Shown: positions 1 to 57,078 of the stretch, piece after piece
How positions within the stretch are numbered: position 1 is the first letter of the stretch
Layout of the letters: each line of letters opens with the position of its first letter
Source: Candidatus Berkelbacteria bacterium
Lineage (GTDB): Bacteria > Patescibacteriota > UBA1384 > JACPKC01
Direction of reading: 5' to 3'
Assembly: GCA_020429585.1 (NCBI GenBank)
Contig: JAGQLE010000020.1
Span: 1-57,078 of the forward strand
DNA: 57,078 nucleotides
Position numbers and translations under genes: made by a program
Notes under the pieces: generated by a model
What the model was told of the DNA's origin: nothing
Databases searched by the model: none
Seen by the model: the letters and a program-made list of their open reading frames with translations, nothing else

Positions 1-2
1 TC

Positions 3-1037
3 ATCGTAACCGACGCTTGGCACCCGCAGATTAACGGCGTAGTTAGGATTTATGAACACATCATCAGCCAACTTCAAAAAGAGGGTCATCGGATAAAAGT
101 CATCGGCCCGCCAGATTTTCCAATCAATCTACCAATCCCTTTTTACCGAGAAATAAACTTTGCAATCGCTCCTCACTCACACTTAGTTAAGCTGATTGAT
201 GAATTTGCCCCAGAATCGATTCATATTGCTACCGAAGGACCCCTTGGCTTTGCCGCGCAAAAATACTGCCTCAAAAGAGATATCCCTTTTACCACTGCTT
301 ACCACACCGAATATGCCCAATATATCTCGAAACGGATTGCCAAACTAGCACCACAAATAGAGGACTGGTCACACGAAAAAATCGACAGCGAACTTAAAAA
401 ATTTCATGCCAGAGCTAGCGCAACCATGGTAACGAATAAGGTTATTAGAGCAGAGCTACTAAAGAGAGGCTACATCGGCCAATTAAAGGTTATTTTGCCT
501 GGGGTTGACCTTGCACTGTTTAAACCGGGTAAAAAAACCAAGTTCGAATCGCTCACCAGACCAGTCGCCCTGTACGTAGGCAGGATTGCTTTCGAAAAAA
601 ACTTGGAGGACTTCCTCGAAATGAAGTGGGAGGGGAGCAAGGTACTAGTCGGACAAGGACCTGATTTGGCCAAGCTCAAAGGAGTCCATCCGGAAGTGAT
701 TTTTCTTGGCAAGAAGACTGGCAGGGAATTGGCAGAATACTATCGTTCCGCCGATGTCTTTGTCTTTCCCTCAAAAACCGATACATTTGGCCTGGTAATG
801 ATCGAAGCACTAGCCTCTGGTATTCCCGTCGCCGCCTACAATGTAGTCGGACCAAAAAACATCATCACCGAATCTTTCTTGGGCAGTCTCGGATCCAATC
901 TGGAAAAATCAGCCCTTAGGGCTCTCGACAGCGGCAACGCTAAGCAACGACATCAATACATCGAAAAAACCTACTCTTGGACTAAGGCAGCCGAGGAATT
1001 TCTAAATCTTTGCCAGTTAGCCTCAATTAAAAAATGA
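3..1037 (+). CDS. GT-B glycosyltransferase, family 4-like (5' end outside window)
   Basis: The frame of the 426..1037 ORF stays open back to nt 3 (IVTDAWHPQINGVVRIYEHI...). The C-terminal FPSKTDTFGLVMIEALASGIPV is a GT4-type E-x7-E region. Confidence 0.8.
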   Translation: MVTDAWHPQINGVVRIYEHIISQLQKEGHRIKVIGPPDFPINLPIPFYREINFAIAPHSHLVKLIDEFAPESIHIATEGPLGFAAQKYCLKRDIPFTTAYHTEYAQYISKRIAKLAPQIEDWSHEKIDSELKKFHARASATMVTNKVIRAELLKRGYIGQLKVILPGVDLALFKPGKKTKFESLTRPVALYVGRIAFEKNLEDFLEMKWEGSKVLVGQGPDLAKLKGVHPEVIFLGKKTGRELAEYYRSADVFVFPSKTDTFGLVMIEALASGIPVAAYNVVGPKNIITESFLGSLGSNLEKSALRALDSGNAKQRHQYIEKTYSWTKAAEEFLNLCQLASIKK

Positions 1038-1058
1038 CCTCGTTCGAGGTCATTTTTT
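1029..1058 (+). terminator. Rho-independent terminator, bidirectional in form
   Basis: A-run, then stem ATGACCTC/GAGGTCAT (1034..1053) with loop GTTC, then a T-run. It begins at the TGA stop of the glycosyltransferase. Confidence 0.7.
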
Positions 1059-1222
1059 AAACCGATGACTTACTCTTCTGAGCCCTCTGAGTTATCGTCG
1101 TCGTGGGTGTGGCCATCGCTAGTGCTCATGCCACAGACCGAACAAGTTTCTTCTTCCATTATTCCTCCACTTGGTTCGCTTATTACTATTCAAATTATAA
1201 TTCGAAGGCAGAGGAGGAGAAA

Positions 1223-1438
1223 GTGGACAAAGTGAAACCGGGATTTTATCGCCATTTTAAAGGTGGAGCTTATGAAGTTATTGGTACAGGTAAGCACAGC
1301 GAGACCGAAGAGGAATTAGTTGTCTACAAGAGCCTAAAAGACGGTTCGATCTGGCTCCGGCCAAGACAGATGTTTTTCGAAAAGGTTAAGGTTGGTAACA
1401 AATTAGTAACCAGATTCAGCAAAGAAAAAAGGGCCTAA
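1223..1438 (+). CDS. DUF1653-like small protein
   Basis: KPGFYRHFKGGAYEVIGTGKHSETEEELVVYKSL...WLRPRQMFFEKV matches my memory of the DUF1653 consensus. An in-frame GTG at 1223 lies 5 nt after AGGAGGAG, so the longer 1103 start in the track is unlikely. Confidence 0.65.
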   Translation: MDKVKPGFYRHFKGGAYEVIGTGKHSETEEELVVYKSLKDGSIWLRPRQMFFEKVKVGNKLVTRFSKEKRA

Positions 1439-2088
1439 TCGGCCCAATCCTTATTGCTTAACGGACGTCCACGTCGACAAGTGATACGAAATATCCTGCC
1501 GGAATAGAAGGCTGCCGCTGAGTTGCCACTAGGGTAACAATCCTTAACAGTATCTAAGTCTAGTGTACATTGTCGTGTGTACGCTTTACTCTTCCTTTTC
1601 CAGTCACCATTCTCAATTGATTCCTGGAGGTACATAATCTCCCTTACGTAGGGAGAAAAAACGTCTTCTTCGTCTCCGAGATGCTGTTGTGCAAATAGAG
1701 CTTTTGCGCGTATAACCTGTTTAGCCCGCTTAGTCAAAACAAAATGAGCCAAGGCCTGAAGCCAGGGTAGCAACACGGATAACTCCAGATTGTTTAGATT
1801 CCCAAACTTTTTTGAGTAATCACACATTGTTGGCGACTGATCTGACCTCAATTCACCCGAGGTAAAAAACACCTCTTCGCGTCCTCCTACTCGCCGCGAG
1901 ACGTTAAATAGGTTATTGCCCGATCCATGATTTGAATGCAGTAGATAAATGTTAAATTTACTTCGCTCGCTGTCATATCCAGCAATACCAAAAGAGCAAT
2001 GTCCGCCAACCAATGTAAAACGACGGTTTTCACGATTAACTGTTAAGCCATCGTAAATTACTAACTTGTTCACGCTTATATCCTTCAT
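1435..2088 (-). CDS. hypothetical protein (217 aa)
   Basis: It is the only long ORF in this interval and I recognise no motif. It converges on the DUF1653 gene and overlaps it by 4 nt. Confidence 0.5.
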   Translation of the reverse strand: MKDISVNKLVIYDGLTVNRENRRFTLVGGHCSFGIAGYDSERSKFNIYLLHSNHGSGNNLFNVSRRVGGREEVFFTSGELRSDQSPTMCDYSKKFGNLNNLELSVLLPWLQALAHFVLTKRAKQVIRAKALFAQQHLGDEEDVFSPYVREIMYLQESIENGDWKRKSKAYTRQCTLDLDTVKDCYPSGNSAAAFYSGRIFRITCRRGRPLSNKDWAD

Positions 2089-2140
2089 GTAAATTTAGCC
2101 TGAAATACTCCAAGCTAGGCAAAAATGATATCTTGTAAGT

Positions 2141-2731
2141 ATGGTTATTTCAAGTAGCAGGCAGGATAAAATCAAAAAAGTTGTCACTCAAAGACAATCT
2201 AATATTGTAATCGTCCTGGAAGACATTCACGATCCGCACAACGCTGCTGCCATTATTAGGACCTGCGACAGCTTTGGAATCCAGGATGTTTATTTTATTT
2301 TTGGCCAGGAAGAAGCCTACAATCCAAAAAAGATAGGCAGGAGCTCGTCATCCTCAGCCAATAAGTGGCTGGATTTTAAGATCTTCGACTCAATCAAAGC
2401 GGCAATCTTAGATCTAAAAAGGGATGGTTATCAGATAATCGGCACCGCTTTGGAAAAGGATTCGGTCGACTTCTACCAAGCCGATTTTACTCAAGACAAA
2501 CTAGCTCTAATCGTTGGCAATGAACACCGCGGCATGTCGGCCGAGGCGATTGAGCTCTGTGACCAGGTAATCGAAATTCCAATGCGCGGTTTTGTCCAGA
2601 GTCTTAACGTCTCGGTCTCGGCCGGAATCCTAATTGCCGAGATCACTCGCCAAAGGCTTGCAAATGGTAAACTAAAACCACTTAGCTCAACTGAGCAACA
2701 AAAATTGATAGCCGACTTTTTAGAACGGTAA
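2141..2731 (+). CDS. SpoU/TrmH-family RNA 2'-O-methyltransferase
   Basis: Motifs IVLEDIHDPHNAAAIIRTCDSFG, ALIVGNEHRGMS and IPMRGFVQSLNVSVSAGI. Confidence 0.85.
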   Translation: MVISSSRQDKIKKVVTQRQSNIVIVLEDIHDPHNAAAIIRTCDSFGIQDVYFIFGQEEAYNPKKIGRSSSSSANKWLDFKIFDSIKAAILDLKRDGYQIIGTALEKDSVDFYQADFTQDKLALIVGNEHRGMSAEAIELCDQVIEIPMRGFVQSLNVSVSAGILIAEITRQRLANGKLKPLSSTEQQKLIADFLER

Positions 2732-2749
2732 ATTAACTGGAGGGAAAAA

Positions 2750-3094
2750 ATGGAGAAAATAAATAAGCTGGATGAATACCAAGAAAAAACCCGCTTAACC
2801 GCAATTTATCCGGCTATCGCTAACAATAAATTTTTATACCCCGTTTTGGGCCTAGTCGGCGAGTCAGGCGAGCTAGCCAACAAGGTTAAAAAAATCTTTC
2901 GCGATGACAACGGAGTCGTTAGCGACGAAAAAAAAGAGGCAATGGTCGCCGAACTCGGAGATATTCTCTGGTATTGCTCACGGATCGCCGACGAACTCGA
3001 TGTTAGCTTGAGCGACGTCGCGACCAGCAACATCAACAAGCTCTTGAGTCGCCAAAATAGGGAAGTGCTTATTGGGAGCGGCGATAATCGATGA
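2750..3094 (+). CDS. MazG-like nucleotide pyrophosphohydrolase (small all-alpha type)
   Basis: 114 aa with GLVGESGELANKVKK and ELGDILWY motifs. Confidence 0.75.
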   Translation: MEKINKLDEYQEKTRLTAIYPAIANNKFLYPVLGLVGESGELANKVKKIFRDDNGVVSDEKKEAMVAELGDILWYCSRIADELDVSLSDVATSNINKLLSRQNREVLIGSGDNR

Positions 3095-3477
3095 AGGAAT
3101 ACGAGCCGCATCCAAAGTGGCAGCGAGAGGCCTATTTTTGGACTGGCATTATCGCCACCTTAGCTTATCGGCTGATTATTATTCTTAATAGCTTTAATGC
3201 TATTTGGGTTCAAACTGCTTGGTACATTGGCACCATCGGCTTCGTAGTCTTTTTTCTCCATCGGTACGAAGTCGACAATCGCCGAGCCCATATCGTCGCC
3301 GAACACCAATTAGCCAAAAAAGTCGCCAAATCAGACTTAGGCGCCCAAGACAAAGAAGCTCTCGACTATATTTTAAGAACCACCAAGTCGTCTAAGGCCA
3401 AGATCAACTACATTGTAATATTTGCCGCTTCGGCTGTTGCCTTATTAATTGGAATTTATCTTGACTTCCTTAACTAG
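3091..3477 (+). CDS. small integral membrane protein
   Basis: 128 aa with three hydrophobic helices. ATGA overlap with the upstream stop. Confidence 0.5.
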   Translation: MKEYEPHPKWQREAYFWTGIIATLAYRLIIILNSFNAIWVQTAWYIGTIGFVVFFLHRYEVDNRRAHIVAEHQLAKKVAKSDLGAQDKEALDYILRTTKSSKAKINYIVIFAASAVALLIGIYLDFLN

Positions 3478-4165
3478 CTTAAAACAAGACCTTCAGGGGC
3501 AAGCAGATCCGGTGCGAGCCCGACATTCGCAACGGTTCTTTAAAACAGGCAAGGGCGAATACGGGGAAGGCGACAAATTCCTTGGCTTAACCAATCCGCA
3601 AATTAGAACCCTTGCCAAAAAATATCGGGATCTTGATCTCGCTGATCTCGAAAAACTACTCGGTAGCAAAATCCACGAACATCGCTTAATTTCACTATTT
3701 ATTTTAGTCGATCAATTTCATCGAGCTAACGAACAAGCCCGCCGACAAATTTATGATTTTTACCTCAAAAACGCTACTCGGGTAAACAATTGGGACTTGG
3801 TCGACAGCTCAGCTCACAAGATCGTCGGTTGGTACTTAGAAGACAAAGACCGGGCGATTCTTTACAAACTAGCCAAATCAAAAAACCTATGGGAAAAACG
3901 AATTTCTATTATTGCAACTTTCTGGTTTATAAAAAACGGCGAGCTCAATGACTCGCTTAAAATTGCTGAGATACTACTAAAAGATGAACACGATCTAATC
4001 CACAAGGCCGTCGGTTGGATGCTCAGGGAAACCGGCAAAAAAGACGTTGCGATTTTACGACAGTTTCTCGACAAGCACGTCCTCGACATGCCTCGAACAA
4101 TGCTTAGATATGCGATCGAGAAACTACCGAAAAAAGAACGAAAAAACTACCTCAGCAAGTTCTAA
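3449..4165 (+). CDS. DNA alkylation repair protein (AlkC/AlkD-like HEAT-repeat family)
   Basis: Motifs RFFKTGKGEYGEGDKFLG, NNWDLVD and GWMLRE. The start is uncertain (TTG at 3449 or 3461). Confidence 0.8.
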   Translation: MEFILTSLTSLKQDLQGQADPVRARHSQRFFKTGKGEYGEGDKFLGLTNPQIRTLAKKYRDLDLADLEKLLGSKIHEHRLISLFILVDQFHRANEQARRQIYDFYLKNATRVNNWDLVDSSAHKIVGWYLEDKDRAILYKLAKSKNLWEKRISIIATFWFIKNGELNDSLKIAEILLKDEHDLIHKAVGWMLRETGKKDVAILRQFLDKHVLDMPRTMLRYAIEKLPKKERKNYLSKF

Positions 4166-5028
4166 TCTCTAATATCCCTGGCTAGAACTAAAGCTCCATG
4201 CAAACCGCCAATCGAGCCCAGTTGAGCAGTAACTAGCTTGGGCAAACTTGGAAAGGTCTTCATGAGAGTCTTAAGCTCTAGCTCAACTTTTTCAATCGCA
4301 ATTCCCGGTTTTTTAGTCATCATTGCTCCACCTAAAACTAGAATCGAGGGCGACCAGTGGAGAATTGTATTGTGAAGACCGACCGCTAGGTAATGAGCTA
4401 AATCATCCCAAACTCGATCGTCTTTAATTTCCCACGGCTCTTGCTCGTAACGAGCTTTAACCGCAGTACCAGAAGCAAATTTCTCTAACTCGCCGTGGGG
4501 GTTATCGGCCAGGGCGGTCCCATCTAAATCTATAATCTGATGCCCGGGTTCAAAACCACTAATGCTGACATCAATCGCGCCATTGACGATCCTGGCACCG
4601 CCGATGCCGGTACTAACCGTAATGTAGGCAACAATCTCATGACCATGGCCGGCCCCGACTGCCGCTTCACCCAAGCCAACCACCGCACTGTCGTTTTCGA
4701 GTTTGACCGGAACGTCAAAAGCCTCCGCCAGCCTGGTCTTGATCGGCATATGGTCCCAACCGGGCAAGTTAGGTGGATTTATCAATATCGATTTTTCGCG
4801 ATTAAGCGGACCGGCAATACCACCGGCCAAACCTCGTAAAGGCCGGCCTTTAATTAAATCCCGACCGATTTCGCTAATTGCCTTTAAGCCATGATTGAAA
4901 TCAGCGGGCGTATCAATAATCACCGGCGCGCCAAATTTCTCGCCATCAGACGAGTAGGCTAATCTCGTCCTCGTTCCACCAATATCAAATAATAGATACA
5001 TAATTATAACTACACTGGTCCTATGCAC
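4162..5028 (-). CDS. ROK-family sugar kinase (glucokinase-like)
   Basis: LFDIGGTRTRLA N-terminal ATP-binding motif and ITVSTGIGGARI. The true start is probably MYLLFDIGG at 5001. Confidence 0.75.
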   Translation of the reverse strand: MHRTSVVIIMYLLFDIGGTRTRLAYSSDGEKFGAPVIIDTPADFNHGLKAISEIGRDLIKGRPLRGLAGGIAGPLNREKSILINPPNLPGWDHMPIKTRLAEAFDVPVKLENDSAVVGLGEAAVGAGHGHEIVAYITVSTGIGGARIVNGAIDVSISGFEPGHQIIDLDGTALADNPHGELEKFASGTAVKARYEQEPWEIKDDRVWDDLAHYLAVGLHNTILHWSPSILVLGGAMMTKKPGIAIEKVELELKTLMKTFPSLPKLVTAQLGSIGGLHGALVLARDIRD

Positions 5029-5082
5029 GGAACAACACGGAGAATTCTGTGCTCTTCGGTGAACATTTCTATAGCTATTAAA

Positions 5083-7065
5083 TCAAGTTACCGGATTGCA
5101 GGCTTTGCAAACCCCCATCTCTTCTAACTTATCTAAGTAGTCGATAATCGTTACTACAAATTCAGCATGGCTCCAAGTTAAGGGAGCCGCTGATAACTGC
5201 TCGCCAGTAAAGGGATCGAGTTGCTCGGAAAGCACTCCGCTCTCCAGGGCATGATCGACAACCCAACTAATAATCTCTTTGGCTTTCTCAACTTCTTTAG
5301 GTGTCTTAGCGTTTTTTAAATGGTACTGGGCGATCCAAAGAGTAGTGATAAACCAAGGATTGGGTGGAGCGTCGCTAGCTGTCCGGTAATAGCCATCCTC
5401 TTCGTAGCGAGGAAAACCGCCAATTCGAGAAAGAGCACCTAATCTTTTCGTAATGGCCGTAAGCATCCTTTGAAGCTTGGGATCATTTGGTTCGACTACA
5501 CCAAACTTATAGAGACCGTAGAAACTGCTAATATCGAGAGTGCGATCATAGGTAATACTATTGCCATTCATACTAAGCAACTTAACAAACACCCCCTGAT
5601 CTTCGTCGTAAAGATGCTTAACGATCGCATCGCGCATCTTAAGAGCAGCAGACTCATAGAGAGCAGCTGATTTATTTTTACCCAACAACTTGGCGAACTT
5701 GGCGGCCGCCATTAGAGCGCCGTAGACGGCCGAACAGGTAAAAGTCGAAATACCATACTTTTCCTCCCATAAATCGTAAGAAGCATAGGGGAGACCGGTC
5801 TCACGGTAAGAAAAACTAACCATAAAATCCGCTGCCCGCATTATTAAAGAGTTGTAGAGCTGCTCGATAAATTCAACATCCTTCGTAATCGAGTAATGTT
5901 CCCAAAGGGCAATTAAAACCAAGGCCGTCTCGTCCTCCTGGATCGGCAATTCCGGTTTGCCATCACGGATCCAGGGATGCCAAGAACTACCCAGCGACCG
6001 GTCAGGCCGGTACTTATGCATAAAATAGCCTTCGTTAGTAATTACCTCGTTGCAAAAGTTAAAAAACTGCTTAGCACTCGAACTGTAACCTGCCCGATCG
6101 AGAGCAACTGCAATTAGGGCACCGTCGCGAGGCCACATATAGGCATAGGTATCATGGCCATGATGAAGCATATCTGAATCGCCGGAAGCAAGAATAGAAC
6201 CACGATTATCAACATGGGAGCGGATTAAAAACAATGACTCTTTAAAGAGTCTCACTGTTCGTTCGTCGAGACCGTAAAAGCTAAAATTTTGTTTATTTAC
6301 CCACGCCTTCCAAAAATTCTTAGAAGTATTGCGCAGATGCTGAGGCGTTTTGGCTACTACATAACGATTAAGAGCCGTCACTTCTTTGATCGATCTACCT
6401 AATGCCAACCAATAATCAACCTGCGAATCACTTGTACCGGCGACTGTTAGTTCAAACCCGATCACCGAATCGACGCGGCCATGCTCAACCGCATTCTTTT
6501 CGAGATTACCGTCAATGGCATCAAGAAAACTACCTTCCTTACCTTTCGAACCAAAAACTCCGACTGTAAACTGGTCGAATTCCTGATCGCCCGCTCGGGC
6601 ATTAATCAAAGCAACCCGACGCCCCTTATAATGAACCAAAGCGTGGGTTTTTGGATCAAAATAACCGGTATCACCAGTATGAGACTCATAGAGTTCGAAT
6701 TCGTGAGCAAAGAAAAGCTTAATCAGTCGCGAGTGGTCGGATAAGTTTCTAACCTTGAGCTGCCTAAGTAAAATGTTACGCTCATTATAGACCACGTCCT
6801 CGATTTCGAGCTCAACCCCTAAGCCCTGGTTAGTAGCAACGGTCTTACCGGCAAAGGTATCATGGAGAGTATCGATCTTGACTTGCCAAAATCCATCATT
6901 GGTCCAGGACAGATTACCATCTACCCAAACACCAATCCTGTGACTCAAATGACCCCCGCACTGGTTTTCCAGACCAACATACGGAAAATACAAGTCCCTG
7001 ACTTGCCCAAATTGATCAAAGCAAACTAAAGTCTCGCCATTACCTAAGGCTAAAGCTTTAGGCAT
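5083..7065 (-). CDS. GH15 glycoside hydrolase (glucoamylase/glucodextranase-like)
   Basis: 660 aa. It contains MWPRDGALIAVAL and an (alpha/alpha)6-type C-terminal half typical of GH15. Confidence 0.8.
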   Translation of the reverse strand: MPKALALGNGETLVCFDQFGQVRDLYFPYVGLENQCGGHLSHRIGVWVDGNLSWTNDGFWQVKIDTLHDTFAGKTVATNQGLGVELEIEDVVYNERNILLRQLKVRNLSDHSRLIKLFFAHEFELYESHTGDTGYFDPKTHALVHYKGRRVALINARAGDQEFDQFTVGVFGSKGKEGSFLDAIDGNLEKNAVEHGRVDSVIGFELTVAGTSDSQVDYWLALGRSIKEVTALNRYVVAKTPQHLRNTSKNFWKAWVNKQNFSFYGLDERTVRLFKESLFLIRSHVDNRGSILASGDSDMLHHGHDTYAYMWPRDGALIAVALDRAGYSSSAKQFFNFCNEVITNEGYFMHKYRPDRSLGSSWHPWIRDGKPELPIQEDETALVLIALWEHYSITKDVEFIEQLYNSLIMRAADFMVSFSYRETGLPYASYDLWEEKYGISTFTCSAVYGALMAAAKFAKLLGKNKSAALYESAALKMRDAIVKHLYDEDQGVFVKLLSMNGNSITYDRTLDISSFYGLYKFGVVEPNDPKLQRMLTAITKRLGALSRIGGFPRYEEDGYYRTASDAPPNPWFITTLWIAQYHLKNAKTPKEVEKAKEIISWVVDHALESGVLSEQLDPFTGEQLSAAPLTWSHAEFVVTIIDYLDKLEEMGVCKACNPVT

Positions 7066-7369
7066 GCGATAGCTCGTACCAATCGGCCAAATGCTTTGAT
7101 ACTACCTCGTAAGCCTCTCTTTGAGTTTGCACTAAGGCTAAATCGTCAGCCAAAACCGAATCTTCTAGAATATCGGTGATCCAATTTACAAAATCGTTGC
7201 GCTCAGCTGTTACGTGGTGACTAAATTGCCGATTGGTCATTAACTTAAAAGCATCGCGCAGTTCTCGCAGATTAGAAATAGAATGCCCATCATGAAGCCA
7301 AAAAACATGCTCACCAGGAGCGTTTTTCAGTGGTTTTTTCCGAACTAAATCAAGCAAAGTTAGAATCAT
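7058..7369 (-). CDS. hypothetical protein (103 aa) embedded in the glucan cluster
   Basis: The ORF overlaps the GH15 start by 8 nt and sits 15 nt downstream of the GH57 gene. No motif recognised. Confidence 0.5.
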   Translation of the reverse strand: MILTLLDLVRKKPLKNAPGEHVFWLHDGHSISNLRELRDAFKLMTNRQFSHHVTAERNDFVNWITDILEDSVLADDLALVQTQREAYEVVSKHLADWYELSHA

Positions 7370-7384
7370 GCCCCTCCGCTATCA

Positions 7385-8623
7385 TTAAGATTGTACCATG
7401 GCTGATACCTGATTAGACAGGTTAACCTGCTCTTCTTCAAGCCTAAGTTTGAGATCCGCTAAACAGTTAGCATAAGCAATATAAGCCTCGTAAGGCGATT
7501 CGTACGGATTAAAGTATTTATGGACATCACCATCGGCAAACCACTTGGTACACATATAGTAAAAATGATCAGAGGTTTGCAATCGGCGCCAATCAGTGAG
7601 TAGCTGGTTATTCTGAGACTTTTTTACCTCCGACTCCAGAGAGTAGATCTCTTCCAAAGCCTGTTGCTGAATTGAATTAGAGCGCCAAGCCGAAAGATCG
7701 CGCTCTACGTCGGCCCAAGAAATTGGCTCAGGAATAGAGAGCTTGGCAATTGGCTCGTAACGCTCGACTACTTCACTGGGTGTAATAAAATCGTTATCAG
7801 GATGTTTTAATAGCTCTCCCGGCAACGCCTCCAAAAATTCAAAAATGCCGGTCGATTGCCACTGATGTTCACCGAATGTTTCATAGTCCATAAACAGATT
7901 AATCAATTCGCCACTGCCATTAATTGCCGATAACCATTGAGCAAATTTGGGAGCGGTCAATGGATAGCCAGACCAGTCCTTAGACGAGAAACGAAAGGCA
8001 ATATCATCAGACAATTTATAGTTCTTGAGGAGGAGAGGCAACTCGGACTCGCTAGCCTGGTATAAAAAGTTCGGACTACGCCAATCCAAGATATGGTCGG
8101 CGCCCTCGGTAATCATTGCCAGATAGCCAAGTTTTTTTATATGGGCAACAATTTGGTCGGAGTAAATAAGCTCCGTATTACGGAATACCCGTGGCTCAAC
8201 TCCAAGCAAATCCTTAACTATTGAGCGATGCTGGGCAATCTGATCGGTAAATTCCTGTTCAGAATAGAGCGATGCCAACGAGTGATAATAAGTCTCGGCC
8301 AAAATTTCCACCTGGCCAGTTGCTACTAAAGCCTGAAAAGAGCGTAAGACCCGAGGCTGCCAGTCTCTAATCTGCTCGAGAAATACGCCTGAGAGCGAGT
8401 AGCTGATTTTTAGTTCGGGGTATTTACGGAGCAACTTTATAAATAATTCGTTGGCCGGTAAGTAACACTTTTTTGACACTTTGTTTAAGATCCAACGGTT
8501 ATTAAGATTTGTCTGATCCTGGTGATCAAAGTACCGGCTATGCTGACCAACGTCCTGAATGCGATAACGCTTAATCCGATAGGGCTGATGTACCTGAAAA
8601 TAAAAACAGATCGACGCCATCAA
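7385..8623 (-). CDS. GH57 glycoside hydrolase (alpha-amylase/branching-enzyme family)
   Basis: N-terminal FYFQVHQPYRIKRY and YETFGEHQW are GH57-type signatures. Confidence 0.8.
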   Translation of the reverse strand: MMASICFYFQVHQPYRIKRYRIQDVGQHSRYFDHQDQTNLNNRWILNKVSKKCYLPANELFIKLLRKYPELKISYSLSGVFLEQIRDWQPRVLRSFQALVATGQVEILAETYYHSLASLYSEQEFTDQIAQHRSIVKDLLGVEPRVFRNTELIYSDQIVAHIKKLGYLAMITEGADHILDWRSPNFLYQASESELPLLLKNYKLSDDIAFRFSSKDWSGYPLTAPKFAQWLSAINGSGELINLFMDYETFGEHQWQSTGIFEFLEALPGELLKHPDNDFITPSEVVERYEPIAKLSIPEPISWADVERDLSAWRSNSIQQQALEEIYSLESEVKKSQNNQLLTDWRRLQTSDHFYYMCTKWFADGDVHKYFNPYESPYEAYIAYANCLADLKLRLEEEQVNLSNQVSAMVQS

Positions 8624-9834
8624 CTACTCCGAACAACTTGCTGATAAATCTTTGCGCACTTATCCGCCGCCCTCTTCCAGGTCTGAACCTTGGCATTACG
8701 ACGGCCATTTTTACTCATGATTTGCCGAAGCGGACCAGACTTTAAAACCCCGACGATCTGATTAGTCATCTCTTCGATATCCCAAAAATCAGCTTTAAAA
8801 CCATGGGTTATTACTTCGGCAACTCCCGACTGCTTAGAGATAATAACCGGAACGCCATTAAGCATTGCTTCGAGCGGCGTAATTCCAAAGGGCTCGGAAA
8901 CACTTGGCATAACAAAAACGTCGGCTACCTGGTAAATGCTGTGTAATTCCTGGCCTCTTAAGAATCCCGGGAAAAAAATGTTGCCCGAAATGCCAAGCTC
9001 AACACTTAAATTAATCATTTGTTCGGCCATGTCCCCGGAGCCAACCATTAAAAAAATGGTTTTTGGTAAATAAGATAAGACATTTTTAGCTGTCTTTAAA
9101 AAGTAATCAGGGCCTTTTTGGATCGTAACCCTTCCTACGAACAAAACAATTTTGTAGCCAAGCTCTTTGTATTTTGCGAATGGCAAAGATTGGCTTCGAT
9201 CAGGTTTATCTGGTAGAACGCCATTATGGACCACCGAAATCTTCTTGGGAGTAATTCCATAATGTTCAACTAGAGTTGATTTTGTAAAACTACTCACCGC
9301 AATGACATGGTCAGCTGCCTCAAGACCTTCCCGCTCCTTATTGTAAACTTGCTGATTAACACCAGTGCCACCGGTCCTATCGAATTCGGTCGCATGAACG
9401 TGAGCAACCAATGGCCGATTAGTCGCTTCCTTAGCCTTTATGCCAGCCCCAAAACTCAGCCAGTCGTGGGCGTGAATAATATCGGGCTGAACTCGTTGAG
9501 CGATTGGCTCAACCTGAGTAGAATAACGCTCTACTTCGGCAAGCAAAGACTGCCCGTAATTTCCTAAACTCCCACGCAAAAACGCCCTGTAGCTATTTAG
9601 ATCCGCATAAGCTTTGAGTAATGAATTAACTGCCTGGACATCAATTTCTCGATCTCCGAACTCAAAATTTAAGTATTGATGCTCAAGATCGAGTTTTCTG
9701 GGCAAAACAAAGGTTAGCTGGTGGTCGCTGGCCAAGGCCGTCGAAAGTCCATAGCAAGCCGTGCCCAACCCGCCGCTATTATGGGGAGGAAACTCCCAGC
9801 CAAACATCAGAACTTTCAGTGGCCCTCCATACAA
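8620..9834 (-). CDS. GT4/GT5-type glycosyltransferase, glycogen-synthase-like
   Basis: N-terminal FGWEFPPHNSGGLGTACYGL and C-terminal PSVSEPFGITPLEAMLNGVPVI. ATGA-type overlap with the GH57 gene. Confidence 0.8.
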   Translation of the reverse strand: MYGGPLKVLMFGWEFPPHNSGGLGTACYGLSTALASDHQLTFVLPRKLDLEHQYLNFEFGDREIDVQAVNSLLKAYADLNSYRAFLRGSLGNYGQSLLAEVERYSTQVEPIAQRVQPDIIHAHDWLSFGAGIKAKEATNRPLVAHVHATEFDRTGGTGVNQQVYNKEREGLEAADHVIAVSSFTKSTLVEHYGITPKKISVVHNGVLPDKPDRSQSLPFAKYKELGYKIVLFVGRVTIQKGPDYFLKTAKNVLSYLPKTIFLMVGSGDMAEQMINLSVELGISGNIFFPGFLRGQELHSIYQVADVFVMPSVSEPFGITPLEAMLNGVPVIISKQSGVAEVITHGFKADFWDIEEMTNQIVGVLKSGPLRQIMSKNGRRNAKVQTWKRAADKCAKIYQQVVRSS

Positions 9835-9954
9835 AATAATACTCGATGCGAGCTACTCCTATTGTAGCCAGCAATGTAACAGTAAATAACTATCCACTGT
9901 GGAAAAAAATATTCAGGCTTGTTTTAATGTAACCGTACAAAAAATTTTCGAGCG

Positions 9955-10278
9955 ATGGTCCAAACCTATAACAAACTCATTAGAGACAAAGTTCCACAAA
10001 TTATTGAAGATTCAGGCCATTTAGCAAGTCTAAGAGTCTTAACTGAAAATGAGTTTGACCAAGCCTTGCAAGATAAATTACGCGAAGAAGTCGCTGAGTT
10101 TATCGAATCGAAGGAAGTCGAGGAACTTGCTGATATCCTAGAAGTCGTGTACTGTCTCGCTGATCGTGTTGGCCACACCCCGGAGTCGATTGAGCACTTG
10201 CGCTCAAAAAAAGCCGCCCAAAAAGGCGGTTTTCTAGAAAGGATATTCTTAATTGAAACCGAAGAAGAGGCATTCTAA
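9955..10278 (+). CDS. MazG-like / PRA-PH-like house-cleaning NTP pyrophosphatase
   Basis: YNKLIRDKVPQII ... EELADILEVVYCLA ... KKAAQKGGF. Confidence 0.7.
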   Translation: MVQTYNKLIRDKVPQIIEDSGHLASLRVLTENEFDQALQDKLREEVAEFIESKEVEELADILEVVYCLADRVGHTPESIEHLRSKKAAQKGGFLERIFLIETEEEAF

Positions 10279-10720
10279 CGTTCACGCCGCCTACCTTATC
10301 TTAAAAAAAGAGGGGAAGATACTGCTGGGCAAGCGGATTAATACCGGCTACATGGATGGTTATTTTGGTTTACCGGCCGGCCATGCAGAAGAGGGTGAGT
10401 CTCTTAGTCAGACGATGATTCGTGAGACTCAAGAAGAGATCGGCCTCTCCCTTCTTCCTGAACAGCTAAATTTTGTCTTTTTGCTACACCGCTTTAGCCT
10501 CGATAACCCGTCTCAGCAACCGGAACGGATTGATGTTTTTTACGAAGCTTTAAACTGGCAAGGCCAGATTACCAATCTAGAGCCGGAAAAATGCAGTCAA
10601 CTGACCTGGTTTAGCCCCACCGATCTACCCGTAAACACCGTACCGTATATAAAATACGCTTTGGCTAAGATTTCGAGTGGTGAAAATTACAGCGAACTGG
10701 ACTGGGATAAGCTAAGCTAA
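10253..10720 (+). CDS. NUDIX hydrolase
   Basis: Nudix box GHAEEGESLSQTMIRETQEEIGL. The start is uncertain (TTG at 10253 overlaps the upstream gene). Confidence 0.85.
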   Translation: MKPKKRHSNVHAAYLILKKEGKILLGKRINTGYMDGYFGLPAGHAEEGESLSQTMIRETQEEIGLSLLPEQLNFVFLLHRFSLDNPSQQPERIDVFYEALNWQGQITNLEPEKCSQLTWFSPTDLPVNTVPYIKYALAKISSGENYSELDWDKLS

Positions 10721-12520
10721 CTGATCAAGTTCTTGCTCGAACTGTATAATTTCTTGCTTAAGTAAATCTAGCCCCGACTGCCAAAAATCTCCTTGATTAA
10801 TATCAACGCCCATTTTTTGAGTAACTCGATAAGGATCAATCGAACCGCCGAGACTCAGAGCCTCAAGATAAGTGGGTACAAATGCCGACCCAGTTTGTCT
10901 ATACCTGGCATACAGGGCCTGTGACAATAACTCGCCAAAAGCATAGCTAAAAACATAAAAATTATAGTGGTAAAAATGTAAAACTGGCATCCACCAACTT
11001 TTATGACCATCAGTCAAGGTCAAACCTTGGCCAAACATTTTCTGAAGCCGATCTTGGAAGTATCGGTCGAATTCATCCGGACTAAGTTCGCCCTGGTCTC
11101 GTCGGTGATTAGTAATATCTAACTCAAACTGGTAAAAAGCAGTTTGGCGAAAAACTGTTGCAAACGAACTCTGAATCTTTTCTACTCGTAAATTCAATCG
11201 CTGCTTAGAATCAGTCAGTTGCTCAAACAAATAATCGTAAACTAAGCTTTCGCTAAAAACCGAGGCAATCTCCGCCGTTGCTGTCGACGGCCAAAAGTTA
11301 ACAACTGAGTTTGTCCGACTAAGATAACCGTGAATCGCATGGCCAAGTTCGTGAGCCAAAGTCGTAATGTCCCGAATCTCACCTGTAAAGTTCATAAAAA
11401 CGTACGGATGATGATTTGGACCCGTGTAGCTGCAAAAAGCACCGCCGCGTTTACCGGGACCAATCTCAGCATCGATCCAACCCTTATCAAAAAACTCCTT
11501 GGCGATTTTGGCTGCTTGACCAGAAAACTTTTCGAAAGAAGCTAAAACGATTTCCTTGGCTTGATCCCATGTATAAACTGATCTTTCGTTGGGATAGAGC
11601 GAAGAATAGCGGTCCCAATCATAAAGCTTATCTCCAACCAGCCGAGCTTTAGCCTGATAATACCTTTCGACCAGAGAATAATTTGCTTCGATTGTTTTAG
11701 TTAAGTTTTCCACCGTTTCGGGCTCGATCTCATAACCCAAAAATGTCGCCTGTTGCGGATATTTAAAACCGCGAAGTTGATCGTCAATCTTTTTATCCAG
11801 GAGTAGATTATTAAGAATATAGGCGTACAAATCACGTTGTCCAGCCAAGCCCTTTGTTAAGGCCTCCGAGCCTCTCTGGCGAGTTGCCCGGTCGGGATGG
11901 CTCTTATTTAAACTGGTCAGCTCCGCATAGCTGAGGCGCTGGGGCTGACCATCAACCTCAACTTCGTAAACTTGCTTCGAATCAGTCTGGTCATACAGCC
12001 TAACAAACGCCTGGCGACCAACTTGATTTTTTTGAACTAGAAGCTGCTCCTGATCCTCCGATAAGGAAAAAGGCTTTAAGCGCTGGCGGACCTTTAGATA
12101 ATGAGCGTAGCCTGATAAGTCAGGGTCTTTGATTAATTTATCCAAAGCTGACTCCGACAAGGCTTTAAGCGAGAGGTCGAACCAAACTAAGTCAGCATTC
12201 AGCTGAGAGCCAAATTCTTGAGTAGAGACGAATAACTTGGATCGCTCCGGATCAGTTGCTTTTTGAGCATACAAAAGGGAAGCGTAGCTCGAAATTAAAA
12301 CGGCCTGTTCAGATATTTCTTCGTACTGCCTTAGTACGAGTAGTAAATCCTTAGCGGTTATGCTGTCGCTAATCTTAGATCGCCAACCATCACTAAAGAC
12401 CCTAACCCTTTTTTCTAGATTCAAACGATCGGCTCTAAGTTTCGGATCATTAATTCCCGAGTAAAGCTCATTTAAGTCCCAGGCAATACCGTTGGCTGGT
12501 TTTGGGGTTGATTTTGACAT
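10712..12520 (-). CDS. pepF: oligoendopeptidase F (M3B metallopeptidase)
   Basis: 602 aa with the HELGH zinc motif and M3B-typical length and flanks. Confidence 0.85.
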   Translation of the reverse strand: MSKSTPKPANGIAWDLNELYSGINDPKLRADRLNLEKRVRVFSDGWRSKISDSITAKDLLLVLRQYEEISEQAVLISSYASLLYAQKATDPERSKLFVSTQEFGSQLNADLVWFDLSLKALSESALDKLIKDPDLSGYAHYLKVRQRLKPFSLSEDQEQLLVQKNQVGRQAFVRLYDQTDSKQVYEVEVDGQPQRLSYAELTSLNKSHPDRATRQRGSEALTKGLAGQRDLYAYILNNLLLDKKIDDQLRGFKYPQQATFLGYEIEPETVENLTKTIEANYSLVERYYQAKARLVGDKLYDWDRYSSLYPNERSVYTWDQAKEIVLASFEKFSGQAAKIAKEFFDKGWIDAEIGPGKRGGAFCSYTGPNHHPYVFMNFTGEIRDITTLAHELGHAIHGYLSRTNSVVNFWPSTATAEIASVFSESLVYDYLFEQLTDSKQRLNLRVEKIQSSFATVFRQTAFYQFELDITNHRRDQGELSPDEFDRYFQDRLQKMFGQGLTLTDGHKSWWMPVLHFYHYNFYVFSYAFGELLSQALYARYRQTGSAFVPTYLEALSLGGSIDPYRVTQKMGVDINQGDFWQSGLDLLKQEIIQFEQELDQLA

Positions 12521-12570
12521 AAACTTACCTTACTCTAACCTAATTTCTGCGACAACTGAAAGGAAACTAA

Positions 12571-13248
12571 ATGAATAATGGTCCGCAACACATTGGCATT
12601 ATTATGGATGGTAACCGCCGTTGGGCCAAGAAAAATGGACTTAAAGTAATTTTGGGCCATCAGAAAGGGATCGAGGCTCTCAACGACAAAATCCTTGACC
12701 GAGCTATTGAGAGGGGTGTAAAAATTCTTACTCTCTACGCCTTTTCAACCGAAAACTGGAACAGAATCCAAGAAGTGCCGGGCATGATGAAGCTGTTTGA
12801 AAAATATGCCCTCAAACGCAAAGCTGAGCTGGTCGAAAAAGGAGTCCAAATAAGAACCATGGGTGATTTTGAGCGCCTCCCAGAGAGTCTCAAACAGGCA
12901 CTAACTGGGCTCAAAGAGGCGACTCAACACAACCAGCAATTAATCGTTAATCTCTGCCTATCTTATGACGGCCGAAGCGAAATCCTGAAAGCTTGTCAAC
13001 GACTAAAAGAACAGGATCTCGAAATCAATCAAGCCAATTTCCAAGCCCAACTAGACAGTAAAGACCTGGCAGATCCAGAGCTCATCATTAGAACCAGCGG
13101 CGAACAACGACTGAGCGGCTTCTTGACTTGGCAGTCGGTTTATAGTGAGCTTTATTTTACACCGACCCTCTGGCCAGATTTCAATGAGTCAGAGCTCGAC
13201 AAGGCAATTGATTGGTATTTAGAGCGCAACCGAAGATTTGGGAAATAA
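12571..13248 (+). CDS. uppS: undecaprenyl-diphosphate synthase (cis-isoprenyl transferase)
   Basis: IIMDGNRRWA and RTSGEQRLSGFLTWQ. Confidence 0.9.
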   Translation: MNNGPQHIGIIMDGNRRWAKKNGLKVILGHQKGIEALNDKILDRAIERGVKILTLYAFSTENWNRIQEVPGMMKLFEKYALKRKAELVEKGVQIRTMGDFERLPESLKQALTGLKEATQHNQQLIVNLCLSYDGRSEILKACQRLKEQDLEINQANFQAQLDSKDLADPELIIRTSGEQRLSGFLTWQSVYSELYFTPTLWPDFNESELDKAIDWYLERNRRFGK

Positions 13249-13267
13249 AAGATAACAGGAGGCCAAG

Positions 13268-13744
13268 ATGGAATTAAAGGAAGCAGCATTCGCAGCTGGT
13301 TGTTTTTGGGGAGTAGAGGATAGCTTTCGCCAACTAGCTGGAGTTGAAAAAACTGAGGTCGGCTATATGGGTGGCAATACTGATAAGCCTTCCTATGAGC
13401 AGGTTTGTTCCGGTAAAACCGGCCACGCCGAAACTTTGCATCTTAAATTTGATCCGGAAGTTATCAGCTACCAAGAACTACTAAAAAACTTTTGGGAGAT
13501 CCACGACCCAACTACTATGAATAAACAAGGTCCAGATATTGGCTCGCAATACCGATCTGTTATTTTTTACTACGATGAAAACCAAAAAAATGCAGCCGAA
13601 CAATCAAAACAGGAACTTGACCAGAGCGGCAAGTACTCTAATCCAATTGTCACCGAAGTCACCCCGGCCACGGCTTTCAATCGGGCAGAGGAGTATCATC
13701 AGCAATACTACGAGAAAAATCCTCATAAACCCAAAGTCTGCTAA
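13268..13744 (+). CDS. msrA: peptide-methionine (S)-S-oxide reductase
   Basis: GCFWGVE active-site motif and YHQQYY. Confidence 0.9.
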   Translation: MELKEAAFAAGCFWGVEDSFRQLAGVEKTEVGYMGGNTDKPSYEQVCSGKTGHAETLHLKFDPEVISYQELLKNFWEIHDPTTMNKQGPDIGSQYRSVIFYYDENQKNAAEQSKQELDQSGKYSNPIVTEVTPATAFNRAEEYHQQYYEKNPHKPKVC

Positions 13745-13756
13745 AGGCATTCAGGA

Positions 13757-16639
13757 GTGGCAACTACTACAACACAATCGCAGCTACTTAAAGGGCTAAA
13801 TGGCGAACAATATCAGGCTGTTACTCATGGCAAGGGTCCGCTCTTAGTTGTAGCCGGAGCCGGCACCGGCAAGACCAAAGTCCTTACTCACCGGATTGCC
13901 TGGCTAGTCGAGCAAAAGCTAGCAAAACCCGAAGAAATTTTAGCCCTTACTTTTACCGAAAAGGCAGCGGGCGAAATGGAGAGTCGAGCTGACCAACTAC
14001 TACCTCTCGGACAAACCGGCGCTACAATCGAAACCTTTCATGCCTTTGGCGACCAATTCCTAAGGGAGAACGCTCTTGATTTAGGTTTACCCCCGGAATT
14101 TAGAGTACTTGGTAGTACGGAGCAGGAAATCTTTTTGAGTGAACGAATCGATCAAATCGAAGGACTGGACGCACTCAGGCCGGTCAGCAGCTCACGAAAA
14201 TTTATCAGCTCAATTCTGCGGACGATTTCTCGAGCAAAAGATGAACTCGTAACGCCGCTTAAGTATCTCGAAGTAACCAAGCAGCTTTTAGACGCCGCTC
14301 AGGACGATGAGCAGCGACAAGAGGCTAAGCGCCAGTATGAGCTGGCTATTATTTACCAGGCTTACGAGGATTACAAAGCGAGCAGCGGGGTAGTTGACTT
14401 CGGCGACCAGATCCTAATGCTCATCAAGCTATTTAAACACCATCCGAAAAAACTCCGACAGCTCCAGAGCCAATTCAAGTTTGTTCTAGTTGATGAGTTC
14501 CAAGACACCAATATCGGTCAATACCAACTAGTAAAATTATTAGCTAGTAAACACTCTAACCTAACCGTTGTTGGTGATGACGACCAAGCCATTTATAAAT
14601 TTAGAGGCGCAGCTGTCAGTAATATTTTGCAATTTATCAAAGACTATCCAGAGACGTCCAAGGTCGTCCTAACCCAAAACTACCGCTCGAGCCAACAAAT
14701 ACTGGATTGTTCGTATCGGCTTATTAAGCACAATAATCCAGACCGGCTCGAGGCCGAACTTAAAATTAACAAGCAACTCGAGGCGCAATTTAATAGCAAG
14801 CAACCAATTTTTACTTGGTACGAGCACGAGGCTGATGAACTCAATGACTTAGTACAAAAGATCAAAGCCGAAACCTGTACTCTTTCCGATATCGCTATCT
14901 TAGTCCGTTCCAATTCCCAAATGAGCGCCATTACCCGTCAACTTCGGCTCGCCGACATCAACTACCAGGTTAGTTCGGATCGAGATTTTATTGCCAAGCC
15001 GGAGATCCAGGGCGTAATTGCCTTTTTCGAGGCCCTAGTTGATCCTTATAACTCTCTAGCCTTAATGAAATTGGCTTTCTCGCCGTATTACCAGTTTGAG
15101 CCCGACTGGCTTCTTCAAATTAATAGCTTGGCTCGCAAAAATAACAGCTCGTTCGAAGAAATCATTAGCGCCAAATCGAGTATCGTTTGGCAAAGACTTT
15201 CAGCTGCCGGACAAAAATCAGCTGAGCAATTAGCCGATAACCTAGCTAGCTACCGCAAGTTGATCGGTAAAAAAAATCCCGGCGAAATTCTTTATCAATT
15301 CTTAAAAGACCGGGGAGTTTTAGAGCGTTTTAAAAACCAGGGTCAAGGGCAGGCGCAATTATTTAAAGACATACCCGACAATCGAGCTTTAGAAATCGTC
15401 CAAAACTTATCCGCCATCTTCGAAGCCATATCAGGCTATTTAGAGGCGAGCCGGGACCCATTTGCTCTAAGTTTTGTTACCAACTTACAAGAGCTACTCA
15501 GTCAAGTTACCCCTCCGTCAACCAACGTCGGACCAGACACAGAGGCAATAAATCTTATGACAATCCACGCTTCAAAAGGACTTGAATTCGAAGTGGTTTT
15601 TTTACCAGGCCTTACCAATGATCGCTTTCCGGCTCGCGCCAAGCACGACCCTTTACCGCTACCCGATCAGCTAATCGTCGAAGCCCTGCCTACTGGCGAC
15701 GAGAGAATCCAAGAAGAGCGCCGCCTAGCCTATGTAGCCATCACCCGAGCTAAACAGAAGCTTATTTTAAGCGCCCCTCAATTTGCCGGCACGGCCAAAC
15801 GCGCCAAGAAGATCAGCCGTTTTATTAACGAAGCAATCGACTTGCCAACCACTATTACCCCTATAAAAAAAGTCGGAGCAACAGAAAAAATAAAAACCTT
15901 TAAACCGGTTGTTCCGGTACCAACTAAAGCTCAATTTCCAATTTACAATGGCGTAATCTTTTTAACACCAGCGATGATCGATTGTTATAACAACGATCCT
16001 TATGATTTTTATTGGAAATACGTCTTAAAATCTCCGAGCCCGGCCTCTAGTCATTTGATCTACGGTACTGCTGTTCATGCTGCGATCGAAAGTTACTATC
16101 GCGGAAAAATTAACCAGAAACCCTTGACTGTCGATAAAGTTATCCAGAGGTTTTCCGAAGCCTGGAAAAACGAGGGTTTTGACAGCGCCGAGGAAGCAAA
16201 TCGACGATTTGAAGCTGGCATCCGAACAGTCAAAAATTTTTACGACCGAGCCGAGCAAAGTCCCATACCGGAACAAGTCGAAGAAACCTTTTTACTCAAT
16301 TTAGGCGATATCAGAATCAGAGGTCGAATCGATGCCCTGTATACAAAGTCCGGGGAAGTGGTCGACTTTAAAACCAGCAACGTCAAAGACCAAAAAGATG
16401 CCGACCGAAAAATCAAAGCCAACCTGCCGGTTAGAATTTACGCCTTGGCCTACTTAAAAAGATTTGGACGGCTCCCGCAAAAAGTAACTTTGGACTTTGT
16501 CGAAGCCAATCTCAAGGCCTCGCTTCAAATCTCCCAGGAAGTAATTGATTCAACCGAACAATTAATCCGTGACACTGCTACCAATATCAAAGCCGGTCAT
16601 TTTCCACCCAACCCCAATAATCCCTTTAAGGATTATTAG
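13757..16639 (+). CDS. UvrD/PcrA-family helicase fused to a C-terminal PD-(D/E)XK (RecB/Cas4-like) nuclease
   Basis: Helicase motifs AGAGTGKT, VDEFQDTN, QNYRS and TIHASKGLEF. C-terminal RGRIDALY...VVDFKTS nuclease motif. GTG start. Confidence 0.85.
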   Translation: MATTTTQSQLLKGLNGEQYQAVTHGKGPLLVVAGAGTGKTKVLTHRIAWLVEQKLAKPEEILALTFTEKAAGEMESRADQLLPLGQTGATIETFHAFGDQFLRENALDLGLPPEFRVLGSTEQEIFLSERIDQIEGLDALRPVSSSRKFISSILRTISRAKDELVTPLKYLEVTKQLLDAAQDDEQRQEAKRQYELAIIYQAYEDYKASSGVVDFGDQILMLIKLFKHHPKKLRQLQSQFKFVLVDEFQDTNIGQYQLVKLLASKHSNLTVVGDDDQAIYKFRGAAVSNILQFIKDYPETSKVVLTQNYRSSQQILDCSYRLIKHNNPDRLEAELKINKQLEAQFNSKQPIFTWYEHEADELNDLVQKIKAETCTLSDIAILVRSNSQMSAITRQLRLADINYQVSSDRDFIAKPEIQGVIAFFEALVDPYNSLALMKLAFSPYYQFEPDWLLQINSLARKNNSSFEEIISAKSSIVWQRLSAAGQKSAEQLADNLASYRKLIGKKNPGEILYQFLKDRGVLERFKNQGQGQAQLFKDIPDNRALEIVQNLSAIFEAISGYLEASRDPFALSFVTNLQELLSQVTPPSTNVGPDTEAINLMTIHASKGLEFEVVFLPGLTNDRFPARAKHDPLPLPDQLIVEALPTGDERIQEERRLAYVAITRAKQKLILSAPQFAGTAKRAKKISRFINEAIDLPTTITPIKKVGATEKIKTFKPVVPVPTKAQFPIYNGVIFLTPAMIDCYNNDPYDFYWKYVLKSPSPASSHLIYGTAVHAAIESYYRGKINQKPLTVDKVIQRFSEAWKNEGFDSAEEANRRFEAGIRTVKNFYDRAEQSPIPEQVEETFLLNLGDIRIRGRIDALYTKSGEVVDFKTSNVKDQKDADRKIKANLPVRIYALAYLKRFGRLPQKVTLDFVEANLKASLQISQEVIDSTEQLIRDTATNIKAGHFPPNPNNPFKDY

Positions 16640-17034
16640 TCCTCCAAAATGCGCAGCTCTTCTTTAAGCCAATTAATTGCCTTATCTCGTTCGGAAAAAA
16701 ATTTAATCGAGTCCCTCTTGCCGGATAGTTCAACTACTTTCTTAATCAGAGCCGCCTTGGTTTTACCCAACCGATCTTCTTTCCAATACACTGCTAAGCG
16801 ATCAAAATTATCAACGCCTAAGCCTCTAATTGAAGCGATCTGGGCGCCGGCGTCAAAACCCTCGAGTTCACTTAGGTCAACTAGGGTCATAATCCGGCTA
16901 AACAGTCTCATCTGCTCAGCATTCATCTTAAAACTTTCGGTGACGCTCTGTTGGATTTTGGCAGCACTTTGCCGCCCCGCTAAGGCGATGATACCGATTT
17001 TACTATGCAAATCGAGTTCGACTGAGTTTTCCAT
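16636..17034 (-). CDS. hypothetical protein, possibly STAS/SpoIIAA-like
   Basis: 132 aa. The C-terminal ...IKFFSERDKAINWL resembles SpoIIAA-like domain ends. I preferred it over the Ser/Leu-rich mirror ORF 16649..17041(+). Confidence 0.4.
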   Translation of the reverse strand: MENSVELDLHSKIGIIALAGRQSAAKIQQSVTESFKMNAEQMRLFSRIMTLVDLSELEGFDAGAQIASIRGLGVDNFDRLAVYWKEDRLGKTKAALIKKVVELSGKRDSIKFFSERDKAINWLKEELRILED

Positions 17035-17044
17035 ACTTTAAGTA

Positions 17045-17072
17045 TATAAAATAGACTCCCACAAGGGGAGTC
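17045..17072 (-). terminator. probable intrinsic terminator
   Basis: Stem GACTCCC/GGGAGTC (17054..17072) followed on the minus strand by TATTTTATA. It lies directly after the 17079..17621 gene. Confidence 0.5.
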
Positions 17073-17078
17073 CTTTAA

Positions 17079-17621
17079 TTATTTCCGATAGTATTCCCGC
17101 CAATAATTTGGCGGGTAGCTGGACCGCGGCTTTTGGCCGCAACCACTGGTAACAAGGTCGTCATCACAGTCTTCTTCTTTTTTTATCTTCAGCTCCTCAA
17201 CGGTCAATGGTGGAGTAGTAACAACGTATTCTTCACCATTAGAAACGTAACGAAGATTATCAAGGAGGTTCTTTATCTCCTGTTCAGCCACCAACGGACC
17301 AGTCAAGCTGTCGCGCCGCACTCCGAACCGTCCGCCGCTATTCAAGACCCGGGCAACAAATAGCCCCCTCTGATCATTATCCAGTCTTGCTTGAACATCG
17401 CTCGGAGACTCACCAACGCTCATGACGACGAGCAAGTCGCCGGCAGCAACCCGACGCAGCACCATCAAACGATCATCCTGGCCATAAGCGACAATCTGTC
17501 GCTCGCCAATCACTCGGTCAGCAACCTCAAATAATTGGCCAGCCGTCCCACCACAGTCTTCGGCACTAGCTACTCCGGCCATTGCCAAAAACAACAATCC
17601 AAAAACCATTTTTTTAAACAT
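17079..17621 (-). CDS. secreted hypothetical protein
   Basis: Signal peptide MFKKMVFGLLFLAMAGVASA, with Cys residues near both ends. Confidence 0.5.
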   Translation of the reverse strand: MFKKMVFGLLFLAMAGVASAEDCGGTAGQLFEVADRVIGERQIVAYGQDDRLMVLRRVAAGDLLVVMSVGESPSDVQARLDNDQRGLFVARVLNSGGRFGVRRDSLTGPLVAEQEIKNLLDNLRYVSNGEEYVVTTPPLTVEELKIKKEEDCDDDLVTSGCGQKPRSSYPPNYWREYYRK

Positions 17622-17677
17622 ACTCTTTCCACCCTTCCTGTTTTGAGTACCGGCTTTTATACCATATTGGCGCTAAT

Positions 17678-17705
17678 AAAAAAAGACCTGTGGCCACACA
17701 GGTCT
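17678..17705 (-). terminator. Rho-independent terminator
   Basis: 9-bp stem AGACCTGTG/CACAGGTCT (17684..17705) followed on the minus strand by T7. It lies directly after the HD-domain gene. Confidence 0.8.
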
Positions 17706-18902
17706 TTAGTAGTAAGCATTGGCTAGCAACGCTTTTTGTTGCAGGATTTCTTCGACAAATCCTGCAACCGTATTTTTTACTTGCTCAGTGACTATATCCG
17801 GATCCAAGTAAACCTGAATCACAAAATCAGTCGACTTTTTCATCTGGGGCAAGGGAATTGCTTCACCATTGTAACCCAAAAGCTTAAGGTCGATCTGTTT
17901 GTAAGTGCGACCCGAACCCAGGTAAACAATCACCTCTTCATCTTTGACATTTAGAACCTTGGCCAGCTGGTCGGCCAATTCGCCTCGCAACTGCCTAACC
18001 GACCCTAAGTAATGAGTTAGGTTCGATTTATCGACCACGCGATTATGTGCTAACCGATAAAAGCGCCAGCAATTAAGCTTCTCAATCAAACGCCGAGACT
18101 TCCAAGCCGCCTCTTTTAAAAGATACAAAATTGCCTCAGCTTCGGTTAGCTTAAAAAAACTCGGCCGAATATCACCGGCCCGAAAAGCAAAGTCCAAAGC
18201 CCGAAACAGCATTAAGCCAGCAGCTAAATTAACTGGACCGTAAGCAAATTGGTAAATCTGCTCCCGACAGCTGATCCAGCCGAGTATCTCCCGATTAATC
18301 ACCTGTGTTAAACCGTCCAACTCATTGACCAAGCAGATCTTGCCGCCCCTAAACCGAAAAGCCCGAGCGATCTTTTCCGGGGAATAGGGGAGACGGCCGC
18401 GAATTAAGCCCTGACTAACTCCATATCGCAACGAGTTGTCGAGATTATCAAGGTCAATGGTGCCGTTAATCAACTTGCCAAACGTGCCTTTGCCAATGAT
18501 TAAATCCAAAACTAAAGAAAAGTCTCCGTGTTTGGTTACTTCATCACCAAACTCACTGTTTTGCAGAACATCAATGGCAAATTCCTCATGGTTTTTACCC
18601 GTCACCTCGTAAAGCAAATGTTCGCTGGTGTGGCTGAATGGGGGAGTGCCGCAGTCATGCGCCAAGCAGGCACAAAAAATCTCAAAGCTAATCTCCTCAA
18701 AATCATCAGCAAGAAGACGCGCCAAGTAAGCCACACCGAGCGAATGTTCGAACTTGGTGGCACAGGTTGAAGCCGCAACAAAGGCAGGTGGTACGACACT
18801 CAATGATAAGTTGCGCAAATGCGCGATCTGCCTCGTCTGCAAAAGTTTAAGCTCCCGCCCGTTAACATCAATCTGGCCATAGAGCCGGTCAGAAATCTTC
18901 AT
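17706..18902 (-). CDS. HD-domain phosphohydrolase (dGTPase/SAMHD1-like dNTP triphosphohydrolase family)
   Basis: FEHSLGVAYLA and CLAHDCGTPPFSHTSEH. Confidence 0.8.
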   Translation of the reverse strand: MKISDRLYGQIDVNGRELKLLQTRQIAHLRNLSLSVVPPAFVAASTCATKFEHSLGVAYLARLLADDFEEISFEIFCACLAHDCGTPPFSHTSEHLLYEVTGKNHEEFAIDVLQNSEFGDEVTKHGDFSLVLDLIIGKGTFGKLINGTIDLDNLDNSLRYGVSQGLIRGRLPYSPEKIARAFRFRGGKICLVNELDGLTQVINREILGWISCREQIYQFAYGPVNLAAGLMLFRALDFAFRAGDIRPSFFKLTEAEAILYLLKEAAWKSRRLIEKLNCWRFYRLAHNRVVDKSNLTHYLGSVRQLRGELADQLAKVLNVKDEEVIVYLGSGRTYKQIDLKLLGYNGEAIPLPQMKKSTDFVIQVYLDPDIVTEQVKNTVAGFVEEILQQKALLANAYY

Positions 18903-19015
18903 GGTTCTCTCCTAATTATTAAGCTGCGACTCTAAAACTAGCAGAATTGTCGCTCTGAACAACTAGACCCTGCTAATCAGTTAAGTTAACTTAGATTCAC
19001 ACTCAAGGAGGTAAG

Positions 19016-20032
19016 ATGGAAATCGGAATCATTATTAGCCTAGCCGTAGTTGGCTTTGGCTTAGGTGCGGGTCTGTTTTTAGTTTTAAATAAGCTCAAAG
19101 ATCTAGAAAATAAAAAACAGGACGATCAGTCGTTGCAACTCCTCAACCAAAATATTCAAGGGATGCAGCAGCGCATCGACGACACCAATAAGAGTATTAA
19201 TGAGCGGCTCGACAACGCCGGACGGGTTATTGCCCAGGTTTCAAGAGAGCTTGGCACGATGAGCCAAATCGGCAGTCAGCTAGCTCATTTTCAAGATTTC
19301 CTTAAATCACCAAAGCTGCGTGGCAACTTAGGCGAGCAAGGCTTAAAGGACCTGTTAAGCCAGGCTTTGCCAGCCGAAAACGTTCGATTCCAATTTCGTT
19401 TTACGACCGGTGAAATAGTTGACGCGGCAATCAAACTCGATGCCGGCATTATCCCAATCGATTCCAAGTTTCCACTCGAAAACTTTAACCGCTACCTCAA
19501 AGAATCAGATGAAAAGCTCAAGAACTCCCATGCCAACGCCTTTCGTCGCGATTTCCGTAACCGAGTAACAGAAATCAGCAAAAAATACATTTTACCTGAC
19601 CAAGGAACAGTCGATTTTGCCATTATGTATTTACCATCAGAAACAGTTTATTACGAGCTGGTGACCTCGGACAAACTCCGTGACCTCTACGACTTTGCAG
19701 CTAACGAAAAAATTATCGTTGCCAGCCCAGCAACGTTCTTTTATTACCTAAGGACTGTCATGGTCGGCCTTGAAGGACAAAGAATTAATCAGATGGCCGG
19801 CCAAATCCTTAAGGCGCTACGAGCAATCCAACAAGAATCGAATAAGTTCGGTGATGGCGTTCGGGTATTGGGTAAACACATCACCAATGCTAAAAATACA
19901 ATGGATCAAGTTCAAAACGATTACGTTTCACTGGCCGGTAAAATCGAACGGGTAACACTAATAGAAACTGCTGACCAAGACCAATTAACAGGTTCGACAA
20001 ATCGAGAGAGGGAAGCTATACTTCAGTCGTAA
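19016..20032 (+). CDS. rmuC: DNA recombination protein RmuC
   Basis: N-terminal TM helix, coiled coil, and DFAIMYLPSETVYYE within an RmuC-type nuclease-like domain. Confidence 0.8.
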   Translation: MEIGIIISLAVVGFGLGAGLFLVLNKLKDLENKKQDDQSLQLLNQNIQGMQQRIDDTNKSINERLDNAGRVIAQVSRELGTMSQIGSQLAHFQDFLKSPKLRGNLGEQGLKDLLSQALPAENVRFQFRFTTGEIVDAAIKLDAGIIPIDSKFPLENFNRYLKESDEKLKNSHANAFRRDFRNRVTEISKKYILPDQGTVDFAIMYLPSETVYYELVTSDKLRDLYDFAANEKIIVASPATFFYYLRTVMVGLEGQRINQMAGQILKALRAIQQESNKFGDGVRVLGKHITNAKNTMDQVQNDYVSLAGKIERVTLIETADQDQLTGSTNREREAILQS

Positions 20033-20053
20033 TTAGCTTACGAAAGGATTAAT

Positions 20054-20434
20054 ATGGACTCAGTAGTTCATTTTGAAATTCCAGTTAATGACCCGGCGGG
20101 CGAGGGCGGTAAATTTTACCAAGAAGTCTTTGGCTGGAACACCGATCAATGGGGCGATATGCCATACTGGATGGCCGGAACTACAGAGGTAGATGAGCAA
20201 ACCAGAATGCCTAAAACTCCCGGGGCAATTAACGGCGGCATCATGGAAAAGGGCAAAATCGCTAATCCGGTTATAACTATTAATGTTGACGATATTGACG
20301 CCAAGGCAGAGATCATTAAAGAGCATGGCGGCGAAATGATCGGCGAAAAACAAAAAGTCGGCGAGATGGGCTGGGCCGCATACTTTAAAGACAACTCCGG
20401 CAATACGATGGGTCTTTGGCAAAGCACTAAGTAG
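20054..20434 (+). CDS. VOC/glyoxalase-family protein
   Basis: 126 aa, HFEIPVNDP...FYQEVFGW...GGEMIGEK..GW.AYFKD..GN..GLWQ. Confidence 0.7.
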   Translation: MDSVVHFEIPVNDPAGEGGKFYQEVFGWNTDQWGDMPYWMAGTTEVDEQTRMPKTPGAINGGIMEKGKIANPVITINVDDIDAKAEIIKEHGGEMIGEKQKVGEMGWAAYFKDNSGNTMGLWQSTK

Positions 20435-20440
20435 GCATAG

Positions 20441-21163
20441 TTGAAACCGCAAGTTATTGAGGAAACAAGGAATTGGGTGGCTATTAATAAGCCACCCAAT
20501 TTAGTTGTTCACGATGTTCCAGGCAATAAGCACGCCGGCTCAACTTTGGTAGATTGGTTGCGTCGACAAATTCCTGAAATCAATGATAATTTCGAATCAG
20601 CCGACGAGCGGCCTGGTATCGTACATCGCCTTGATGCCGACACCTCCGGAATCATCCTAGTCGCCAAAAATCCCAACTCACTCAAAGAACTACAAACGCA
20701 ATTTAAAGAGCGAACGACAATCAAAAAATACTGGGCGCTTGTCCTTGGGACTCCACCTGCTCAAGGCACGATAACCGGCGACATTGTCCGCAAAAGTTCC
20801 GACACAAAACACGAAATCAAAAGGCTAAGTTTTTCCTGGGATAAAAAAGCCGCTAAGATGGCCGAAACCAGCTATAAAGTTTTAAAGACTTATCAGTCGA
20901 ATTTTTCTCTTTTAGAAGTTCAGCCCAAGACAGGCCGAACCCATCAAATCAGAGTTCATCTAAGCGAAGAGGGGTGGCCAATTATCGGTGATCAGCTCTA
21001 TTGCAACAAAGAAAGCCGCCAAGCTTCGGCTGAACTTGATCTTAAGCGGCAGTTTCTCCATGCTAAAAAACTTGAATTCAACGATCCGGAAAGCAAGGAG
21101 AGGATTACTATCCAAGCCCAACTTGCACCAGATCTAGAGCAAATTCTTAAACGGCTAGAATAA
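20441..21163 (+). CDS. RluA-family pseudouridine synthase (no S4 domain)
   Basis: HRLDADTSGIILVAK and GRTHQIRVH. TTG start. Confidence 0.85.
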   Translation: MKPQVIEETRNWVAINKPPNLVVHDVPGNKHAGSTLVDWLRRQIPEINDNFESADERPGIVHRLDADTSGIILVAKNPNSLKELQTQFKERTTIKKYWALVLGTPPAQGTITGDIVRKSSDTKHEIKRLSFSWDKKAAKMAETSYKVLKTYQSNFSLLEVQPKTGRTHQIRVHLSEEGWPIIGDQLYCNKESRQASAELDLKRQFLHAKKLEFNDPESKERITIQAQLAPDLEQILKRLE

Positions 21164-21215
21164 GTGGCGTTACTACTTTGGCCGTATATCTTGTATTCTT
21201 TATAGATGGAGGATT

Positions 21216-22472
21216 ATGAGTACTAAACAAATTTGGATCTTTGTCGGTCTACTTGTTGCCCTTGGGGTTGGCTACGTCAGCTACTTCTTTTGGCAGAATC
21301 TCCGTGGCATCAAGCCGGCAATTACACCAGCCAACCAGGACATAGCGGAGATAATCGAAGACCAGACCAAGCAAGAGCTGATTGGCGGCCCTAATCAGGT
21401 ACCTTTCCCTTTAACCCTACCTGATAACTTTAGGATTTCGGTTTTTGCCGAAAACTTCGAAAAGCCACGCGTTCTCAAAAAAGACCCGGCTGGAGTCTTA
21501 TTAGTCTCTGACTCCGAAGCCGGCCAAATAATTGCCTTGCCAGACAGCAACCAAGACCTTGTAGCTGACGCCCATCAAGTTGTAATCGACAATCTTGATC
21601 AACCCCATGGAATCGAATTTCTTCATTTCGACGATGGCTATAAGATGTACATTGCTACAATTAACGCCATTACTAGCTACGACTACGATGAAGGCCATCA
21701 GAACGCCACCAACCCGGTCAAAATTGTCGACTTGCCAAAAGACGGGCTACATACAACTCGCACGCTTTCTAAAACTAATATCAACGGTGAGCAAAAACTA
21801 TTAGTTTCGATTGGCTCTAGCTGTAATATATGCAATGAAACTGATTCTCGCCACGCCGCAATTATGATTTTGAATCCGGATGGCAGTCAATTCGAAACTT
21901 ACGCAACTGGACTTAGAAACTCAGTCTTTCTAACAACTCGCGACGGCACTAACGAGATTTGGGCAACCGAGAATGGCCGTGATCTTCTTGGTGATGATTT
22001 GCCACCCGATGAGATTAATATTATTGAAGGTGGTAGTAACTACGGTTGGCCGCTTTGCTATGGTCAAAACATTCATGATACCAATTTTAGTCACGATCCA
22101 ACTGATCCTTGTTCTACCGGGGCGACAGTCGCTTCGCACATAGATTTACAAGCCCACTCGGCGCCATTAGGTTTAGATTTCTTCCCGGCAGGTGGAGTTT
22201 GGCCGGATGATTTGGTTGGTGATCTCCTGGTTGCCTATCATGGTTCCTGGAACAGATCCGAACCGACCGGTTACAAAATAGTTAGGTTCAACCTGGATAA
22301 ACTTGGTCAAGAAAAAAGCCGGACCGACTTTATTACTGGCTGGCTTCAACCGGACAACAACTCTCTTGGTCGGCCAGTCGATATTCTTATCGAGCCGAAT
22401 GGCAATATTTATATCAGTGACGATAAACAAGGCGTCGGTTTGATTTATCTACTCCAATATACAAACATCTAG
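21216..22472 (+). CDS. membrane-anchored PQQ-dependent sugar (glucose/sorbosone) dehydrogenase-like beta-propeller
   Basis: N-terminal TM helix. Contains NYGWP, GRPVD and other soluble aldose dehydrogenase-like segments. Confidence 0.7.
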   Translation: MSTKQIWIFVGLLVALGVGYVSYFFWQNLRGIKPAITPANQDIAEIIEDQTKQELIGGPNQVPFPLTLPDNFRISVFAENFEKPRVLKKDPAGVLLVSDSEAGQIIALPDSNQDLVADAHQVVIDNLDQPHGIEFLHFDDGYKMYIATINAITSYDYDEGHQNATNPVKIVDLPKDGLHTTRTLSKTNINGEQKLLVSIGSSCNICNETDSRHAAIMILNPDGSQFETYATGLRNSVFLTTRDGTNEIWATENGRDLLGDDLPPDEINIIEGGSNYGWPLCYGQNIHDTNFSHDPTDPCSTGATVASHIDLQAHSAPLGLDFFPAGGVWPDDLVGDLLVAYHGSWNRSEPTGYKIVRFNLDKLGQEKSRTDFITGWLQPDNNSLGRPVDILIEPNGNIYISDDKQGVGLIYLLQYTNI

Positions 22473-22474
22473 CC

Positions 22475-23044
22475 ATGAAACCATTCCCCGTTATCATTGC
22501 AGGGCCAAGTGGCGTCGGCAAAAGCACAATAATCCGATCAATTATTACTGAGATTCCGGAACTCAAACCATTTAAAACCATTACGACCCGGCCGCGACGC
22601 TCAAACCAAGAAGACCGATACAGCTTTATCAATGTCGACCAGTTTCAAGGCTTAATTGAAAAAGGCGAGCTAATTGAATGGGCCGAAGTCCACGGAAATT
22701 TTTATGGCGGTTTGAAAAAGGATGTTTTGGAAATACTCAATCTGGGCAAGTTTCCAATACCGATCAATGCGGTCGATGTTCAGGGAGTCAAAACCTATCG
22801 GCAAGCTTTTCCTAATCTTTTATCAATTTTTATCTCGTACGGATCACTAGATGAATTGCCCGATAGAATTAGAGCGACCCGTCCAGACGCAACCGAAGAG
22901 GATATTCGAACCAGAATGATCAGTGCTCAAAAAGAAATGGAAGCAGCAAAAGATTTTGATTTTGTCGTGGCAAACCCCGAGGGACAACTCAAGCAAACCC
23001 TTGCGAAGGTTAGAGATATTATCAAAAAAAGAATAAGAGGTTAA
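22475..23044 (+). CDS. gmk: guanylate kinase
   Basis: GPSGVGKST P-loop and TTRPRR. Confidence 0.85.
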   Translation: MKPFPVIIAGPSGVGKSTIIRSIITEIPELKPFKTITTRPRRSNQEDRYSFINVDQFQGLIEKGELIEWAEVHGNFYGGLKKDVLEILNLGKFPIPINAVDVQGVKTYRQAFPNLLSIFISYGSLDELPDRIRATRPDATEEDIRTRMISAQKEMEAAKDFDFVVANPEGQLKQTLAKVRDIIKKRIRG

Positions 23045-24112
23045 ATGAACTACGTTATCTTAGCTGGTGGTTCAGGAACCCGGCTGTGGCCAATTAGCCG
23101 CAACAGTAAACCCAAGCAGCTTTCGCAACTAGTTGGCGATTTGAGCATGATCGAAGAAACTTACCATCGATTAGGTAAAAACCAATCAGTCTTTATTTCG
23201 ACCAATAGTCAATTCGCCCCGCTGATCAAAAAACTCCTACCCGACATACCAGCTGAAAATTACATCATTGAGCCAGACAAGCGGGACACTGGACCAGCAA
23301 TGGCTTTTGTCGCTGCCTGGATGAGTCTCAAACATCCTAATAATCCAATGATTCTCTTGCCCTCCGATCACCACATTCGCGACAAGCGGACTTTTATGGA
23401 GGTTATAGAAGCAGCTGAAAATTTGATCAATAGTCGACAAGTCCTGATTAACATCGGTATCCAGCCAACATTTCCCAATACCAGCCTGGGCTACTTGGAA
23501 GTAGGGGAAGAGATTTCTAAAGAGGCTGGAGTTCATGTCTATGAATTTAAGCGCCAAAAAGAAAAACCTGATTATAAAACAGCTAAAAAATTCTTAGATC
23601 AGGGTAACTTTTTTTGGAATGTTGGTTCATTTGCCTGGACTCCAAATAAATTCATTGAAGCCTACAAAAAATTTGCACCAGTTATCGGCGATCATCTTAA
23701 CGAACTCATTCATGACCTAGAAAGTGGGGGAGATGGCTCGGAAGCCTTTTCCAGGATGGAGAAGGTCTCTATCGACTATGCTGTCATTGAAAAGATTGAT
23801 CCCCGCCAGGTCTTAACAATCAGGGGCGATTTTGGCTGGGCGGATTTAGGCAGCTGGGATCAGCTTTTCGACCAACTAGCTGATAAAGCAGATGCCGAGG
23901 GCAACCTTGTTAAAGCCAATTGGCATGGCGTTGATACTAGAAATACTCTAATTTACGGCCCGGCCGATAAAATTATTACCACCTTGGGCGTATCGGACTT
24001 AGTCATCGTCGACTCCGACGATGCGTTATTAGTTACGCCAATGTCGCGAGCTAAGGATGTCAAAAAAATTGTTGAGCTTTTAAGCTACAAGAAACTACAA
24101 CAACATCTATAA
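23045..24112 (+). CDS. mannose-1-phosphate guanylyltransferase-like nucleotidyltransferase
   Basis: ILAGGSGTRLWPISR and DYAVIEK. Confidence 0.85.
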   Translation: MNYVILAGGSGTRLWPISRNSKPKQLSQLVGDLSMIEETYHRLGKNQSVFISTNSQFAPLIKKLLPDIPAENYIIEPDKRDTGPAMAFVAAWMSLKHPNNPMILLPSDHHIRDKRTFMEVIEAAENLINSRQVLINIGIQPTFPNTSLGYLEVGEEISKEAGVHVYEFKRQKEKPDYKTAKKFLDQGNFFWNVGSFAWTPNKFIEAYKKFAPVIGDHLNELIHDLESGGDGSEAFSRMEKVSIDYAVIEKIDPRQVLTIRGDFGWADLGSWDQLFDQLADKADAEGNLVKANWHGVDTRNTLIYGPADKIITTLGVSDLVIVDSDDALLVTPMSRAKDVKKIVELLSYKKLQQHL

Positions 24113-24171
24113 GCGGCTCTATGAACAAGTTTTTCTTGACTAAAAGCTGTTATTAGGCAATTGTACTCTAT

Positions 24172-25446
24172 ATGAGAAGAAACTGGTGGACATTATTAGT
24201 AATACTTGCCATTGCCGCTTTGGCTGGCATGGCGGCCTGGCCTCAAGACGTAGGCTTTGTTAAAAATATCCGACTTCACCCTGGACTCGACCTACAAGGC
24301 GGCGCCCAGTTAGTCTACGAACTCGACACAAGCGAAATCGAAGCAGATGCTGTCGAAGATGCGACCGACGGAGTCCGCAATGTCATTGAAAACAGAATTA
24401 ATGCCCTCGGGGTAGCGGAGCCGGTAATCCAAGCCAGCAGAGTAGGGGACAAGGATGCGATCATTGTCGAATTGCCTGGCGTCCAAGACGTTGAAGAAGC
24501 CAAAAATCTAATTGGCCGCACCGCTGAATTGACTTTTTGGCGCCCGATTAGAGAAGACGAAGAATCAGTAGATAATCCTTTTCTCCCTGATTTTGTACCT
24601 TCTGATTTAACTGGCGCAGATTTAAAACGCGCCCAGGTTGTTTTTGACCAAAATAACGGCGTCGGAGTTACTAATCAGGCCCAAGTTCAACTTGAATTTA
24701 ACAACGAAGGTAAAGATAAATTCAAATCTCTAACAGAAGAATATCTTGGCCAACAATTAGCAATTGTATTGGATGAAATTCCAGTATCTGCGCCAGTTAT
24801 TCAGGCAGTTATTCCCGATGGTACCGCAGTGATTTCGGGTAATTTTGACCTCGAGAGCGCTAAACAGCTTTCCATCCAGCTCAATGCCGGAGCCCTGCCC
24901 GTCCCAGTACAACTAACCGAAGAGCGGACGATTGGTCCTTCACTAGGCGAGCAATCGGTTCAAAGCAGCCTTATCGCAGGCCTACTCGGCTTAATCCTAG
25001 TAGCGGCTTATATGATTGGTTACTACCGTTTAGCTGGCTTATTGGCGACACTAGCACTCGCAATTTATACTCTGATCTCCTTGGCTATATTCGAATTGAT
25101 TCCTATAACCTTAACGCTTGCAGGCATTGCTGGTTTTATTCTTTCAATTGGTATGGCAGTTGACGCAAATATTCTGATCTTTGAGCGGATGAAAGAAGAG
25201 CAACGACTAGGTAAGCCAATTAACATTGCGATCGACGAGGGTTTTCGCCGGGCCTGGTCCAGTATTTGGGATTCTAATGTCTCATCTCTAATTACGGCGG
25301 CGATTCTTTACTACTCTGCAACCGGCCTAGTTAGGGGTTTCGCCGTCACCTTAGCAATTGGTATCTTGGTTTCAATGTTTACCGCCGTCACAATTAGTAA
25401 GACCTTCCTAAAATTTGCCCTTAAACCGAAAAGAGGGGAGTTGTAA
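24172..25446 (+). CDS. secD: protein translocase subunit SecD
   Basis: GLDLQGG, a periplasmic domain and a C-terminal 6-TM block containing DANILIFERMKEE. Confidence 0.9.
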   Translation: MRRNWWTLLVILAIAALAGMAAWPQDVGFVKNIRLHPGLDLQGGAQLVYELDTSEIEADAVEDATDGVRNVIENRINALGVAEPVIQASRVGDKDAIIVELPGVQDVEEAKNLIGRTAELTFWRPIREDEESVDNPFLPDFVPSDLTGADLKRAQVVFDQNNGVGVTNQAQVQLEFNNEGKDKFKSLTEEYLGQQLAIVLDEIPVSAPVIQAVIPDGTAVISGNFDLESAKQLSIQLNAGALPVPVQLTEERTIGPSLGEQSVQSSLIAGLLGLILVAAYMIGYYRLAGLLATLALAIYTLISLAIFELIPITLTLAGIAGFILSIGMAVDANILIFERMKEEQRLGKPINIAIDEGFRRAWSSIWDSNVSSLITAAILYYSATGLVRGFAVTLAIGILVSMFTAVTISKTFLKFALKPKRGEL

Positions 25447-26348
25447 TGAAGTTTTTAACCTGGCAAAAACTCTGGTTCAGTCTCTCAATATTCTTGATCT
25501 GTTTGGCGATTGCCAGTCTCGTCAGCTGGGGGCTAAGAGTAGGAATCGACTTTAGCGGCGGCCAACTCCTAGAGGCTCAATTTGCCGATCAAACTGACAT
25601 AAATCAAGTTAGAGAAATCTTAGATGATGCTAATAGCCAAGAGATAATTCCAAATTACAGCATCTCCAAGACTGATTCCGATAGCTTTTTAGTTAGGATT
25701 TCCGCCAACGAAGAAGAACTCAGTAGCTTACGGACCAGTCTTAACGAGGTAGGGGAGTGGCAAGAAATTCGCTTTGAGAATGTTGGCCCGACAGTTGGAA
25801 AAGACCTGACCCGCAAAGCGGTTATCGGGGTCGTCATGGCCTCAATTGCGATAATTCTTTATATTTCTTGGGCGTTTAGACAGGTCCCACCGCCAACTAA
25901 TTCTTGGCAATTTGGCATCACTGCAATTATCGCCCTAATCCATGACCTAATTATCACCATTGGAGCCTTTTCTGCCCTTGGTCACTTTCTTGGATACGAA
26001 GTAGATTCTCTATTTATAACGGCCCTACTAACCGTCTTAGGCTTTTCGGTTCACGATACGATTGTTACTTACGATCGAATTCGAGAAAATCTACTACTAA
26101 ACCAGGGCAAGCTCGATTTCGCTGAAATCGTAAATAACTCCGTTTCTCAAACCATTGTGAGATCTATAAATACATCGCTAACTCTGATCCTTGTACTATT
26201 GTCGCTAGTTCTTTTAGGCGGTAGCTCTATCAGACCTTTCATAAGTGCTTTGCTAGTGGGCGTAACCATCGGAACATACAGTTCTATCTTTATTGCTGCC
26301 CAATTATTGATTTTATGGCAATCCAAGTCTAAAAAAGCTATTAAGTAG
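25446..26348 (+). CDS. secF: protein translocase subunit SecF
   Basis: GIDFSGG and HDTIVTYDRIREN. 1-nt overlap with secD. Confidence 0.9.
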   Translation: MKFLTWQKLWFSLSIFLICLAIASLVSWGLRVGIDFSGGQLLEAQFADQTDINQVREILDDANSQEIIPNYSISKTDSDSFLVRISANEEELSSLRTSLNEVGEWQEIRFENVGPTVGKDLTRKAVIGVVMASIAIILYISWAFRQVPPPTNSWQFGITAIIALIHDLIITIGAFSALGHFLGYEVDSLFITALLTVLGFSVHDTIVTYDRIRENLLLNQGKLDFAEIVNNSVSQTIVRSINTSLTLILVLLSLVLLGGSSIRPFISALLVGVTIGTYSSIFIAAQLLILWQSKSKKAIK

Positions 26349-26489
26349 ATACAAATACTCAAAGAACAAAGTAAAGCGTCTTAGAATCGATTCTAGAGCC
26401 TTTAAACCTGTTAATCTACTTAATCTACCTGAGAAAGACTGATCGGATTGAAGATTTAGGAAGATAGGAAGATTGGTATTAAATACAAC

Positions 26490-26513
26490 GTCGCACAATG
26501 TAAGTTGTGCGAC
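26490..26513. other. perfect 9-bp hairpin in the convergent spacer
   Basis: GTCGCACAA tgtaag TTGTGCGAC. There is no clean U-run on either strand. Confidence 0.5.
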
Positions 26514-26647
26514 ATAGATGATTCTTGATTTTAACTCTCGTGGTTTTTAAGATGCACAAGGCCAGATAAATCATCGCGTTATTTTTTTACTACTAGTATT
26601 TTTTTATAAATAACAGCAGCGGCAACTCCATCCAACCAACCAATTTC

Positions 26648-26687
26648 CCCCACCTTCAGGTAGGAGAGAGTCAGGGGAGAGGTGGGG
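26648..26687. other. GC-rich hairpin element downstream of the 923-aa ATPase gene
   Basis: CCCCACCT ... AGGTGGGG 8-bp stem around a 24-nt loop containing two TCAGG copies. Confidence 0.45.
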
Positions 26688-26715
26688 CAGAGCTTACAGG
26701 AGTAGAAGGGAATCT

Positions 26716-29487
26716 CTAATTGAGAGAAATCTCATCGCCTGAATCGAACCAACTAACGTCTTTTTTTGTTTTTTTATCAGTTGGTTTATTTAAATTATTT
26801 AAGGAGAAAGATTTATTCACGGCTGGCCTCGATTTACCTTCTTTACTTTCCGGTCTCCCCCGACCTTGTCCCCTGCCAGAGTTACCAACTCCACTCCCCT
26901 GCTTATTTTTTAACTTTTTTGAGGCATTAACTATAAAATCAGGTAAATCGGTTTTTGGTTGCGACGGTGTAGATCCAGCACCCTCTTTTTGCAACCCTTG
27001 TACTCTCCCCTGCTCCTTATCCATTGGCTCGTCGATAGATTTGCGCCACTCCTGGGCCTGCTTAAGTTGAGCGTCCTCAGTCCAATCTTTGATCTTTTTT
27101 TCAACTAATTCCCTCGGTTTTGCATACCTTTCTCTAGAAACAGCGATTATCTTTTCGATATTACCCGTTGGCTCACTCTGAGGCGGTAAAGTAACTGCTG
27201 AAAAGGCTGGTCGTGTTACACCATCGATCGCCATCTTGGTATAAATATGATGATTAGCCAAATTAACAAGATCATTAGCGGCAAAAACTGGCTCAAATTC
27301 CCTAACTAAACCGCTAGCATCACCCGGACCAACTCGAAAGCTAACGATTGTTCCGACGTTTCCAAAGATCGCGGCCGCAACTGTCTCGGGCATTTGGGCA
27401 ATATATTGATTAATCAAGGTCAAGTTTAAGTGATACTTGCGAGCCTCAGACAAAATGACTGCAAAAGAATCAGTTGCAAAGTTCTGAAACTCGTCTACGT
27501 ACAAATAAAAATCACGGCGTTCCGACTCGGCCACGTCAGCCCGCTGCATCGCCGTGAGCTGAATTTGTGTAATTAACAGCGCACCAAGTAAAGCCGAGCT
27601 ATCTTCACCTATTTTTCCAATCGACAGATCAACCAAAAAAATCTTTCCGTCATCCATTATCCTTCTAATGTCAATCGAACTCTGGGGCTGCCCCACAATA
27701 TTTCGAATCGTTGAGGCCGACAAAAACTGACCAACCTTGTTTTGAATGGGAGCAATCGCCTCCGTCCTAAACTTCGGTGTATATTGCTCGAACTCATTTG
27801 CAAAGTAATCCTTTATAACTGGATCTTGAACTTTAGCCACCACCCGCTTGCGAAAATTTTTATCTGTTAAGAGTCGGTTGATACCTAATAGGGTCGAACC
27901 TGGATACTCCAATAGGGCCAAAATTGTATTGCGCAAAATATACTCAAGACGAGGGCCCCAAGATTCTGCAAATAACTTCTTGAAAATGCCGACTACACCT
28001 GATGCGGCCACGTTTCTTAAATCTGGACTCACGCTTTCTAAAACGTTAAAACCTACCGGAAACTCTCGATCAGCTGGATTAAAATAAAGTACATCATTGA
28101 TTCGATGGGAAGGAATCTGCTCTAAAACATCACGAACTAATTGACCGTGGGGATCTACAACTGCAACACCTTTGCCTTTATAAATATCGTCGATGATCAT
28201 ATTCTGCATTAAAGTAGATTTACCCGTTCCGGTTTTGCCTAAAATATACATGTGCAACCGACGATCAATCGATTTTATCCCGAATTTATGGCGAAAATTA
28301 CGAAAATCGGTTTTGCCAAAATAAGTAACTTCGTTTTCCTCAACCTGACCTTCAAGTGGTAAATTCGACGGTGGCTCACCTTTTTTACTACCTGCCCAAG
28401 CCATATTAGGAGTTTCTACTGAGGCGGCTGGCAAATGGTAAATCGAGGCCAATTCTTCGGTATTTAAAATCAGACTTTGTCCGTAAAATTCCCGATTTTG
28501 ATACAGACTAAGTAGGTTTGATTTTTCAGGAGCAATCTCTGCCCTAAAGCCATTCATATTCGTTGTGTTAAACTGCTTGAAAGCCCCGCTTAAAGACTCA
28601 ATCTTATTGCGAGCTGTATAAGGATCACCTGCTACCGAAATAATCCTAATCTTTGTCTCAAAACCTAATTTAGTAATTTTTTCTTCGATCGCTTTTAGAG
28701 CCTGTTCCTCTGGACTCGATAGTCTAACCTCGTCTTCAGAGCTGGCTGGCGAAGACTCCCCGCCCTCATCGGCACTGCCGCCACCTGGAAAGAATATTCC
28801 CTTTAGGGCTTCTCCGATCAATGAAGTAAAGGCGGAAACTAAGCTACTAAGGAAAGGCTTGTCGTCGCCTGGCAATCGCTTTTTACTAACAAACTCTATC
28901 CCCTTTTCCTGCCAGCTTTCGGCCATGGGCTTTATGATCATTTGAAACCATAACTGATCAGTACCACCGACACTACCAAAGACTCCTGTGATCGCCGACA
29001 AAGGGTCAACTTCAAAGTTAGGAAAGGTTTTAATTGGATAATAGGGATCCTTAGTAAGAGTCAGCTCACCGGCTGCCACCGCCTGTCCAGCTAACTCAAT
29101 CCGACTATAATCTTCCACCTCGACAACCTCAATCGAGGGGTACTGGGCATAAATCTGACCCTCAACAAACTCTTTTAGGTACTTAGGAGTGTGAACATAA
29201 AAATGAATAAAGGTATTGTGGACCGCCATCTCAAAACTGACTTGATCCTGAAATAGCTGCTCGTCCCTAAAGATACCGTGCAAAGATGCAAAAAGTTGTT
29301 CAGCTGACAATGGCGTCTTCTCGTTGAGCTTAGGAGGTAAGATTTTCAGAACAACGACTTCCTGATCAGCGAGCCAAACCATGTAAGCATCATGTCGTCT
29401 TTTTTCTAAAATATTTAAAATGTAACGTCGTAAAAACCAGCCGCCAACCCCAGCAGCAACCAACAAAAACAAAATCAGGATAATCAT
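26716..29487 (-). CDS. membrane-anchored FtsK/HerA-superfamily P-loop ATPase (VirD4/TraD/DUF87-like), paralogue 2, with basic low-complexity C-terminal tail
   Basis: N-terminal TM helix. Walker A LGKTGTGKST (28216..28239), Walker B DFYLYVDEFQNF, and ILSEARKYHLNL. About 125 aa of K/R/G-rich tail. Confidence 0.7.
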   Translation of the reverse strand: MIILILFLLVAAGVGGWFLRRYILNILEKRRHDAYMVWLADQEVVVLKILPPKLNEKTPLSAEQLFASLHGIFRDEQLFQDQVSFEMAVHNTFIHFYVHTPKYLKEFVEGQIYAQYPSIEVVEVEDYSRIELAGQAVAAGELTLTKDPYYPIKTFPNFEVDPLSAITGVFGSVGGTDQLWFQMIIKPMAESWQEKGIEFVSKKRLPGDDKPFLSSLVSAFTSLIGEALKGIFFPGGGSADEGGESSPASSEDEVRLSSPEEQALKAIEEKITKLGFETKIRIISVAGDPYTARNKIESLSGAFKQFNTTNMNGFRAEIAPEKSNLLSLYQNREFYGQSLILNTEELASIYHLPAASVETPNMAWAGSKKGEPPSNLPLEGQVEENEVTYFGKTDFRNFRHKFGIKSIDRRLHMYILGKTGTGKSTLMQNMIIDDIYKGKGVAVVDPHGQLVRDVLEQIPSHRINDVLYFNPADREFPVGFNVLESVSPDLRNVAASGVVGIFKKLFAESWGPRLEYILRNTILALLEYPGSTLLGINRLLTDKNFRKRVVAKVQDPVIKDYFANEFEQYTPKFRTEAIAPIQNKVGQFLSASTIRNIVGQPQSSIDIRRIMDDGKIFLVDLSIGKIGEDSSALLGALLITQIQLTAMQRADVAESERRDFYLYVDEFQNFATDSFAVILSEARKYHLNLTLINQYIAQMPETVAAAIFGNVGTIVSFRVGPGDASGLVREFEPVFAANDLVNLANHHIYTKMAIDGVTRPAFSAVTLPPQSEPTGNIEKIIAVSRERYAKPRELVEKKIKDWTEDAQLKQAQEWRKSIDEPMDKEQGRVQGLQKEGAGSTPSQPKTDLPDFIVNASKKLKNKQGSGVGNSGRGQGRGRPESKEGKSRPAVNKSFSLNNLNKPTDKKTKKDVSWFDSGDEISLN

Positions 29488-31958
29488 TAACCGTTCCCTT
29501 CTCGACTTGGTGGCAACTCCTGAATAGGACTTGGGTCAGTAGCAGGTCCTCGCGCTAACATTTCCTGTTCTACCAACTGCTTGTCTTGACCGTATTTAAG
29601 GCGTGACAGCTGCTTGATCGCCTCTGCCAAATCCTTGTTCGGCTCCTGCTCAACTTTAATCGTTCGCATAGAAAAAGGATTGCTAGGCGTGCCGTCAATC
29701 AAAAGCTTTATATAGGTGTTGGCAAAATTTAAGTTAACCAAGTCATTCTGGGTTAAATTTGGAAATTCTTTAGACATAAACTCAGCATCAGCCGCACCGA
29801 TCCTAAAACTAATCAGGGTCCCAGCGTTACCGATAACCGCATCGCGAATATCTTCTGGCAGCTGGGCAATATATTGATTGGTGATGTTAAGATTTAATCT
29901 ATATTTTCGAGCTTCGGATAAGATTGTCTTAAATGTGTCGGTCGTAAAGTTTTGAAACTCATCGACATATAAATAGAAATCCTTGCGCTCTTCTTCGGGG
30001 GTATCAGCCCGCTGAAAAGCTGCAACTTGAATTTTACTGACTAAAATCATGCCCAAAAGGTAAGAATTGGTCTCACCGATTCGACCTTTTGACAGGTTGA
30101 TCAAAAATATCTTACCCGAATCCATTATTTCTCTAATATCGAAGCCGGATTTAGTTTGACCGATCACGTTTCTAATCAAGTCGTTAGTCATAAAGCGACC
30201 AAACTTAGAGATAAAATAGTTATACATCTCCGATTTATGAAAATCTGCTGTCTTAGCCATTTGCTGATTCCAAAAGGCCAACACTACCGGATCGGTAACG
30301 TGACTAACAGTTTCATCACGGAAAGCATCATCGGTAAAAAGGCGTGGGATATCTAACAAAGTCCCTCCCTCCGGTCGCGACATAACTGACAAGGAAGCAT
30401 TGCGGCCCCAGTGTTCAAATTGAGGTCCCACCATACCAGTTCGATTAGGATCAAAAAGTTTGTAAAAAATTTCTAGCCATTCAGCAACCAAGAAATCCCG
30501 GTCTTCAGGCCGCTTCCACTCGAGCATATTTAGTCCGATCGGTCGCTCCGCATCACTAGGATTAAAATAAACTACGTCTTCAGCTCGCTCTTTAGGAATC
30601 AAGGTTAAAATTTCCTCGATCGCATCACCGTTAGGATCGATATAGCACACTCCCCGACCGGCCTTAATGTCCTGTTCGATCTGATGAATAAATAGTGTAG
30701 TTTTACCGACGCCGGTTTTACCAATGGCATATAGATGACGACGACGGTCATCCTGTTTAATATTTACCGCTTGCTCCTCACCCCTGAAGACGCTTTTGCC
30801 GAGCTTGACCGCACCCGAATCATCGACTGGTAAATTTGCCGGTGGCGGTAAAGTTCGGGCAGCGAGCCATTCAATATTTGGAGTCTCAACAAAATGGTTA
30901 GGAATATGATAAATCGAGGCCAGCTCTTCGGTATTCAAGATTGATTTATTGCCTCGAAACCTTCGGAGAATAAAATCGGAAGTAAATTGCTTGATATCTC
31001 CTGAACCAACTCTAGTAAAGAGGTTTGATTCTGGAGAGGTATACTGGGCAAAGGCTGAAACAATGTTATCGACCGCAATTCGACTTTCCTGAATAGAATT
31101 AGGACTGACGACAATTAATCTAACCTGGGTTTCGAAACCTACCTTACTCCCCTTTTGCTGAATATCTTTCATTGTCTCTTCCTGGATTGGAGTTAAGCGG
31201 ACGGGTTTTTCTTCGTCCTGATTAGAAGTCGACCCAGGACGGACAAGCTTGATTAGCTCTTGAGCGACCAAGCCAATAAAACTCTTTTTTACATCCTTGC
31301 CCTCGGCAATATTTTTAGCCGCCGCCGAGACCTTTTGGCGCCAATCGCCCGAAGTTGGCCTAATCACAATCTGATAGCCAGCCGTCATCCCCTGCCCTAA
31401 CTTGCCAAAGGAGTTGGTAATCGCATTTAACGGATCACTTTCTAATTTTTGGTAAGTCTTAATTGGAAATTCGAATGTTTTCTTGGTTTTTAAGTAGACC
31501 CCGTAAGGAAAGGATTTTTCTCCAAAAATCCTAAATTCCTGAGATGGTTCGATTTGGGCGTACGGGTAATAGCTGTGCAATTGTCGCTCAACCAGGGTTT
31601 GTAACTTTTTCGGACAAGTAATATAAAAACTAATTAAACCCTTTTTAACTGCAAACTCTAGGGAGATTTGGTCTTGACCAAATAGGCTTCGATTTATGCT
31701 CGACTCATATAGCGAGGAAAAGCTAGCCAGGAATTGTTCGGCAATCGACATTTGCTCGCGCCAATCCTTGGGCTTATCACCCTCTTCAACTTCCTCTTCT
31801 TTTGGCACTAACACTTTAAGCACCACTAAATCTTGAGCTGTAGCTATTGCCCTTGTATCCAACTGACGTCGATACCAAAGCAAGCCGAATATTCCCCCGA
31901 CAACTAAAACTACAAAAACAATAATTAAAATTGGCAAAGAAGCTCCATTTTTAACCAA
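29487..31958 (-). CDS. membrane-anchored FtsK/HerA-superfamily P-loop ATPase (VirD4/TraD/DUF87-like), paralogue 1
   Basis: N-terminal TM helix. Walker A IGKTGVGKTT (30699..30722), Walker B DFYLYVDEFQNF, and ILSEARKYRLNL. Its stop overlaps the start of paralogue 2 (TAATG). Confidence 0.7.
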   Translation of the reverse strand: MVKNGASLPILIIVFVVLVVGGIFGLLWYRRQLDTRAIATAQDLVVLKVLVPKEEEVEEGDKPKDWREQMSIAEQFLASFSSLYESSINRSLFGQDQISLEFAVKKGLISFYITCPKKLQTLVERQLHSYYPYAQIEPSQEFRIFGEKSFPYGVYLKTKKTFEFPIKTYQKLESDPLNAITNSFGKLGQGMTAGYQIVIRPTSGDWRQKVSAAAKNIAEGKDVKKSFIGLVAQELIKLVRPGSTSNQDEEKPVRLTPIQEETMKDIQQKGSKVGFETQVRLIVVSPNSIQESRIAVDNIVSAFAQYTSPESNLFTRVGSGDIKQFTSDFILRRFRGNKSILNTEELASIYHIPNHFVETPNIEWLAARTLPPPANLPVDDSGAVKLGKSVFRGEEQAVNIKQDDRRRHLYAIGKTGVGKTTLFIHQIEQDIKAGRGVCYIDPNGDAIEEILTLIPKERAEDVVYFNPSDAERPIGLNMLEWKRPEDRDFLVAEWLEIFYKLFDPNRTGMVGPQFEHWGRNASLSVMSRPEGGTLLDIPRLFTDDAFRDETVSHVTDPVVLAFWNQQMAKTADFHKSEMYNYFISKFGRFMTNDLIRNVIGQTKSGFDIREIMDSGKIFLINLSKGRIGETNSYLLGMILVSKIQVAAFQRADTPEEERKDFYLYVDEFQNFTTDTFKTILSEARKYRLNLNITNQYIAQLPEDIRDAVIGNAGTLISFRIGAADAEFMSKEFPNLTQNDLVNLNFANTYIKLLIDGTPSNPFSMRTIKVEQEPNKDLAEAIKQLSRLKYGQDKQLVEQEMLARGPATDPSPIQELPPSREGNG

Positions 31959-31991
31959 TGAATTAATTGTATCAGAGAAGAGAGCGAAGAT

Positions 31992-32309
31992 TTACCCAAC
32001 AATATTTTCTAGCCCAGCAGCGTTGAGCGAACCGTCATCATTAGTAATCAATTTCGGAATTTCTACCTCACTTACCTGAGGAGCAGATTTAACCGGAATT
32101 TTTTGACTTGTTGTATTTGCTACTTGGTTAAGATCAGGAATTTCTGCCATTGTCTGCTCTTGAACAGACAATGACTTAAGCTCAGGTGGATTTACCTGTA
32201 CTTGCTGCTCGACTTTTTCACGTTCAATTGTTTCAGGTGATCTTAAATCAAGATGCTCCGCTTGAGATTGAAAATTCTGACTAGAACCTGGGGTCTTTAA
32301 ATCACTCAT
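31992..32309 (-). CDS. hypothetical acidic, probably disordered protein (105 aa)
   Basis: The ORF overlaps the tgt stop by 8 nt and lies 33 nt upstream of ATPase paralogue 1. It has no hydrophobic segment and is rich in Q/E/S/P. Confidence 0.45.
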   Translation of the reverse strand: MSDLKTPGSSQNFQSQAEHLDLRSPETIEREKVEQQVQVNPPELKSLSVQEQTMAEIPDLNQVANTTSQKIPVKSAPQVSEVEIPKLITNDDGSLNAAGLENIVG

Positions 32310-33408
32310 TTTCGTCCCTTTTAACTATTTCTGATCTAATTTTACGCGTTAACTCTTCAAGAGTCCAAACATTATGGATTGTCAATATCGCTCCAGCCGC
32401 CGGATCTCCAATTTTTACTAAATGATGCAAATAAGAACGTGCAACACCAGTTAGACACGTTGGGCAGCTGCAGTTTGGATCTAGCGGTTTAAAGTCGTTC
32501 TTGTACTGAGAGTTTGCTAAGGAAATTCTTGGGTACTGACCATCGGCCTCAAGCCAAACTGAACCATGACGGGCAATTCGCGAGGCCATGACGCAATCGA
32601 ATGTATCCACTCCCGCCTCCACTCCGGCAATAATATCCTGCGGCTCCCCTACTCCTAATAAATGACGTGGTTTATTTTTTGGTAATAACTTAGTCGTAAA
32701 AGATACCACTTCCCACATCTTGGGCTTTTCTTTGTTAAGATCCTTAACGGTCTGGCCAAAAGTATACATATTGCCGCCAATTGCAAATCCCTCAAAAGGG
32801 AGTTGAGTCAAAAATTCAGCTGATTTTTGTCGCTGCGCTAGGTAGATACTACCCTGAACCATGCCATAGAGCTTCATTTCCTTCTTTGTCCAAGAACTAA
32901 TCGACCGCTCAGCCCAACGGTTAGTTTGATCGACTGCTGCTTCAACTTTTTCCTCAGGCACAGGAAAGCCTGTGCAAACATCAAGGCAGGTTGCCAAATC
33001 TACGCCAAGTCTTTCTTGGATATCAACGACCAACTCTGGCGTAAACTCATGTAGGCTGCCATCGTGATGAGAGCGAAACTTTATACCTTGCTCGGAAAAT
33101 TTGACAAATTTCGGCAAAGCAAACGCCTGAAAACCTCCGGAATCAGTTAGAATCGCCCGCTTCCAACCCATAAACTTGTGCAAACCACCAGCCTGCTCAA
33201 TCAAGTCAATTCCCGGTTTTAAATATAAATGGTAGGCATTGGCTAAAATCAGATCTAATTCGAGTGATTCCAATTGATTTGGCGCTAAACCTCTCAAAGC
33301 TCCATGGGTAGCACACGGCAAATAAGCTGGCGTTTTAACAACGCCATGAGCCGTAGCTAGCTCCCCGACTCTCGCCTGCCCTCGTTGGGCAATAATCTTA
33401 AAACTCAT
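32302..33408 (-). CDS. tgt: tRNA-guanine transglycosylase (queuine tRNA-ribosyltransferase)
   Basis: ILTDSGGFQ, GFAIGG, LLGVGEP and the zinc motif CSCPTC...YLHHL. Confidence 0.9.
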   Translation of the reverse strand: MSFKIIAQRGQARVGELATAHGVVKTPAYLPCATHGALRGLAPNQLESLELDLILANAYHLYLKPGIDLIEQAGGLHKFMGWKRAILTDSGGFQAFALPKFVKFSEQGIKFRSHHDGSLHEFTPELVVDIQERLGVDLATCLDVCTGFPVPEEKVEAAVDQTNRWAERSISSWTKKEMKLYGMVQGSIYLAQRQKSAEFLTQLPFEGFAIGGNMYTFGQTVKDLNKEKPKMWEVVSFTTKLLPKNKPRHLLGVGEPQDIIAGVEAGVDTFDCVMASRIARHGSVWLEADGQYPRISLANSQYKNDFKPLDPNCSCPTCLTGVARSYLHHLVKIGDPAAGAILTIHNVWTLEELTRKIRSEIVKRDENE

Positions 33409-33422
33409 AGCGACTAATCATT

Positions 33423-33453
33423 AAAATACCCGCCTAGCCTAGACGGGTATTTT
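33423..33453 (-). terminator. Rho-independent terminator after rplL (bidirectional in form)
   Basis: AAAATACCCG cctagcctaga CGGGTATTTT. Confidence 0.75.
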
Positions 33454-33471
33454 AAATAAGTTCAAAACGTC

Positions 33472-33927
33472 TTACTTAAGCTCAACAGTAGCACCAGCTT
33501 CTTCGAGTTTTTTCTTAGCTTCTTCGGCTTCGTCTTTTGGCATACCTTTTTTAACTTCCTTAGGTGCGCCATCAACTAACTCTTTGGCTTCTTTTAGGCC
33601 AAGGTCGGTGCGGATCTCACGAATCGCTTTAATAACAGCGATCTTCTTGCCACCGGCATCAGCTAAGTGGAGGTCATAACTTGACTTTTCCTCTTCTGCG
33701 CCACCGGCTTCACCGCCTGCAGCTCCACCAGCGGCCGCAACGGCAACAGGAGCAGCCGCAGAAACACCAAAGCGCTCTTCTAACTCTTTAACTAAATCAG
33801 CTAACTCCATAACCGAAAGTTCTTCGATCTGCTTGATAAGATCAGCAAATTTTCCGGAAGGAGCTGCCTTTTCCTCAGCTTCCGCTTCAGGAGTCTCTTT
33901 TGTCTCCTCTTTTGTTTCTTCTGCCAT
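33472..33927 (-). CDS. rplL: 50S ribosomal protein L7/L12
   Basis: [20 protein letters not shown] and a C-terminal [24 protein letters not shown]...ATVELK. The ATG at 33927 is preceded by AAAGGAGAAAAA. The longer track start would overlap rplJ. Confidence 0.9.
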
Positions 33928-33955
33928 TTTTTCTCCTTTAATTATTAGATTGTTA

Positions 33956-34477
33956 TTACTCGCTCTTCTCGAGAGCATACTGTTTTAAAACGTTTACCAA
34001 GCCCCGTAGATTACCCGACAAAACATTAACCATGCCCGAGAGCGGTGCAGACACCGAGCCCACAACTTTGGCAAGTAATTCGTCTCGGCTAGGTAGGCTA
34101 GCCAGAGCCTTAACTTGGGACTCGTCAACGAATTCGCCGTTAATAACTGCACCCTTAATATTGATTGCTTCATTAGTTTTGGCAAAGTCGACAACTGCCC
34201 GATTAGGCTCGACTTCGTCATCAAGGTTAGAAGCAACTGCTAACTGAACAGTTAAAATCTCCGCAGGAATTTCAATGTTTTTTTCGGCTAGAGCCTTAGC
34301 TAAAAGCGAAGTTTTGACGACGCGATAAGACGAACCGGACTCGCGTAATTTACCCCGCAAATCGCCCATGTCCTTAACAGTTAGACCAGTGTATTCGGTT
34401 AACACGACGGCTTTGCCGTTAACCATGGACTTTAGATCAGCAAACTCTTGCTCTTTTTGCGTTCTTGTTTTTGGCAT
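33956..34477 (-). CDS. rplJ: 50S ribosomal protein L10
   Basis: 173 aa, ...[23 protein letters not shown]... Confidence 0.9.
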
Positions 34478-34604
34478 AATTTTCCCTCAACTGAATTTAA
34501 AAAATCCCGTCGACCGACGAGACCACAGTTAAAATAACTCTTTCCCTCAACAGGGTATGATTTAAGCCGCTAAGCGACCCCTGTGGTCTCTGGGATTAAT
34601 TGAT
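34478..34604 (-). promoter_or_regulatory. putative rplJ (L10) autoregulatory leader RNA
   Basis: 10-bp long-range stem GAGACCACAG/CTGTGGTCTC (34581..34590 with 34519..34528). The 11-mer GTTGAGGGAAA is duplicated, once at the real RBS and once inside the stem, where CCCU-GUUG-AGGG can sequester it. A weak hairpin plus U6 lies just before the RBS. Confidence 0.45.
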
Positions 34605-34610
34605 AACGAT

Positions 34611-34639
34611 ATTTTACGACTATTTTGCCCGAAGGTCAA
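34611..34639 (-). promoter_or_regulatory. sigma70-type promoter for rplJ-rplL
   Basis: TTGACC - 17 nt - TAAAAT on the minus strand. The -35 element overlaps the tmk stop codon. Confidence 0.6.
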
Positions 34640-35289
34640 TATCTGGCTTCGGTGTAAGATCTGGATCGCTCGCCCATTGATTTAGTATTTAGATACGAAC
34701 GTGCAATTTCTGCAATTTCGTCAATGATCGCCACGTCGTCACGTTCACCGTTAATTTTATAAATATGGTCTTGAGTTGATGCCAAACGCTGATACTCTTG
34801 CCAGACGCGTTCCAACTTATCCTGCTCAGAATAAAGCTCGATCTCCATCCGGCGCTCTTTTACCCGCCTGGCGCATAACTTAGGACTAACCTCGATTAAA
34901 AAGGTTAGGTCCGGCCAAATGAACCTTGAGTTTAACGCCGCTAGCCACTTAGGATCATTAACCAAAACAACGTTATAAGCTAAAGCCGACAGAATGTAGC
35001 GGTCACTAATTACAATTCTACCGGCATCAAGTGCCGGTAGAATTTTTGTTCTCAAATTTTCAGAGCGATCCGCCGTAAACAGTAGCTGCAAGGTCTCGGG
35101 AGCAATTTCCCATTCCCCGGCTACCCTAGCCTTTACCAAGCCGCCAATCATACCGTTAGTCGGCTCATGGGTAAAAGTAACACGGTAGCCTTGGCGACTA
35201 AGAAGCCGACTCAGTGCTTCAGCATAATGATTGGAACCTGAGCCGTCTAAACCCTCAAAGGTAATAAATAAACCGGAATGGCTTCTCAA
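34636..35289 (-). CDS. tmk: thymidylate kinase
   Basis: FITFEGLDGSGSN P-loop and DRY. Confidence 0.9.
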   Translation of the reverse strand: MRSHSGLFITFEGLDGSGSNHYAEALSRLLSRQGYRVTFTHEPTNGMIGGLVKARVAGEWEIAPETLQLLFTADRSENLRTKILPALDAGRIVISDRYILSALAYNVVLVNDPKWLAALNSRFIWPDLTFLIEVSPKLCARRVKERRMEIELYSEQDKLERVWQEYQRLASTQDHIYKINGERDDVAIIDEIAEIARSYLNTKSMGERSRSYTEARY

Positions 35290-35291
35290 AA

Positions 35292-36179
35292 TTAAAAAGT
35301 ATTTAAATCTACTCTAATACCTGGTCCCATCGTAGCAGACAGGTTAACCGACAGCAACTGATTCTTTGGTAACGCACCCACGACTGCCTGAGCGTTCTCC
35401 ATAACCTTTGCGTCATCCCAAGAAACCTTGCCGATTGCCAGATGGACAATGGCTTGATTGTCTGCCCGATATTCAACCCGACCAGCTTCAACTGCTTTAA
35501 CAATCTCCTCTGGCTTATCACTAACGGTTCCAGCCTTCGGACTAGGCATTTTACCGATCGGACCCAAAATCTTGGCAATTTTAGCCACTTTTGGCATGAG
35601 CGCCGGTGTTGCAATTAAAGTATCTGCTTCAACTCTCTTGGTCCGGCTAATCTCCTCGATTAGGTCTTCGGTCAATACTTGAACATTGACTTTCTTAGCA
35701 CTGCCATGAGGCAACTGAACTAATCCCCGAATAGAATCTGTTTTCTCCCCCTTCTTCGGACTCAAGCGGACATGGATCTCAAGCGAAGCATCAAATTTTA
35801 CATAAGAGCTTTCTTTGGCCAGTTTAATTGCCTCATCTAGGCCATAGATCTTACCGGCATTAACTTTGGCAGCCGCAGCCGTATAACCCTGACTCCTGGT
35901 CCTTGGCTTTTTACCCTTAACCGTCTTAACTGGCTTTTCTTTTACTCCGGACGCCTCTTGTGCACTAGTATTATCAGTATGAACTGCAGCTAATTCTGCT
36001 GGTACTTCACCTTCTGTATCCGTAATTTTTTGTTCGGCAGCCGCGTCGAGTTGCTCCTCATCTTCTAACTGACCAGCTTGTGGATCTTCTGCCCGAGCCT
36101 CGTTATCAGCCTCTGCCTGAGTCTCGGCCTCAACTTCGGCATCCTTAAGTGGTTGCTGGTCTTTTTCTTTCTTATCCAT
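35292..36179 (-). CDS. rplA: 50S ribosomal protein L1 with an acidic N-terminal extension of about 90 aa
   Basis: The conserved L1 core starts near KIYGLDEAIKLAKE. The only start codon in the frame is the ATG at 36179, preceded by AAAGGAAATA. Confidence 0.9.
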   Translation of the reverse strand: MDKKEKDQQPLKDAEVEAETQAEADNEARAEDPQAGQLEDEEQLDAAAEQKITDTEGEVPAELAAVHTDNTSAQEASGVKEKPVKTVKGKKPRTRSQGYTAAAAKVNAGKIYGLDEAIKLAKESSYVKFDASLEIHVRLSPKKGEKTDSIRGLVQLPHGSAKKVNVQVLTEDLIEEISRTKRVEADTLIATPALMPKVAKIAKILGPIGKMPSPKAGTVSDKPEEIVKAVEAGRVEYRADNQAIVHLAIGKVSWDDAKVMENAQAVVGALPKNQLLSVNLSATMGPGIRVDLNTF

Positions 36180-36204
36180 TATTTCCTTTCTGTGGTTCTA
36201 ACGA

Positions 36205-36786
36205 TTACTCTCCCACATTGATTGTTGTCTCCTCCGGATCAGAAGAGATAAATGATTTTATAATCAATTGACTAGCTTCGTCAATAATCAAAGACAACTT
36301 TTGTTGCTCATCGGGTTTAAATTTCCCCAAAACAAAGCCAGTGAGATCATGACGATGATCGATTTCATCTCCCACGCCCAATCTAACACGCCAAAAATCA
36401 GCTGAACCAGTATGATGAATAACCGAAGCTACGCCGTTATGACCACCGGCCGATCCACCTTTGCGCAACCTAACCGACCCCAAATTCAAGTTGACCTCAT
36501 CGTAAACCAAAACCAGCTCTGATTGGTCAAGCTTATAAAAGTTCTTAATCCGCTCCACTGCCCGGCCAGAATTATTCATGTAAGTCAAAGGCTTAGCCAG
36601 TATCAAGTCGGTATCACGATATTTTACCCGTGCTAGCTCCGACTCAAATTTATCCTCGAGCTGCCAGTCTTCTTCCAAATTCTCCCCCAAGTCTTTTAAA
36701 AGCCTGTCAATTACCAGCCAACCAAAATTGTGACGGGTTCCTAAAAATTTTTCGCCCGGATTACCGAGACCAACGATTAGTTTCAC
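36205..36786 (-). CDS. pth: peptidyl-tRNA hydrolase
   Basis: MKLIVGLGNPG...TRHNFGW and GGHNG. Confidence 0.9.
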   Translation of the reverse strand: MKLIVGLGNPGEKFLGTRHNFGWLVIDRLLKDLGENLEEDWQLEDKFESELARVKYRDTDLILAKPLTYMNNSGRAVERIKNFYKLDQSELVLVYDEVNLNLGSVRLRKGGSAGGHNGVASVIHHTGSADFWRVRLGVGDEIDHRHDLTGFVLGKFKPDEQQKLSLIIDEASQLIIKSFISSDPEETTINVGE

Positions 36787-37085
36787 TACATTCCTGGGAT
36801 ATTAACGCCCAAGTCCTTCATAACTTCTTTGGTTTTTTCGGCTGCAACCGATTGCGCTTTCTGTAAACCCTGGGTAATCGTATCCTTGAGATCCCGTTCA
36901 AGTGCATCCTTATTATCCGGACTCAACAGCGACTCATCAACGGTAATACTCTGCAACTTTAACTCGCCATTAAAAACCGCCACGATCTTACCATCGGCCC
37001 CGGCTGCTTCGATTTCGGTTTTTTTAAGATCACTCTGTACCTTACGAGCCTTCATAAGCATCTTTGCTTGATCCATCATTCCCAT
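36786..37085 (-). CDS. ybaB: YbaB/EbfC-family nucleoid-associated protein
   Basis: 99 aa, ...KARKVQSDLKKTEIEAAGADGKIVAVFNGELKLQSITVD... Confidence 0.8.
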   Translation of the reverse strand: MGMMDQAKMLMKARKVQSDLKKTEIEAAGADGKIVAVFNGELKLQSITVDESLLSPDNKDALERDLKDTITQGLQKAQSVAAEKTKEVMKDLGVNIPGM

Positions 37086-37320
37086 ATTTTTCCTTTCGTT
37101 AACTGATCAATAACCTATTTTACGTAAAAATATTCTTTAAAACCAGTAAGATGTGAGCATTGGAACGAGACTAGAAGAAAATCTAATAAGACGAACGGTC
37201 AAATACGAGCCGAATCTGTTCGAAGATCTTAAATACAAAACCGAACAAAATGATTTATTTTAAGATCAAGTTATGCGGCGAGAGTGAGTTGAATATTAGA
37301 TTTCACTAACTAGCAGCTCA

Positions 37321-37352
37321 CGATTTTTGCAGCCGTTTTTCTAAAAAATGGC
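37321..37352. repeat. 32-nt repeat copy A (downstream of prfB, upstream of ybaB)
   Basis: CGATTTTTGCAGCCGTTTTTCTAAAAAATGGC. It differs at one position from copy B at 38578..38609, and weaker similarity extends into both flanks. Confidence 0.85.
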
Positions 37353-37399
37353 CTATTAATAAATACAAAAATTTCTTGACAGGCTCGAAATGGTAAACC

Positions 37400-38389
37400 T
37401 TAGCTATTTACTTCCTTTAACTTCCACTCCAAATACGCCTCAATAAATGGTTGCAACTTCCCGTTTAAAACCGCTTCAGCATCCGATTCCTCATGCCCGG
37501 TTCGGTTATCCTTAACTAGTTTATAGGGCTGCAGTACATAAGAGCGGATCTGACTCCCCCACTCTACCTTGCGGTGATCACCTTTTAGTTCCGAAATCTT
37601 ATCTACTCGAGCCTGCTCAGCCAAGGTCTGGAGCTTGGCCGCCAACACTTTCATGGCTACTTCTTTGTTCTGAGCCTGGGACCGTTCGTTCTGAACAGCG
37701 ACTACTATCCCTGTCGGTAAGTGAGTAAGACGAACAGCAGTTTCGACTTTGTTAACGTTTTGACCACCAGCACCGCCTGCCCGGTACAAATCAACCTTCA
37801 AATCCTTCTCGTCGATCTCCACTTCACCAAGATCATCAAACTCAGGAACTACTTCAATCAAAGCAAACGAAGTATGACGGGCTTTATCAGCATCAAAAGG
37901 CGAAATCCGCACCAAGCGATGCACTCCCGACTCACTACTCAAGTATCCATAAGCAAAATCACCTTCAATTTTAATAGTCGCTGATTTGATTCCTGCCTCT
38001 TCGCCTTTCGATTCGTCCATTAGGCTGACTTTAAAGCCTTGATCTTCTGCCCACTTCTCAACCATCCGCAAAAGCATCTCGGCCCAATCCTGAGCTTCAG
38101 TACCGCCGGCACCCGCATGAAAAGAAACAATGGCGTTTTTACCATCGTATTCACCCGAAAGTACGGCCTTTAGCTCAAGCTTACGCAGCTCCTCGGTAGT
38201 TTCGGCGTTTTCCCAATCTTCAATAATCTTTTTATGAGTCGACAGCTGTTGGGCTTTTTTAGTTGCCTCATCACGATTACTCCAAAACTCCGGCTGAGCC
38301 ATCTCGTATTCAATCGCCTTGACCGCTTGCTCGTGCTCCTCGATTTTTAGAAGCTCGTAGAGCTTTAATTTTTGTTCGTCTAAATCCAT
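37400..38389 (-). CDS. prfB: peptide chain release factor 2
   Basis: RISPFD (SPF) and GGQ motifs. I chose the ATG at 38389 (GGGAG 4 nt upstream), which aligns with the post-frameshift DLE/DYD position of known RF2. The alternative in-frame starts at 38425 and 38464 cannot be excluded. Confidence 0.85.
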
Positions 38390-38577
38390 ATTACTCCCAG
38401 GTAAGTATATCTGGAGTTGCCTCATTACCCAAGTAGACCTGTCAGCCTTGAGGCTTACTATCACTACTTACAAATTAAATCTGAATTATCAATTAACTTT
38501 TTTACATGTTTGACCGTAGGAAGTTTGTAAAAAAGAAGACTTTAATTTGAAAGTTGAGGAGTAAACGTAACGGCTGA

Positions 38578-38609
38578 CGATTTTTGCGGCCGTTTTTCTA
38601 AAAAATGGC
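38578..38609. repeat. 32-nt repeat copy B (upstream of prfB)
   Basis: CGATTTTTGCGGCCGTTTTTCTAAAAAATGGC. It contains the inverted repeat GCCGTTTTT/AAAAATGGC. Confidence 0.85.
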
Positions 38610-38631
38610 ACAAACAAACATCTACAAATAC

Positions 38632-38657
38632 AAAAAGACACCTTTCGGTGTCTTTTT
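38632..38657 (-). terminator. Rho-independent terminator (bidirectional in form)
   Basis: AAAAAGACACC tttc GGTGTCTTTTT. Confidence 0.8.
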
Positions 38658-38672
38658 GCAATCCCCCATTTT

Positions 38673-38713
38673 GTCATCCTTAACCGGAAGCGAAGCGCTC
38701 CGGATCAAGGATC
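38673..38713 (-). repeat. imperfect hairpin element abutting the stop of the LPXTG gene
   Basis: GTCATCCTT aa CCGGA agcgaagcgc TCCGG atc AAGGATC. The ends resemble the sequence inside cysS at 43339..43368. Confidence 0.5.
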
Positions 38714-39673
38714 TTAGCTAACAATTAGATCAGCCAAGGTAGTAGTTGCCTGCTTCTTGCGAAGCAAGTAACGGCCAGTACCACCAGCCAAGGTAGCTAA
38801 AGAAGCTAATAGAGCGATGGTATCAGCACCGGTCTTAGGAAGCTCCTTAGGTAAATCCTTATTGGAGGTTTCTACTTGAGCAATAACCTTTGAACTCTTA
38901 GACACATTTTGAGTCTGAGTTACAGTTTCGTTATTACCACCATTATTCTGGTTAACAGTAGCGGTTTGATTACCACTAGCAGTACAACTGCCAGAAGCAT
39001 CGCCGTCACCAGTGTTTACAACTGTATTAGTACAGTCGACATTCTGTGACTGGGAAATACTTGAGTTATTATTCTCGTTATTTCCGTTACCGTTACCGCC
39101 AGAAAGGTTAGACTGGTTAACAGTCGCTTCCTGATTACCAGCAGCAGCACAACTACCAGCCGCATCGCCTGAGCCAGTGTTTACAACTGTATTAGTACAG
39201 TCGACATTCTGACTCTGAGAAAGGCTTGAGTTGTTGTTTTGGTTAACGTTTTCTCCACCATTACTGGTAGAAGTGTTAGTACTAGTGTTACTAGTACCGT
39301 TATTAACCTGAGTATTGTTTGCCTGATTTGTTTCAGATCCCTGTTCGCCAGTTGAGGTACTAGTTCCGGTAGCATTACCTTCGCCAGTATTAACAACTAC
39401 GTTAGTAGCGTTAACATTTTGGGCCTGAGAAGTAGCAGCATTGTTGTTCTGATTAGTGTTGCTTGACGTACTTTCGTACGAATTAACGTTGGAGTTGGTA
39501 TTGGTATTCTCGACGGTATTAGAATTAGAGTTAGAAACATAATTTGAGTTAGTGTTACTGACTCCGTTCATGTAATCCATGCCGTAATCATTCCAATCCC
39601 AAGCGTAAGCAACGCTTGATGATCCAGCTGTTACCATCAAGGCAGTCACAAGCATAGTTGCGAATTTTTGCAT
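38714..39673 (-). CDS. LPXTG-anchored, Asn/Ser/Thr-rich repetitive surface protein
   Basis: Signal peptide MQKFATMLVTALMVTAGSSSVAYA. Three repeats of about 42 aa. C-terminal LPKTG plus the hydrophobic stretch ADTIALLASLATLAGGTG plus RYLLRKKQ. Confidence 0.75.
   Translation of the reverse strand: MQKFATMLVTALMVTAGSSSVAYAWDWNDYGMDYMNGVSNTNSNYVSNSNSNTVENTNTNSNVNSYESTSSNTNQNNNAATSQAQNVNATNVVVNTGEGNATGTSTSTGEQGSETNQANNTQVNNGTSNTSTNTSTSNGGENVNQNNNSSLSQSQNVDCTNTVVNTGSGDAAGSCAAAGNQEATVNQSNLSGGNGNGNNENNNSSISQSQNVDCTNTVVNTGDGDASGSCTASGNQTATVNQNNGGNNETVTQTQNVSKSSKVIAQVETSNKDLPKELPKTGADTIALLASLATLAGGTGRYLLRKKQATTTLADLIVS
38948..39448 (-). repeat. three tandem coding repeats (about 42 aa each), copies 2 and 3 near-identical at DNA level
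   Basis: NNN(A/S)(A/S).SQ(A/S)QNV..TN.VVNTG.G.A.G....G.Q....NQ. Copies 2 and 3 each carry two Cys (QNVDCTN...GSC). Confidence 0.8.
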
Positions 39674-39790
39674 AAGATATCACCCACTTTCTTAGGTTGC
39701 ATTTTTCGCTAGTATCGACTCCGCCCCACTGGCGGATTAGCGACCTCTCCATAAACTTTTACTTTCCCAAAGCCAATTTTTTAGCTTCAG

Positions 39791-39829
39791 GAAGAAAAAG
39801 TGGAGGTTGCGTCCGTAGACGCAACCTCC
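39791..39829 (-). terminator. Rho-independent terminator after the 302-aa secreted-protein gene
   Basis: Perfect 12-bp stem GGAGGTTGCGTC/GACGCAACCTCC with a tetraloop, followed on the minus strand by ACTTTTTCTTC. Confidence 0.8.
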
Positions 39830-39886
39830 TGGCGGATGACCCCTCAGTCAACCTTGCGGCCCAGAGCCGAAGCTCCGGACCTAATT

Positions 39887-40795
39887 TTATATACCGTTGT
39901 TTTGGTCGACCCCGGCGCCTTGTTGGCCAGTGCCGGTTGCCGAACCATCAACGTTGCCACTACCGGTGTTAATCAGAACGTTAACCGGAGTCACGTTCTG
40001 AGCCTGAGAGGTGGCGTTGTTGTTGTTTTGGTTGTTGTTAAAATTGGCGTTGTTATTGGTGTTCTCATTGACATTCGAAACGGTGTTCGAATTGTCCAAT
40101 GAGATCTTATTGCCGTTTTTAACAGCGGTAACTTGTCGGACGTTTACGACCGGCGGTTTTTGATTTTGATGGAAACCGATCTGGAAACTTGAAAAGTTTC
40201 CACCGATATTCCGTACTCCTCCCCCAGTCGACAAAACGCTAACTGGCGGCGCTTCCGCCCGCTGAAAAGTCGGTGGCGGCGGTTGGTAAGTTGGTGGCGG
40301 CGGTTGGTAAGTTGGTGGCGGCGTTTTTAGCCAGGTTACCTTGAGCCGCGACAGATTGCCGCAGCGCTTAGGCAAAACCCAGGTTATCACCTTGGTCGCA
40401 TTGCCCTCAGTTACCTGAACCTCAAATGCCCAAGCCTCCTGCGTCGAACCGGTTGCCAACTGAGGCGTGTACAAGGTTCTAACTTGAGAACCGTCGTACC
40501 ACCCCATCGTCTGCAAAACGATTCCATGCGGTAAACCACCTGGAACATCCTGAACAGCCCCGGACTGCAAAATTTGCAACACCGCCTGGGCAACGTCGTC
40601 ACGATGACCGGCCTGCTTAACGGCAGCCAGAATCAAATCTGGCCTGCTATTTGCAGCCCTCTGCAAGTTTTCTACCGACCAGACCGGCCCCAAAAGCGGG
40701 GCAACGCCGATCGTTCTTACAATTTGCCCCTGTGCGGCCAAAACCGGCCAAGGCAAACTAAAGAGAAACACTAATATGAGAGCGATTCGTCTCAT
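39887..40795 (-). CDS. secreted protein with Pro-rich linker and C-terminal Asn-rich repeat module
   Basis: Signal peptide MRRIALILVFLFSLPWPVLAA. PPPTYQPPPPTYQPPPPTFQ linker. The C-terminal NNNNATSQAQNVTPVNVLINTGSGN is homologous to the repeats of the LPXTG protein. Confidence 0.6.
   Translation of the reverse strand: MRRIALILVFLFSLPWPVLAAQGQIVRTIGVAPLLGPVWSVENLQRAANSRPDLILAAVKQAGHRDDVAQAVLQILQSGAVQDVPGGLPHGIVLQTMGWYDGSQVRTLYTPQLATGSTQEAWAFEVQVTEGNATKVITWVLPKRCGNLSRLKVTWLKTPPPTYQPPPPTYQPPPPTFQRAEAPPVSVLSTGGGVRNIGGNFSSFQIGFHQNQKPPVVNVRQVTAVKNGNKISLDNSNTVSNVNENTNNNANFNNNQNNNNATSQAQNVTPVNVLINTGSGNVDGSATGTGQQGAGVDQNNGI
40272..40323 (-). repeat. 21-bp perfect tandem repeat, about 2.5 copies, coding
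   Basis: GGTGGCGGCGGTTGGTAAGTT x2, then GGTGGCGGCG. It encodes the (P)PPPTYQ repeats. Confidence 0.9.
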
Positions 40796-41853
40796 TTCCC
40801 ACCTCTTCCTACCTGAATAAGCTTAAACCTCACGGCACCATCAGGTACCAAGGTCTTACTGTAGCCTTGGTTGTAGTTGTCCGGGGCAAACTGCCATTGT
40901 TGGTCGGCTTGCTCAACAAGGATCCTTACCTCCCCCGAGGGGATATTGTCAAATGCTGCCAAATCAGTTCCGGATGAAGACATCCTCGAAACGACCTGGC
41001 CGTTGACTTCAACGATAACATCAGGATTGCCACCCATATAGGGGGCTCCATTGGCTTTATTGAAGTTAACGCATACCCGACCGGATCCGGTCTGAGCTTC
41101 TGGCCGTTGGTAACTGCAATCACTGGCCTCAGCTTGCTGGCTCGGCGGATCGTTTACTTTTAAGATCCGAACCGGCGGCGCTTCGCCCGTGGCTGACTTG
41201 ACGATAAAGTGACCATCACTAGTCTCCATATTCGTCATGTACTTGTACAGTTCCAGATGCTCAGCCGTGTAACCCTTGTTAGGGTTAACCAAGTTGAGCA
41301 CAAAGCCATCTTCGGCATCGATTTCCCGCTTTCGACGAAAACGAAAGATCAAAACCTGAGTCGTGGCTTCGCCTCCCATATGTTTAAGCTGATAATCGAT
41401 AAAATGACGGCCAGCGGGCAAACTTGAGAGGTCGAGTAAGTAGCCACCGAGATCCTCCCGGCGGTCCACCATACCCAAACCGTCAGCGGTTTGGACAGTG
41501 ATGTTCTCGTGGGTGATCTCGTCTGCATTAATCGCAAAAAACGAAACCACCACCCAGCATTTGCCGTTGGGATTACTAGGTGAATAACGGGGCAACGTGA
41601 TCTCTGCCAGGTTAGAAGCCTGGTAAAAATCCGGTCCGCCGTCTTTAGCCCAGCGGTCTTCTCTGGTTGGAGCGTGACCATCAGGAGTGTAGTAAAACTC
41701 CACATTGTGGTTACCACTCGTTCCAGCCGGCTTGACAGTGTCGTAGGTAGACACGCTGCCTGCGACGTTGGCCAAACTTTGGGCCGATACTGGCGTTGAT
41801 GCGATCATGACCGCAAACATCACCAGTGCGGCTACATTTAGGTTTCGTTTCAT
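40792..41853 (-). CDS. secreted hypothetical protein (353 aa)
   Basis: Signal peptide MKRNLNVAALVMFAVMIASTPVSA. Strong GGAGGAGG RBS. ATGA overlap with the downstream gene. Confidence 0.6.
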   Translation of the reverse strand: MKRNLNVAALVMFAVMIASTPVSAQSLANVAGSVSTYDTVKPAGTSGNHNVEFYYTPDGHAPTREDRWAKDGGPDFYQASNLAEITLPRYSPSNPNGKCWVVVSFFAINADEITHENITVQTADGLGMVDRREDLGGYLLDLSSLPAGRHFIDYQLKHMGGEATTQVLIFRFRRKREIDAEDGFVLNLVNPNKGYTAEHLELYKYMTNMETSDGHFIVKSATGEAPPVRILKVNDPPSQQAEASDCSYQRPEAQTGSGRVCVNFNKANGAPYMGGNPDVIVEVNGQVVSRMSSSGTDLAAFDNIPSGEVRILVEQADQQWQFAPDNYNQGYSKTLVPDGAVRFKLIQVGRGGK

Positions 41854-41921
41854 TGAAACCTCCTCCTTTTCTTTGCGGTTTGACCGCGAGTTTTTCGAAA
41901 GAAGAACCTACTCCGAACATC

Positions 41922-41946
41922 AAAAAAGCGATCCGGAACAGATCGC
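41922..41946 (-). terminator. intrinsic terminator inside the leader region
   Basis: GCGATC tgttccg GATCGC followed by T6 on the minus strand, about 70 nt upstream of the 41853 start codon. The adjacent CGCAA/TTGCG hairpin (41944..41956) shares 3 nt with its stem. Confidence 0.6.
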
Positions 41947-42246
41947 AAATATTGCGTTTGGAAAAAAGCCTTCCCTCACATTAGTTTTTTAGGTTCTGCC
42001 CCTTGAGTACATATAGTTTATGTTCTCTCCGGGCCTGCTCCTTTGGCAGAGAGATAATTACTCTCTCTGTTCTGACCAAGCAAGGTTAGCAAGCTAACCC
42101 AGACCCAGGGGCAGCAGGGAAGGAGGGGCACGTAGGCAAGCAAGCTCACCTACACTCTCCACTGCTCTTAGTCAGAACAGAACGAATAATTTCTTAAAAA
42201 CACCCAGATCCCTCCAGATGCTTTTTATTATCTTACTTTAAAAAGA
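41922..42246 (-). ncRNA. candidate structured leader RNA or sRNA (unclassified)
   Basis: It is bounded by promoters (42227..42281) and a terminator (41922..41946). An 11-bp closing helix (42066..42076 with 42171..42181) encloses two hairpins with GCUUGC-containing loops. A competing 8-bp hairpin lies at 42047..42069. Confidence 0.35.
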
Positions 42247-42281
42247 CTTGTCAGTCTAGCACTTTTTTATCTTGTCGTCAA
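42227..42281 (-). promoter_or_regulatory. two tandem sigma70-like promoters
   Basis: Minus strand: TTGACG (42281..42276) - 17 nt - TAGACT (42258..42253), and CTGACA (42254..42249) - 16 nt - GATAAT (42232..42227). Confidence 0.5.
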
Positions 42282-42329
42282 GCCTTTCACGTGCAATCTG
42301 CCAAAAACTTCGAACAATCTCTTTTTAGT

Positions 42330-42417
42330 GTCATCTCGACTAAGTGACGGAGGAACGCATCGAGAGATCCCTACGCAACAGATCTCTCGATTACGCTATC
42401 GCTCCACTCGAGATGAC
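42330..42417. repeat. 88-nt nested palindromic element
   Basis: Outer 10-bp stem GTCATCTCGA/TCGAGATGAC and inner 11-bp stem ATCGAGAGATC/GATCTCTCGAT (42359..42391). Confidence 0.7.
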
Positions 42418-42534
42418 GAAAACAGAATAACCTCCTCTCCCCGACCTATATCGAAAATAAAGAAGTTCAAACCTCTGATAATGTCAGTTCTCGACTCACT
42501 CCGTTCGTTCGAATAATAAATACAAGAAACTGCA

Positions 42535-43968
42535 CTAAAGAATTGTCGGCTCAATTCTAGGTACTGCCTCACTCCCCTGCTCTGTATCACGCACCTCAAA
42601 GCCCATCGCTTCGATCGAATTCCTAATCTCATCAGCCCTGGTAAAGTCTTTAGCCTCTCGCGCTTGCTGGCGCGCAAGTAGTAGATCAGTCACTTCCTGA
42701 GGAATGTCTATTCCCCGCCCCAGTTCTTTAGCTAAATCGAGTCCAAAAACCTGATCCCAGTTCTTAATAATTTGGCTTTTAATTTGCGGGTCTAAATCCG
42801 AACGAAGCTTCTCCCAAAAAAGCGATAAGCCCTGAGCTAACCCTAAATCATCATTGATTCTGATCCTAAAATCTTGCTCTAGCTCTTCGGGAATTTCCCG
42901 CCCCTCCTTTGGGAGCGTTCGAACTAGCTGAATAAGCTTCTTTAAAGCAATATCAGCCGCATTTAAGCCTTCCCAGGTAAAATTGAGTGGCTTGCGAAAA
43001 CTGGTCATTAGGCACATTAACCTAAAACTCAAGGGCGAGTGGCCGCGGTCTACCAAATCCTGAACAGTATAAACATTTCCTAAGGATTTACTCATTTTAG
43101 CGCCGTCGACATTCATAAAAGCCGCATGTAGCCAATAGCTGGCTAAAGGCTTTCCGGTTGCCGCCTCGGTTTGGGCAACTTCGTTGGGATGATGAGTTTG
43201 CGCTAAATCAGCTCCACCAGTATGAATATCGAATGGTTGACCTAAGTATTTAGCACTCATCGCGCTACACTCAATATGCCAACCAGGAAAACCCTTTCCC
43301 CACGGACTGTCCCATTCCATCTGGCGACGCGATCGTTCGTCATCCTGAGCGGAGTCGAAGGATCTCCCACCAGGATAGGAGTACTTCCAAAGGGCAAAAT
43401 CTTCCGGTTGCCGCTTCTCTGGATTTACTTCTACTCGCGCGCCTGCGTCTTTTTCTTCGAGCTTCTGACCGGTGAATTCATGGTATTTAGGAAACTTAGC
43501 CGTATCAAAATAGATTCCATCCGAGGTCTTATAAGTAAAACCCTTGACCTCCAACTCCTTTACTAAAGCAATCTGTTCCTCGATATGATCGGTCGCCTTA
43601 GGCAGTTTATAGGGTTCTTCGATATTTAAACGCCCAAGATCGGCAACAAACTCTTGAGTATGCTTGGCCGCGATTTGCCAAGCGCTCAACTTTTGCGCAG
43701 TGGCGGCTTTAGCTAACTTATCCTCGCCGTCATCAGTATCCCCCTCAAGGTGGCCTACGTCGGTAATATTCATCACGAATTTAACCGAATAACCATTGTA
43801 TTCAAAAATTCGACGCAGCAAATCCGCCATTAAATAAGTTCGAAAATTACCCAGATGGGCGGTTGAATAAACCGTCGGCCCACAGTTATAAATACCAACC
43901 TCGTTCGGTCTGATTGGCTTAAAAACCTCTAGGTGTCGATGGACAGTGTCAAAAATCTTTATTTCGAT
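42535..43968 (-). CDS. cysS: cysteinyl-tRNA synthetase; apparent non-canonical start (ATC at 43968, or ATA or ATT just downstream)
   Basis: The track ORF starts at 43830, after the essential [15 protein letters not shown] (HIGH) region. The frame is open back to a TAA at 43978..43980 and has no ATG, GTG or TTG in between. KMSKSLGN is present. AAGGAA lies 5 nt before the ATC. Confidence 0.85.
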
Positions 43969-43977
43969 ACAAGTTCC

Positions 43978-44139
43978 TTAATTATATTCTTCGAACTCAC
44001 CTGAGTAACTGTAATTCGATGGAATTCGACCCAAAACTGGATCATCCTTGACCTCAAGTGACTCGGCCTTATAGCCGCAGAGCGAACATCGCCGCTCATC
44101 GGTTTCGTGATTACATTCGACGCAATAATACGTCGCCAT
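43978..44139 (-). CDS. small zinc-ribbon protein (53 aa), not in the ORF track
   Basis: MATYYCVECNHETDERRCSLCGYK... has two CxxC pairs. Strong GGGAGGGGAG RBS. It is in the same frame as cysS, and its TAA stop overlaps the cysS RBS. Confidence 0.5.
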   Translation of the reverse strand: MATYYCVECNHETDERRCSLCGYKAESLEVKDDPVLGRIPSNYSYSGEFEEYN

Positions 44140-44227
44140 CTCCCCTCCCTATTTACCTAAACTAAGTTTAAAAAACAACTTTAGCGTGATGCTAAATTGT
44201 TTAGTCCGTTTTGACTAGTGTGGATAT

Positions 44228-44836
44228 CTAAACCAGACTTTGCCTGCCCTCGATTGCCCTGGTTAAGGTAACAGCGTCGGCATATTCCAAGTCGCCGCCA
44301 ACCGGCAAACCATGAGCAATTCGAGAAACTTTAACCTTGATATTTTGCTCATCAAACTGCTGGCTCAAATACAGAGCAGTTGCCTCCCCTTCCATCGTAG
44401 GATTAGTCGCAATAATTACTTCAGTTATAGCAGGACTGTTTTTAAGACGAGTAAATAACGGCTTAATGTTTAAGTTGTCTGGACCAATCCCATCAATTGG
44501 CGAAATTGAACCACCCAAAATATGATAACGGCCATTATACTCAGTCCTTTCTAAGGCAACAGCATCAAGCGGCTGCTCAACCACGCAAATAATATGATTA
44601 TCCCTGCCTTGATCATCACATACCACGCAAGGGTCACTATCGGCGATGTTGCAGCAATTAGCACAAAAAATCAACGATCCGTGCAGACTCGTTAGTGCTT
44701 CCCCTAGCTGCTGACTGGTTGACTGATGCTGGCGAATCAAATGAAAAACTAAGCGGCTCGCGGATTTAGGTCCAATTCCTGGCAATTTAGAGAACTCTTC
44801 AATCGCCTTTTCAACCGACTTCGGCAACAGCTTCAT
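44228..44836 (-). CDS. recR: recombination protein RecR
   Basis: LPGIGPKSASRL HhH motif, a C4 zinc finger and a Toprim domain. Confidence 0.9.
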   Translation of the reverse strand: MKLLPKSVEKAIEEFSKLPGIGPKSASRLVFHLIRQHQSTSQQLGEALTSLHGSLIFCANCCNIADSDPCVVCDDQGRDNHIICVVEQPLDAVALERTEYNGRYHILGGSISPIDGIGPDNLNIKPLFTRLKNSPAITEVIIATNPTMEGEATALYLSQQFDEQNIKVKVSRIAHGLPVGGDLEYADAVTLTRAIEGRQSLV

Positions 44837-46809
44837 TTATCTTCCTGTTTTTCCTTCTTTTTGGTCGGATCGTCCCAAGTTGCGTGTTTGCATTTAGGAT
44901 AACGCTCGCAACCCCAAAAAGTTTTACCCCGGCGTGTTTTACGCTCGATCAACTGTCCTTCGCCGCACTCCGGACAAGTAATACCGGTTTTCTTAATAAT
45001 TGGTTCGGTATGTTTACAATCAGGAAAACCCGTGCAAGCCAAAAACTTACCATAACGGCCTGGCCTAATTACCATTGGCTTGCCGCACTCCGGACAAACT
45101 TTGTCTGTTTTCTCGGTTAGGTCAAGCTTTGGCACCTCGTCAGTCTTTTTTTCTACTAACTTATGAAATGGCTTGTAAAAATCTCCGAGCAATTTAGTCC
45201 AGTCCTCTTTTCCTTCGGCCACTTTATCCAGACCTTCTTCCATCTCAGCCGTAAAATCCAAGTCGACAATTTCCGGAAAATGTTTAACCAAAATGCCATT
45301 AACGTTCTGACCAGTTTCAGTGGGATGAAAACGTCGCTCAATTAACTCCACATAACCGCGATCTTGGATTGTCGACAGGGTTGGTGCATAGGTACTTGGA
45401 CGGCCAATTCCATGCTCCTCAAGCGCCTTTACTAAGCTAGCCTCGGAATATCTTGGAGGCGGCTCGGTAAAGTGCTGCTCGCCGACTAAATCATCCAAGT
45501 TAACCTGCTCGCCTTGTTTAAGAGCAGGCAAAATCTTGTCTTCGCGAGCAGTCGGCCAAACTTTTAAAAAGCCTTCAAAATCTACAACGTTACCCGTCGC
45601 CTTAAATACGCCCTCTCCTTTAGCGCTTTTAACTAAGACTGTCTCAGCCTTAAGGCGCGCCGGACTCATCTGAGAAGCCACCATCCTCTGCCAAATAAGC
45701 CGATATAACTTGGTATGCTTTTCCGACTTTAAGTTTAGTTTCTCTGGCAGAGATTCCACATGGGTCGGCCTAATCGCCTCATGGGCCTCCTGAGCACCTT
45801 TACTCTTAGTTTTGTAGTAGTTGGGCTTGTCCGGCAAGTAACCCTGACCATACTCCTTTTCCACTAGGCTACGAGCCGCCTTAAGTGCCTCGTCGGCCAA
45901 GTTGACTGAATCTGTTCTCATATAGGTAATGTGGCCGTCTTCGTATAAATCTTGTGCCAACTTCATTGTTTGTTTAGCCGAAAAGTGGAGTCGGTGCGCT
46001 GCCTGCTGTTGCAAAGTTGAGGTTGTAAAAGGCGGCGAGGGTCGTTTTTGCCGCTCCTTTTTTTCGATTGAATCTACTCTATACTCCAAATCCTTAAGAC
46101 TGGTTTCGATTTTTTTAGCTTCGGTTTCAGTTTTTACTGTCATCTTCTCAATCTTCTGTCCCTTAAACTCAACCAAGCTGGCCAAAAAATCATCCGAGCC
46201 TCTAAGGAACTTACCATCAAGCGACCAATATTCCTCGGGCTTAAAGGCCTTTATTTCGTTTTCCCGGTCAACAATAAGTCGAACTGCCACTGACTGAACC
46301 CGACCAGCCGACAATCCTTTCATAACCTTCTTCCACAAAAACGGACTAAGTGTATAACCAACAAGTCGGTCTAAAATCCGACGAGCCTGCTGCGCATTAA
46401 TTAAATCGTAGTCGAGGTCACGCGGCTTCTTAACCGCTTCCTCAAGCGCTTTCTTTGTGATTTCGTGAAAGGTAATCCGACGCACTGACTTACCCTTAGC
46501 TAATTTTAAGGACTCTAAAACATGCCAGGCAATTGCCTCCCCCTCGCGATCGTAGTCAGTTGCCAGAAAGATGTCGTCAGCGGCAGCAGCGGCTTTTTTA
46601 AGGGCGGAAACTGTTTTTTTAGCCTTAGCAGGCACTAAATAATCCGGTGTAAAACTTCCATCATCGGTTTCTACACCCATCTTACTCTTCGGTAAATCAC
46701 GAACGTGACCATAGGAAGCTAAGACCTGATAGTCCTTACCCAAATAACGTTCAATTGTCTTACCCTTGGCGGGCGACTCAACAATAACTAAATGCTTTTT
46801 TGCCATCAA
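44833..46809 (-). CDS. topA: DNA topoisomerase I (type IA) with C-terminal zinc ribbons
   Basis: LVIVESPAKGKTI, ITYMRTDS and two CPECG...C..C ribbons. Confidence 0.9.
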   Translation of the reverse strand: MMAKKHLVIVESPAKGKTIERYLGKDYQVLASYGHVRDLPKSKMGVETDDGSFTPDYLVPAKAKKTVSALKKAAAAADDIFLATDYDREGEAIAWHVLESLKLAKGKSVRRITFHEITKKALEEAVKKPRDLDYDLINAQQARRILDRLVGYTLSPFLWKKVMKGLSAGRVQSVAVRLIVDRENEIKAFKPEEYWSLDGKFLRGSDDFLASLVEFKGQKIEKMTVKTETEAKKIETSLKDLEYRVDSIEKKERQKRPSPPFTTSTLQQQAAHRLHFSAKQTMKLAQDLYEDGHITYMRTDSVNLADEALKAARSLVEKEYGQGYLPDKPNYYKTKSKGAQEAHEAIRPTHVESLPEKLNLKSEKHTKLYRLIWQRMVASQMSPARLKAETVLVKSAKGEGVFKATGNVVDFEGFLKVWPTAREDKILPALKQGEQVNLDDLVGEQHFTEPPPRYSEASLVKALEEHGIGRPSTYAPTLSTIQDRGYVELIERRFHPTETGQNVNGILVKHFPEIVDLDFTAEMEEGLDKVAEGKEDWTKLLGDFYKPFHKLVEKKTDEVPKLDLTEKTDKVCPECGKPMVIRPGRYGKFLACTGFPDCKHTEPIIKKTGITCPECGEGQLIERKTRRGKTFWGCERYPKCKHATWDDPTKKKEKQEDK

Positions 46810-46876
46810 TATTTTTATTTAATCCCAATACCTAAGTTAAAGACGAGTTTATCATTATATAAGCACCACGTCTAAA

Positions 46877-47959
46877 CTAACCAACCAGGACGAATTGATT
46901 ATTACCTAAATTTCTCACTCGCCCCTTCATCTCCATCAGAGTTAAAGTACTACTGATAGCTGCTGGGTCAAGATCTATTTGGTCCGCTAAAACCTCAAAC
47001 GAAATCGGCTCAGTGGTTAAAAGCTTAAGGATTAGCGCCTCTTCTTTAGAATCAGCTATTGATTCCCTCGCCCTCTTTTGCGTCTTTGATTTTTCTAACC
47101 CAAGCTCAAGTAAAATATCCTCCACTCGGTGAACCAACTTGGCACCCATTTTAATTAAAAAATGAGGTCCAGCCGAACCAGCGGAATAAATAGAACCAGG
47201 AACTGCAAATACATCCCTATTTTCTTCTAAGGCAGAACGAGCGGTAATCAACGAGCCGGATTTTTCTTCGGCCTCAATCACTATTGTTCCCAAGCTCAAT
47301 CCAGCAATCACCCGGTTCCTAATAGGAAAGTGATGGCGCAGGCTCTGGGTTCCAGGAGGGAATTCACTAACAACGGCACCATTGTTGACAATACTTAAAC
47401 CAAGGTTGTAATGGCTTGCAGGATACAAACGGTCAGCTCCACCTGCAAGCACTGCCACCGTCTTTCCTCCAGCTTCAATACTTGCCCGATGTGCCATACC
47501 ATCCACTCCGAGCGCCATTCCGGAAGCAATTACTATGCCCTCAGCTGCCAATTTTGTAGCCAAATCAACCGTAACCCGCTGACCGTAAGTTGAGATCTTT
47601 CTATTGCCAACAATTGAAACATACGGGCCTACTGGCAAGTCCCCTCTTACGTATAATCCGACCGGAGGAGTATTAATCTTCTTAAGCAACTCAGGATACT
47701 CTGGGTCAAAAATTGCCAAGTATTTAATCCCTGATTTACCCAACGTTCGCAAAATGTCTTTGTCAAAGTTGTTCTTGGTTTGTCGCAGAGCATCTCTAAC
47801 TGGTTTAGTGAAATTAAAATTATTTATTAAACGTTCGTGTTTTAGATAACTATCTAAGCCCGACTGGAGTAAAATATGCAAAGTCTTGGGCCCGATTCTC
47901 AAGTCCGATTGAAGGTTGGCTAAAATTATACGGTCTTCATCTCTTGACCTCAATAACAC
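46877..47959 (-). CDS. dprA: DNA processing protein DprA (Smf)
   Basis: VSIVGNRKISTYG, IASGMALGVDG.AHR and FPIRNRVIAGL. Confidence 0.9.
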   Translation of the reverse strand: MLLRSRDEDRIILANLQSDLRIGPKTLHILLQSGLDSYLKHERLINNFNFTKPVRDALRQTKNNFDKDILRTLGKSGIKYLAIFDPEYPELLKKINTPPVGLYVRGDLPVGPYVSIVGNRKISTYGQRVTVDLATKLAAEGIVIASGMALGVDGMAHRASIEAGGKTVAVLAGGADRLYPASHYNLGLSIVNNGAVVSEFPPGTQSLRHHFPIRNRVIAGLSLGTIVIEAEEKSGSLITARSALEENRDVFAVPGSIYSAGSAGPHFLIKMGAKLVHRVEDILLELGLEKSKTQKRARESIADSKEEALILKLLTTEPISFEVLADQIDLDPAAISSTLTLMEMKGRVRNLGNNQFVLVG

Positions 47960-47997
47960 CTCCTAAATAAGAAAAAGGCCCTTGCGGGCCATTTTCT

Positions 47998-48423
47998 TTA
48001 TTCGATTGTGATTCCCATGCTGCGAGCGGTGCCGGCAATAATTTTTTCGGCCGCCTCAATGTCATTAGCATTCAAGTCTGGCATCTTCTTTTCGGCAACT
48101 TCCCTTAGTTTTGCCTTACTAATAGTCGCTACAGTTTCCTTACCAACTATACTGGCGCCTTTCTTAACATTTGCCGCCTCGCGAAGCAATACTGCCGCTG
48201 GTGGCTGCTTCATTATAAAATCAAAGGTTCGGTCTTCGTAAATAGTAATCTCAACTGGAATAATAGTATTGCCCAGCTCACGGGTTTTTTCGTTAAATTG
48301 ATTGCAGAAATCCATGATATTAAGACCATGGGGTCCTAAAGCAGTACCAACCGGAGGAGCCGGATTGGCTTTGCCCGCTGGCACCTGAAGCTTAACAATT
48401 GTTTTTACTGGCTTATTTGCCAT
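47998..48423 (-). CDS. rplK: 50S ribosomal protein L11
   Basis: [23 protein letters not shown]. Confidence 0.95.
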
Positions 48424-48438
48424 CTAAATTCCTTTCGG

Positions 48439-49104
48439 TTAAACCTTTTTTACCTGGAGAAAATCGAGGGTAGCTGGAGTCTCTCGACCGAACATATTAA
48501 CCAACACTTTAACTTTTCCTCGCTCTTCGTCTAGTTCATTGACGGTTGCTTGAAATCCTTTTAGAGGACCGTCGTTAATAGTAACTAAATCATTAATATT
48601 GAAATCGATATTATATCGTGGCTCGTCTACACCCATTCTCTTCTTGATTTTACTTACTTCGTCAGGAGGAATTGGAGTTGGTCTAACCCCTAAGCCAATA
48701 AAACCAGTTACATTAGGAGTATTACGAACAACATACCAAGAGTTATCTGTAACAATCATTTCAACTAAAACATAACCAGGAAAAATCTTGCGTTCTACTG
48801 TTTTTCGCTTGCCGTTCTTAATCTCGATTTGCTTTTCGGTCGGAACGGTAACGCTAAAAACCTTATCAGACAAACCAAGTGATTCCACTCGCTGCCTCAA
48901 TGTTTCAGCTACCTGGTCTTCGTAACCGGTATAAGTATGAATTACATACCAGCCCCGCTCACCCGCTTGCTTCTGGCCAAGTAAACTTTTTCGCGCAGGC
49001 TTTTCGGTCTCTCCTTTAATCAAAGAACTGTCATCCTCAGAAGCAGAAGCTTCGGACAACTCACCTTCCGGTACTAATTCATTAAAATCGTTTTGTTCTT
49101 CCAT
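48439..49104 (-). CDS. nusG: transcription termination/antitermination factor NusG with an acidic N-terminal extension of about 50 aa
   Basis: WYVIHTYTGYEDQV NGN domain and a KOW domain (VTINDGPLKGFQATV). The start overlaps the secE stop (TAATG). Confidence 0.9.
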   Translation of the reverse strand: MEEQNDFNELVPEGELSEASASEDDSSLIKGETEKPARKSLLGQKQAGERGWYVIHTYTGYEDQVAETLRQRVESLGLSDKVFSVTVPTEKQIEIKNGKRKTVERKIFPGYVLVEMIVTDNSWYVVRNTPNVTGFIGLGVRPTPIPPDEVSKIKKRMGVDEPRYNIDFNINDLVTINDGPLKGFQATVNELDEERGKVKVLVNMFGRETPATLDFLQVKKV

Positions 49105-49292
49105 TAAAGACTCCTCTCCAATAAAACCTTAAACAACTCTGACAACCCATAATCGATTACCCCAAATAGACTGGTAGCAATAGCAACTGAAACAATCACA
49201 ATAAGTGAAAGCTGAAGAGTTGTTGCCCGAGTAGGCCACCGAACCTTTTTAAGTTCGTCCCTACTTTCTTTGAGGTACTCAATAGGATTCAT
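49104..49292 (-). CDS. secE: preprotein translocase subunit SecE
   Basis: 62 aa, ELKKVRWPTR followed by a single TM helix. Confidence 0.85.
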   Translation of the reverse strand: MNPIEYLKESRDELKKVRWPTRATTLQLSLIVIVSVAIATSLFGVIDYGLSELFKVLLERSL

Positions 49293-49567
49293 CCAATCGC
49301 CTCGATTTTTACCTTGGTTACAGACTGACGATGGCCGCGTGGAATTCGTGATGACCTAGTTTTGTTGCGAAAGATTCTACCGCTAACTTTAGGAGTACGG
49401 ACCTGCTCAATTACCTTTGCTTTAACTTCGCCTTTTCCGTCGAGCTCATTGGTAAAAGTTAACTCACCATCAACTTTCGATGCGAGCTTTTCAATACTGA
49501 TTATGTCGCCGACCTGAACGAGGTATTGCTTGCCACCGGTTGAAATCACTGCGTTTTTTTCTGACAT
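49289..49567 (-). CDS. rplU: 50S ribosomal protein L21
   Basis: AVISTGGKQYLVQVGD... and RGHRQSVTKVKI. Confidence 0.85.
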   Translation of the reverse strand: MSEKNAVISTGGKQYLVQVGDIISIEKLASKVDGELTFTNELDGKGEVKAKVIEQVRTPKVSGRIFRNKTRSSRIPRGHRQSVTKVKIEAIG

Positions 49568-49652
49568 AGGCCCTCAAATTTCCACTAACTAATAATACGC
49601 GGGGTTCGCGCTCGACTCCAATATAGCAACCTACACTCCTGTTAGTCAAGAC

Positions 49653-50744
49653 TTATGAGCGGGCAGAAAATTCCGATTGGCGGCTAATACTTAACAAAAT
49701 TCCGACGGAAGCCAAATTAACCAAAAGCGAACTGCCACCATGCGAAACGAACGGTAGGGTTATGCCGGTCACTGGTGCCATCCCCAAGTTCATCCCAACA
49801 TTGACTGTCAGTTGAATAAACCACATTGCCGCGATCCCAACTGATACAAAAAAGCCAAAATCGTCAGTAGACCGGCGTCCGACAACTAACGCCCTACTAA
49901 TTAGACCAGTAAAGATTAATAAGACGATAACGGCTCCAACCAATCCAACTGCCTCCGCTGCCCCGGCAAAGATAAAATCAGTATGGGCCACTGGTAAAAA
50001 GTTTAGTTGGCTTTGAGTCCCCTGGCCAAAGCCTTGGCCAAAAATTCCTCCGTTGCCAACAGCAATTAATGATTGTAATACATTATAGCCAGCTCCGAAC
50101 GGGTCAGAGGCAGGTGACAAAAAAGTTTTAATTCTATCGAGCTGATAGGGTTCGAGATTTAAATAGGCAATTGGCAGAGTAAATAAAGACAATATTGCAA
50201 TCGCGAGCCAGTATCTGTTGCTTATCTTGGCAGCAAGCAACATAAAAAAAGAAATTGCTACCAAGACCAAGGCAGTACCTAAATCCGGCTCGAGGAGGGT
50301 TAAAATAACTGGTAAGCCAATTATAAAAAGGCTTAATACAAAATCAGTTGGCCTGAATTTGCTTTGGCGGGACTGTAAAAACCGGGCTAAAGCCAAAATC
50401 AAAAACAATTTCATTGGCTCAGAAGGTTGAAGCTGGAAAGTTCCTAGGCTAATCCAACGCTGGGCGCCAAAAGTTTTAGTGCCAACCAGCAGCACAGCCG
50501 CAAGTAAAAGTAGGCCGATCATAAATAGGACTGGGCTGGCTGAACGATAGTGACGATGCCCAATAAACGCCATTATTAAACCCAAAAGCAGACCAAAAAT
50601 GGCAACCCTTATTTGACCATAAAGTAGGCTAATATCCACTGAACCGAGAGTAAGACTGTAAATTGTCACCAGGCCAATAATAATTAAAAGACCGGCAAAA
50701 GCTATTAAGTACCAATCAAGTGCCAAATTCTTGGCTAGTTTCAT
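49653..50744 (-). CDS. SEDS-family peptidoglycan polymerase (FtsW/RodA)
   Basis: 363 aa, multi-TM, with QPSEPMKL, HTDFIF and a GITLPFVSHGGSS C-terminus. Confidence 0.9.
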   Translation of the reverse strand: MKLAKNLALDWYLIAFAGLLIIIGLVTIYSLTLGSVDISLLYGQIRVAIFGLLLGLIMAFIGHRHYRSASPVLFMIGLLLLAAVLLVGTKTFGAQRWISLGTFQLQPSEPMKLFLILALARFLQSRQSKFRPTDFVLSLFIIGLPVILTLLEPDLGTALVLVAISFFMLLAAKISNRYWLAIAILSLFTLPIAYLNLEPYQLDRIKTFLSPASDPFGAGYNVLQSLIAVGNGGIFGQGFGQGTQSQLNFLPVAHTDFIFAGAAEAVGLVGAVIVLLIFTGLISRALVVGRRSTDDFGFFVSVGIAAMWFIQLTVNVGMNLGMAPVTGITLPFVSHGGSSLLVNLASVGILLSISRQSEFSARS

Positions 50745-53605
50745 TTAAGATCAATCGATAAGCTGTCGACGACCGGCTCCCCTAAACTTTCATTTGTCCA
50801 AGAAATCTTAACATTCGTTAACTGTTCTAGCTGTGGTTGAAGCTTTTTGAGCTCATCTAGCAGATCGTGCTCACCACCTACCACAACCTCTGCCCGATCC
50901 TCCAGCTTTAATTTATTTACCTTGCGAAGCTGCTGGATTGCCCTGGCTAAATCTCGACTTAAGCCCTCGGCCTTCAGTTGCGGGGTAAGCTCAAAATCGT
51001 AATCAAGCTCCAAAGACTCAGCTCCATCATCATAAGTGATTTTCTTAACATTAAGCTCTTCGATCAATATCGATTCTAGCCCAGGGTCTAATCTTGTCTG
51101 TCCGCTTAATTTCAAACTAGCCAAAGGCTGACGTAATTTTACTCCCGCCTCAGCTCGCTTGGCACGACCAAGCTCAACTAAGTCCCCCAGCTGCCTCATC
51201 TGCTCGACCGCTGCTAAATCAACCTCGCCAGTCGGCCAATTCTCCAAGTGAACTGAAAGTTGATCATCATCTAGCTTGGTTCGCTGCCATAAAAATTCCG
51301 CAAAAAAGGGACTAAAGGGAGCCATCATTTTTGCTAACTGCCTAACTGACCAATATAGCGTTGGCAAGAACCCGTCGTCAGTCCGCTTTCTGCTCAATCT
51401 CAAATACCAAGTCGAAAGTTTATTAATGTACTCAATTAATTCTCGACTGGCGCGAAAAATATCGTACCGATCCAGACTCTCACTCATTGACTGCGCAACC
51501 TTACCCGTATAAGAAACCAACCACTTATCAAGTGGCTCCTCTGATTTCGGTTGCCAATTACTTGGCTGCCAATTAGAACGGCTAGCAGCCGAACTCAGGA
51601 AACTATAGATGTTCCAAGCGATGTAAAAATTCTTTCTTGCAACTTGCTCAATATCCTTTTCGTCTAATTTTTTAGTGTCGCCCGGTTGGTTCATACTACA
51701 AAAATGCAATCTCAATGGGTCAATGCCGTATTTATCAGCGATGGTCCACGGGTCAATAACATTGCCTTTCGATTTGCTCATTTTCTTGCCATGCTTATCG
51801 AGCAGATGGCCAAAAGTTAAACAGGCTTTATAAGGCGGAGAGTCGTATTTAAGCAAAGTTGAAATCGCTAATAATGTATAAAACCAACCGCGAGTCTGAT
51901 CGATTGCTTCGGCAATGTAATCAGCGGGAAAGTGCGAATGACTGTCTATTTTTTCTTTATTCTCAAATGGATAGTGCCATTGAGCAAATGGCATTGCTCC
52001 AGAGTCAAACCACACATCGACTACTTCAGGAAAACGCTTCATCTGACCAGGGCACTTAGCACAACTTAATGTAACTTGGTCGATATAGGGACGATGCAAA
52101 TCCTCGGGAGATTGTTGATTAGCCAATTGCTCGAGCTCACTCCTGCTTCCAACACAAACTTGCTCGCCACAATCGGTACACTCCCAAATTGGCAATGGCG
52201 TTCCCCAGTAACGATTACGCGATAGGGCCCAATCCTTTACCTCTCTTAGCCATTCACCGAAACGACCCTCTTTTAAATTATCTGGCACCCAAGTAATTTG
52301 ATCGTTATTAGCGAGCAACTGCTCACGAAGCTGACTCATCCGAATAAACCAAGAAGAAGTTGCGTAATACAGTAAGGCGGTATTGCAACGCCAACAAAAC
52401 GGATAGGTATGTTTATAGCCTTCTTCTTTATAGAGCTGGTTATTTGCTTTTAGTTTTTCGATAATTTTTTGTTCTGTCGCTTGATCCTTAACAAACAAGC
52501 CAGCCAAACCGACTACTGAGTTATTAAACCGTCCTTCTTCATCTACCGTATGGAATTTAGGCAAACCAACTTCGTCACCAAGTCTAAAATCGTCTTCACC
52601 ATACATAACAGCCGTATGAACAATGCCGGTTCCACTCTCAGTCGTTACAAAATCTGCTTCGTAAACCCGGTAAGACTTGTCATTAGTAAGCTCATTAATT
52701 GCAAAAAGTGGTTCGTACTCCAGGCTAAGAAGCTCTTCAAAGCCAACATCTCGAACTTTCTTAGGATCACCCAATACGGAAGCAGCTAGATCGTCGGCCA
52801 AAATAAATTGCTCCCCTTCTACTTCATAAATTCCGTAGCTGATATGACGACCAACAGCCAGAGCAACATTACCTGGCAATGTCCAAGGCGTGGTTGTCCA
52901 AGCGAGTAAATACACTTGATCTTGGTTTTTAACCTTAAATTTTATAAAAACCGAGTTATCCTCAACTTCCTCGTAACCTTGAGCAACTTCATGACTCGAC
53001 AGGGCAGTACCGCAACGAGGGCAATAGGGAACAACCTTAAAATCCTGAAACAAAAGTTTTTGATCCCAAACCTGTTTTAAAACCCACCAGACCGACTCGA
53101 TATAATCGTTTTCATATGTTACATAAGGGTCATTTAGATCAAGCCAGAATCCCATTCGTTCAGTTAACTTTCCCCACTCCTCTTTATAGGTAAATACCGA
53201 TTCTTTGCAGAGCTTATTAAATTGGGCAATTGAGGCGTTCTTATCATTTGGCACGATCGATTCGATTTGCGGCTTACCTGAAATACCAAGTTCCTTTTCT
53301 ACCTGTAATTCAACCGGTAATCCATGCGTATCCCAACCAGCCTTGCGCTCTACCCTAAAACCCCGCATAGTTTTGTAACGAGGCACCACATCCTTAAAAG
53401 TCCTAGCTAGAATATGATGAGTACCAGGCCGGCCATTAGCGGTCGGCGGGCCTTCAAAAAATATAAACGGCTTGTCAGTGGGGCGGCTTTCGACTGATTG
53501 TTCAAAAATCTTTTCGTCTGACCAAAACTTAAGTATCCGCTCTTCGAGCGCCGGAAGATTGGGCCGCGGATCTGGCAGTGGCTCTAAAAAATTATTATTT
53601 TTCAT
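50741..53605 (-). CDS. ileS: isoleucyl-tRNA synthetase
   Basis: PPTANGRPGTHHI (HIGH), KMSKSKGN and YPFCWRCNT (editing/CP1 region). Confidence 0.9.
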   Translation of the reverse strand: MKNNNFLEPLPDPRPNLPALEERILKFWSDEKIFEQSVESRPTDKPFIFFEGPPTANGRPGTHHILARTFKDVVPRYKTMRGFRVERKAGWDTHGLPVELQVEKELGISGKPQIESIVPNDKNASIAQFNKLCKESVFTYKEEWGKLTERMGFWLDLNDPYVTYENDYIESVWWVLKQVWDQKLLFQDFKVVPYCPRCGTALSSHEVAQGYEEVEDNSVFIKFKVKNQDQVYLLAWTTTPWTLPGNVALAVGRHISYGIYEVEGEQFILADDLAASVLGDPKKVRDVGFEELLSLEYEPLFAINELTNDKSYRVYEADFVTTESGTGIVHTAVMYGEDDFRLGDEVGLPKFHTVDEEGRFNNSVVGLAGLFVKDQATEQKIIEKLKANNQLYKEEGYKHTYPFCWRCNTALLYYATSSWFIRMSQLREQLLANNDQITWVPDNLKEGRFGEWLREVKDWALSRNRYWGTPLPIWECTDCGEQVCVGSRSELEQLANQQSPEDLHRPYIDQVTLSCAKCPGQMKRFPEVVDVWFDSGAMPFAQWHYPFENKEKIDSHSHFPADYIAEAIDQTRGWFYTLLAISTLLKYDSPPYKACLTFGHLLDKHGKKMSKSKGNVIDPWTIADKYGIDPLRLHFCSMNQPGDTKKLDEKDIEQVARKNFYIAWNIYSFLSSAASRSNWQPSNWQPKSEEPLDKWLVSYTGKVAQSMSESLDRYDIFRASRELIEYINKLSTWYLRLSRKRTDDGFLPTLYWSVRQLAKMMAPFSPFFAEFLWQRTKLDDDQLSVHLENWPTGEVDLAAVEQMRQLGDLVELGRAKRAEAGVKLRQPLASLKLSGQTRLDPGLESILIEELNVKKITYDDGAESLELDYDFELTPQLKAEGLSRDLARAIQQLRKVNKLKLEDRAEVVVGGEHDLLDELKKLQPQLEQLTNVKISWTNESLGEPVVDSLSIDLK

Positions 53606-54020
53606 TTTGTTGTTGATCCATTGCTAAATTAGCTAGTTCATCGGCTTTTTTGTTCTGGCGCCGAGGTATATGAACAAAATCATGACTTTTAGGTTTTATT
53701 TTAGTCAGAAGCTCTTGGACACGAACGAACATTGGCTTTAAACCGGCATTCTTAACCTTGTAGTTACCCTTAAGTTGTTCGACGATCAATTTGCTATCTA
53801 ACTTAAAGGTAAGCTCAGGATGTTTTTTGGCGTTATCCTCAAGCCACTCTAAGGCAAATATCAACGCCCAATACTCCGCCTGGTTATTAGTAGTAACTCC
53901 CAAAGGCTTGGCCCCCTCATAAATAGTACCGCCCTGCTTATCGGCAATTACAAAACCGGCCCCAGCTATGCCGGGATTACCCCGCGCTCCCCCATCACTA
54001 TATACGACTAGACTTTCCAT
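53595..54020 (-). CDS. rnhA: ribonuclease HI
   Basis: VVYSDGGARGNPG, NNQAEYWALI and KKADELAN. Confidence 0.85.
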   Translation of the reverse strand: MESLVVYSDGGARGNPGIAGAGFVIADKQGGTIYEGAKPLGVTTNNQAEYWALIFALEWLEDNAKKHPELTFKLDSKLIVEQLKGNYKVKNAGLKPMFVRVQELLTKIKPKSHDFVHIPRRQNKKADELANLAMDQQQNEK

Positions 54021-54044
54021 ACCTGATAACTTAGCACAACTTGC

Positions 54045-54737
54045 CTAATCTAGAAATTCGCGGCTAGCAACAACAGTTCTAATGGAGTATTCACTATTCG
54101 GCGCCGAGGCTAAACTATTAACCAGAGTAAACTCTATCTGAACAAAAGGATGGGCCGGATTAAGAGAAACAGTCTGGGCATAAGGACTCATCCCACTGAA
54201 TTTACCTGTCCCGGCTTTTATTGCGAAATCAGGAGGAATGAGGTTGACCAATGGTTCAATCCCCAGGCTACGCAACTTGCCTGTCACCGGATCAAATTTA
54301 AAATTTTCCGTAGCAACGATCAAATTATCTCCCTGAAACCGAAAGCTTTTCCTAACCAATCTTTCCTCATCAGGATTATCGTTTGGGATAAACTTTTTTG
54401 TTTCCAAGCCAACTCTATCCTTAACATAGTCGCCGCTTGTTGTATCCGGCCGGCCATCGAGCTCAAAACTATATGGAAACTGGCCATTGGCGCCAGTAAA
54501 GGTACCAGTGTCAGAATCTCTTAAGCCGGTAGCACCACGAATTTCCCGCGCTAAAGTTTCCATAACAAAATTTGCAGTTTGGGTTGTAGTTCGAATGTCT
54601 TCGATTTCTTCGTTGATCCGATTAATACTGGTAAATGAACTGGTTACGATGACCAGCACTCCTACAAACAAAGCCGAAGCAACCAAGACCTCAATTAAAG
54701 TGTAACCGCGCTGCGTCATTAAACTCCACCGCGCCAA
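54045..54737 (-). CDS. prepilin-type N-terminal cleavage/methylation domain protein (minor pilin-like)
   Basis: QRGYTLIEVLVASALFV class III signal. Confidence 0.8.
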   Translation of the reverse strand: MARWSLMTQRGYTLIEVLVASALFVGVLVIVTSSFTSINRINEEIEDIRTTTQTANFVMETLAREIRGATGLRDSDTGTFTGANGQFPYSFELDGRPDTTSGDYVKDRVGLETKKFIPNDNPDEERLVRKSFRFQGDNLIVATENFKFDPVTGKLRSLGIEPLVNLIPPDFAIKAGTGKFSGMSPYAQTVSLNPAHPFVQIEFTLVNSLASAPNSEYSIRTVVASREFLD

Positions 54738-55309
54738 TCCGTTAAATAGGTGATCGCCTCAACCTGCTCTAAAGGCGAAGGATTATTCAAATCCCCCCAC
54801 CTTACCTTTACGGTAACCTTGCGAATTACCTGACTGTCACTCACCTGACTACCATTGATGTTAATTCCGGCATTGCTGGTATAACCGCTTGGCACCTCTA
54901 TAAATATTTCTCGCTCAAACTCAGTATTATTAAGAGAAATATTCTCTCGACCAGGAAATAAACCATAGGCGCAGCCCGAACCAATTGATGACGCTGAACT
55001 TAAACAAAGACTACCCAAGCTAGAACCGCTCAATCTTCGCAATTCCAACTTATAACTGGTCAAATCTGGATTATCACCACCAATGTTAACCTGCCACAAA
55101 TTGTTAATTTGATCAGTATACGTAGTATCCCGAGCCGATCGTATCGCCTCAATCGCCTCCTGAGCTAAGTTCATTGCCACTGTGCGATCCGCCGCCAGGA
55201 CAGTCCGCCTCAAAGAGGAGCGCATCAGTGCAATCGAGCCGCCAACAACCAAAGCTAAGATTGCCGATGCAACCAAGACCTCAACTAGTCCAAAGCCCCT
55301 ATTCTTCAT
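54719..55309 (-). CDS. prepilin-type N-terminal domain protein (minor pilin-like)
   Basis: NRGFGLVEVLVASAIL. Confidence 0.8.
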   Translation of the reverse strand: MKNRGFGLVEVLVASAILALVVGGSIALMRSSLRRTVLAADRTVAMNLAQEAIEAIRSARDTTYTDQINNLWQVNIGGDNPDLTSYKLELRRLSGSSLGSLCLSSASSIGSGCAYGLFPGRENISLNNTEFEREIFIEVPSGYTSNAGININGSQVSDSQVIRKVTVKVRWGDLNNPSPLEQVEAITYLTDWRGGV

Positions 55310-55824
55310 AAATCCCTAATCACAACTTGTCCGGTGACTTGGTTAACATCCAACTCTTTTCCCCTAGGCGGGTCTGAACCAATCCTAAGAATAACTGGGT
55401 TATCGCCATCAAATTTGACCTCGCCTTGACCAATAATCGAATACCAGAGATTGGTTGGAGTTTGTTGAAAGGCTAAGCCCCTGGGTAAAGTTCTGATTTT
55501 AACAATTAAGTCGTCTGCTAATGGCAGTGTCGGCGGATTATTACTATCGATCCGCACTACTGAGTACTGATTAGTTTGACCACCCGATCCGTCGGAATGA
55601 AAAATTAAGCCGTAGTAATCTATCTGTGGAGCCTTTCCAGCCTCTGGCGACAAAGCCAAGTTCCGCGCCTCAAGAATGGCTGTCTGAACCTCACTCGCTG
55701 CCTGATCAAGCTCGGCCTGCTTACCAAATTGCTGAAAAGCAGGAATGCCAACGCCAAGCATCAAAACAACGATCGACATCGATACCAATATTTCGACTAA
55801 AGTAAAACCTTTACCCTGACCCAT
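55306..55824 (-). CDS. prepilin-type N-terminal domain protein (minor pilin-like)
   Basis: GKGFTLVEILVSMSIVV. Confidence 0.8.
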   Translation of the reverse strand: MGQGKGFTLVEILVSMSIVVLMLGVGIPAFQQFGKQAELDQAASEVQTAILEARNLALSPEAGKAPQIDYYGLIFHSDGSGGQTNQYSVVRIDSNNPPTLPLADDLIVKIRTLPRGLAFQQTPTNLWYSIIGQGEVKFDGDNPVILRIGSDPPRGKELDVNQVTGQVVIRDL

Positions 55825-55827
55825 TTG

Positions 55828-56295
55828 CTATTGTCCGCTTACCCGATAAAAATAGTTGTCTCCGTCTTTATAGATACCAGTTGCGAATACGTCGCTAGCC
55901 TGAATAGTCTCTTCAGAATCATTAACCTTTTCCAATCTTGCTTCTAAACTAAATTTACTACCGCCAGGATCGCTAACATAACTATATTCTTGCCAGGATG
56001 ATGGATTAGGATGAGGGTCCAGAGGCAAATTTGCTATAAAAGCAGGCGTAAGAGCAGTAGTAAGAACACTGCTGTCAATTGCAGTCGATGTAGCCTCTAG
56101 CGGATAAGCTCGATTAGTTGCCCGATAAAGCTCAAGTGCACCAGCGATATTTTGAAGATCGGCTTGCCGGCGAGAATCTCTTGCCCGAGCCTGAGAACTA
56201 GTTACATTAACTGCAATCAAGCTCGCCAAGACGCCGATAATCGAAACCACTACTAGAACCTCGGCAAGAGTAAAACCCCTACTAAAAAACTTCAT
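55828..56295 (-). CDS. type IV pilin / GspG-like major pilin candidate
   Basis: SRGFTLAEVLVVVSIIGVLA and a later LPLDP motif. Confidence 0.8.
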   Translation of the reverse strand: MKFFSRGFTLAEVLVVVSIIGVLASLIAVNVTSSQARARDSRRQADLQNIAGALELYRATNRAYPLEATSTAIDSSVLTTALTPAFIANLPLDPHPNPSSWQEYSYVSDPGGSKFSLEARLEKVNDSEETIQASDVFATGIYKDGDNYFYRVSGQ

Positions 56296-56304
56296 TGCTC
56301 CCTC

Positions 56305-57078
56305 CTACAAGTATGCAAGATTAGTATACCATGCAACGATTTGCGGACCGAAAAACAAAGTCAAAAACCAACCTGCAACCATAAATGGACCGAACGGCAA
56401 GGCCGTTTTAAGATTAGCTTGATTTTTTGCGATTAAACCTAACCCTACAATAGCACCAATCACAAACGCTAAAAACAAGGCTAATAATCCATAAACTCCG
56501 CCTAAGCTCAAACCAATTAAGCCGCCAAGTTTAATATCACCAATACCCATCCCCTTACCTTTGGTTAAGACAACGATCAAGCCCGGAATTGCCACACCGA
56601 TCAATATGCCGATTAGCCAATGGTCAAAAGCTAAGCCGCTGCTTAAAAAATCTAAAAAGTTATTTCGCTGAAAAAGAGCTATCAATAGTGCAAAAACCGC
56701 AATAGATGGCAAAGTTAATTTGTCGGGAATAAGTTGCGTCTCCAAATCGATAAGAGCAATAACGATCATTATTGAGGCTAAGCACGTCAAAACAATAAGC
56801 TGGGTCAGATTACTAAAATTGAGGGCAAGGAAAAGAAACACTAGTCCGGTTACGGACTCAACCAAAGGATAGCGCCAGGAGATAGCTACCTGGCAGTTTT
56901 TACATCGCCGTCTAAGTACCAAAAAACTCACTATAGGCAACATCTCCAAAAAACTAAGTTGCCTTTGGCAATTTGGGCACTCACTGCGATTACTAAGTTT
57001 TTGAGGTGACTTCGATTTTGGCTTAAACCATCTTAGAGCAACCACATTAAGGTAAGAGCCTACAAATAAACCTATCGC
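56305..57078 (-). CDS. pilD: A24-family prepilin peptidase (5' end outside window)
   Basis: The frame is open to the window edge (AIGLFVGSYLNVVALRW...). It has CPNC...CKNC and GMGIGDIKLGG motifs. Confidence 0.85.
   Translation of the reverse strand, partial: AIGLFVGSYLNVVALRWFKPKSKSPQKLSNRSECPNCQRQLSFLEMLPIVSFLVLRRRCKNCQVAISWRYPLVESVTGLVFLFLALNFSNLTQLIVLTCLASIMIVIALIDLETQLIPDKLTLPSIAVFALLIALFQRNNFLDFLSSGLAFDHWLIGILIGVAIPGLIVVLTKGKGMGIGDIKLGGLIGLSLGGVYGLLALFLAFVIGAIVGLGLIAKNQANLKTALPFGPFMVAGWFLTLFFGPQIVAWYTNLAYL

Follow-up and report, generated by a model that had tools for sequence, protein, structure and literature searches.

What do two adjacent, membrane-anchored ATPases do when no secretion machinery is encoded around them? 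The question arises from a pair of genes, here called A and B, in a 57,078-nucleotide stretch of DNA (the window), an entire Berkelbacteria contig made up of housekeeping genes. Much of bacterial diversity belongs to the Patescibacteria, which live attached to the cells of their hosts, and to our knowledge their type IV secretion system (T4SS) is the only T4SS known to be essential for its bearer. We analyzed the sequences, predicted structures and gene neighborhoods of A and B and of their relatives, and compared them with published data on the T4SS coupling protein (T4CP) homologues of this phylum.

A and B overlap within a core-gene operon

The pair and its flanks comprise the following features.

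29487..31958, minus strand: gene A, 823 aa, TTG start; A-type paralogue with an N-terminal membrane helix, a predicted DUF8128 domain and a TrwB/VirD4-like ATPase with an all-alpha domain
26716..29487, minus strand: gene B, 923 aa, ATG start; B-type paralogue with the architecture of A plus a 123-aa disordered C-terminal tail
29485..29489, minus strand: TAATG junction of the A stop and B start, reading ...GGT TAATG ATT...
31992..32309, minus strand: orf105, a low-complexity ORF of 105 aa between tgt and A, with an 8-nt overlap with the end of tgt
26488..26515, minus strand: terminator-like hairpin with an 11-bp stem, located 200 nt beyond B in the gap where B and secF converge (consensus scan only)

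In the TAATG junction, a single base belongs to both the A stop codon and the B start codon, and the same 1-nt overlap (-1 spacing) was found in two relatives (L001 and L008). By BLASTP, A and B align end to end over 824 columns with 38% identity and 57% positives (E = 0). The original prediction of two minus-strand ORFs that overlap by 1 nt and are paralogous over their full length was thus confirmed, and every motif string it quoted is present in the proteins. Upstream of the pair, orf105 and tgt probably form one transcription unit; relatives carry disordered, poorly conserved ORFs at the orf105 position, and in other lineages the position is taken by different small proteins that are conserved (families c2 and c7/c53). 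The consensus scan that gave the hairpin found no more terminator-like sites in the region than expected from shuffled sequence. Across species, including one complete Berkelbacteria genome, the locus keeps its synteny with ribosomal-protein genes, tgt and secDF, and the pair is part of a core-gene operon, rplJL-tgt-orf105-A-B, not of a mobile element. In agreement with the prediction, no VirB4, relaxase, integrase or phage gene was found in the 57-kb contig.

One membrane helix precedes a VirD4/TrwB-like motor

Each protein begins with a single hydrophobic helix, as had been predicted.

31872..31937, minus strand: membrane helix of A, about aa 8-29, followed by RRQLDTR (Kyte-Doolittle 19-residue maximum of 3.0 at residue 10)
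29431-29487, minus strand: membrane helix of B, aa 1-19 (hydrophobicity scan and model)

In the AlphaFold model of A, this region forms a long helix from residue 7 to 42. The Kyte-Doolittle scan gave no further hydrophobic segments in A or B beyond the extreme N-terminus, and since basic residues follow the helix in both proteins, the rest of each is predicted to be cytoplasmic.

The C-terminal halves contain the ATPase.

29559..30776, minus strand: ATPase half of A, about aa 395-800 (Pfam, NCBIfam, alignment, conserved residues)
30699-30722, minus strand: Walker A of A, GKTGVGKT, aa 413-420
29946-29981, minus strand: Walker B of A, DFYLYVDEFQNF, aa 660-671
27088..28305, minus strand: ATPase half of B, about aa 395-800 (Pfam, alignment, conserved residues, AlphaFold, Foldseek)
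28216-28239, minus strand: Walker A of B, GKTGTGKS, aa 417-424
about aa 488-598 of B: all-alpha insertion (AlphaFold model)

Pfam matches were confined to these halves and comprised T4SS-DNA_transf, TraG-D_C, TrwB_AAD_bind and DUF87 (residues 398-736 in A), with the scores of the first three at or near the gathering cut-offs. NCBIfam likewise placed T4CP families on the C-terminal half only, with weak matches to CedD and HerA. The Pfam model FtsK_SpoIIIE matched 22 residues of B (E = 0.0056) and gave no match in A. Among 89 family members, 106 positions are conserved in at least 95%, Walker A and B among them, and A and B keep all of these apart from three conservative substitutions (I362M, V598I and N631S). 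The best PDB sequence match was TrwB. When the AlphaFold model of B (aa 1-805; pLDDT 92.0, pTM 0.71) was compared by Foldseek, its C-terminal half aligned with TrwB over ~410 of 420 residues, with a TM score of 0.65 normalized to TrwB length and an rmsd of 4.5 Å; the model also matched HerA 4D2I (E 3e-13). The assignment of both proteins to the FtsK/HerA superfamily with a VirD4/TrwB-like motor is supported.

Beyond the motor, B carries a tail that is predicted from its composition to be disordered.

26719..27087, minus strand: disordered C-terminal tail of B, aa 801-923, ending ...SWFDSGDEISLN (composition, pI 9.5)

A basic, RGG-like nucleic-acid-binding tail was considered as a general B-type feature and rejected, since 70 B-type tails have a median pI of 5.4. 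A terminal pattern, [GDP][DEQ]x[IVL]x[IFLV], which was picked after the data had been seen, is present within the final 30 aa in 53 of 118 B-type relatives, compared with 3 of 472 control windows.

The N-terminal domain is predicted to resemble that of VirB4

The ~350 residues between helix and motor had been described as lacking a recognized family and as a possibly novel substrate domain, a view that the following assignments revise.

30804..31841, minus strand: DUF8128 (PF26449) domain of A, about aa 40-385 (PF26449 matches of homologues and AlphaFold model; predicted VirB4-N-terminal-domain-like fold)
28333..29364, minus strand: DUF8128 domain of B, about aa 42-385 (homologues and AlphaFold model)

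Precomputed PF26449 matches cover the N-terminal region in all close homologues of A and B, and the N-domains of both very likely belong to this Pfam family. With the AlphaFold model of the A N-domain (pLDDT 88.7, pTM 0.85) as the Foldseek query against the PDB, the top 14 matches were all TrwK/VirB4 (E 3e-8 to 4e-6), and the next match followed at 5e-3. The Foldseek probability was 1.00, but the TM score was ~0.42 and the rmsd ~9 Å, and the matched region of VirB4 was not given. The B model aligned collinearly with TrwK/VirB4 over ~900 columns (E 5e-15), which supports a match of N-domain to N-domain. The predicted fold of DUF8128 is thus like that of the VirB4 N-terminal domain, and the likeness is structural only: CagE_TrbE_VirB (PF03135) gave no Pfam match in A or B, and hhalign of DUF8128 against Agrobacterium VirB4, alone and with an alignment of relatives, gave no signal, a negative that is weak since the VirB4 alignment was of low diversity (64-99% identity). 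Since the N-terminal half matched VirB4 only and the C-terminal half matched TrwB, the architecture of A and B is one membrane helix, a VirB4-like N-domain as judged from its predicted fold, and a VirD4-like motor.

DUF8128 also occurs outside this architecture. A profile search returned 5,370 clusters at 50% identity, including many forms of 410-460 aa; DUF8128-only paralogues are present in two of the related loci (L023 and L039), and in L082 DUF8128 and the ATPase are split into separate adjacent ORFs.

A and B are two old paralogue types of a Patescibacteria-wide family

Relatives of A and B were found in at least 583 Patescibacteria (CPR) genomes, with core genes around them throughout. 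A shares 41-57% identity with the one copy at the locus in many CPR lineages, and B shares 49-68% with the B-type proteins of Berkelbacteria and relatives; the two are old paralogue types of a vertically inherited family that spans the phylum. Their tandem arrangement is a lineage feature, kept in Berkelbacteria and close relatives. It does not extend further: in most CPR lineages the locus contains the A-type alone, and the two probable counterparts in Southlakia epibionticum lie ~140 kb apart.

We compared 84 related loci and found only housekeeping or uncharacterized genes as neighbors; the fragmented, frameshift-ridden assembly L083 was not used. Neither the surroundings of the pair in the window nor the 10 kb around the genes in the 84 loci contained secretion, relaxase or mobile-element genes, and no related ATPase, VirB4-like ones included, was found within 10 kb of A/B genes in these loci. 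A hidden Markov model from Agrobacterium-type VirB4, whose sensitivity for divergent Patescibacteria VirB4 is uncertain, had no match in the window or the loci. Placement of relatives inside a conjugative T4SS, ICE or prophage, which the original prediction had named as evidence against itself, was not seen in any of the 84 loci. Its statement that partner secretion genes are absent holds only locally, for the window and these loci; Patescibacteria usually have a chromosomal T4SS elsewhere in the genome (PMC12102498).

The neighbors differ by paralogue type. A-type genes are flanked by small uncharacterized proteins, c1 downstream in 36 loci and c2 or c7/c53 upstream, and B-type genes by a sigma70-r4/HARE-HTH protein and secDF. 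Berkelbacteria-like loci, L082 and S. epibionticum all have the sigma70-r4/HARE-HTH gene upstream of B. DNA-related neighbors recur (dnaX, SWIB and xerC/D-like genes): in Gottesman-/Daviesbacteria loci the genes after A encode a XerC/D-type recombinase and DivIC, and in ABY1-type loci dnaX comes after A. The partner proteins c1, c2 and c7 had no Pfam, NCBIfam, PADLOC or PDB sequence match; c7 is homologous to c53 (96% hhalign probability), and c2 is not detectably related to them. In the 57-kb contig, c1, c2 and c11 are absent.

The family in published surveys and in S. epibionticum

The family has already been catalogued as orphan T4CP homologues, and the window is a typical Berkelbacteria instance that adds one more pair; for the window itself the result is therefore modest. 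Quinonero-Coronel et al. (2025, PMC12102498) counted 5,713 T4CP homologues in 2,918 of 3,035 Patescibacteria genomes (~96%), about two per genome, with the homologues of one genome at genes 83 and 85. Only 148 of the 5,713 lie near virB4, so that 97% are far from it, and VirB4 itself was found in fewer genomes (2,417 of 3,035); the same paper notes that T4CP genes of ordinary systems are also commonly away from virB4. The literature classes the family as "core" and "Patescibacteria-enriched."

By Tn-seq in S. epibionticum, SEML1_0142 is essential (Table S1), as are the T4SS genes, and SEML1_0293 is dispensable (Wang et al. 2023, PMC10633639). SEML1_0293 has its Pfam domains at the positions of those in B and the B-type upstream sigma70-r4/HARE-HTH gene. 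SEML1_0142 has the domain layout of the A/B family and is probably A-type, as judged from this layout, its annotation and its gene context. A and B belong to the same family as these two proteins and the surveyed T4CP homologues. The 2025 paper treats only one S. epibionticum copy, a non-essential one. The N-terminal domain, the division into A- and B-type paralogues, the conserved partner genes and the overlapping tandem arrangement are described in neither PMC12102498 nor PMC10633639. The canonical FtsK of S. epibionticum (SEML1_0096, with 4TM, alpha, motor and gamma domains) is also essential and is separate from both family members, and the T4SS cluster of this species has no recognizable coupling protein.

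Possible roles of A and B

Our best guess, which we hold at even confidence, is that A and B are motors that dock on the separately encoded type IV secretion machine of Patescibacteria. By analogy with TrwB and VirB4, each would form a membrane-tethered ring ATPase, and the VirB4-like DUF8128 would be its docking and oligomerization module. The R388 VirB4 N-domain makes VirB4-VirB4 dimer contacts and binds VirB3 and VirB8; DUF8128 could thus pair A with B, an A:B heteromer being plausible, and attach both to the T4SS. The target would be the chromosomal, non-conjugative Patescibacteria T4SS, encoded elsewhere and without a coupling protein of its own cluster, and ATP hydrolysis would feed or energize substrate transport through it. 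The A-type would be the core motor and the B-type an accessory, dispensable partner. The split and DUF8128-only genes can be counted for docking as paired or modular use of DUF8128, as can the published count of about two homologues per genome, the S. epibionticum T4SS cluster without a recognizable coupling protein, and the essentiality that SEML1_0142 shares with the T4SS genes. Against it count the scarcity of homologues near virB4 and the larger number of genomes with T4CP homologues than with VirB4; the conserved neighbors, which are not of a secretion type (small uncharacterized proteins, dnaX, xerC/D-like, divIC and sigma70-r4/HARE-HTH genes); and the purely structural nature of the likeness to VirB4, with its low TM score and high rmsd.

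A close rival, which we consider rather doubtful, is a T4SS-independent translocase, that is, an exapted family (as Quinonero-Coronel et al. allow) serving its own Patescibacteria-specific membrane process; it might, with similar reserve, work with c1, c2/c7 and the HARE-HTH protein to move DNA, RNA or protein through the cell's own membrane or along it. The distance of 97% of the genes from virB4 and the presence of the family in ~500 more genomes than VirB4 speak for such a translocase; however, T4CP genes often lie away from virB4 in ordinary systems too, and genome incompleteness could account for part of the difference. It is also favored by the strongly conserved pairing with c1, c2 or c7/c53 and the sigma70-r4/HARE-HTH gene, by the recurring DNA-related neighbors and by the lack of a related ATPase within 10 kb in the 84 loci, but no membrane channel partner is encoded beside the A/B genes, and a VirB4-like N-domain is known solely as a module of the T4SS inner-membrane complex. 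An FtsK-like motor for chromosome segregation or dimer resolution at the division site would suit the superfamily, the membrane anchor and the XerC/D, DivIC and dnaX genes after A, yet it is improbable: the FtsK_SpoIIIE match is negligible, a gamma domain is lacking, and the nearest structures are those of TrwB and VirB4. A and B as a replacement of FtsK were rejected, given the canonical essential FtsK in S. epibionticum and the lack of an FtsK signature in A and B. Most improbable is a decayed conjugative element, ICE or prophage remnant, or an anti-phage defense ATPase. The closest named families are conjugative coupling proteins, and PADLOC gave weak matches to its mad8 and HerA models; however, both ORFs are intact with all motifs kept, the family spans the phylum, and it is not accompanied by integrase, relaxase, phage or defense partner genes. 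The conserved core-gene synteny, including that in the complete Berkelbacteria genome, together with the distribution refutes a mobile-element remnant for practical purposes, and a defense system was rejected since the PADLOC matches cover a generic P-loop only.

A role in Com-type DNA uptake, raised in the original prediction, is not favored: comEC is dispensable in S. epibionticum and the probable A-type orthologue is essential. With the same observation in mind, one can imagine a third, Patescibacteria-specific branch of VirB4/VirD4 ATPases that retains an N-domain of VirB4 type on a motor of VirD4 type, in which VirB4-style paired rings of A and B (or of A and a DUF8128-only protein) would drive an essential membrane transport independent of Com and of the canonical T4SS, for example uptake of host-derived nucleic acid or another macromolecule needed by biosynthetically deficient epibionts. 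We regard this as unlikely.

To return to docking on the T4SS, a VirB4-like docking domain on A and B would explain a T4SS cluster without its own coupling protein, and the likeness of DUF8128 to that domain yields a testable idea of where the ATPases sit and how the paralogues pair. The family is present in ~96% of Patescibacteria genomes, usually in two copies, one of which appears essential in the sole genetically tractable species. Its architecture also bears on the divergence of VirB4 and VirD4 ATPases.

Comparison with known systems

A and B share the ASCE P-loop superfamily with HerA, FtsK and archaeal Ced-type translocases, a likeness confined to the motor core. Unlike these, they lack a HAS-barrel, the 4TM, alpha and gamma domains of FtsK, and a nuclease partner; the defense partner genes of the PADLOC HerA-type systems are absent.

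With the T4CPs (VirD4/TrwB/TraD/DotL), A and B share a P-loop nucleotide-binding domain with an inserted all-alpha domain, located in their C-terminal 400 aa, and an N-terminal membrane anchor. In canonical T4CPs a pair of N-terminal membrane helices with a short external loop leads directly into the motor, whereas A and B have one helix followed by a predicted 350-aa folded cytoplasmic DUF8128 domain. The A/B family further differs in having two paralogues per genome as the norm and no linkage to a relaxase or T4SS cluster (in the 57-kb contig and within 10 kb in the 84 loci).

Compared with VirB4 (TrwK of R388; PDB 7O42, 7O43 and 8RTD), A and B show no sequence-level similarity, and their motor, with its all-alpha domain, is closer to that of T4CPs. 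They have a membrane helix of their own, whereas VirB4 relies on VirB3, and they are not encoded with VirB3, VirB6 or VirB8. They share with VirB4 a layout of a ~400-aa N-domain plus a RecA-like ATPase at a similar total size. In both families the N-domain also exists by itself, as TrsD beside VirB4 (PMC12102498) and as the DUF8128-only proteins of the A/B family.

Two overlapping genes encode full-length, membrane-anchored paralogues

We analyzed two minus-strand ORFs whose lengths and positions are exactly those originally predicted.

29487..31958, minus strand: gene A, 823-aa ORF with a TTG start
26716..29487, minus strand: gene B, 923-aa ORF
26719-27087, minus strand: disordered C-terminal tail of B, long and variable in B-type proteins (relatives P0038-P0157)

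The junction reads GGT TAATG ATT, and the A stop and B start share one base, which bears out the proposed 1-nt overlap. The proposed paralogy also held, as A and B are 38% identical across ~800 residues (E = 0) and every motif quoted for them was found. Both proteins retain, apart from three conservative substitutions, the residues shared by ≥95% of 89 family members, Walker A and B among them. As anticipated, the only hydrophobic segment in each protein lies at its very N-terminus; because basic residues follow it, the rest of both proteins is predicted to be cytoplasmic. In the public NCBI annotation of the contig, gene B (26716-29487, minus strand) is only 562 aa (the C-terminal 61%), a call that omits the membrane helix and the N-terminal domain DUF8128, although no interruption breaks the 923-aa ORF and relatives have it at full length. 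B-type tails often end in the motif [GDP][DEQ]x[IVL]x[IFLV] (GDEISL in B). This pattern, picked post hoc from the same data, occurs in 53 of 118 B-type relatives within their last 30 aa, versus 3 of 472 control windows, and could represent a docking peptide.

A predicted VirB4-like domain precedes a coupling-protein-type motor

Pfam and NCBIfam matches were confined to the C-terminal halves of A and B and, with scores near the cut-offs, identified type IV coupling-protein families (T4SS-DNA_transf, TraG-D_C, TrwB_AAD_bind and DUF87 in Pfam; SXT_TraD and CD1115-type VirD4 in NCBIfam), in agreement with the predicted motor type. TrwB was the sole solved structure retrieved by sequence search. 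The N-terminal domain had been regarded as uncharacterized and without a family, but its homologues carry a precomputed match to Pfam PF26449 (DUF8128), a family not mentioned in the literature searched.

Structures of both proteins were predicted with AlphaFold. The model of A residues 1-391 (36 sequences) was confident, with a pLDDT of 88.7 and a pTM of 0.85, and its 14 top Foldseek matches in the PDB were all TrwK/VirB4 chains of the R388 type IV secretion system (T4SS) (E 3e-8 to 4e-6, probability 1.00), the next match reaching only E 5e-3. Neither TrwB nor HerA chains were in this list, which indicates that the matched part of VirB4 is its N-terminal domain, absent from TrwB and HerA. The model of B residues 1-805 (130 sequences; pLDDT 92.0) agreed with this result. 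Its best match by E-value was again TrwK/VirB4 (E 5e-15), with ~900 aligned columns, so that the two are collinear along both proteins. The C-terminal half of the B model matched TrwB with a TM-score of 0.65 (normalized to TrwB length) and an rmsd of 4.5 Å over ~410 columns, a span that takes in the all-alpha domain that coupling proteins typically carry (helices 488-598). Next in the ranking came DotL, Cag-beta and HerA. TM-scores of the N-domain against VirB4 were modest (0.42), with target coordinates not reported by the search tool, and profile comparisons with Agrobacterium-type VirB4 gave no sequence signal. On these models, a VirB4-N-domain-like fold for DUF8128 is well supported, and homology to that domain is probable. 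Both proteins combine a membrane helix, a DUF8128 domain of predicted VirB4-like fold and a VirD4-like motor.

The pair lies among housekeeping genes

By gene content the contig is ordinary chromosome, encoding ribosomal proteins L1, L10 and L7/L12, tgt, secD, secF, cysS, ileS, topA, dprA, prfA, ftsW, a UvrD-type helicase and glycogen-type enzymes. On one strand, tgt, a 105-aa ORF, A and B follow one another with overlaps or short gaps, and a hairpin lies 3′ of B.

31992-32309, minus strand: 105-aa low-complexity ORF (Q, E, P, V rich), located before A and sharing 8 nt with the end of tgt
38714-41853, minus strand: three consecutive ORFs of 319, 302 and 353 aa, without a Pfam match at E <= 1e-5

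In relatives, the ORFs at the position of the 105-aa ORF are disordered and look unrelated, with at most a short ...LN...L..(I/L)VG-like C-terminal ending in common. The predicted dprA is present (DNA_processg_A and DprA_WH), directly upstream of topA (44833-47959, minus strand); 15 kb from the pair, it shows no link to it.

A-type and B-type genes are old and keep different partners

Scanning one genome per species with a sequence pattern identified relatives in at least 583 genomes, all Patescibacteria/CPR (Berkel-, Sacchari-, Falkow-, Magasanik-, Uhr-, Curtiss-, Davies-, Gottesman-, Levy-, Peregrini- and Peribacteria). "Gammaproteobacteria"-type titles on some binned MAGs are evidently placeholders: among loci L010-L080, many clearly CPR contigs from binchicken co-assembly MAGs are titled "uncultured Gammaproteobacteria", "Pseudomonadales" or "Saccharibacteria", labels untrustworthy for taxonomy. 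A profile built from the N-domain alone retrieved 5,370 clusters (50% identity; 3,353 of them at E <= 1e-10) out of 1.84 billion representatives. DUF8128-only proteins occur, in L023 and L039 and as many 410-460-aa forms among these clusters, and in L082 (10001-13027) DUF8128 (435 aa) and an adjacent ATPase (571 aa, C-terminal zinc-finger match) are separate genes. In the complete Peribacteria genome CP060226 (L077:~10000-12442), the A-type frame is interrupted once (379 and 445 aa). The break may be genuine, may stem from misassembly or may be a stop codon that is recoded.

Most CPR lineages have one local copy, with which A shares 41-57% identity, compared with just 38% between A and its neighbor B. 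B in turn is 49-68% identical to a second gene present in Berkelbacteria and close relatives, so A and B did not arise by a recent duplication. When gene order was compared across 84 loci, the two types proved to have different conserved partners. Upstream of A-type genes lies a small uncharacterized protein, of family c2 (ABY1-like) or c7/c53 (Gottesman-, Davies- and Curtissbacteria), or, in Berkelbacteria, a disordered ORF. Directly 3′ in 36 loci from many CPR lineages (e.g., L017:5420-6043, L084:9486-10001) is c1, an uncharacterized protein of 170-207 aa that has a helix at its N-terminus and, C-terminally, a conserved beta-rich part bearing an invariant NYxSKSKL..GD..KLT motif; sequence searches of Pfam, NCBIfam, PADLOC and the PDB gave no match to it. 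Farther 3′ are often SWIB and dnaX, or a XerC/D-type recombinase and divIC. B-type genes adjoin secDF and, in several lineages, directly follow c11 (~345 aa, sigma-70 region 4 and HARE-HTH; L004:12817-13857, L082:8956-9984).

The layout of the pair varies. A and B overlap directly in the window, L001 and L008; c1 alone separates them (A-c1-B) in L005 and L012 as well as in the complete genome CP011213 (L084), and the order is A-c1-c11-B in L002-L013. Neither c1, c2 nor c11 was found on the 57-kb contig, and none of the 84 loci contained a further related ATPase within 10 kb. The predicted absence of T4SS, relaxase, integrase and phage genes extended to the surroundings of A/B-type genes across the examined loci.

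Discussion

A and B are a Berkelbacteria-typical juxtaposition of two ancient paralogues of a phylum-wide family, of which the window is one more instance. VirD4-type coupling-protein homologues number 5,713 in 2,918 of 3,035 Patescibacteria genomes, only 148 of them near virB4; VirB4 itself occurs in 2,417 genomes, and exaptation, the authors write, "cannot be ruled out" (Quinonero-Coronel et al. 2025, PMC12102498). In one genome of their Table S3, such genes occupy positions 83 and 85, distant from its VirB3 and VirB6 genes.

In Southlakia epibionticum, the essential T4SS cluster has no recognizable coupling protein or relaxase (Wang et al. 2023, PMC10633639). SEML1_0293 (921 aa, coupling-protein Pfam domains at 402-719) is non-essential, and the gene before it, SEML1_0294 (sigma70-r4/HARE-HTH), is essential by Tn-seq; together they are a B-type module. 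SEML1_0142 (1019 aa, "TraM recognition domain", P-loop 381-800, N-terminal 310 aa unassigned) is essential and follows an essential 139-aa ORF; by its tabulated domains and gene context it is probably A-type. Both ATPases are flagged "core" and "Patescibacteria-enriched", and comEC is dispensable in this species (PMC10633639).

The most economical role for A and B would be as the coupling-type ATPases that are missing from the chromosomal Patescibacteria T4SS, with A-type proteins as core motors and B-type proteins as accessories. Alternatively, they may form a T4SS-independent translocase acting with the conserved uncharacterized partners. The family occurs in more genomes than VirB4 and its neighborhoods are non-secretory, and for these reasons the translocase remains a close rival to the coupling role. 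An FtsK substitute, a mobile-element remnant and a defense function were each rejected or judged very unlikely. A and B are intact, core-encoded and outside any mobile element; S. epibionticum also has a canonical essential FtsK (SEML1_0096) (PMC10633639).

The resemblance of DUF8128 to VirB4, the existence of A and B types that differ in partners and essentiality, and the split and domain-only forms all appear undescribed in the literature searched. A and B would each form a ring ATPase tethered to the membrane's inner face. In R388, the N-domain of VirB4 mediates contacts between VirB4 subunits and also binds VirB3 and VirB8, and by analogy DUF8128 may serve as a docking and pairing module.

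Follow-up and report, generated by a model that had tools for sequence, protein, structure and literature searches.

A conserved three-gene block for secreted proteins in a Candidatus Berkelbacteria genome: a candidate surface display cassette with a module shared by its second and third products

The window analyzed here is the whole stretch of 57,078 nucleotides of contig JAGQLE010000020.1 from a Candidatus Berkelbacteria bacterium, the genome of which comprises 790 kb and is 99% complete. Three consecutive ORFs on the minus strand (g1, g2 and g3), with cysS upstream and prfB downstream, encode proteins of 353, 302 and 319 amino acids, exactly at the coordinates given in the initial annotation (Table 1). 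As had also been described, the stop codon of g1 and the start codon of g2 share the sequence ATGA, an overlap through which g2 is translationally coupled to g1. The three products begin with the Sec-type leaders previously ascribed to them, which were judged by eye from a basic N-terminus, a hydrophobic core and cleavage-type sites (VSA/QS, VLA/AQ and AYA/WD). The terminator proposed to delimit the gap between g2 and g3 was recognized as a strong terminator-like hairpin.

Table 1. Features of the g1–g2–g3 block and its flanks (nucleotide positions refer to the window).
Feature	Position	Strand	Description
Structured RNA gene, conserved	41928..42281	(-)	Promoter-like sites 42281-42227, core 42069-42178, terminator 41946-41928
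g1	40792..41853	(-)	ORF, 353 aa, secreted
g1 leader	residues ~1-24	(-)	Followed by an orphan N-terminal domain
g1 prealbumin-like (SpaA-type) β-sandwich, remote	40804-41100 (residues ~250-350)	(-)	Profile matches
g2	39887..40795	(-)	ORF, 302 aa, secreted
g2 Cys-Gly-Asn (C-[GA]-N) motif	40355..40363	(-)	End of the N-domain, directly before the linker
g2 linker (PPPPTYQ), TPPPTYQPPPPTYQPPPPTFQ	40256..40326	(-)	Three 21-nt direct tandem repeats
g2 module, single copy	39893..40039	(-)	Module profile match, E=7e-19
Intrinsic-terminator-like hairpin, g2–g3	39802..39829	(-)	12-pair stem, 8 G-C, then T run
g3	38714..39673	(-)	ORF, 319 aa: leader, Asn/Ser-rich spacer, three modules, short stalk, sortase sorting signal
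g3 module 1	39311..39460	(-)	No cysteines
g3 module 2	39104..39250	(-)	Cys pair symmetric about NTGSG turn (C-x15-C)
g3 module 3	38939..39082	(-)	Cys pair
g3 cell-wall sorting signal	38714..38842	(-)	LPKTG, 18-residue hydrophobic stretch, RYLLRKKQ, conserved tail ATTTLADLIVS
Hairpin and T run after g3, AAAAAGACACC-GAAA-GGTGTCTTTTT	38632..38656	(-)	Likely terminator; read from the sequence, not in the consensus scan

The block had been regarded as interrupting a housekeeping stretch. This view did not hold, as the cysS–prfB slot is conserved across the whole family and beyond, and the order topA-recR-cysS-RNA-g1-g2-g3-prfB-ybaB-pth-rplA recurs throughout the family of the organism and also in another family of the same class. 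The block is no insertion restricted to this genome. Within it, the g1–g2 pair is swappable and has been replaced between close relatives: the nearest relative (L038) shares prfB (90%), ybaB (94%) and cysS (77%) with the genome under study, yet carries an unrelated g1–g2 pair. Types of g1 and g2 mostly co-occur. Both genes showed a GC content of 51–52% (GC3 55–58%), compared to 44% for the genome and 42% (GC3 36%) for g3. Overall, the data support the notion that the three products, all exported or surface proteins, work as one functional unit.

None of the three products had been found to carry an assignable motif. This remained so against Pfam, NCBIfam, PHROGs and PDB sequences, the sole exception being a C-terminal prealbumin-like (SpaA-type) domain of g1, which was matched remotely. 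Here, the g1 family (some 10 relatives of full length in a set of 1.84 billion representative proteins) yielded a profile whose C-terminal positions matched multi-repeat SpaA/SdrD_B/CarboxypepD_reg proteins, with E-values down to 1.5e-20, and hhalign gave a remote match of the g1 C-terminus to a SpaA-type domain (63% probability, E=7e-5). Direct Pfam scans of four family members returned no match to the SpaA-type domain (PF17802). No confident homology of g1 or g2 to ordinary wall or periplasmic enzymes was found; further, neither Pfam and NCBIfam profiles nor a Foldseek search with the g2 model detected an enzyme family or fold, and no WxL domain was matched in either protein by Pfam.

In g2, the leader is followed by a globular N-domain of variable type, a linker rich in Pro, a spacer rich in Asn and, at the C-terminus, a single module, in line with the linker and the Asn-rich C-terminal part noted before. 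In the AF2 model, the N-domain (residues 33–157) reached pLDDT values of 63–87, while the remainder, including the tail as a monomer, was predicted to be disordered; the model had no Foldseek match in the PDB. The C-[GA]-N motif was present in 12 of 13 proteins at the g2 position, covering all three N-domain types, the remaining sequence being a C-terminal piece taken from one of these proteins.

The C-terminal module of g2 is also found in g3. It spans about 45 residues, is rich in Asn, Gln and Gly, and occurs in two or three copies in g3 and once in g2, always at the extreme C-terminus. A profile search of the genome detected exactly four copies, all of them in g2 and g3, and among 401 phylum-sampled genomes and 162 genomes of the class, profile matches were confined to the family of the organism (f1). 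Further, 25 isolated modules had no match in Pfam (E<=10), and the module matched no PDB sequence. It was the best-conserved part of both the g2 and the g3 families (of 50 columns, 9 were invariant and another 8 nearly so), and its copy number was strictly kept.

Regarding its structure, each module of g3 was predicted by AF2 as a long β-hairpin with the turn at NTGxG (pLDDT 55–67). The two AF2 models were of low confidence (mean pLDDT 50 and 47), and independent support for the hairpin comes from the symmetry of the Cys pair about the turn. This pair was kept in the last g3 module of all orthologues with the main-type module, and the g2 module has Pro where the last g3 module has Cys. Since the genome encodes two VKOR and two DsbA-like proteins, the Cys pairs of g3 could be oxidized. 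Modules 2 and 3 of g3 shared 81% nucleotide identity and therefore arose by recent duplication. The top two Foldseek matches of g3 among 350,542 PDB chains were FapC (E=7e-3) and CsgA (E=1.4), neither of them significant, with TM-scores below 0.2 (0.06/0.12 for the CsgA fibril 8enq).

The strongest signal of the locus is that this module is shared by g2 and g3 and co-varies between them. Three sequence-distinct module types were observed, namely the main type of f1, that of genome G068 and the f25 types in G080 and G079, and for each of them the highest score of the g2 tail was obtained with g3 from the same genome (145 vs. at most 58, 94 vs. at most 48, and 128 vs. at most 84). Within the main type, its own g3 was not always the closest to a g2 tail, and the cassette of G061 has a g2 tail without a clear match to its g3. 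An NNQN-N-TNQAQ variant was common to g2 and g3 in G066, and to both g3 modules of G065. When modules were compared at the codon level, the same codon was used at only 8–11 of 22–27 identical residues, which indicates that the likeness is maintained at the protein level rather than through gene conversion in recent times.

A lineage-specific third partner, bound by g2 as well as by g3, would likewise give rise to such co-variation.

The description of g3 as consisting almost entirely of Asn, Ser, Thr, Gly and Gln was in agreement with their share of 61% overall and 68% in the mature part. Likewise, the reported C-terminal sorting signal was recovered: g3, which starts with a leader (MQKF…AYA/WD), has LPKTG at residues 278–282 followed by the hydrophobic stretch and basic patch, and passed TIGR01167 (LPXTG_anchor; 19.1 bits, cut-off 15.9), scoring under the cut-off for Pfam PF00746 (17 bits, cut-off 20). 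It is the sole canonical LPXTG tail in the genome. Orthologues of g3 at about 50% identity retain this signal in the form of EL[PLV]KTGA, the hydrophobic stretch, basic residues and a tail of the (A)DLIVG type.

As stated in the initial annotation, the window contains no sortase gene, and the LPKTG was to be viewed as fortuitous should the genome lack one altogether. However, a single sortase is encoded on another contig (C6:5104-5502; PF04203, 86 bits; TIGR01076, 55 bits vs. a cut-off of 39), and each of the 10 family genomes contains a sortase. To our knowledge, no sortase from a CPR bacterium has been characterized. More than half of the CPR genomes carry one (PMC6744442). In its leader, LPKTG, hydrophobic stretch, basic patch and genome-encoded sortase, g3 resembles canonical LPXTG substrates (TIGR01167/PF00746). 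It differs from them in the conserved tail of 7–11 residues (…ADLIVG/S) past the basic patch, here the 11 residues that follow RYLLRKKQ, in the acceptance of L, V or P at position 2 among the orthologues, and in a sortase that fits none of the curated classes. Conservation of the signal, together with the presence of sortase in all 10 family genomes, supports g3 as a credible sortase substrate. The unclassified nature of this sortase counts against the display reading proposed below, as does the position of its gene next to another likely substrate, namely a PKD protein with LIATG at its end.

We interpret the block as a conserved, lineage-specific surface display cassette of a monoderm CPR (Patescibacteria) bacterium in which g2 would be docked on wall-anchored g3, and we assign this reading a probability of roughly 45%. 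According to it, g3 would be exported by Sec, cleaved at LPKTG by the single genomic sortase and linked covalently to the wall, where it would present its two or three long Asn/Gln-rich β-hairpin modules, the wall-proximal one being clamped by a disulfide. Exported separately, g2 would consist of a globular head that varies, a spacer rich in Pro and, at the free C-terminus, exactly one module, and this tail may dock non-covalently on the g3 modules by like-with-like β-sheet pairing, either cross-β or by strand augmentation. The g1 protein lacks an anchor, and its type for the most part switches along with that of g2; it would probably be a partner subunit that the g2 head holds in place. An exchangeable g1–g2 payload would fit a role in contact or recognition (of a host cell or substrate) or a phage-exposed surface; the adhesin or host-contact function put forward earlier, or a role in cell contact, would be plausible. 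More tentatively, the cassette may be viewed as a sortase-anchored socket of β-hairpin modules, into which two-protein payloads plug via one co-evolving module by homotypic cross-β docking; recombination would then replace the host-contact or recognition head while the anchor stays. Within this socket reading, and just as tentatively, socket-and-payload display in CPR might represent a previously undescribed principle of non-covalent display.

By analogy, the docking of g2 on g3 would resemble the co-assembly of short and long chaplins, or the attachment of a WxL-pilus tip adhesin through an invariant C-terminal module. In the WxL/Elr pilus, a small LPXTG protein is the wall-anchored base, β-strand complementation joins the parts non-covalently, and adhesins combine a variable N-terminal payload with an invariant C-terminal attachment module; this system is reported as confined to Bacillota (bioRxiv 10.64898/2026.10.17.759780; PMC1534035). 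The cassette shares with the WxL/Elr pilus and Csc clusters of Bacillota (ElrA-E, with ElrB as base) the organization as a surface-protein operon with an LPXTG base. Unlike them, it has no WxL domain, no DUF916/DUF3324 chaperone and no separate major pilin, and the anchored protein itself bears full copies of the attachment module. Neither g1, g2 and g3 nor a DUF916-looking 314-aa protein encoded elsewhere in the genome matched the chaperone in Pfam.

Instead of forming a small stoichiometric complex, g2 and g3 could co-assemble as cross-β fibrils or as a surface layer, with g3 as a wall-bound nucleator. Such a functional amyloid would be of the chaplin or curli type. Free chaplins of Streptomyces are proposed to co-assemble with anchored forms, tethering the assembly to the wall, and the multi-copy anchored and single-copy free design of the cassette mirrors that of long (ChpA-C) and short (ChpD-H) chaplins (PF03777; PMC5618241), some modules of which also carry a Cys pair. 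Similarly, curli (CsgA/CsgB) and Fap (FapC) are built from imperfect Asn/Gln/Gly-rich strand-turn-strand repeats, and a surface-bound repeat protein is proposed there as the template for the secreted one; the predicted long β-hairpins and the two best, albeit non-significant, Foldseek matches of g3 to bacterial functional amyloids are consistent with this. However, chaplin domains are hydrophobic and come from filamentous actinomycetes, whereas the present module is rich in Asn, Gln, Ser, Thr and Gly, has no sequence relationship to them and belongs to an ultra-small CPR bacterium. The repeat is also longer than in curli or Fap (about 45 vs. about 20 residues), and the cassette of this presumed monoderm has no CsgE/F/G- or FapF-type secretion genes. 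In Pfam searches, the chaplin model was matched neither by g2 and g3 (E<=1) nor by the 25 isolated modules (E<=10), and the curlin repeat model (Curlin_rpt, PF07012) by none of g2, g3 and the isolated modules. Further, g2 has one module and the genome encodes no separate short module-only protein; the free partner is a protein of 302 aa and not a peptide of roughly 55 aa, and its variable folded head of roughly 125 residues and long spacers are more in keeping with the display of a payload than with a subunit of fibrils. We consider such a layer unlikely.

C-terminal non-covalent wall-binding modules (GW, SLH, LysM, WxL) are common in monoderm surface proteins, and the module might bind a lineage-specific wall glycopolymer or host-surface ligand in g2 and g3 independently. 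Changes in that partner would then also account for the co-variation. Wall-binding repeats would be redundant in a g3 already anchored covalently, as proposed above. In addition, the module combines polar character with low complexity and has no aromatic residues, unlike typical carbohydrate-binding repeats. Wall-binding modules of general use are mostly present on several proteins, whereas this one is confined to g2 and g3 within the genome. We regard this explanation as quite unlikely. The Asn-rich parts could also be a mere spacer or stalk, possibly glycosylated, with g1 and g2 as secreted enzymes or effectors sharing an operon neighborhood with an anchored stalk protein, and with a catalytic or reactive Cys in C-[GA]-N. 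The invariant Cys at the end of every g2 head type, the predicted disorder of the g2 tail and the many N-x-S/T sequons readable in the sequence are in line with this. We find it distinctly improbable, given that spacers vary freely while the module shows the highest conservation within both families, that the codon comparison indicates constraint at the protein level, that position and copy number are fixed, and that g1 and g2 showed no enzyme family or fold.

Host recognition and attachment in CPR bacteria are little understood beyond type IV pili (PMC11623550). The display cassette proposed here is a concrete candidate, with one anchored base, one dedicated candidate docking module and a head pair exchanged even among close relatives. 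If docking takes place, it would add a new protein–protein attachment module to the monoderm surface toolkit and a marker to track host-range determinants in metagenomes, and the logic of a variable payload, an invariant attachment module and an LPXTG base would have arisen independently in CPR and in the WxL pili of Bacillota. If it does not, the locus would consist of an ordinary sortase substrate beside two orphan secreted proteins.

The large non-coding region noted upstream of g1 is real (681 nt), but it is no leader of the block: the structured RNA gene of Table 1, which is conserved, occupies it together with a palindromic repeat element. The RNA (fold z=-5.2; compensatory changes in 11 of 33 pairs) had no match in Rfam and is present as a single copy per genome. 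With its own promoter-like site and terminator, it is an independent unit, and it is probably a neighbor rather than a member of the cassette. Finally, an independent assembly of the same population was 100% identical over 9.6 kb, apart from one fewer repeat unit in the g2 linker.

The three cassette genes g1, g2 and g3 were recovered on the minus strand exactly where the initial annotation had placed them, with the TGA stop of g1 and the ATG start of g2 sharing the sequence ATGA, as claimed. The leaders reported for all three products can likewise be read from the sequence: one or two basic residues lead into a hydrophobic core, with an AXA-like site behind it. In g3, 61% of which consists of N, S, T, G and Q, the described sorting-signal ending is present: LPKTG, 18 hydrophobic residues and RYLLRKKQ, then 11 more residues. 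This tail was accepted by TIGR01167 (19.1 bits, cut-off 15.9) and fell just under the cut-off of PF00746 (17 against 20). No other canonical LPXTG tail occurs in the genome, a CPR/Patescibacteria assembly of 790 kb in 55 contigs (rated 99% complete) in which the window is contig C9. Canonical LPXTG signals stop at the basic residues, and a conserved tail beyond them is unusual; its variants in g3 orthologues end in ...ADLIVG/S, ...SLIVG or ...ALVA.

Coordinates and composition of the cassette genes and adjoining elements
Feature	Position	Strand	Remarks
g3	38714-39673	minus	ORF, 319 aa; GC 42%, GC3 36%
Extra g3 C-terminal tail after basic patch	38714-38746	minus	7-11 residues, ...A-x-ADLIVG/S, kept in orthologues
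Terminator-like hairpin between g2 and g3	39829-39802	minus	strong
g2	39887-40795	minus	ORF, 302 aa
Pro-rich g2 linker	40256-40326	minus	21-nt repeats
Invariant C-[GA]-N	40355-40363	minus	g2 residues 145-147; end of every head type, before linker
g1	40792-41853	minus	ORF, 353 aa
g1 and g2 together	39887-41853	minus	GC 51-52%, GC3 55-58%
Structured RNA between cysS and g1	41928-42281	minus	
RNA terminator	41946-41928	minus	
RNA core	42069-42178	minus	
RNA promoter-like sites	42281-42227	minus	
Palindromic repeat element	42330-42417		nested, 88 nt; downstream of cysS
Whole genome			GC 44%

The LPKTG motif had been expected to be fortuitous if the genome encoded no sortase. However, a sortase gene was found on contig C6 (PF04203, 86 bits); its product also lies above the TIGR01076 cut-off and fits none of the curated sortase classes. 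All 10 genomes of family f1, to which the organism belongs, encode between 1 and 4 sortases. Judged from sequence, g3 is likely anchored to the wall by sortase. The sortase, the only one in the genome, is encoded immediately downstream of a PKD-domain protein of 528 aa, the two genes together spanning C6:3084-5604. At the C-terminus of the PKD-domain protein, LIATG is followed by a run of hydrophobic residues and then by a basic one, and a 941-aa paralogue-like protein (C15:6700-9525) has a tail of the same build with LASTG. Both proteins are likely to be further sortase substrates with a non-proline residue at position 2. Because such tails occur in the same genome, the enzyme may accept L-x-x-T-G, which fits the LLKTG and LVKTG variants found in g3 orthologues.

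The notion that the block interrupts a housekeeping stretch had to be abandoned, as the three genes form a conserved cassette that usually lies between cysS and prfB in relatives. Only a handful of g2 relatives were found among 5.8 billion proteins; on their contigs, a g1-like gene is tightly followed by a g2-like gene and then by a repeat protein with ELPKTG, usually with cysS and prfB as flanks. Genome searches were made on species representatives, where 7 of the 9 other f1 genomes gave a match to the g2 profile, as against 0 of the 152 remaining genomes in the class. Looser inspection revealed cassettes of the same build but diverged sequence in G068 (an f1 genome of another genus) and in G080 and G079, both from f25, a second family of the same class. 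Throughout, the order topA-recR-(Zn-ribbon ORF)-cysS-RNA-[cassette]-prfB-ybaB-pth-rplA was kept. In view of this conserved synteny, we reject a recent foreign insertion of the whole block, an explanation that we retain for the g1-g2 pair only. By contig name, one relative originates from Hainich groundwater.

What connects g2 with g3 is a module of about 45 residues. In g3, a leader and a variable Asn/Ser spacer precede two or three modules, after which a short stalk leads to the sorting signal. In g2, a leader, a globular head, a Pro-rich linker and a spacer precede the module, which is present exactly once, at the extreme C-terminus. The module consensus is xxNQNNNSSTSQSQNVxxxTTVVNTGSGxAxGSxxAAGxQxxxTxQxN, in which 9 of 50 columns are invariant and 8 nearly so. 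All four modules of the genome lie within the cassette, three of them in g3 and the fourth in g2; the corresponding numbers in two related genomes are 3+1 (G062) and 2+1 (G066). In a phylum-wide sample of 401 genomes, matches to the module profile were confined to those of f1.

The modules of the two proteins also vary together. Module sequences deviate in G068 (...QTNNxNQNGxGNAASxTNxGAQ...) and in f25 (...NINQQxTxVNxANANNAGG...), and in these genomes the g2 tail matched no other g3 nearly as well as that of its own genome (145 vs. at most 58, 94 vs. at most 48 and 128 vs. at most 84). Within the main type, that of f1, an NNQN-N-TNQAQ variant is common to g2 and g3 in G066 and to both g3 modules in G065. 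The g2 module of the window is identical to the g3 modules at 22-27 of 44 residues, and only 8-11 of these use the same codon, which indicates that the likeness is kept at the protein level and leaves gene conversion unsupported as its source. By comparison, g3 modules 2 and 3 have 27 of 37 codons in common and are, from their sequences, the product of a recent duplication. Where the last g3 module has a cysteine, Pro is found in g2 and Ala in the first g3 module, and we read the copies as specialised rather than as interchangeable spacers.

Based on these observations, we propose that sortase anchors g3 to the wall, that g2 would dock on g3 via homotypic pairing of modules and that g1 would ride on the g2 head. 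Module exclusivity, co-variation, codon use and position signatures all argue for the docking step, while the placement of g1 is suggested by translational coupling, the lack of an anchor in g1 and the co-occurrence of g1 and g2 types. Rival explanations are that g2 and g3 share a common third ligand, that there is no specific interaction between them, or that they build a genuine fibril or layer as chaplins or curli do. The logic of the cassette is closest to that of two systems, one of them being the chaplins, which include anchored multi-domain and secreted single-domain forms that co-assemble (PMC5618241). FapC and CsgA were the top matches in a fold search with the g3 model, with TM-scores below 0.2, a likeness that serves as a lead only.

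The second system is the WxL/Elr pilus, in which a variable payload sits on an invariant C-terminal attachment module, the base subunit carries LPXTG and the parts are joined by non-covalent strand complementation; it has been reported from Bacillota only (bioRxiv 10.64898/2026.10.17.759780). Neither system has any sequence relationship to the cassette, and searches for defining domains of each gave no match. A literature search retrieved no paper on this module or cassette. In a related locus, L006, an additional secreted protein of 97 aa, containing a single degenerate module, is encoded between g2 and g3 (2392-2685); this could be a ‘short’ form that has the module alone.

With regard to structure, the AF2 models of g2 and g3 are both of low overall confidence. 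The module was modelled, with modest confidence (pLDDT 55-67), as a long two-stranded hairpin turning at NTGxG. Where cysteines are present, there are two of them, 16 residues apart and symmetric about this turn, as expected of a cross-strand disulfide, which lends the predicted hairpin independent support. The pair is found in the last g3 module of every main-type orthologue. The genome encodes two VKOR and two DsbA-like proteins, in agreement with the CPR-wide pattern (PMC6744442).

No confident enzyme homology, which would have argued against a surface role of g1 and g2 in the initial annotation, emerged from Pfam, NCBIfam, PHROGs or PDB profiles. Apart from the LPXTG anchor of g3, no family in Pfam, NCBIfam or PHROGs matched any of the three products; the g1, g2 and module profiles had no match among PDB sequences, and a fold search with the g2 model returned nothing at E < 0.6. 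A word-indexed search with g1 alone retrieved only g1 itself, a metagenome scan with its profile gave no match, and candidates from a word-indexed search with the g3 profile were dominated by low-complexity sequences. An exhaustive g1 profile search of 1.84 billion proteins yielded 41 matches, about 10 of them full-length. Downstream of its leader and an orphan N-domain, g1 has a probable C-terminal beta-sandwich, the profile positions of which match proteins made of SpaA, SdrD_B or CarboxypepD_reg repeats; a separate hhalign comparison gave a probability of 63% (E=7e-5). This points to a remote relationship with SpaA-like domains, typical stalk domains of Gram-positive surface proteins.

The g2 head was modelled at residues 33-157 as three helices and a five-stranded sheet (pLDDT 63-87). 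At least three head types exist that are mutually unrelated by BLAST, and the sole cysteine of the window g2 is that of the C-[GA]-N motif, where it may be a free thiol, form an intermolecular disulfide or act as a reactive residue. In L038, the closest relative found (prfB, ybaB and cysS 90%, 94% and 77% identical, respectively), the RNA is nearly identical and the g3 sorting signal is the same, but an unrelated g1-g2 pair occupies the site. Pairs of the window type otherwise occur in relatives that are more distant and richer in GC, with identities of 32-45%. On the simplest reading of these sequences and of the base composition, recombination has replaced the g1-g2 unit in the window lineage, together with the tail that bears the module, with g3 and the flanks being native. 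The g1 and g2 types mostly co-occur, with G061 and G062 as exceptions. Speculatively, exchangeable heads could reflect a role in recognition or contact, or phage pressure. A second, independent assembly of the same population (Logan, public sequencing run; L002, 8001-8888), otherwise 100% identical over 9.6 kb, has one 21-nt linker repeat fewer in g2, either through a linker-length polymorphism or through assembly collapse.

The large gap described ahead of the block is real, but its content proved to be a structured RNA and a palindromic repeat element. The RNA has a fold with z=-5.2, compensatory changes in 11 of 33 predicted pairs (across 11 sequences) and the invariant sequence UGCCCCUCCUUCCC, which is similar to an anti-Shine-Dalgarno sequence; no Rfam family matched either strand. 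It is single-copy. Of the 10 f1 genomes searched, own genome included, 9 carry it, and a search of 151 genomes found it in 6 from other families of the class. As a rule the RNA follows closely on cysS; in G061 it immediately precedes prfB, with the cassette on a different contig. The single copy, the separation in G061 and the presence of prfB or other genes after the RNA elsewhere weaken its interpretation as a dedicated cassette leader. Given its single copy, its own distribution and its placement in G061, it is most likely an independent RNA gene, the cassette being located between it and prfB. In the 75-nt interval that separates g1 from the RNA terminator, the scan revealed no promoter-like site, and g1-g2 could therefore be transcribed by read-through.

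Since neither SRP RNA (RF00169, RF01854) nor 6S RNA (RF00013) was detected in the genome, in which RNase P RNA was found on contig C36, both identities were considered for this RNA. They were rejected in view of the lack of an Rfam match on either strand and of the assignment to the minus strand by G-U pairs, promoter-like site and terminator; further, the fold is a multi-helix junction and not the SRP hairpin. The SRP and 6S RNAs of this genome are either very divergent or unassembled. The palindromic element has partial copies, with 38-40-nt arms that are 88-92% identical, on contigs C8, C21, C16, C27, C33 and C3; this occurrence on at least six other contigs indicates a small dispersed repeat family.

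Follow-up and report, generated by a model that had tools for sequence, protein, structure and literature searches.

A conserved single-copy RNA between cysS and a hypervariable surface-protein operon in Berkelbacteria, a candidate cis-acting leader module

The window analysed here is a stretch of 57,078 nt from Candidatus Berkelbacteria bacterium (contig JAGQLE010000020.1 of assembly GCA_020429585.1). On its minus strand a gap separates cysS from the gene of a 353-aa protein with a signal peptide, which is the first gene of a GC-rich operon of two genes with its terminator at 39829-39802. To our knowledge, gene regulation is almost undescribed in Berkelbacteria and other CPR bacteria, which are uncultivated and have tiny genomes.

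An earlier note on this DNA, made from the sequence alone, had seen no credible ORF in the gap. The ORFs that we found there are all short (32-93 aa) and overlap one another. Because relatives show indels of lengths that are not multiples of three, along with compensatory base changes, the gap was regarded as non-coding. The candidates for a leader peptide or small ORF were rejected: a 43-aa ORF (42149-42018) showed no conservation as a coding sequence, and the 11-codon GUG ORF downstream of the 5' hairpin was without counterpart in relatives. The other elements that the note had placed in the gap were for the most part found again. The promoter scan of the minus strand recovered both sigma70-like promoters; the terminator GCGATC..GATCGC with its T6 tail, the RBS and start codon of the 353-aa gene, and the two hairpins with the C-rich linker all lie at the positions given in Table 1.

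Table 1. Features of the gap between cysS and the surface-protein operon (positions in the window)
Feature	Position	Strand	Basis or remark
Promoter 1, TTGACG(42281-42276)-17-TAGACT(42258-42253)	42253..42281	minus	TG-extended -10; promoter scan
Promoter-like site 2, CTGACA-16-GATAAT(42232-42227)	42227..42254	minus	10/12 consensus matches; overlaps promoter 1
5' hairpin AAAAAGCAUCUGGAGGGAUCUGGGUGUUUUU, GGAGGG at the tip, then a U-run	42196..42226	minus	folding prediction
Conserved structured RNA core, 133 nt	42057..42189	minus	covariance-model matches: R1 121 bits, R2 79.6 bits
Closing helix, UCUGUUCUGAC with GUCAGAACAGA	42181-42171 + 42076-42066	minus	
GGAGAG, 5' strand of the inner irregular helix	42155..42160	minus	invariant in 29/29 (alignment A5)
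Apical hairpin P3, GUAGGUGAGC-UUGC-UUGCCUAC, G(CUUG)C tetraloop	42132..42153	minus	compensatory changes in all 4+4 modelled pairs
UGCCCCUCCUUCCC, C-rich: 3' strand of the inner helix and unpaired UGCCC	42117..42130	minus	invariant in 8/8 same-family sequences
Side hairpin P4, GGGUUAGCUUGCUAACCU, G(CUUG)C tetraloop	42083..42100	minus	
AAGGGGCAG, purine tract complementary to the core's unpaired UGCCCCU	41995..42003	minus	alignment A7
Intrinsic terminator GCGAUCUG-UUC-CGGAUCGC + U6	41922..41946	minus	terminator scan
RBS GGAGGAGG (41866-41859) and ATG (41853) of the 353-aa signal-peptide protein	41851..41866	minus	

The core of the RNA is made of a closing duplex P1, P2 with an irregular helix, an apical hairpin P3 and a side hairpin P4. 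The folding energy (MFE) of the region had a z-score of -5.0 to -5.8, with none of 100-200 shuffles equally stable. The closing helix had been described as an 11-bp one; the pairing is present, but its length was understated, as 16 contiguous pairs are followed by 8 more past one interruption. Among 54 loci the P1 duplex had a median of 23 bp and a range of 12-30 bp, where lengths are anchored pair counts with one interruption permitted. A hairpin CAGAGAGA/UCUCUCUG, thought earlier to exclude the closing helix, overlaps only the outermost base of the latter and is conserved just in the closest relatives; the CGCAA/UUGCG hairpin does exist, but it is weak and is not kept beyond the same relatives.

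In the inner helix, the CCCUCCUUCCC strand and its partner GGAGAG were each invariant in all 29 sequences; GGAGAG becomes variable in more distant families, with compensatory changes. The UGCCCCUCCUUCCC motif occurs a single time in the 790-kb genome. It includes CCUCCUU, which we take to be the canonical bacterial anti-Shine-Dalgarno sequence; the 16S 3' end, where the anti-SD was sought, was not found in the present assembly. The apical part is more variable: the sequence and length of P3 differ among genomes, its stem spanning 7-13 bp and its loops being CUUG, UUA or A/U-rich. P4 is restricted to the present family and a few others and is missing in versions of 100-110 nt. The length of the RNA across homologues varied from 97 to 154 nt.

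Similarity at the DNA level was confined to 42189-42061, with 72-79% identity in seven of nine genomes of the same family. We observed compensatory changes at 18 of the 46 predicted pairs among eight same-family sequences, and changes on both sides at 33 of the 46 pairs when 29 sequences were used. Covariation in relatives, which the earlier note had named as a check of the fold, proved to be strong: in the 29 sequences 94.7% of the cells were paired, compared to 34-54% with slid partners. A second and more distant set of sequences gave the same picture of covariation, inner helix included. The presence of U.G and G.U wobble pairs identifies the minus strand as the transcribed one. We also found that the RNA is much better conserved than the proteins encoded downstream.

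The covariance model R1 found the RNA in 45 of 151 genomes of the class, with one match per genome, and the model R2 in 84 of the 151, nearly always with one per genome. In other classes of the phylum the covariance model detected the RNA in none of 144 genomes. A pattern search of 185,579 species genomes produced 29 model-confirmed matches, whose titles read Berkelbacteria, 'Patescibacteria group', Saccharibacteria/Saccharimonadales or 'bacterium'; no title was a non-CPR one. A mobile element or repeat was ruled out, given that the RNA is single-copy and syntenic.

The Rfam 15 scan of the whole window gave no match at the gathering threshold, in line with the earlier impression that the RNA belongs to no known family. 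At E<=10 we saw no credible match, just mir-942 and antisense_SR1, the latter at 24.9 bits (threshold 45) and located upstream of the RNA. The RNAs of 31 homologous loci had no Rfam match at E<=0.1, and in the literature on Berkelbacteria or CPR we found no description of a relevant RNA motif. It is strongly supported that the gap encodes a member of an unclassified, Berkelbacteria-wide, single-copy family of structured RNAs.

Upstream of the RNA, the sequence TTGACA-17-TAGACT stands at the site equivalent to promoter 1 in same-family relatives, and the transcription start for this promoter is predicted at ~42246. Promoter-like site 2 had no counterpart in the relatives compared; it could represent an alternative start, or the match could be due to chance. 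More generally, 31 of 45 loci have, in the 160 nt preceding the RNA, a promoter with at least 10 of 12 consensus matches, compared to 1.6 expected from shuffles. The 5' hairpin of the present window has the shape of a terminator, yet it lies within the predicted transcript. Several families, with 13 of 46 loci in total, have a comparable GGAGG hairpin with a U-run between promoter and RNA.

The surroundings of the RNA follow a fixed order, with cysS followed by a consensus promoter, the RNA and the gene of a signal-peptide protein. The cysS gene was upstream on the same strand at 39 of 55 loci, and a signal-peptide or membrane-anchored protein was encoded 28-430 nt downstream at ~46 of the 55. 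A strong promoter between the RNA and this gene was found at one of 45 loci only, compared to 0.65 expected, so that the operon normally has the RNA as its 5' leader. In the window, the scan detected no minus-strand promoter within 37200-42226, and the whole unit 42281-39802 is served only by the two promoters upstream of the RNA. These sequence data strongly support transcription of the RNA from a near-consensus sigma70-type promoter directly after cysS and, with the same strength, the status of the RNA in most genomes as the first 5'-leader module of a hypervariable GC-rich surface-protein operon.

The downstream proteins are secreted, are without a Pfam family and form at least 12 unrelated clusters. 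The RNA of the genomes G005 and G114 is followed by prfB and not by a surface cassette. With so many unrelated protein clusters on the one hand and prfB on the other, the function of the RNA is independent of the cassette.

What separates the RNA from the downstream gene varies between lineages. In the window, the terminator lies 110 nt past the RNA, before the first surface-protein gene, and is followed by no promoter; such a downstream intrinsic terminator without an intervening promoter was also present in the close relatives L022 and L026. The strict scan placed a terminator between the RNA and the gene at three of 46 loci; to these family f9 and G005 have to be added. In family f9 a terminator immediately follows the RNA at loci L145 and L148, and a U-rich tract at L143 and L149, the surface gene of L148 having its own TTGACA promoter after the terminator. 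In G005 the terminator is likewise immediately after the RNA. In most families, on the other hand, neither a terminator nor a promoter was located between the RNA and the start codon 28-120 nt further on.

The reading that we prefer, with roughly even confidence, is that of a constitutively folded leader module that would act in cis, by way of terminator read-through, RNase III processing or both. The RNA would be a recognition module and not a metabolite switch. Its closing duplex of ~23 bp would display a universally conserved C-G / U.G step as well as the invariant purine/pyrimidine irregular helix formed by GGAGAG against CCCUCCUUCCC; a cellular factor would recognise the module and act in cis on the transcript that bears it. 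By one action, the elongating polymerase would be enabled to pass the intrinsic terminator after the RNA, which here is the one at 41946-41922. By the other action, RNase III would cut the long duplex, which would free a hairpin and determine how stable the downstream mRNA is and how well it is translated. If this mechanism operates, some transcripts should stop at 41922 and give a leader RNA of ~320 nt, with the remainder running on into the two GC-rich genes.

The genome encodes RNase III (PF14622 match of 142 bits on contig 52). Therefore, both a duplex of at least ~20 bp and an RNase III gene, as in RNase III-processed leaders, are found in this genome, with the cleavage itself only predicted. 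Rho was not found in the present genome or in eight relatives, so that protection from Rho was dismissed, and NusG is encoded in a single copy, which dismisses antitermination of the LoaP/RfaH type. Given the absence of Rho and the single NusG, any antitermination would have intrinsic terminators as its target and would do without a paralogue of the RfaH or LoaP type. No homology to known antiterminator RNAs was found. The terminator-like hairpin in the predicted transcript upstream of the RNA, seen at the 13 loci mentioned above, is not explained by antitermination.

A bolder variant, which we think rather unlikely, would be an RNA-only host 'expression platform'. Here direct binding of the RNA to RNA polymerase, or to another core machine, would make the transcript resistant to terminators or competent for processing, whatever the gene. 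The RNA would then be a fixed docking point for surface-protein cassettes swapped between Berkelbacteria.

Several known systems share some of the features of the leader module that we favour. The put RNA of HK022 and the EAR of the B. subtilis eps operon are folded RNAs of ~70-130 nt, promoter-proximal or within a surface operon, which act on their own polymerase and cause downstream intrinsic terminators to be read through whatever genes follow. Like them, the present window has a terminator between RNA and genes with no promoter after it. However, the Rfam scans revealed no similarity in sequence or model, in a library that may lack EAR or put models; moreover, the RNA described here is one long duplex of ~23 bp with an inner irregular helix, and most of its loci have no terminator to overcome. 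The leaders processed by RNase III (cspA of S. aureus, rnc and pnp of E. coli, R1.1-type sites of phage T7) also carry a near-perfect two-turn duplex in the 5' UTR, and the RNase III cuts in them set message stability or translation and free a hairpin. Those leaders, in contrast, are not a class-wide sequence family and have no invariant internal helix, and cleavage of the RNA described here is putative.

The leader of Lactobacillus slpA and the slpA cassette of C. difficile resemble the present arrangement in having a fixed promoter and a long structured leader at a set place in the chromosome, ahead of surface proteins that are entirely different from one relative to the next. Such S-layer leaders are conserved within a genus or species only and are generic 5' stabilisers, whereas in the RNA studied here 11-14 nucleotides are invariant and a covarying fold is maintained throughout many families of the class. 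Being located 20-110 nt from the predicted 5' end, it is also ill-suited to the role of a simple 5'-end protector. Finally, the 6S RNA of E. coli (ssrS, co-transcribed with ygfA) is similar in being a single-copy, promoter-proximal, long irregular hairpin; it differs in its length of ~180 nt and its large open central bubble from the RNA of 100-150 nt with a closed centre.

A stand-alone small RNA is a serious rival of the leader module, since in one family and in one further relative the transcript would terminate directly after the RNA. According to this rival, which we regard as possible though on the unlikely side, the RNA is expressed independently as a stable trans-acting molecule, either within a ribonucleoprotein or as a regulator that meets purine-rich RBSs via CCUCC/UGCCCC. 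The RNA would merely occupy the slot between cysS and the surface operon, with co-transcription as incidental as that of E. coli 6S RNA and ygfA. The single copy per genome, the class-wide occurrence, the consensus promoter of its own and a conservation far above that of the downstream proteins all fit such a molecule, as do the retention of the RNA without the surface cassette in G005 and G114, the immediate intrinsic terminators in f9 loci and G005 with a fresh promoter next at L148, and the terminator 110 nt after the RNA in the window, where a terminated sRNA of ~300 nt is possible. The immediate terminators of f9 and G005 and the separate promoter of L148 in fact fit a stand-alone RNA at least equally well as a leader. 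Most families, however, have no terminator or promoter before the next start codon, 28-120 nt away. The CCUCC strand is paired within a hairpin of great stability and shows compensatory changes in distant families, so it should be poorly accessible for pairing in trans. CsrA and Rsr are not encoded, and we know of no Hfq-independent partner. Pairing of the C-rich strand with an RBS was set aside as evidence, as any GGAGG site pairs with CCUCC. The alternative of a riboswitch or attenuator, in which the invariant internal loop would bind a small molecule (e.g. c-di-AMP) or a protein and thereby control whether transcription ends at 41946-41922 or how the surface genes are translated, we judge to be quite improbable. 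Riboswitches for nucleotide messengers are known to precede adhesin and pilus genes, the genome has a gene for a c-di-AMP cyclase, invariant internal-loop nucleotides between covarying helices are typical of aptamers, and a terminator follows the RNA in the present genome and in f9. An invariant internal helix or loop with covarying P1, P2 and P3 fits a protein-binding site equally well. The earlier note had proposed a riboswitch or attenuator, besides a stand-alone sRNA, on account of competing helices, and this ground did not hold up: those helices are not conserved, and from the RNA to the terminator or RBS we observed no conserved alternative pairing. The closing helix of ~23 bp is too stable for displacement and far longer than a switchable riboswitch P1, and terminators are confined to few lineages (the three of 46 loci in the strict scan). 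The RNA is present in one copy per genome before unrelated, hypervariable secreted proteins that change fast, not before ligand-related enzymes or transporters, and thus without a ligand-related regulon. No riboswitch model gave a match, and c-di-GMP sensing is out, as GGDEF cyclases are absent from the genome.

One more rival would make the RNA a highly diverged universal small RNA (SRP/4.5S, 6S, Y RNA, tmRNA or RNase P) that Rfam models have missed. It is largely refuted and appears extremely improbable, even though a single-copy hairpin of ~100-150 nt with its own promoter would suit it and the SRP RNA and 6S models match nothing in the genome. Both RNase P RNA and tmRNA were located elsewhere in the genome. 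SRP RNA is excluded by the absence of Ffh/FtsY, by an apex without a GNAR tetraloop and by zero matches of RF00169 and RF01854 in 151 genomes of the class. Ffh was sought with PF02978 and PF00448 and not found in this 99%-complete genome, and tblastn was negative for Ffh/FtsY, with a best E-value of 0.56 for a genuine Ffh query; a real SRP54-domain match turned up in only one of 61 genomes of the class, and the 101 sampled genomes of the phylum had none. SRP subunits have been reported as missing in many CPR bacteria (PMC8080830). For 6S RNA, RF00013 gave no match, the centre is closed by the covarying P2 and the inner helix, and the length is only 97-154 nt. The 5' GGCUGG of the RNA resembles Y RNAs, but Y RNA is out because a TROVE/Rsr protein (PF05731) was not found in the genome. 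A sponge of the CsrB/RsmZ type was rejected as well, since CsrA (PF02599) was not found and the sole strand containing GGA is base-paired.

As for the significance of the leader, a single RNA fold with 11-14 invariant nucleotides fronts the most variable genes of the genome, those of exported surface proteins, through which the cell presumably makes contact with hosts or the environment. A class-wide fold in this position suggests that whatever reads the RNA probably has a central part in controlling the cell surface. Covariation defines the family well, and Rfam does not include it. If the module of antitermination or processing indeed works free of protein, it would be a compact and portable expression element in a lineage without Rho, Hfq-type partners or SRP; if the RNA-only platform were true, phage put RNA would for the first time have a cellular and class-wide counterpart.

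Two minor observations concern the flanks of the core. Six same-family relatives have (G)AGGGGC at the position of AAGGGGCAG, and from these sequences we infer that the purine tract may form a long-range pairing with the UGCCCCU of the core. Upstream of the RNA there is a separate palindrome of 88 nt, which is repeated, while the RNA is not.

An earlier note had read a series of elements in the gap between cysS and the surface operon, and all of them were present on the minus strand at the positions it reported. The only ORFs seen there were short and overlapping, which agrees with its statement that the gap holds no credible ORF. The closing helix was found in place but was longer than described, with 16 contiguous pairs, one interruption and 8 more pairs. 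The fold was more stable than those of shuffled sequences, with z = -5.0 for 41920-42200 and -5.8 for 41855-42230, and no shuffle equaled the native sequence.

Elements in the gap between cysS and the surface operon of the window
Feature	Position	Strand	Basis
Promoter TTGACG-17-TAGACT, TG-extended -10	42281-42253	minus	promoter scan
Promoter CTGACA-16-GATAAT	42254-42227	minus	promoter scan
Closing helix	42181-42171 / 42076-42066	minus	sequence
First hairpin	42153-42132	minus	sequence
C-rich strand	42130-42117	minus	sequence
Second hairpin	42100-42083	minus	sequence
Intrinsic terminator	41946-41922	minus	terminator scan
Ribosome-binding site GGAGGAGG, upstream of ATG at 41853		minus	sequence

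We also observed, between cysS and the promoter, an 88-nt nested palindrome (42330-42417) that is a dispersed repeat, with twelve more partial copies (71-93% identity) on nine other contigs of this genome. It puts the RNA ~350 nt from cysS, compared to ~70-150 nt in relatives.

The window's genome measures 790 kb and is 99% complete. In a DNA search of relatives, 42189-42061 was the only part matched, with an identity of 72-79% in seven of nine same-family genomes. A covariance model built from 8 same-family sequences (R1) was positive in 45/151 class genomes with exactly one match each, while a second model (R2), based on 29 hits, was positive in 84/151; the model E-values are rough. Since this single iteration raised the census from 45 to 84, the genomes with no match may carry more diverged versions of the RNA. 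The R2 match was single in all but two genomes. The second match in G005 was an assembly overlap at the RNA; that in G046 (C52:5585-5672, L160) was weaker, at 35 bits, upstream of a UvrD/PcrA-like helicase gene, and may represent either a true second copy or a spurious match. Outside the class, R2 matched none of 144 genomes of the phylum. When 185,579 species genomes were scanned for an exact pattern, 75 hits appeared, of which the model confirmed 29; the confirmed records were titled Berkelbacteria, 'Patescibacteria group', Saccharibacteria/Saccharimonadales or 'bacterium', and none was titled as non-CPR. That the RNA is real and class-wide is strongly supported.

In the same-family alignment of 8 sequences, GGAGAG and UGCCCCUCCUUCCC were invariant, while the hairpins and the closing helix varied through compensatory substitutions; RNAalifold predicted 46 pairs, and double changes were seen in 18. 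Across 29 sequences, 94.7% of cells were standard-paired, compared to 34-54% when partners were slid by 1-3 columns, and both sides had changed in 33 of the 46 pairs, among them 15 of the 19 closing-helix pairs. A more distant second set had 90.1% of cells paired versus 33-51% when slid, with compensatory changes reaching the inner helix too. Conserved U.G and G.U pairs establish that the transcribed strand is that of cysS.

Every member has the closing duplex, whose median length is 23 bp if one interruption is allowed, and keeps its top, GGCUGGGA / UCCUGGCU, where an invariant C-G lies beside an invariant U.G. Inside the duplex, a 5' strand rich in purines and a 3' strand rich in pyrimidines form an irregular helix. 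This inner helix, GGAGAG against CCCUCCUUCCC, was invariant in 29/29 sequences of the A5 alignment, that is, in the families with the strongest model matches; the apical hairpin beyond it is variable. In the window's family and a few others, a side hairpin (P4) creates a three-way junction. The RNA is a plain hairpin of 97-113 nt in other families and measures 130-154 nt in distant ones. The version in family f9 (L143, L145, L148, L149) is ~138 nt long, with GGAUGA instead of GGAGAG and a more elaborate apical domain.

The claim that the RNA matches no known family held: Rfam 15 gave no matches at gathering score in the whole 57-kb window and only weak off-target ones at E<=10, and no matches at the RNA in 31 homologous loci at E<=0.1. 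We consider a diverged universal RNA highly improbable. SRP RNA was rejected given no model match, an apex without GNAR and a genome without Ffh or FtsY, and 6S RNA given no model match and a centre closed by covarying pairs; RNase P RNA and tmRNA both sit elsewhere in the genome. The SRP RNA models RF00169 and RF01854 matched none of the 151 class genomes, and neither Pfam (PF00448, PF02978) nor tblastn found Ffh or FtsY in the host genome. A real SRP54-domain match occurred in one of 61 class genomes (G057), while the 101 genomes sampled from the phylum gave none; the G057 match is on one of the short contigs in a 190-contig bin and may be contamination. According to one paper, many CPR bacteria lack these two SRP subunits, Ffh and FtsY (PMC8080830).

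With genes in relatives called by our own ORF scans, 39 of the 55 loci examined had cysS immediately upstream, in the same orientation as the RNA. In 31/45 loci (1.6 expected), the 160 nt before the RNA contained a promoter with 10 or more of the 12 consensus positions, 25 of these 31 having TTGAC[AT] and an extended -10; an own promoter for the RNA is strongly supported. Downstream on the same strand, ~46/55 loci had a 290-540-aa protein with a classical signal peptide. These proteins had no Pfam family and formed at least 12 unrelated clusters. Only one of 45 loci had a strong promoter between the RNA and the downstream gene (0.65 expected), and a strict scan found a terminator there in 3/46 loci, all in the window's family. 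Therefore, there is strong support for the RNA being the first part of the surface operon's 5' leader in most genomes. G004 and G006, of the window's family, differ: homologous ~900-1000-aa membrane-anchored proteins (L162 3003-5975; L163 2918-5632) begin 13-30 nt after the RNA. These proteins lack a signal peptide, belong to no Pfam family and have a hydrophobic stretch around residues 105-165.

From 42281 to 37200 of the window, no minus-strand promoters were found besides the two upstream of the RNA; therefore, expression of the operon needs read-through of the terminator at 41946-41922. A strong terminator of 12 bp (39829-39802, GGAGGUUGCGUC-UACG-GACGCAACCUCC) closes the GC-rich two-gene operon. 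The genes behind the leader (39650-41900) have GC of 0.50-0.56 versus 0.41-0.46 in the flanks, and a third, LPXTG-type gene is placed after the 39829-39802 terminator.

We put the chance of a cis-acting leader function at about even. The RNA would be a constitutively folded recognition module rather than a switch, because the 23-bp closing duplex is not plausibly displaceable and no conserved alternative pairing joins the RNA to a terminator or a ribosome-binding site. The competing helices read in the earlier note are not conserved, and the ligand- or protein-controlled attenuator proposed there is improbable. The invariant irregular helix with the C-G / U.G step resembles a site that a protein or RNA polymerase would recognize. 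Of the possible cis actions, two fit best. The RNA could promote read-through of the intrinsic terminators located after it in the window and some other lineages, for which we liken it to put and EAR; or RNase III could cut the long duplex, which would free a stable hairpin and reset the mRNA 5' end. The latter, if true, would make the leader and sRNA pictures compatible. The genome encodes RNase III and a c-di-AMP cyclase; it has no Rsr/TROVE, CsrA or GGDEF protein and no second NusG, and Rho was found neither there nor in 8 relatives.

A purely cis reading is challenged by f9, G005 and G114, which point toward a stand-alone trans-acting RNA. In f9, an intrinsic terminator directly follows the RNA in L145 and L148 (a U-rich tract in L143 and L149), and in L148 a separate, new TTGACA-17-TATAAA promoter then precedes the surface gene. 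In G005, of the window's family (L031, L159), a terminator stands between the RNA and prfB, and in G114, of another family (L155), it lies 78 nt before prfB; neither has the surface cassette there. In the window, prfB comes after the surface block. Furthermore, in 13/46 loci of several families (L024, L032, L035, L040, L131 and L134 among them; 42226-42196 in the window), the interval between promoter and RNA has a GGAGG(G) hairpin and a U-run that look like an intrinsic terminator, yet lie inside the predicted transcript; the purine tract of this hairpin complements the invariant CCCUCC of the RNA. Together, these observations show that the value of the RNA is independent of the identity of the next gene, and we keep the stand-alone RNA, though rather unlikely, as a serious rival to the leader function.

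In three loci of families f28 and f38 (L142, L147, L151), we observed that the leader has a second conserved hairpin, GUGCYACC...GGURGCAC followed by UUUGAUAU/UUUAAAAA, downstream of the RNA and 40-60 nt before the ribosome-binding site of the surface gene.

Follow-up and report, generated by a model that had tools for sequence, protein, structure and literature searches.

The window, which is the whole stretch of 57,078 nucleotides of a contig from a Candidatus Berkelbacteria bacterium, contains on its minus strand the gene block recR-ZnR-cysS. The upstream member is recR (44228-44836), as judged from the list of open reading frames (ORFs) and from the conserved gene order. It is followed by ZnR (43978-44139), a small ORF of 53 amino acids with a CxxC...CxxC zinc ribbon and an acidic C-terminal tail, which belongs to an unnamed family of small acidic proteins encoded between recR and cysS throughout Berkelbacteria. 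A strong Shine-Dalgarno (SD) sequence, GGGAGGGGAG (44140-44149), directly precedes the ATG codon of ZnR (44139-44137). The last member is cysS (42535-43968), which codes for cysteinyl-tRNA synthetase (CysRS) and comprises 477 codons plus a TAG stop if counted from the AUC start codon proposed below. Its translation matches the Pfam families tRNA-synt_1e (PF01406; E = 2.6e-96, 323 bits versus a cut-off of 27) and CysS_C, and the HIGH (here HLGN) and KMSKS motifs of a class I cysteinyl-tRNA synthetase are intact.

ZnR and cysS are in the same reading frame and are separated by a single TAA. Read along the minus strand, their junction has the sequence GAA TAT AAT TAA GGA ACT TGT ATC GAA ATA AAG ATT TTT GAC ACT GTC CAT, with the in-frame TAA at 43980-43978, an ATC at 43968-43966, an ATA at 43962-43960, and an ATT at 43956-43954. 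The UAA serves as the stop codon of ZnR and is at the same time part of an SD-like UAAGGA (43975-43980); the ATC follows AAGGA at a distance of 6 nt and begins 9 nt past the ZnR stop. Direct reading thus bears out two claims of an earlier, sequence-only reading of this DNA, namely that a 53-codon CxxC...CxxC ORF with a strong ribosome binding site ends at this TAA in frame with cysS, and that the cysS frame lacks any ATG, GTG or TTG between the TAA and the HIGH motif (43846-43857). The first canonical ATG of the frame (43828-43830; codon 47 counted from the ATC) is located downstream of CGPTVY...HLGN. Moreover, the catalytic domain as defined by Pfam starts at residue 19 of the stop-to-stop frame, which is 28 codons ahead of this ATG. 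It is a false start, albeit the one chosen by gene callers; the ORF list likewise contains the cysS frame from ATG 43830 only (431 amino acids), next to the 53-residue ORF at 43978-44139. Taken alone, 49 codons without an internal ATG, GTG or TTG are unremarkable, because the probability of such a stretch is about 0.12 at the codon frequencies of this genome. What exceeds chance, according to the comparison with relatives, is that a start codon is missing at a conserved N-terminus and that this situation recurs together with an SD and an AUH codon (AUA, AUC or AUU; ATA, ATC or ATT in the DNA).

The junction could be compared with that of a sister species, which is represented by two Logan contigs (L084 and L085, from runs DRR333436 and DRR333437) that carry a copy of the small ORF with 90% identity. 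The corresponding CysRS is 78% identical to that of the window, and the source of both contigs was therefore regarded as a sister species. Its junction reads TAC ATG TAA GGA ACA AGT ATC GAA ATT AAG CTT TTT GAT. Both assemblies, which are independent of each other, retain the TAA, UAAGGAAC and the ATC, and the SD-like TAAGGAAC is unchanged in L084 and L085. While the ATC is kept, the ATA of the window is replaced by ATT and the ATT of the window by CTT. The ATT is therefore an unlikely start, whereas the ATA position remains AUH in both species and has to be considered as an alternative candidate. Among the first 46 codons, counted from the ATC onward, 16 differ synonymously and five non-synonymously between window and sister species. 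This ratio indicates that the stretch upstream of the first ATG is translated, and selection on these codons is purifying. The public gene call for L084/L085 begins at the equivalent internal ATG and yields a protein of 420 amino acids that has lost the HIGH motif.

For a broader comparison, the cysS loci of nine family genomes, which represent six genera besides that of the window, and of about 30 genomes from elsewhere in the class were inspected. Such a comparison of orthologous loci had been proposed in the sequence-only reading. ZnR and cysS proved to be separate genes, and the start codon is ATG in one genus (g2) and most likely AUH in five. Outside the family, cysS begins with ATG, GTG or TTG. 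Within the family, an ATG was found only in the four genomes of g2; in one further genus, the cysS locus is cut by a contig end. A canonical start codon near the N-terminus is absent from L007, L010, L012 and L024, each of which belongs to another genus. In all four, an SD-like GAGGA(G) is followed after 5-6 nt by an in-frame ATA. Together with the ATC of the window, five of six family genera lack a canonical start and possess an SD, a spacer of 5-6 nt, and an in-frame AUH codon instead. In L010 and L012, where the frame is closed by an upstream stop at a distance of only 10 and 5 codons, respectively, the ATA is the sole near-cognate codon between this stop and the conserved N-terminus. When the loci are aligned, the ATA codons of L012 and L024 coincide with the ATC of the window, and the ATG of g2 follows two codons later. 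The g2 loci are organized differently: the ATG is approximately 9-19 nt from the nearest SD-like motif and only 3-9 nt from the upstream stop. Codon strength and SD placement thus seem to be traded off against each other between g2 and the AUH lineages. In a CysRS tree, g2 is the sister group of the window lineage (support 90/92), and the other family branches use ATA. Because g2 is nested among AUH branches, the AUH state is old, whereas g2 has probably regained its ATG. As these loci share a common descent, the agreement of five genera does not correspond to five independent events.

The alignment of ZnR across the family revealed the invariant residues C6, C9, C18, C21, E8, E12, G22, E26, L28, V30, D32-D33-P34 and G37, and an equivalent of its SD, AGGAGGGG, is kept in relatives. 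ZnR is thus a real protein-coding gene. A profile search detected it in nine of ten family genomes; in other families, weaker copies were found, nearly all of them immediately upstream of cysS. Of 21 further loci examined by a motif scan, 13 have an ORF with a zinc ribbon and an acidic tail ahead of cysS. The gene recR precedes cysS on the same strand at a distance of 167-690 nt in 41 of 46 loci. A search of 5.8 billion protein clusters identified 53 relatives of ZnR; the named ones are all annotated as "hypothetical protein" and originate from Berkelbacteria or Patescibacteria, and no Pfam domain was found in any of the 53. A search with ZnR against Pfam, NCBIfam and PDB sequences gave only generic zinc-ribbon matches, all of them below the curated cut-offs. 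The two CxxC knuckles of ZnR, approximately 8-12 residues apart, resemble those of zinc-ribbon and rubredoxin-like proteins such as Nop10, Spt4/RpoE'' and the RCKP-type. However, ZnR differs from these by its E-x-L-x-V-(K/R)-DDP motif, its acidic tail and its fixed position between recR and cysS.

The start of cysS is not the only one of its kind in this genome. A set of 613 putative genes was screened for coding-like sequence ahead of the first canonical start and for ATH codons (ATA, ATC or ATT) that are in frame and preceded by an SD. A duplex-energy calculation assigned an SD of -10 kcal/mol or stronger to 2.6% of the ATH codons in such pre-start segments versus 0.7% of interior ATH codons. 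Besides cysS, about nine further candidates for AUH starts emerged: C7:3118 (ATC), C30:133 (ATA), C17:1655(-) (ATT), C50:13198(-) (ATA), C55:5341 (ATC), C6:10683(-) (ATT), C2:12355(-) (ATT), C43:10231(-) (ATT), and C19:6938(-) (ATT). The latter is doubtful, as a typical ATG start (MKKTFK) is located 16 codons downstream. The SD of cysS is moderate: it is weaker than those of the other AUH genes and falls below the listing threshold of -7 kcal/mol used in the duplex-energy screen. A more stringent motif screen (GGAGG, 5-7 nt, codon) gave 48 sites, which is too narrow a basis to quantify AUH usage. Four of the candidates are confirmed by comparison with orthologues. The ATT of a PilB-like gene occupies the position of an ATG or GTG in six family orthologues and follows the same GGAGGG; the ATA of a Na/Ca exchanger gene aligns with the GTG of an orthologue, the ATC of C7:3118 with an ATG in three orthologues, and the ATA of the CdaA gene with the GTG of an orthologue, each behind the same SD. 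Pfam coverage agrees with an AUH start in the case of CdaA and YraN; with regard to the other candidates, it is neutral. For a DUF389 gene, the Pfam domain begins exactly at the first ATG, and the AUH start is only a candidate. In addition, infC of this genome, which shows the classic arrangement with an ATA 5 nt past GGAGG, likely starts at this codon. With about ten candidates, corresponding to approximately 1.5% of the genes, the family may have a genome-wide relaxed stringency of start codon selection. The initiator tRNA is atypical, with a U1-A72 pair and a U31-G39 pair in place of the third G-C pair, and a relaxed stringency could be tied to these features. The view that such a start is unusual for an essential synthetase is appropriate in general; in this genome, however, cysS is one of about ten candidates.

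The best explanation for these observations is that cysS is functional and translated as a gene of its own, beginning at a near-cognate AUH codon; we assign this reading a probability of about 0.8. The lack of a canonical start, the conserved combination of SD and AUH codon, the purifying selection ahead of the first ATG, and the presence of AUH starts in other genes of this genome are observed, whereas the identity of the AUH codon used, a contribution of coupling to ZnR, and the effect on the expression level are inferred. Among the AUH codons, the ATC at 43968-43966 is most likely the start, and the ATA at 43962 is a distant second. Initiation at this ATA, which would give rise to a protein beginning with MKIFDT..., has its merits: ATA is the codon used in four related genera, the position is still AUH (ATT) in the sister species, and the product would match the common CysRS N-termini MKIF and MKLY. 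Nevertheless, this start is unlikely, as its distance to the SD is 12 nt versus 6 nt for the ATC, and as it is the ATC that is invariant and shares its aligned position with the ATA of L012 and L024. A different question is whether cysS can be read at all by ribosomes that have not just left ZnR. One of the explanations offered in the sequence-only reading was termination followed by reinitiation on ATC, ATA or ATT; the non-AUG start itself is supported by the SD at 5-6 nt and an AUH codon in five genera and in the sister species. For an obligatory mechanism, in which only ribosomes coming directly from ZnR translate cysS by restarting on the nearest AUH codon, speaks that the spacing between ZnR stop and cysS start is always very short in the family, ranging from +9 nt to a 10-nt overlap on the same strand, and that the ORFs often overlap in other families. 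The ATG of g2, which is distant from an SD-like motif and close to a stop, hints at coupling as the older way of translating cysS. Termination-reinitiation requires that the ORFs overlap or lie very close to each other (PMC10666635); the spacing in the family is of this kind, although the 9-nt gap of cysS is at the edge of the working range. However, all AUH lineages have a well-placed SD 5-6 nt upstream of the codon, and several other AUH genes, i.e. those for the PilB-like protein, DUF389, YraN, and C2:12355, are not closely preceded by the end of an upstream ORF, so that de novo initiation at AUH seems to work in this organism. Strict dependence on ZnR is rather unlikely.

The in-frame arrangement of ZnR and cysS had further led to the suggestions that read-through of the TAA generates a fusion of zinc ribbon and CysRS, or that a fused gene was recently hit by a nonsense mutation or a sequencing error. 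It is true that a single TAA separates the two ORFs within a shared reading frame in the window, in the sister species, and in L006, L009 and L011. In L007, L008, L010, L012 and L024, however, ZnR either lies in the +1 or +2 frame relative to cysS or shares 2 or 10 nt with it, and out-of-frame or overlapping arrangements are also found in many other families. Because the frame varies among genera, the in-frame TAA is incidental. The long ORFs of this genome end in all three stop codons, and the genetic code is therefore standard; among these stops, TAA is the commonest. In addition, a search of the tRNAs of the genome detected no suppressor, no Rfam match was found in 43700-44400, and the RNA fold of the junction is not significant when compared to shuffled sequences (z = -1.4). 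Programmed read-through or recoding of the TAA, with the fusion as the functional enzyme, is hence very improbable. A recently split fused gene was rejected on account of the variable frame, of the TAA in three independent assemblies, and of the separation of the two genes throughout the class. Errors in assembly or sequencing, or decay into a pseudogene, could in principle account for the truncation of cysS in public gene calls, and the failure of ARAGORN and Rfam to detect a tRNA-Cys in the assembly of 55 contigs would fit to such a decay. Yet tRNAs for Asn, Leu(UAA/CAA) and Pro(UGG) are likewise missing or unusual, and the absence of tRNA-Cys was therefore interpreted as an assembly gap. 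A second, intact cysS elsewhere, which the sequence-only reading had named as a finding that would make this copy a decaying pseudogene, was not detected: in this genome of 790 kb, which is 99% complete, scores at CysRS level were obtained at a single locus. Given also that the same junction occurs in three assemblies, that the full-length ORF contains every motif, and that the first 46 codons show the signature of purifying selection, error or decay is very improbable.

A near-cognate start of cysS would be embedded in the following course of expression. The genes topA, recR, ZnR and cysS would be co-transcribed. Neither a terminator nor a promoter on the coding (minus) strand was predicted in 43700-44900; one promoter-like match is located on the plus strand. 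ZnR would be translated efficiently from its AUG by means of GGGAGGGGAG. Ribosomes would finish ZnR at the UAA, and the AUC 9 nt further on would be chosen with the help of UAAGGA and read by the normal initiator tRNA. Ribosomes terminating on ZnR would probably increase the local ribosome supply and keep the site unfolded, so that coupling to ZnR probably contributes to initiation; it would partly compensate for the weak start codon. The expected result is a low and IF3-sensitive output of CysRS, resembling that of infC. Neither Rfam (43700-44400) nor the fold of the junction supported a riboswitch, a T-box, an attenuator, or pairing between the Cys-codon region and the SD of cysS.

In many bacteria, infC begins with ATT or ATA, and both infC and pcnB of E. 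coli use AUU. For infC, the rationale is an IF3-dependent autoregulation; no such rationale is known for cysS. In E. coli, AUA, AUC and AUU initiate at 1-2% of the level of AUG, and only infC and pcnB have been confirmed as genes with an AUH start (10.1101/063800). Like these two genes, cysS is an intact housekeeping gene with an AUH codon behind an SD that is kept across related species; unlike them, it codes for an aminoacyl-tRNA synthetase, and its start codon is located 9 nt past the stop of an upstream ORF. In Deinococcus, N-terminal proteomics demonstrated that dnaA starts at ATC, and rpsL (CTG) and infC (ATA) also have non-canonical starts (PMC2830850). These cases share with the one described here that essential genes have a lineage-conserved non-canonical start which is misplaced by annotation, and that several such genes occur in one genome. 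The lineage and the set of genes are different, and the Deinococcus starts are proven by proteomics, whereas the start of cysS is proposed from sequence comparison. The arrangement of ZnR and cysS corresponds to that of translationally coupled pairs (PMC10666635, PMC12548453) in that both genes share a strand and either overlap or are at most 10 nt apart, that the SD of the downstream gene lies within the end of the upstream gene, and that the pair is conserved class-wide. Classic pairs, however, restart at AUG or GUG and usually overlap by 4 nt or 1 nt, whereas ZnR-cysS would restart at AUH, with the ORFs overlapping by 10 nt or 2 nt or spaced by +3 to +9 nt. A literature search on non-canonical starts in CPR/Patescibacteria or in cysS yielded nothing relevant. 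The mechanism as such is already known from infC, pcnB and Deinococcus dnaA. What the present comparison would add is an essential synthetase whose AUH start is conserved across genera, an unusually large number of AUH starts in one genome, and an unnamed, class-wide protein coupled to cysS.

Standard gene callers admit only ATG, GTG and TTG as start codons. From the only CysRS of these genomes they strip 46 codons including the catalytic HIGH motif, such that the public call for the sister species is reduced from about 466-477 amino acids to 420. Other genes of this genome similarly lose membrane anchors and N-terminal domains, and metabolic reconstructions of the candidate phyla radiation and alignments of protein families inherit such start errors.

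For the biology of the family, a weak start codon on an essential synthetase that is retained over genus-level divergence points to a deliberately low or IF3-tuned expression of CysRS. The class-wide recR-ZnR-cysS block further draws attention to a small uncharacterised protein that is a candidate binder of CysRS or RecR. Tight coupling is enriched among the subunits of protein complexes (PMC10666635), and on this basis both enzymes are plausible, though conjectural, partners of ZnR. As a CysRS partner or regulator, ZnR may form a complex with the synthetase, or it may constitute a cysteine- or zinc-dependent gate by means of its own Cys codons. It is tentatively conceivable that both peculiarities are combined in these organisms, i.e. 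that the stringency of start codon selection is relaxed genome-wide and that ZnR is a dedicated partner or regulator of CysRS.

Apart from cysS, eight genes of the same genome (G000) have strong ribosome-binding sites preceding apparent ATT, ATC or ATA starts (AUH starts). These candidates are located at C7:3118, C30:133 and C55:5341 on the plus strand, and at C17:1655, C50:13198, C6:10683, C2:12355 and C43:10231 on the minus strand. Four of them were confirmed by comparison with orthologues: a PilB-like gene starting with ATT, a gene for a Big_5/Peptidase_C39-like protein on C7 starting with ATC, and the genes of a Na/Ca exchanger and of CdaA, both starting with ATA. Gene callers would cut 12-185 codons from these AUH-start genes. 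In a genome of another genus, the CdaA orthologue (L095, G004:C7) contains a CTG at the start position led by the ribosome-binding site (GGGGAGGGG TT CTG), which may serve as start codon; an ATG lacking a ribosome-binding site lies seven codons 5' of it.

The zinc-ribbon protein encoded between recR and cysS (window 43978-44139, minus strand) and its relatives (L006-L012, L044-L057) have an acidic C-terminal tail with a hydrophobic tip, such as EEYN, EEEL, EDDLYL or EEEF. This combination resembles the C-terminal tip of SSB. With recR as its direct upstream neighbour, involvement in recombination is no less conceivable than a function linked to CysRS. In L009, from a genome of the genus with ATG-start cysS (G001:C1, about 81459-81617), a TAA in place of the conserved Glu of EPLEVKDDP interrupts the zinc-ribbon ORF, so that only the Cys knuckles remain; the truncation is either genuine or an artefact of the assembly.

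With ARAGORN and Rfam, no credible tRNA-Cys(GCA) was found in the whole G000 assembly, which also lacks tRNAs for Leu(UAA/CAA) and Pro(UGG); gaps in the assembly are the probable cause. For Asn, the sole tRNA detected contains a predicted intron of 511 nt (C48:1093-1678). A second tRNA-like gene, which carries the anticodon CCA and scores low (29 bits), lies at C40:1142-1211 (plus strand). Since the genome encodes a tRNA-Ile(UAU) (C1:8389-8463, plus strand) and only two CAU tRNAs, decoding of AUA presumably does not involve a lysidine tRNA-Ile2.

The presumed initiator tRNA(CAU) (C35:1735-1808, plus strand) is atypical. A U1-A72 pair replaces the C1xA72 mismatch, in the anticodon stem U31-G39 takes the place of the third G-C pair, the T-loop reads UGCAAAU, and the D-loop lacks GG. 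These deviations could bear on the stringency of start-codon selection. The infC gene (C24:4278-4823, plus strand) most likely starts with the ATA at about position 4332, which follows GGAGG at a distance of 5 nt, as in the classic arrangement of the IF3 gene. This suggests that discrimination of AUH codons by IF3 is at work in the organism.
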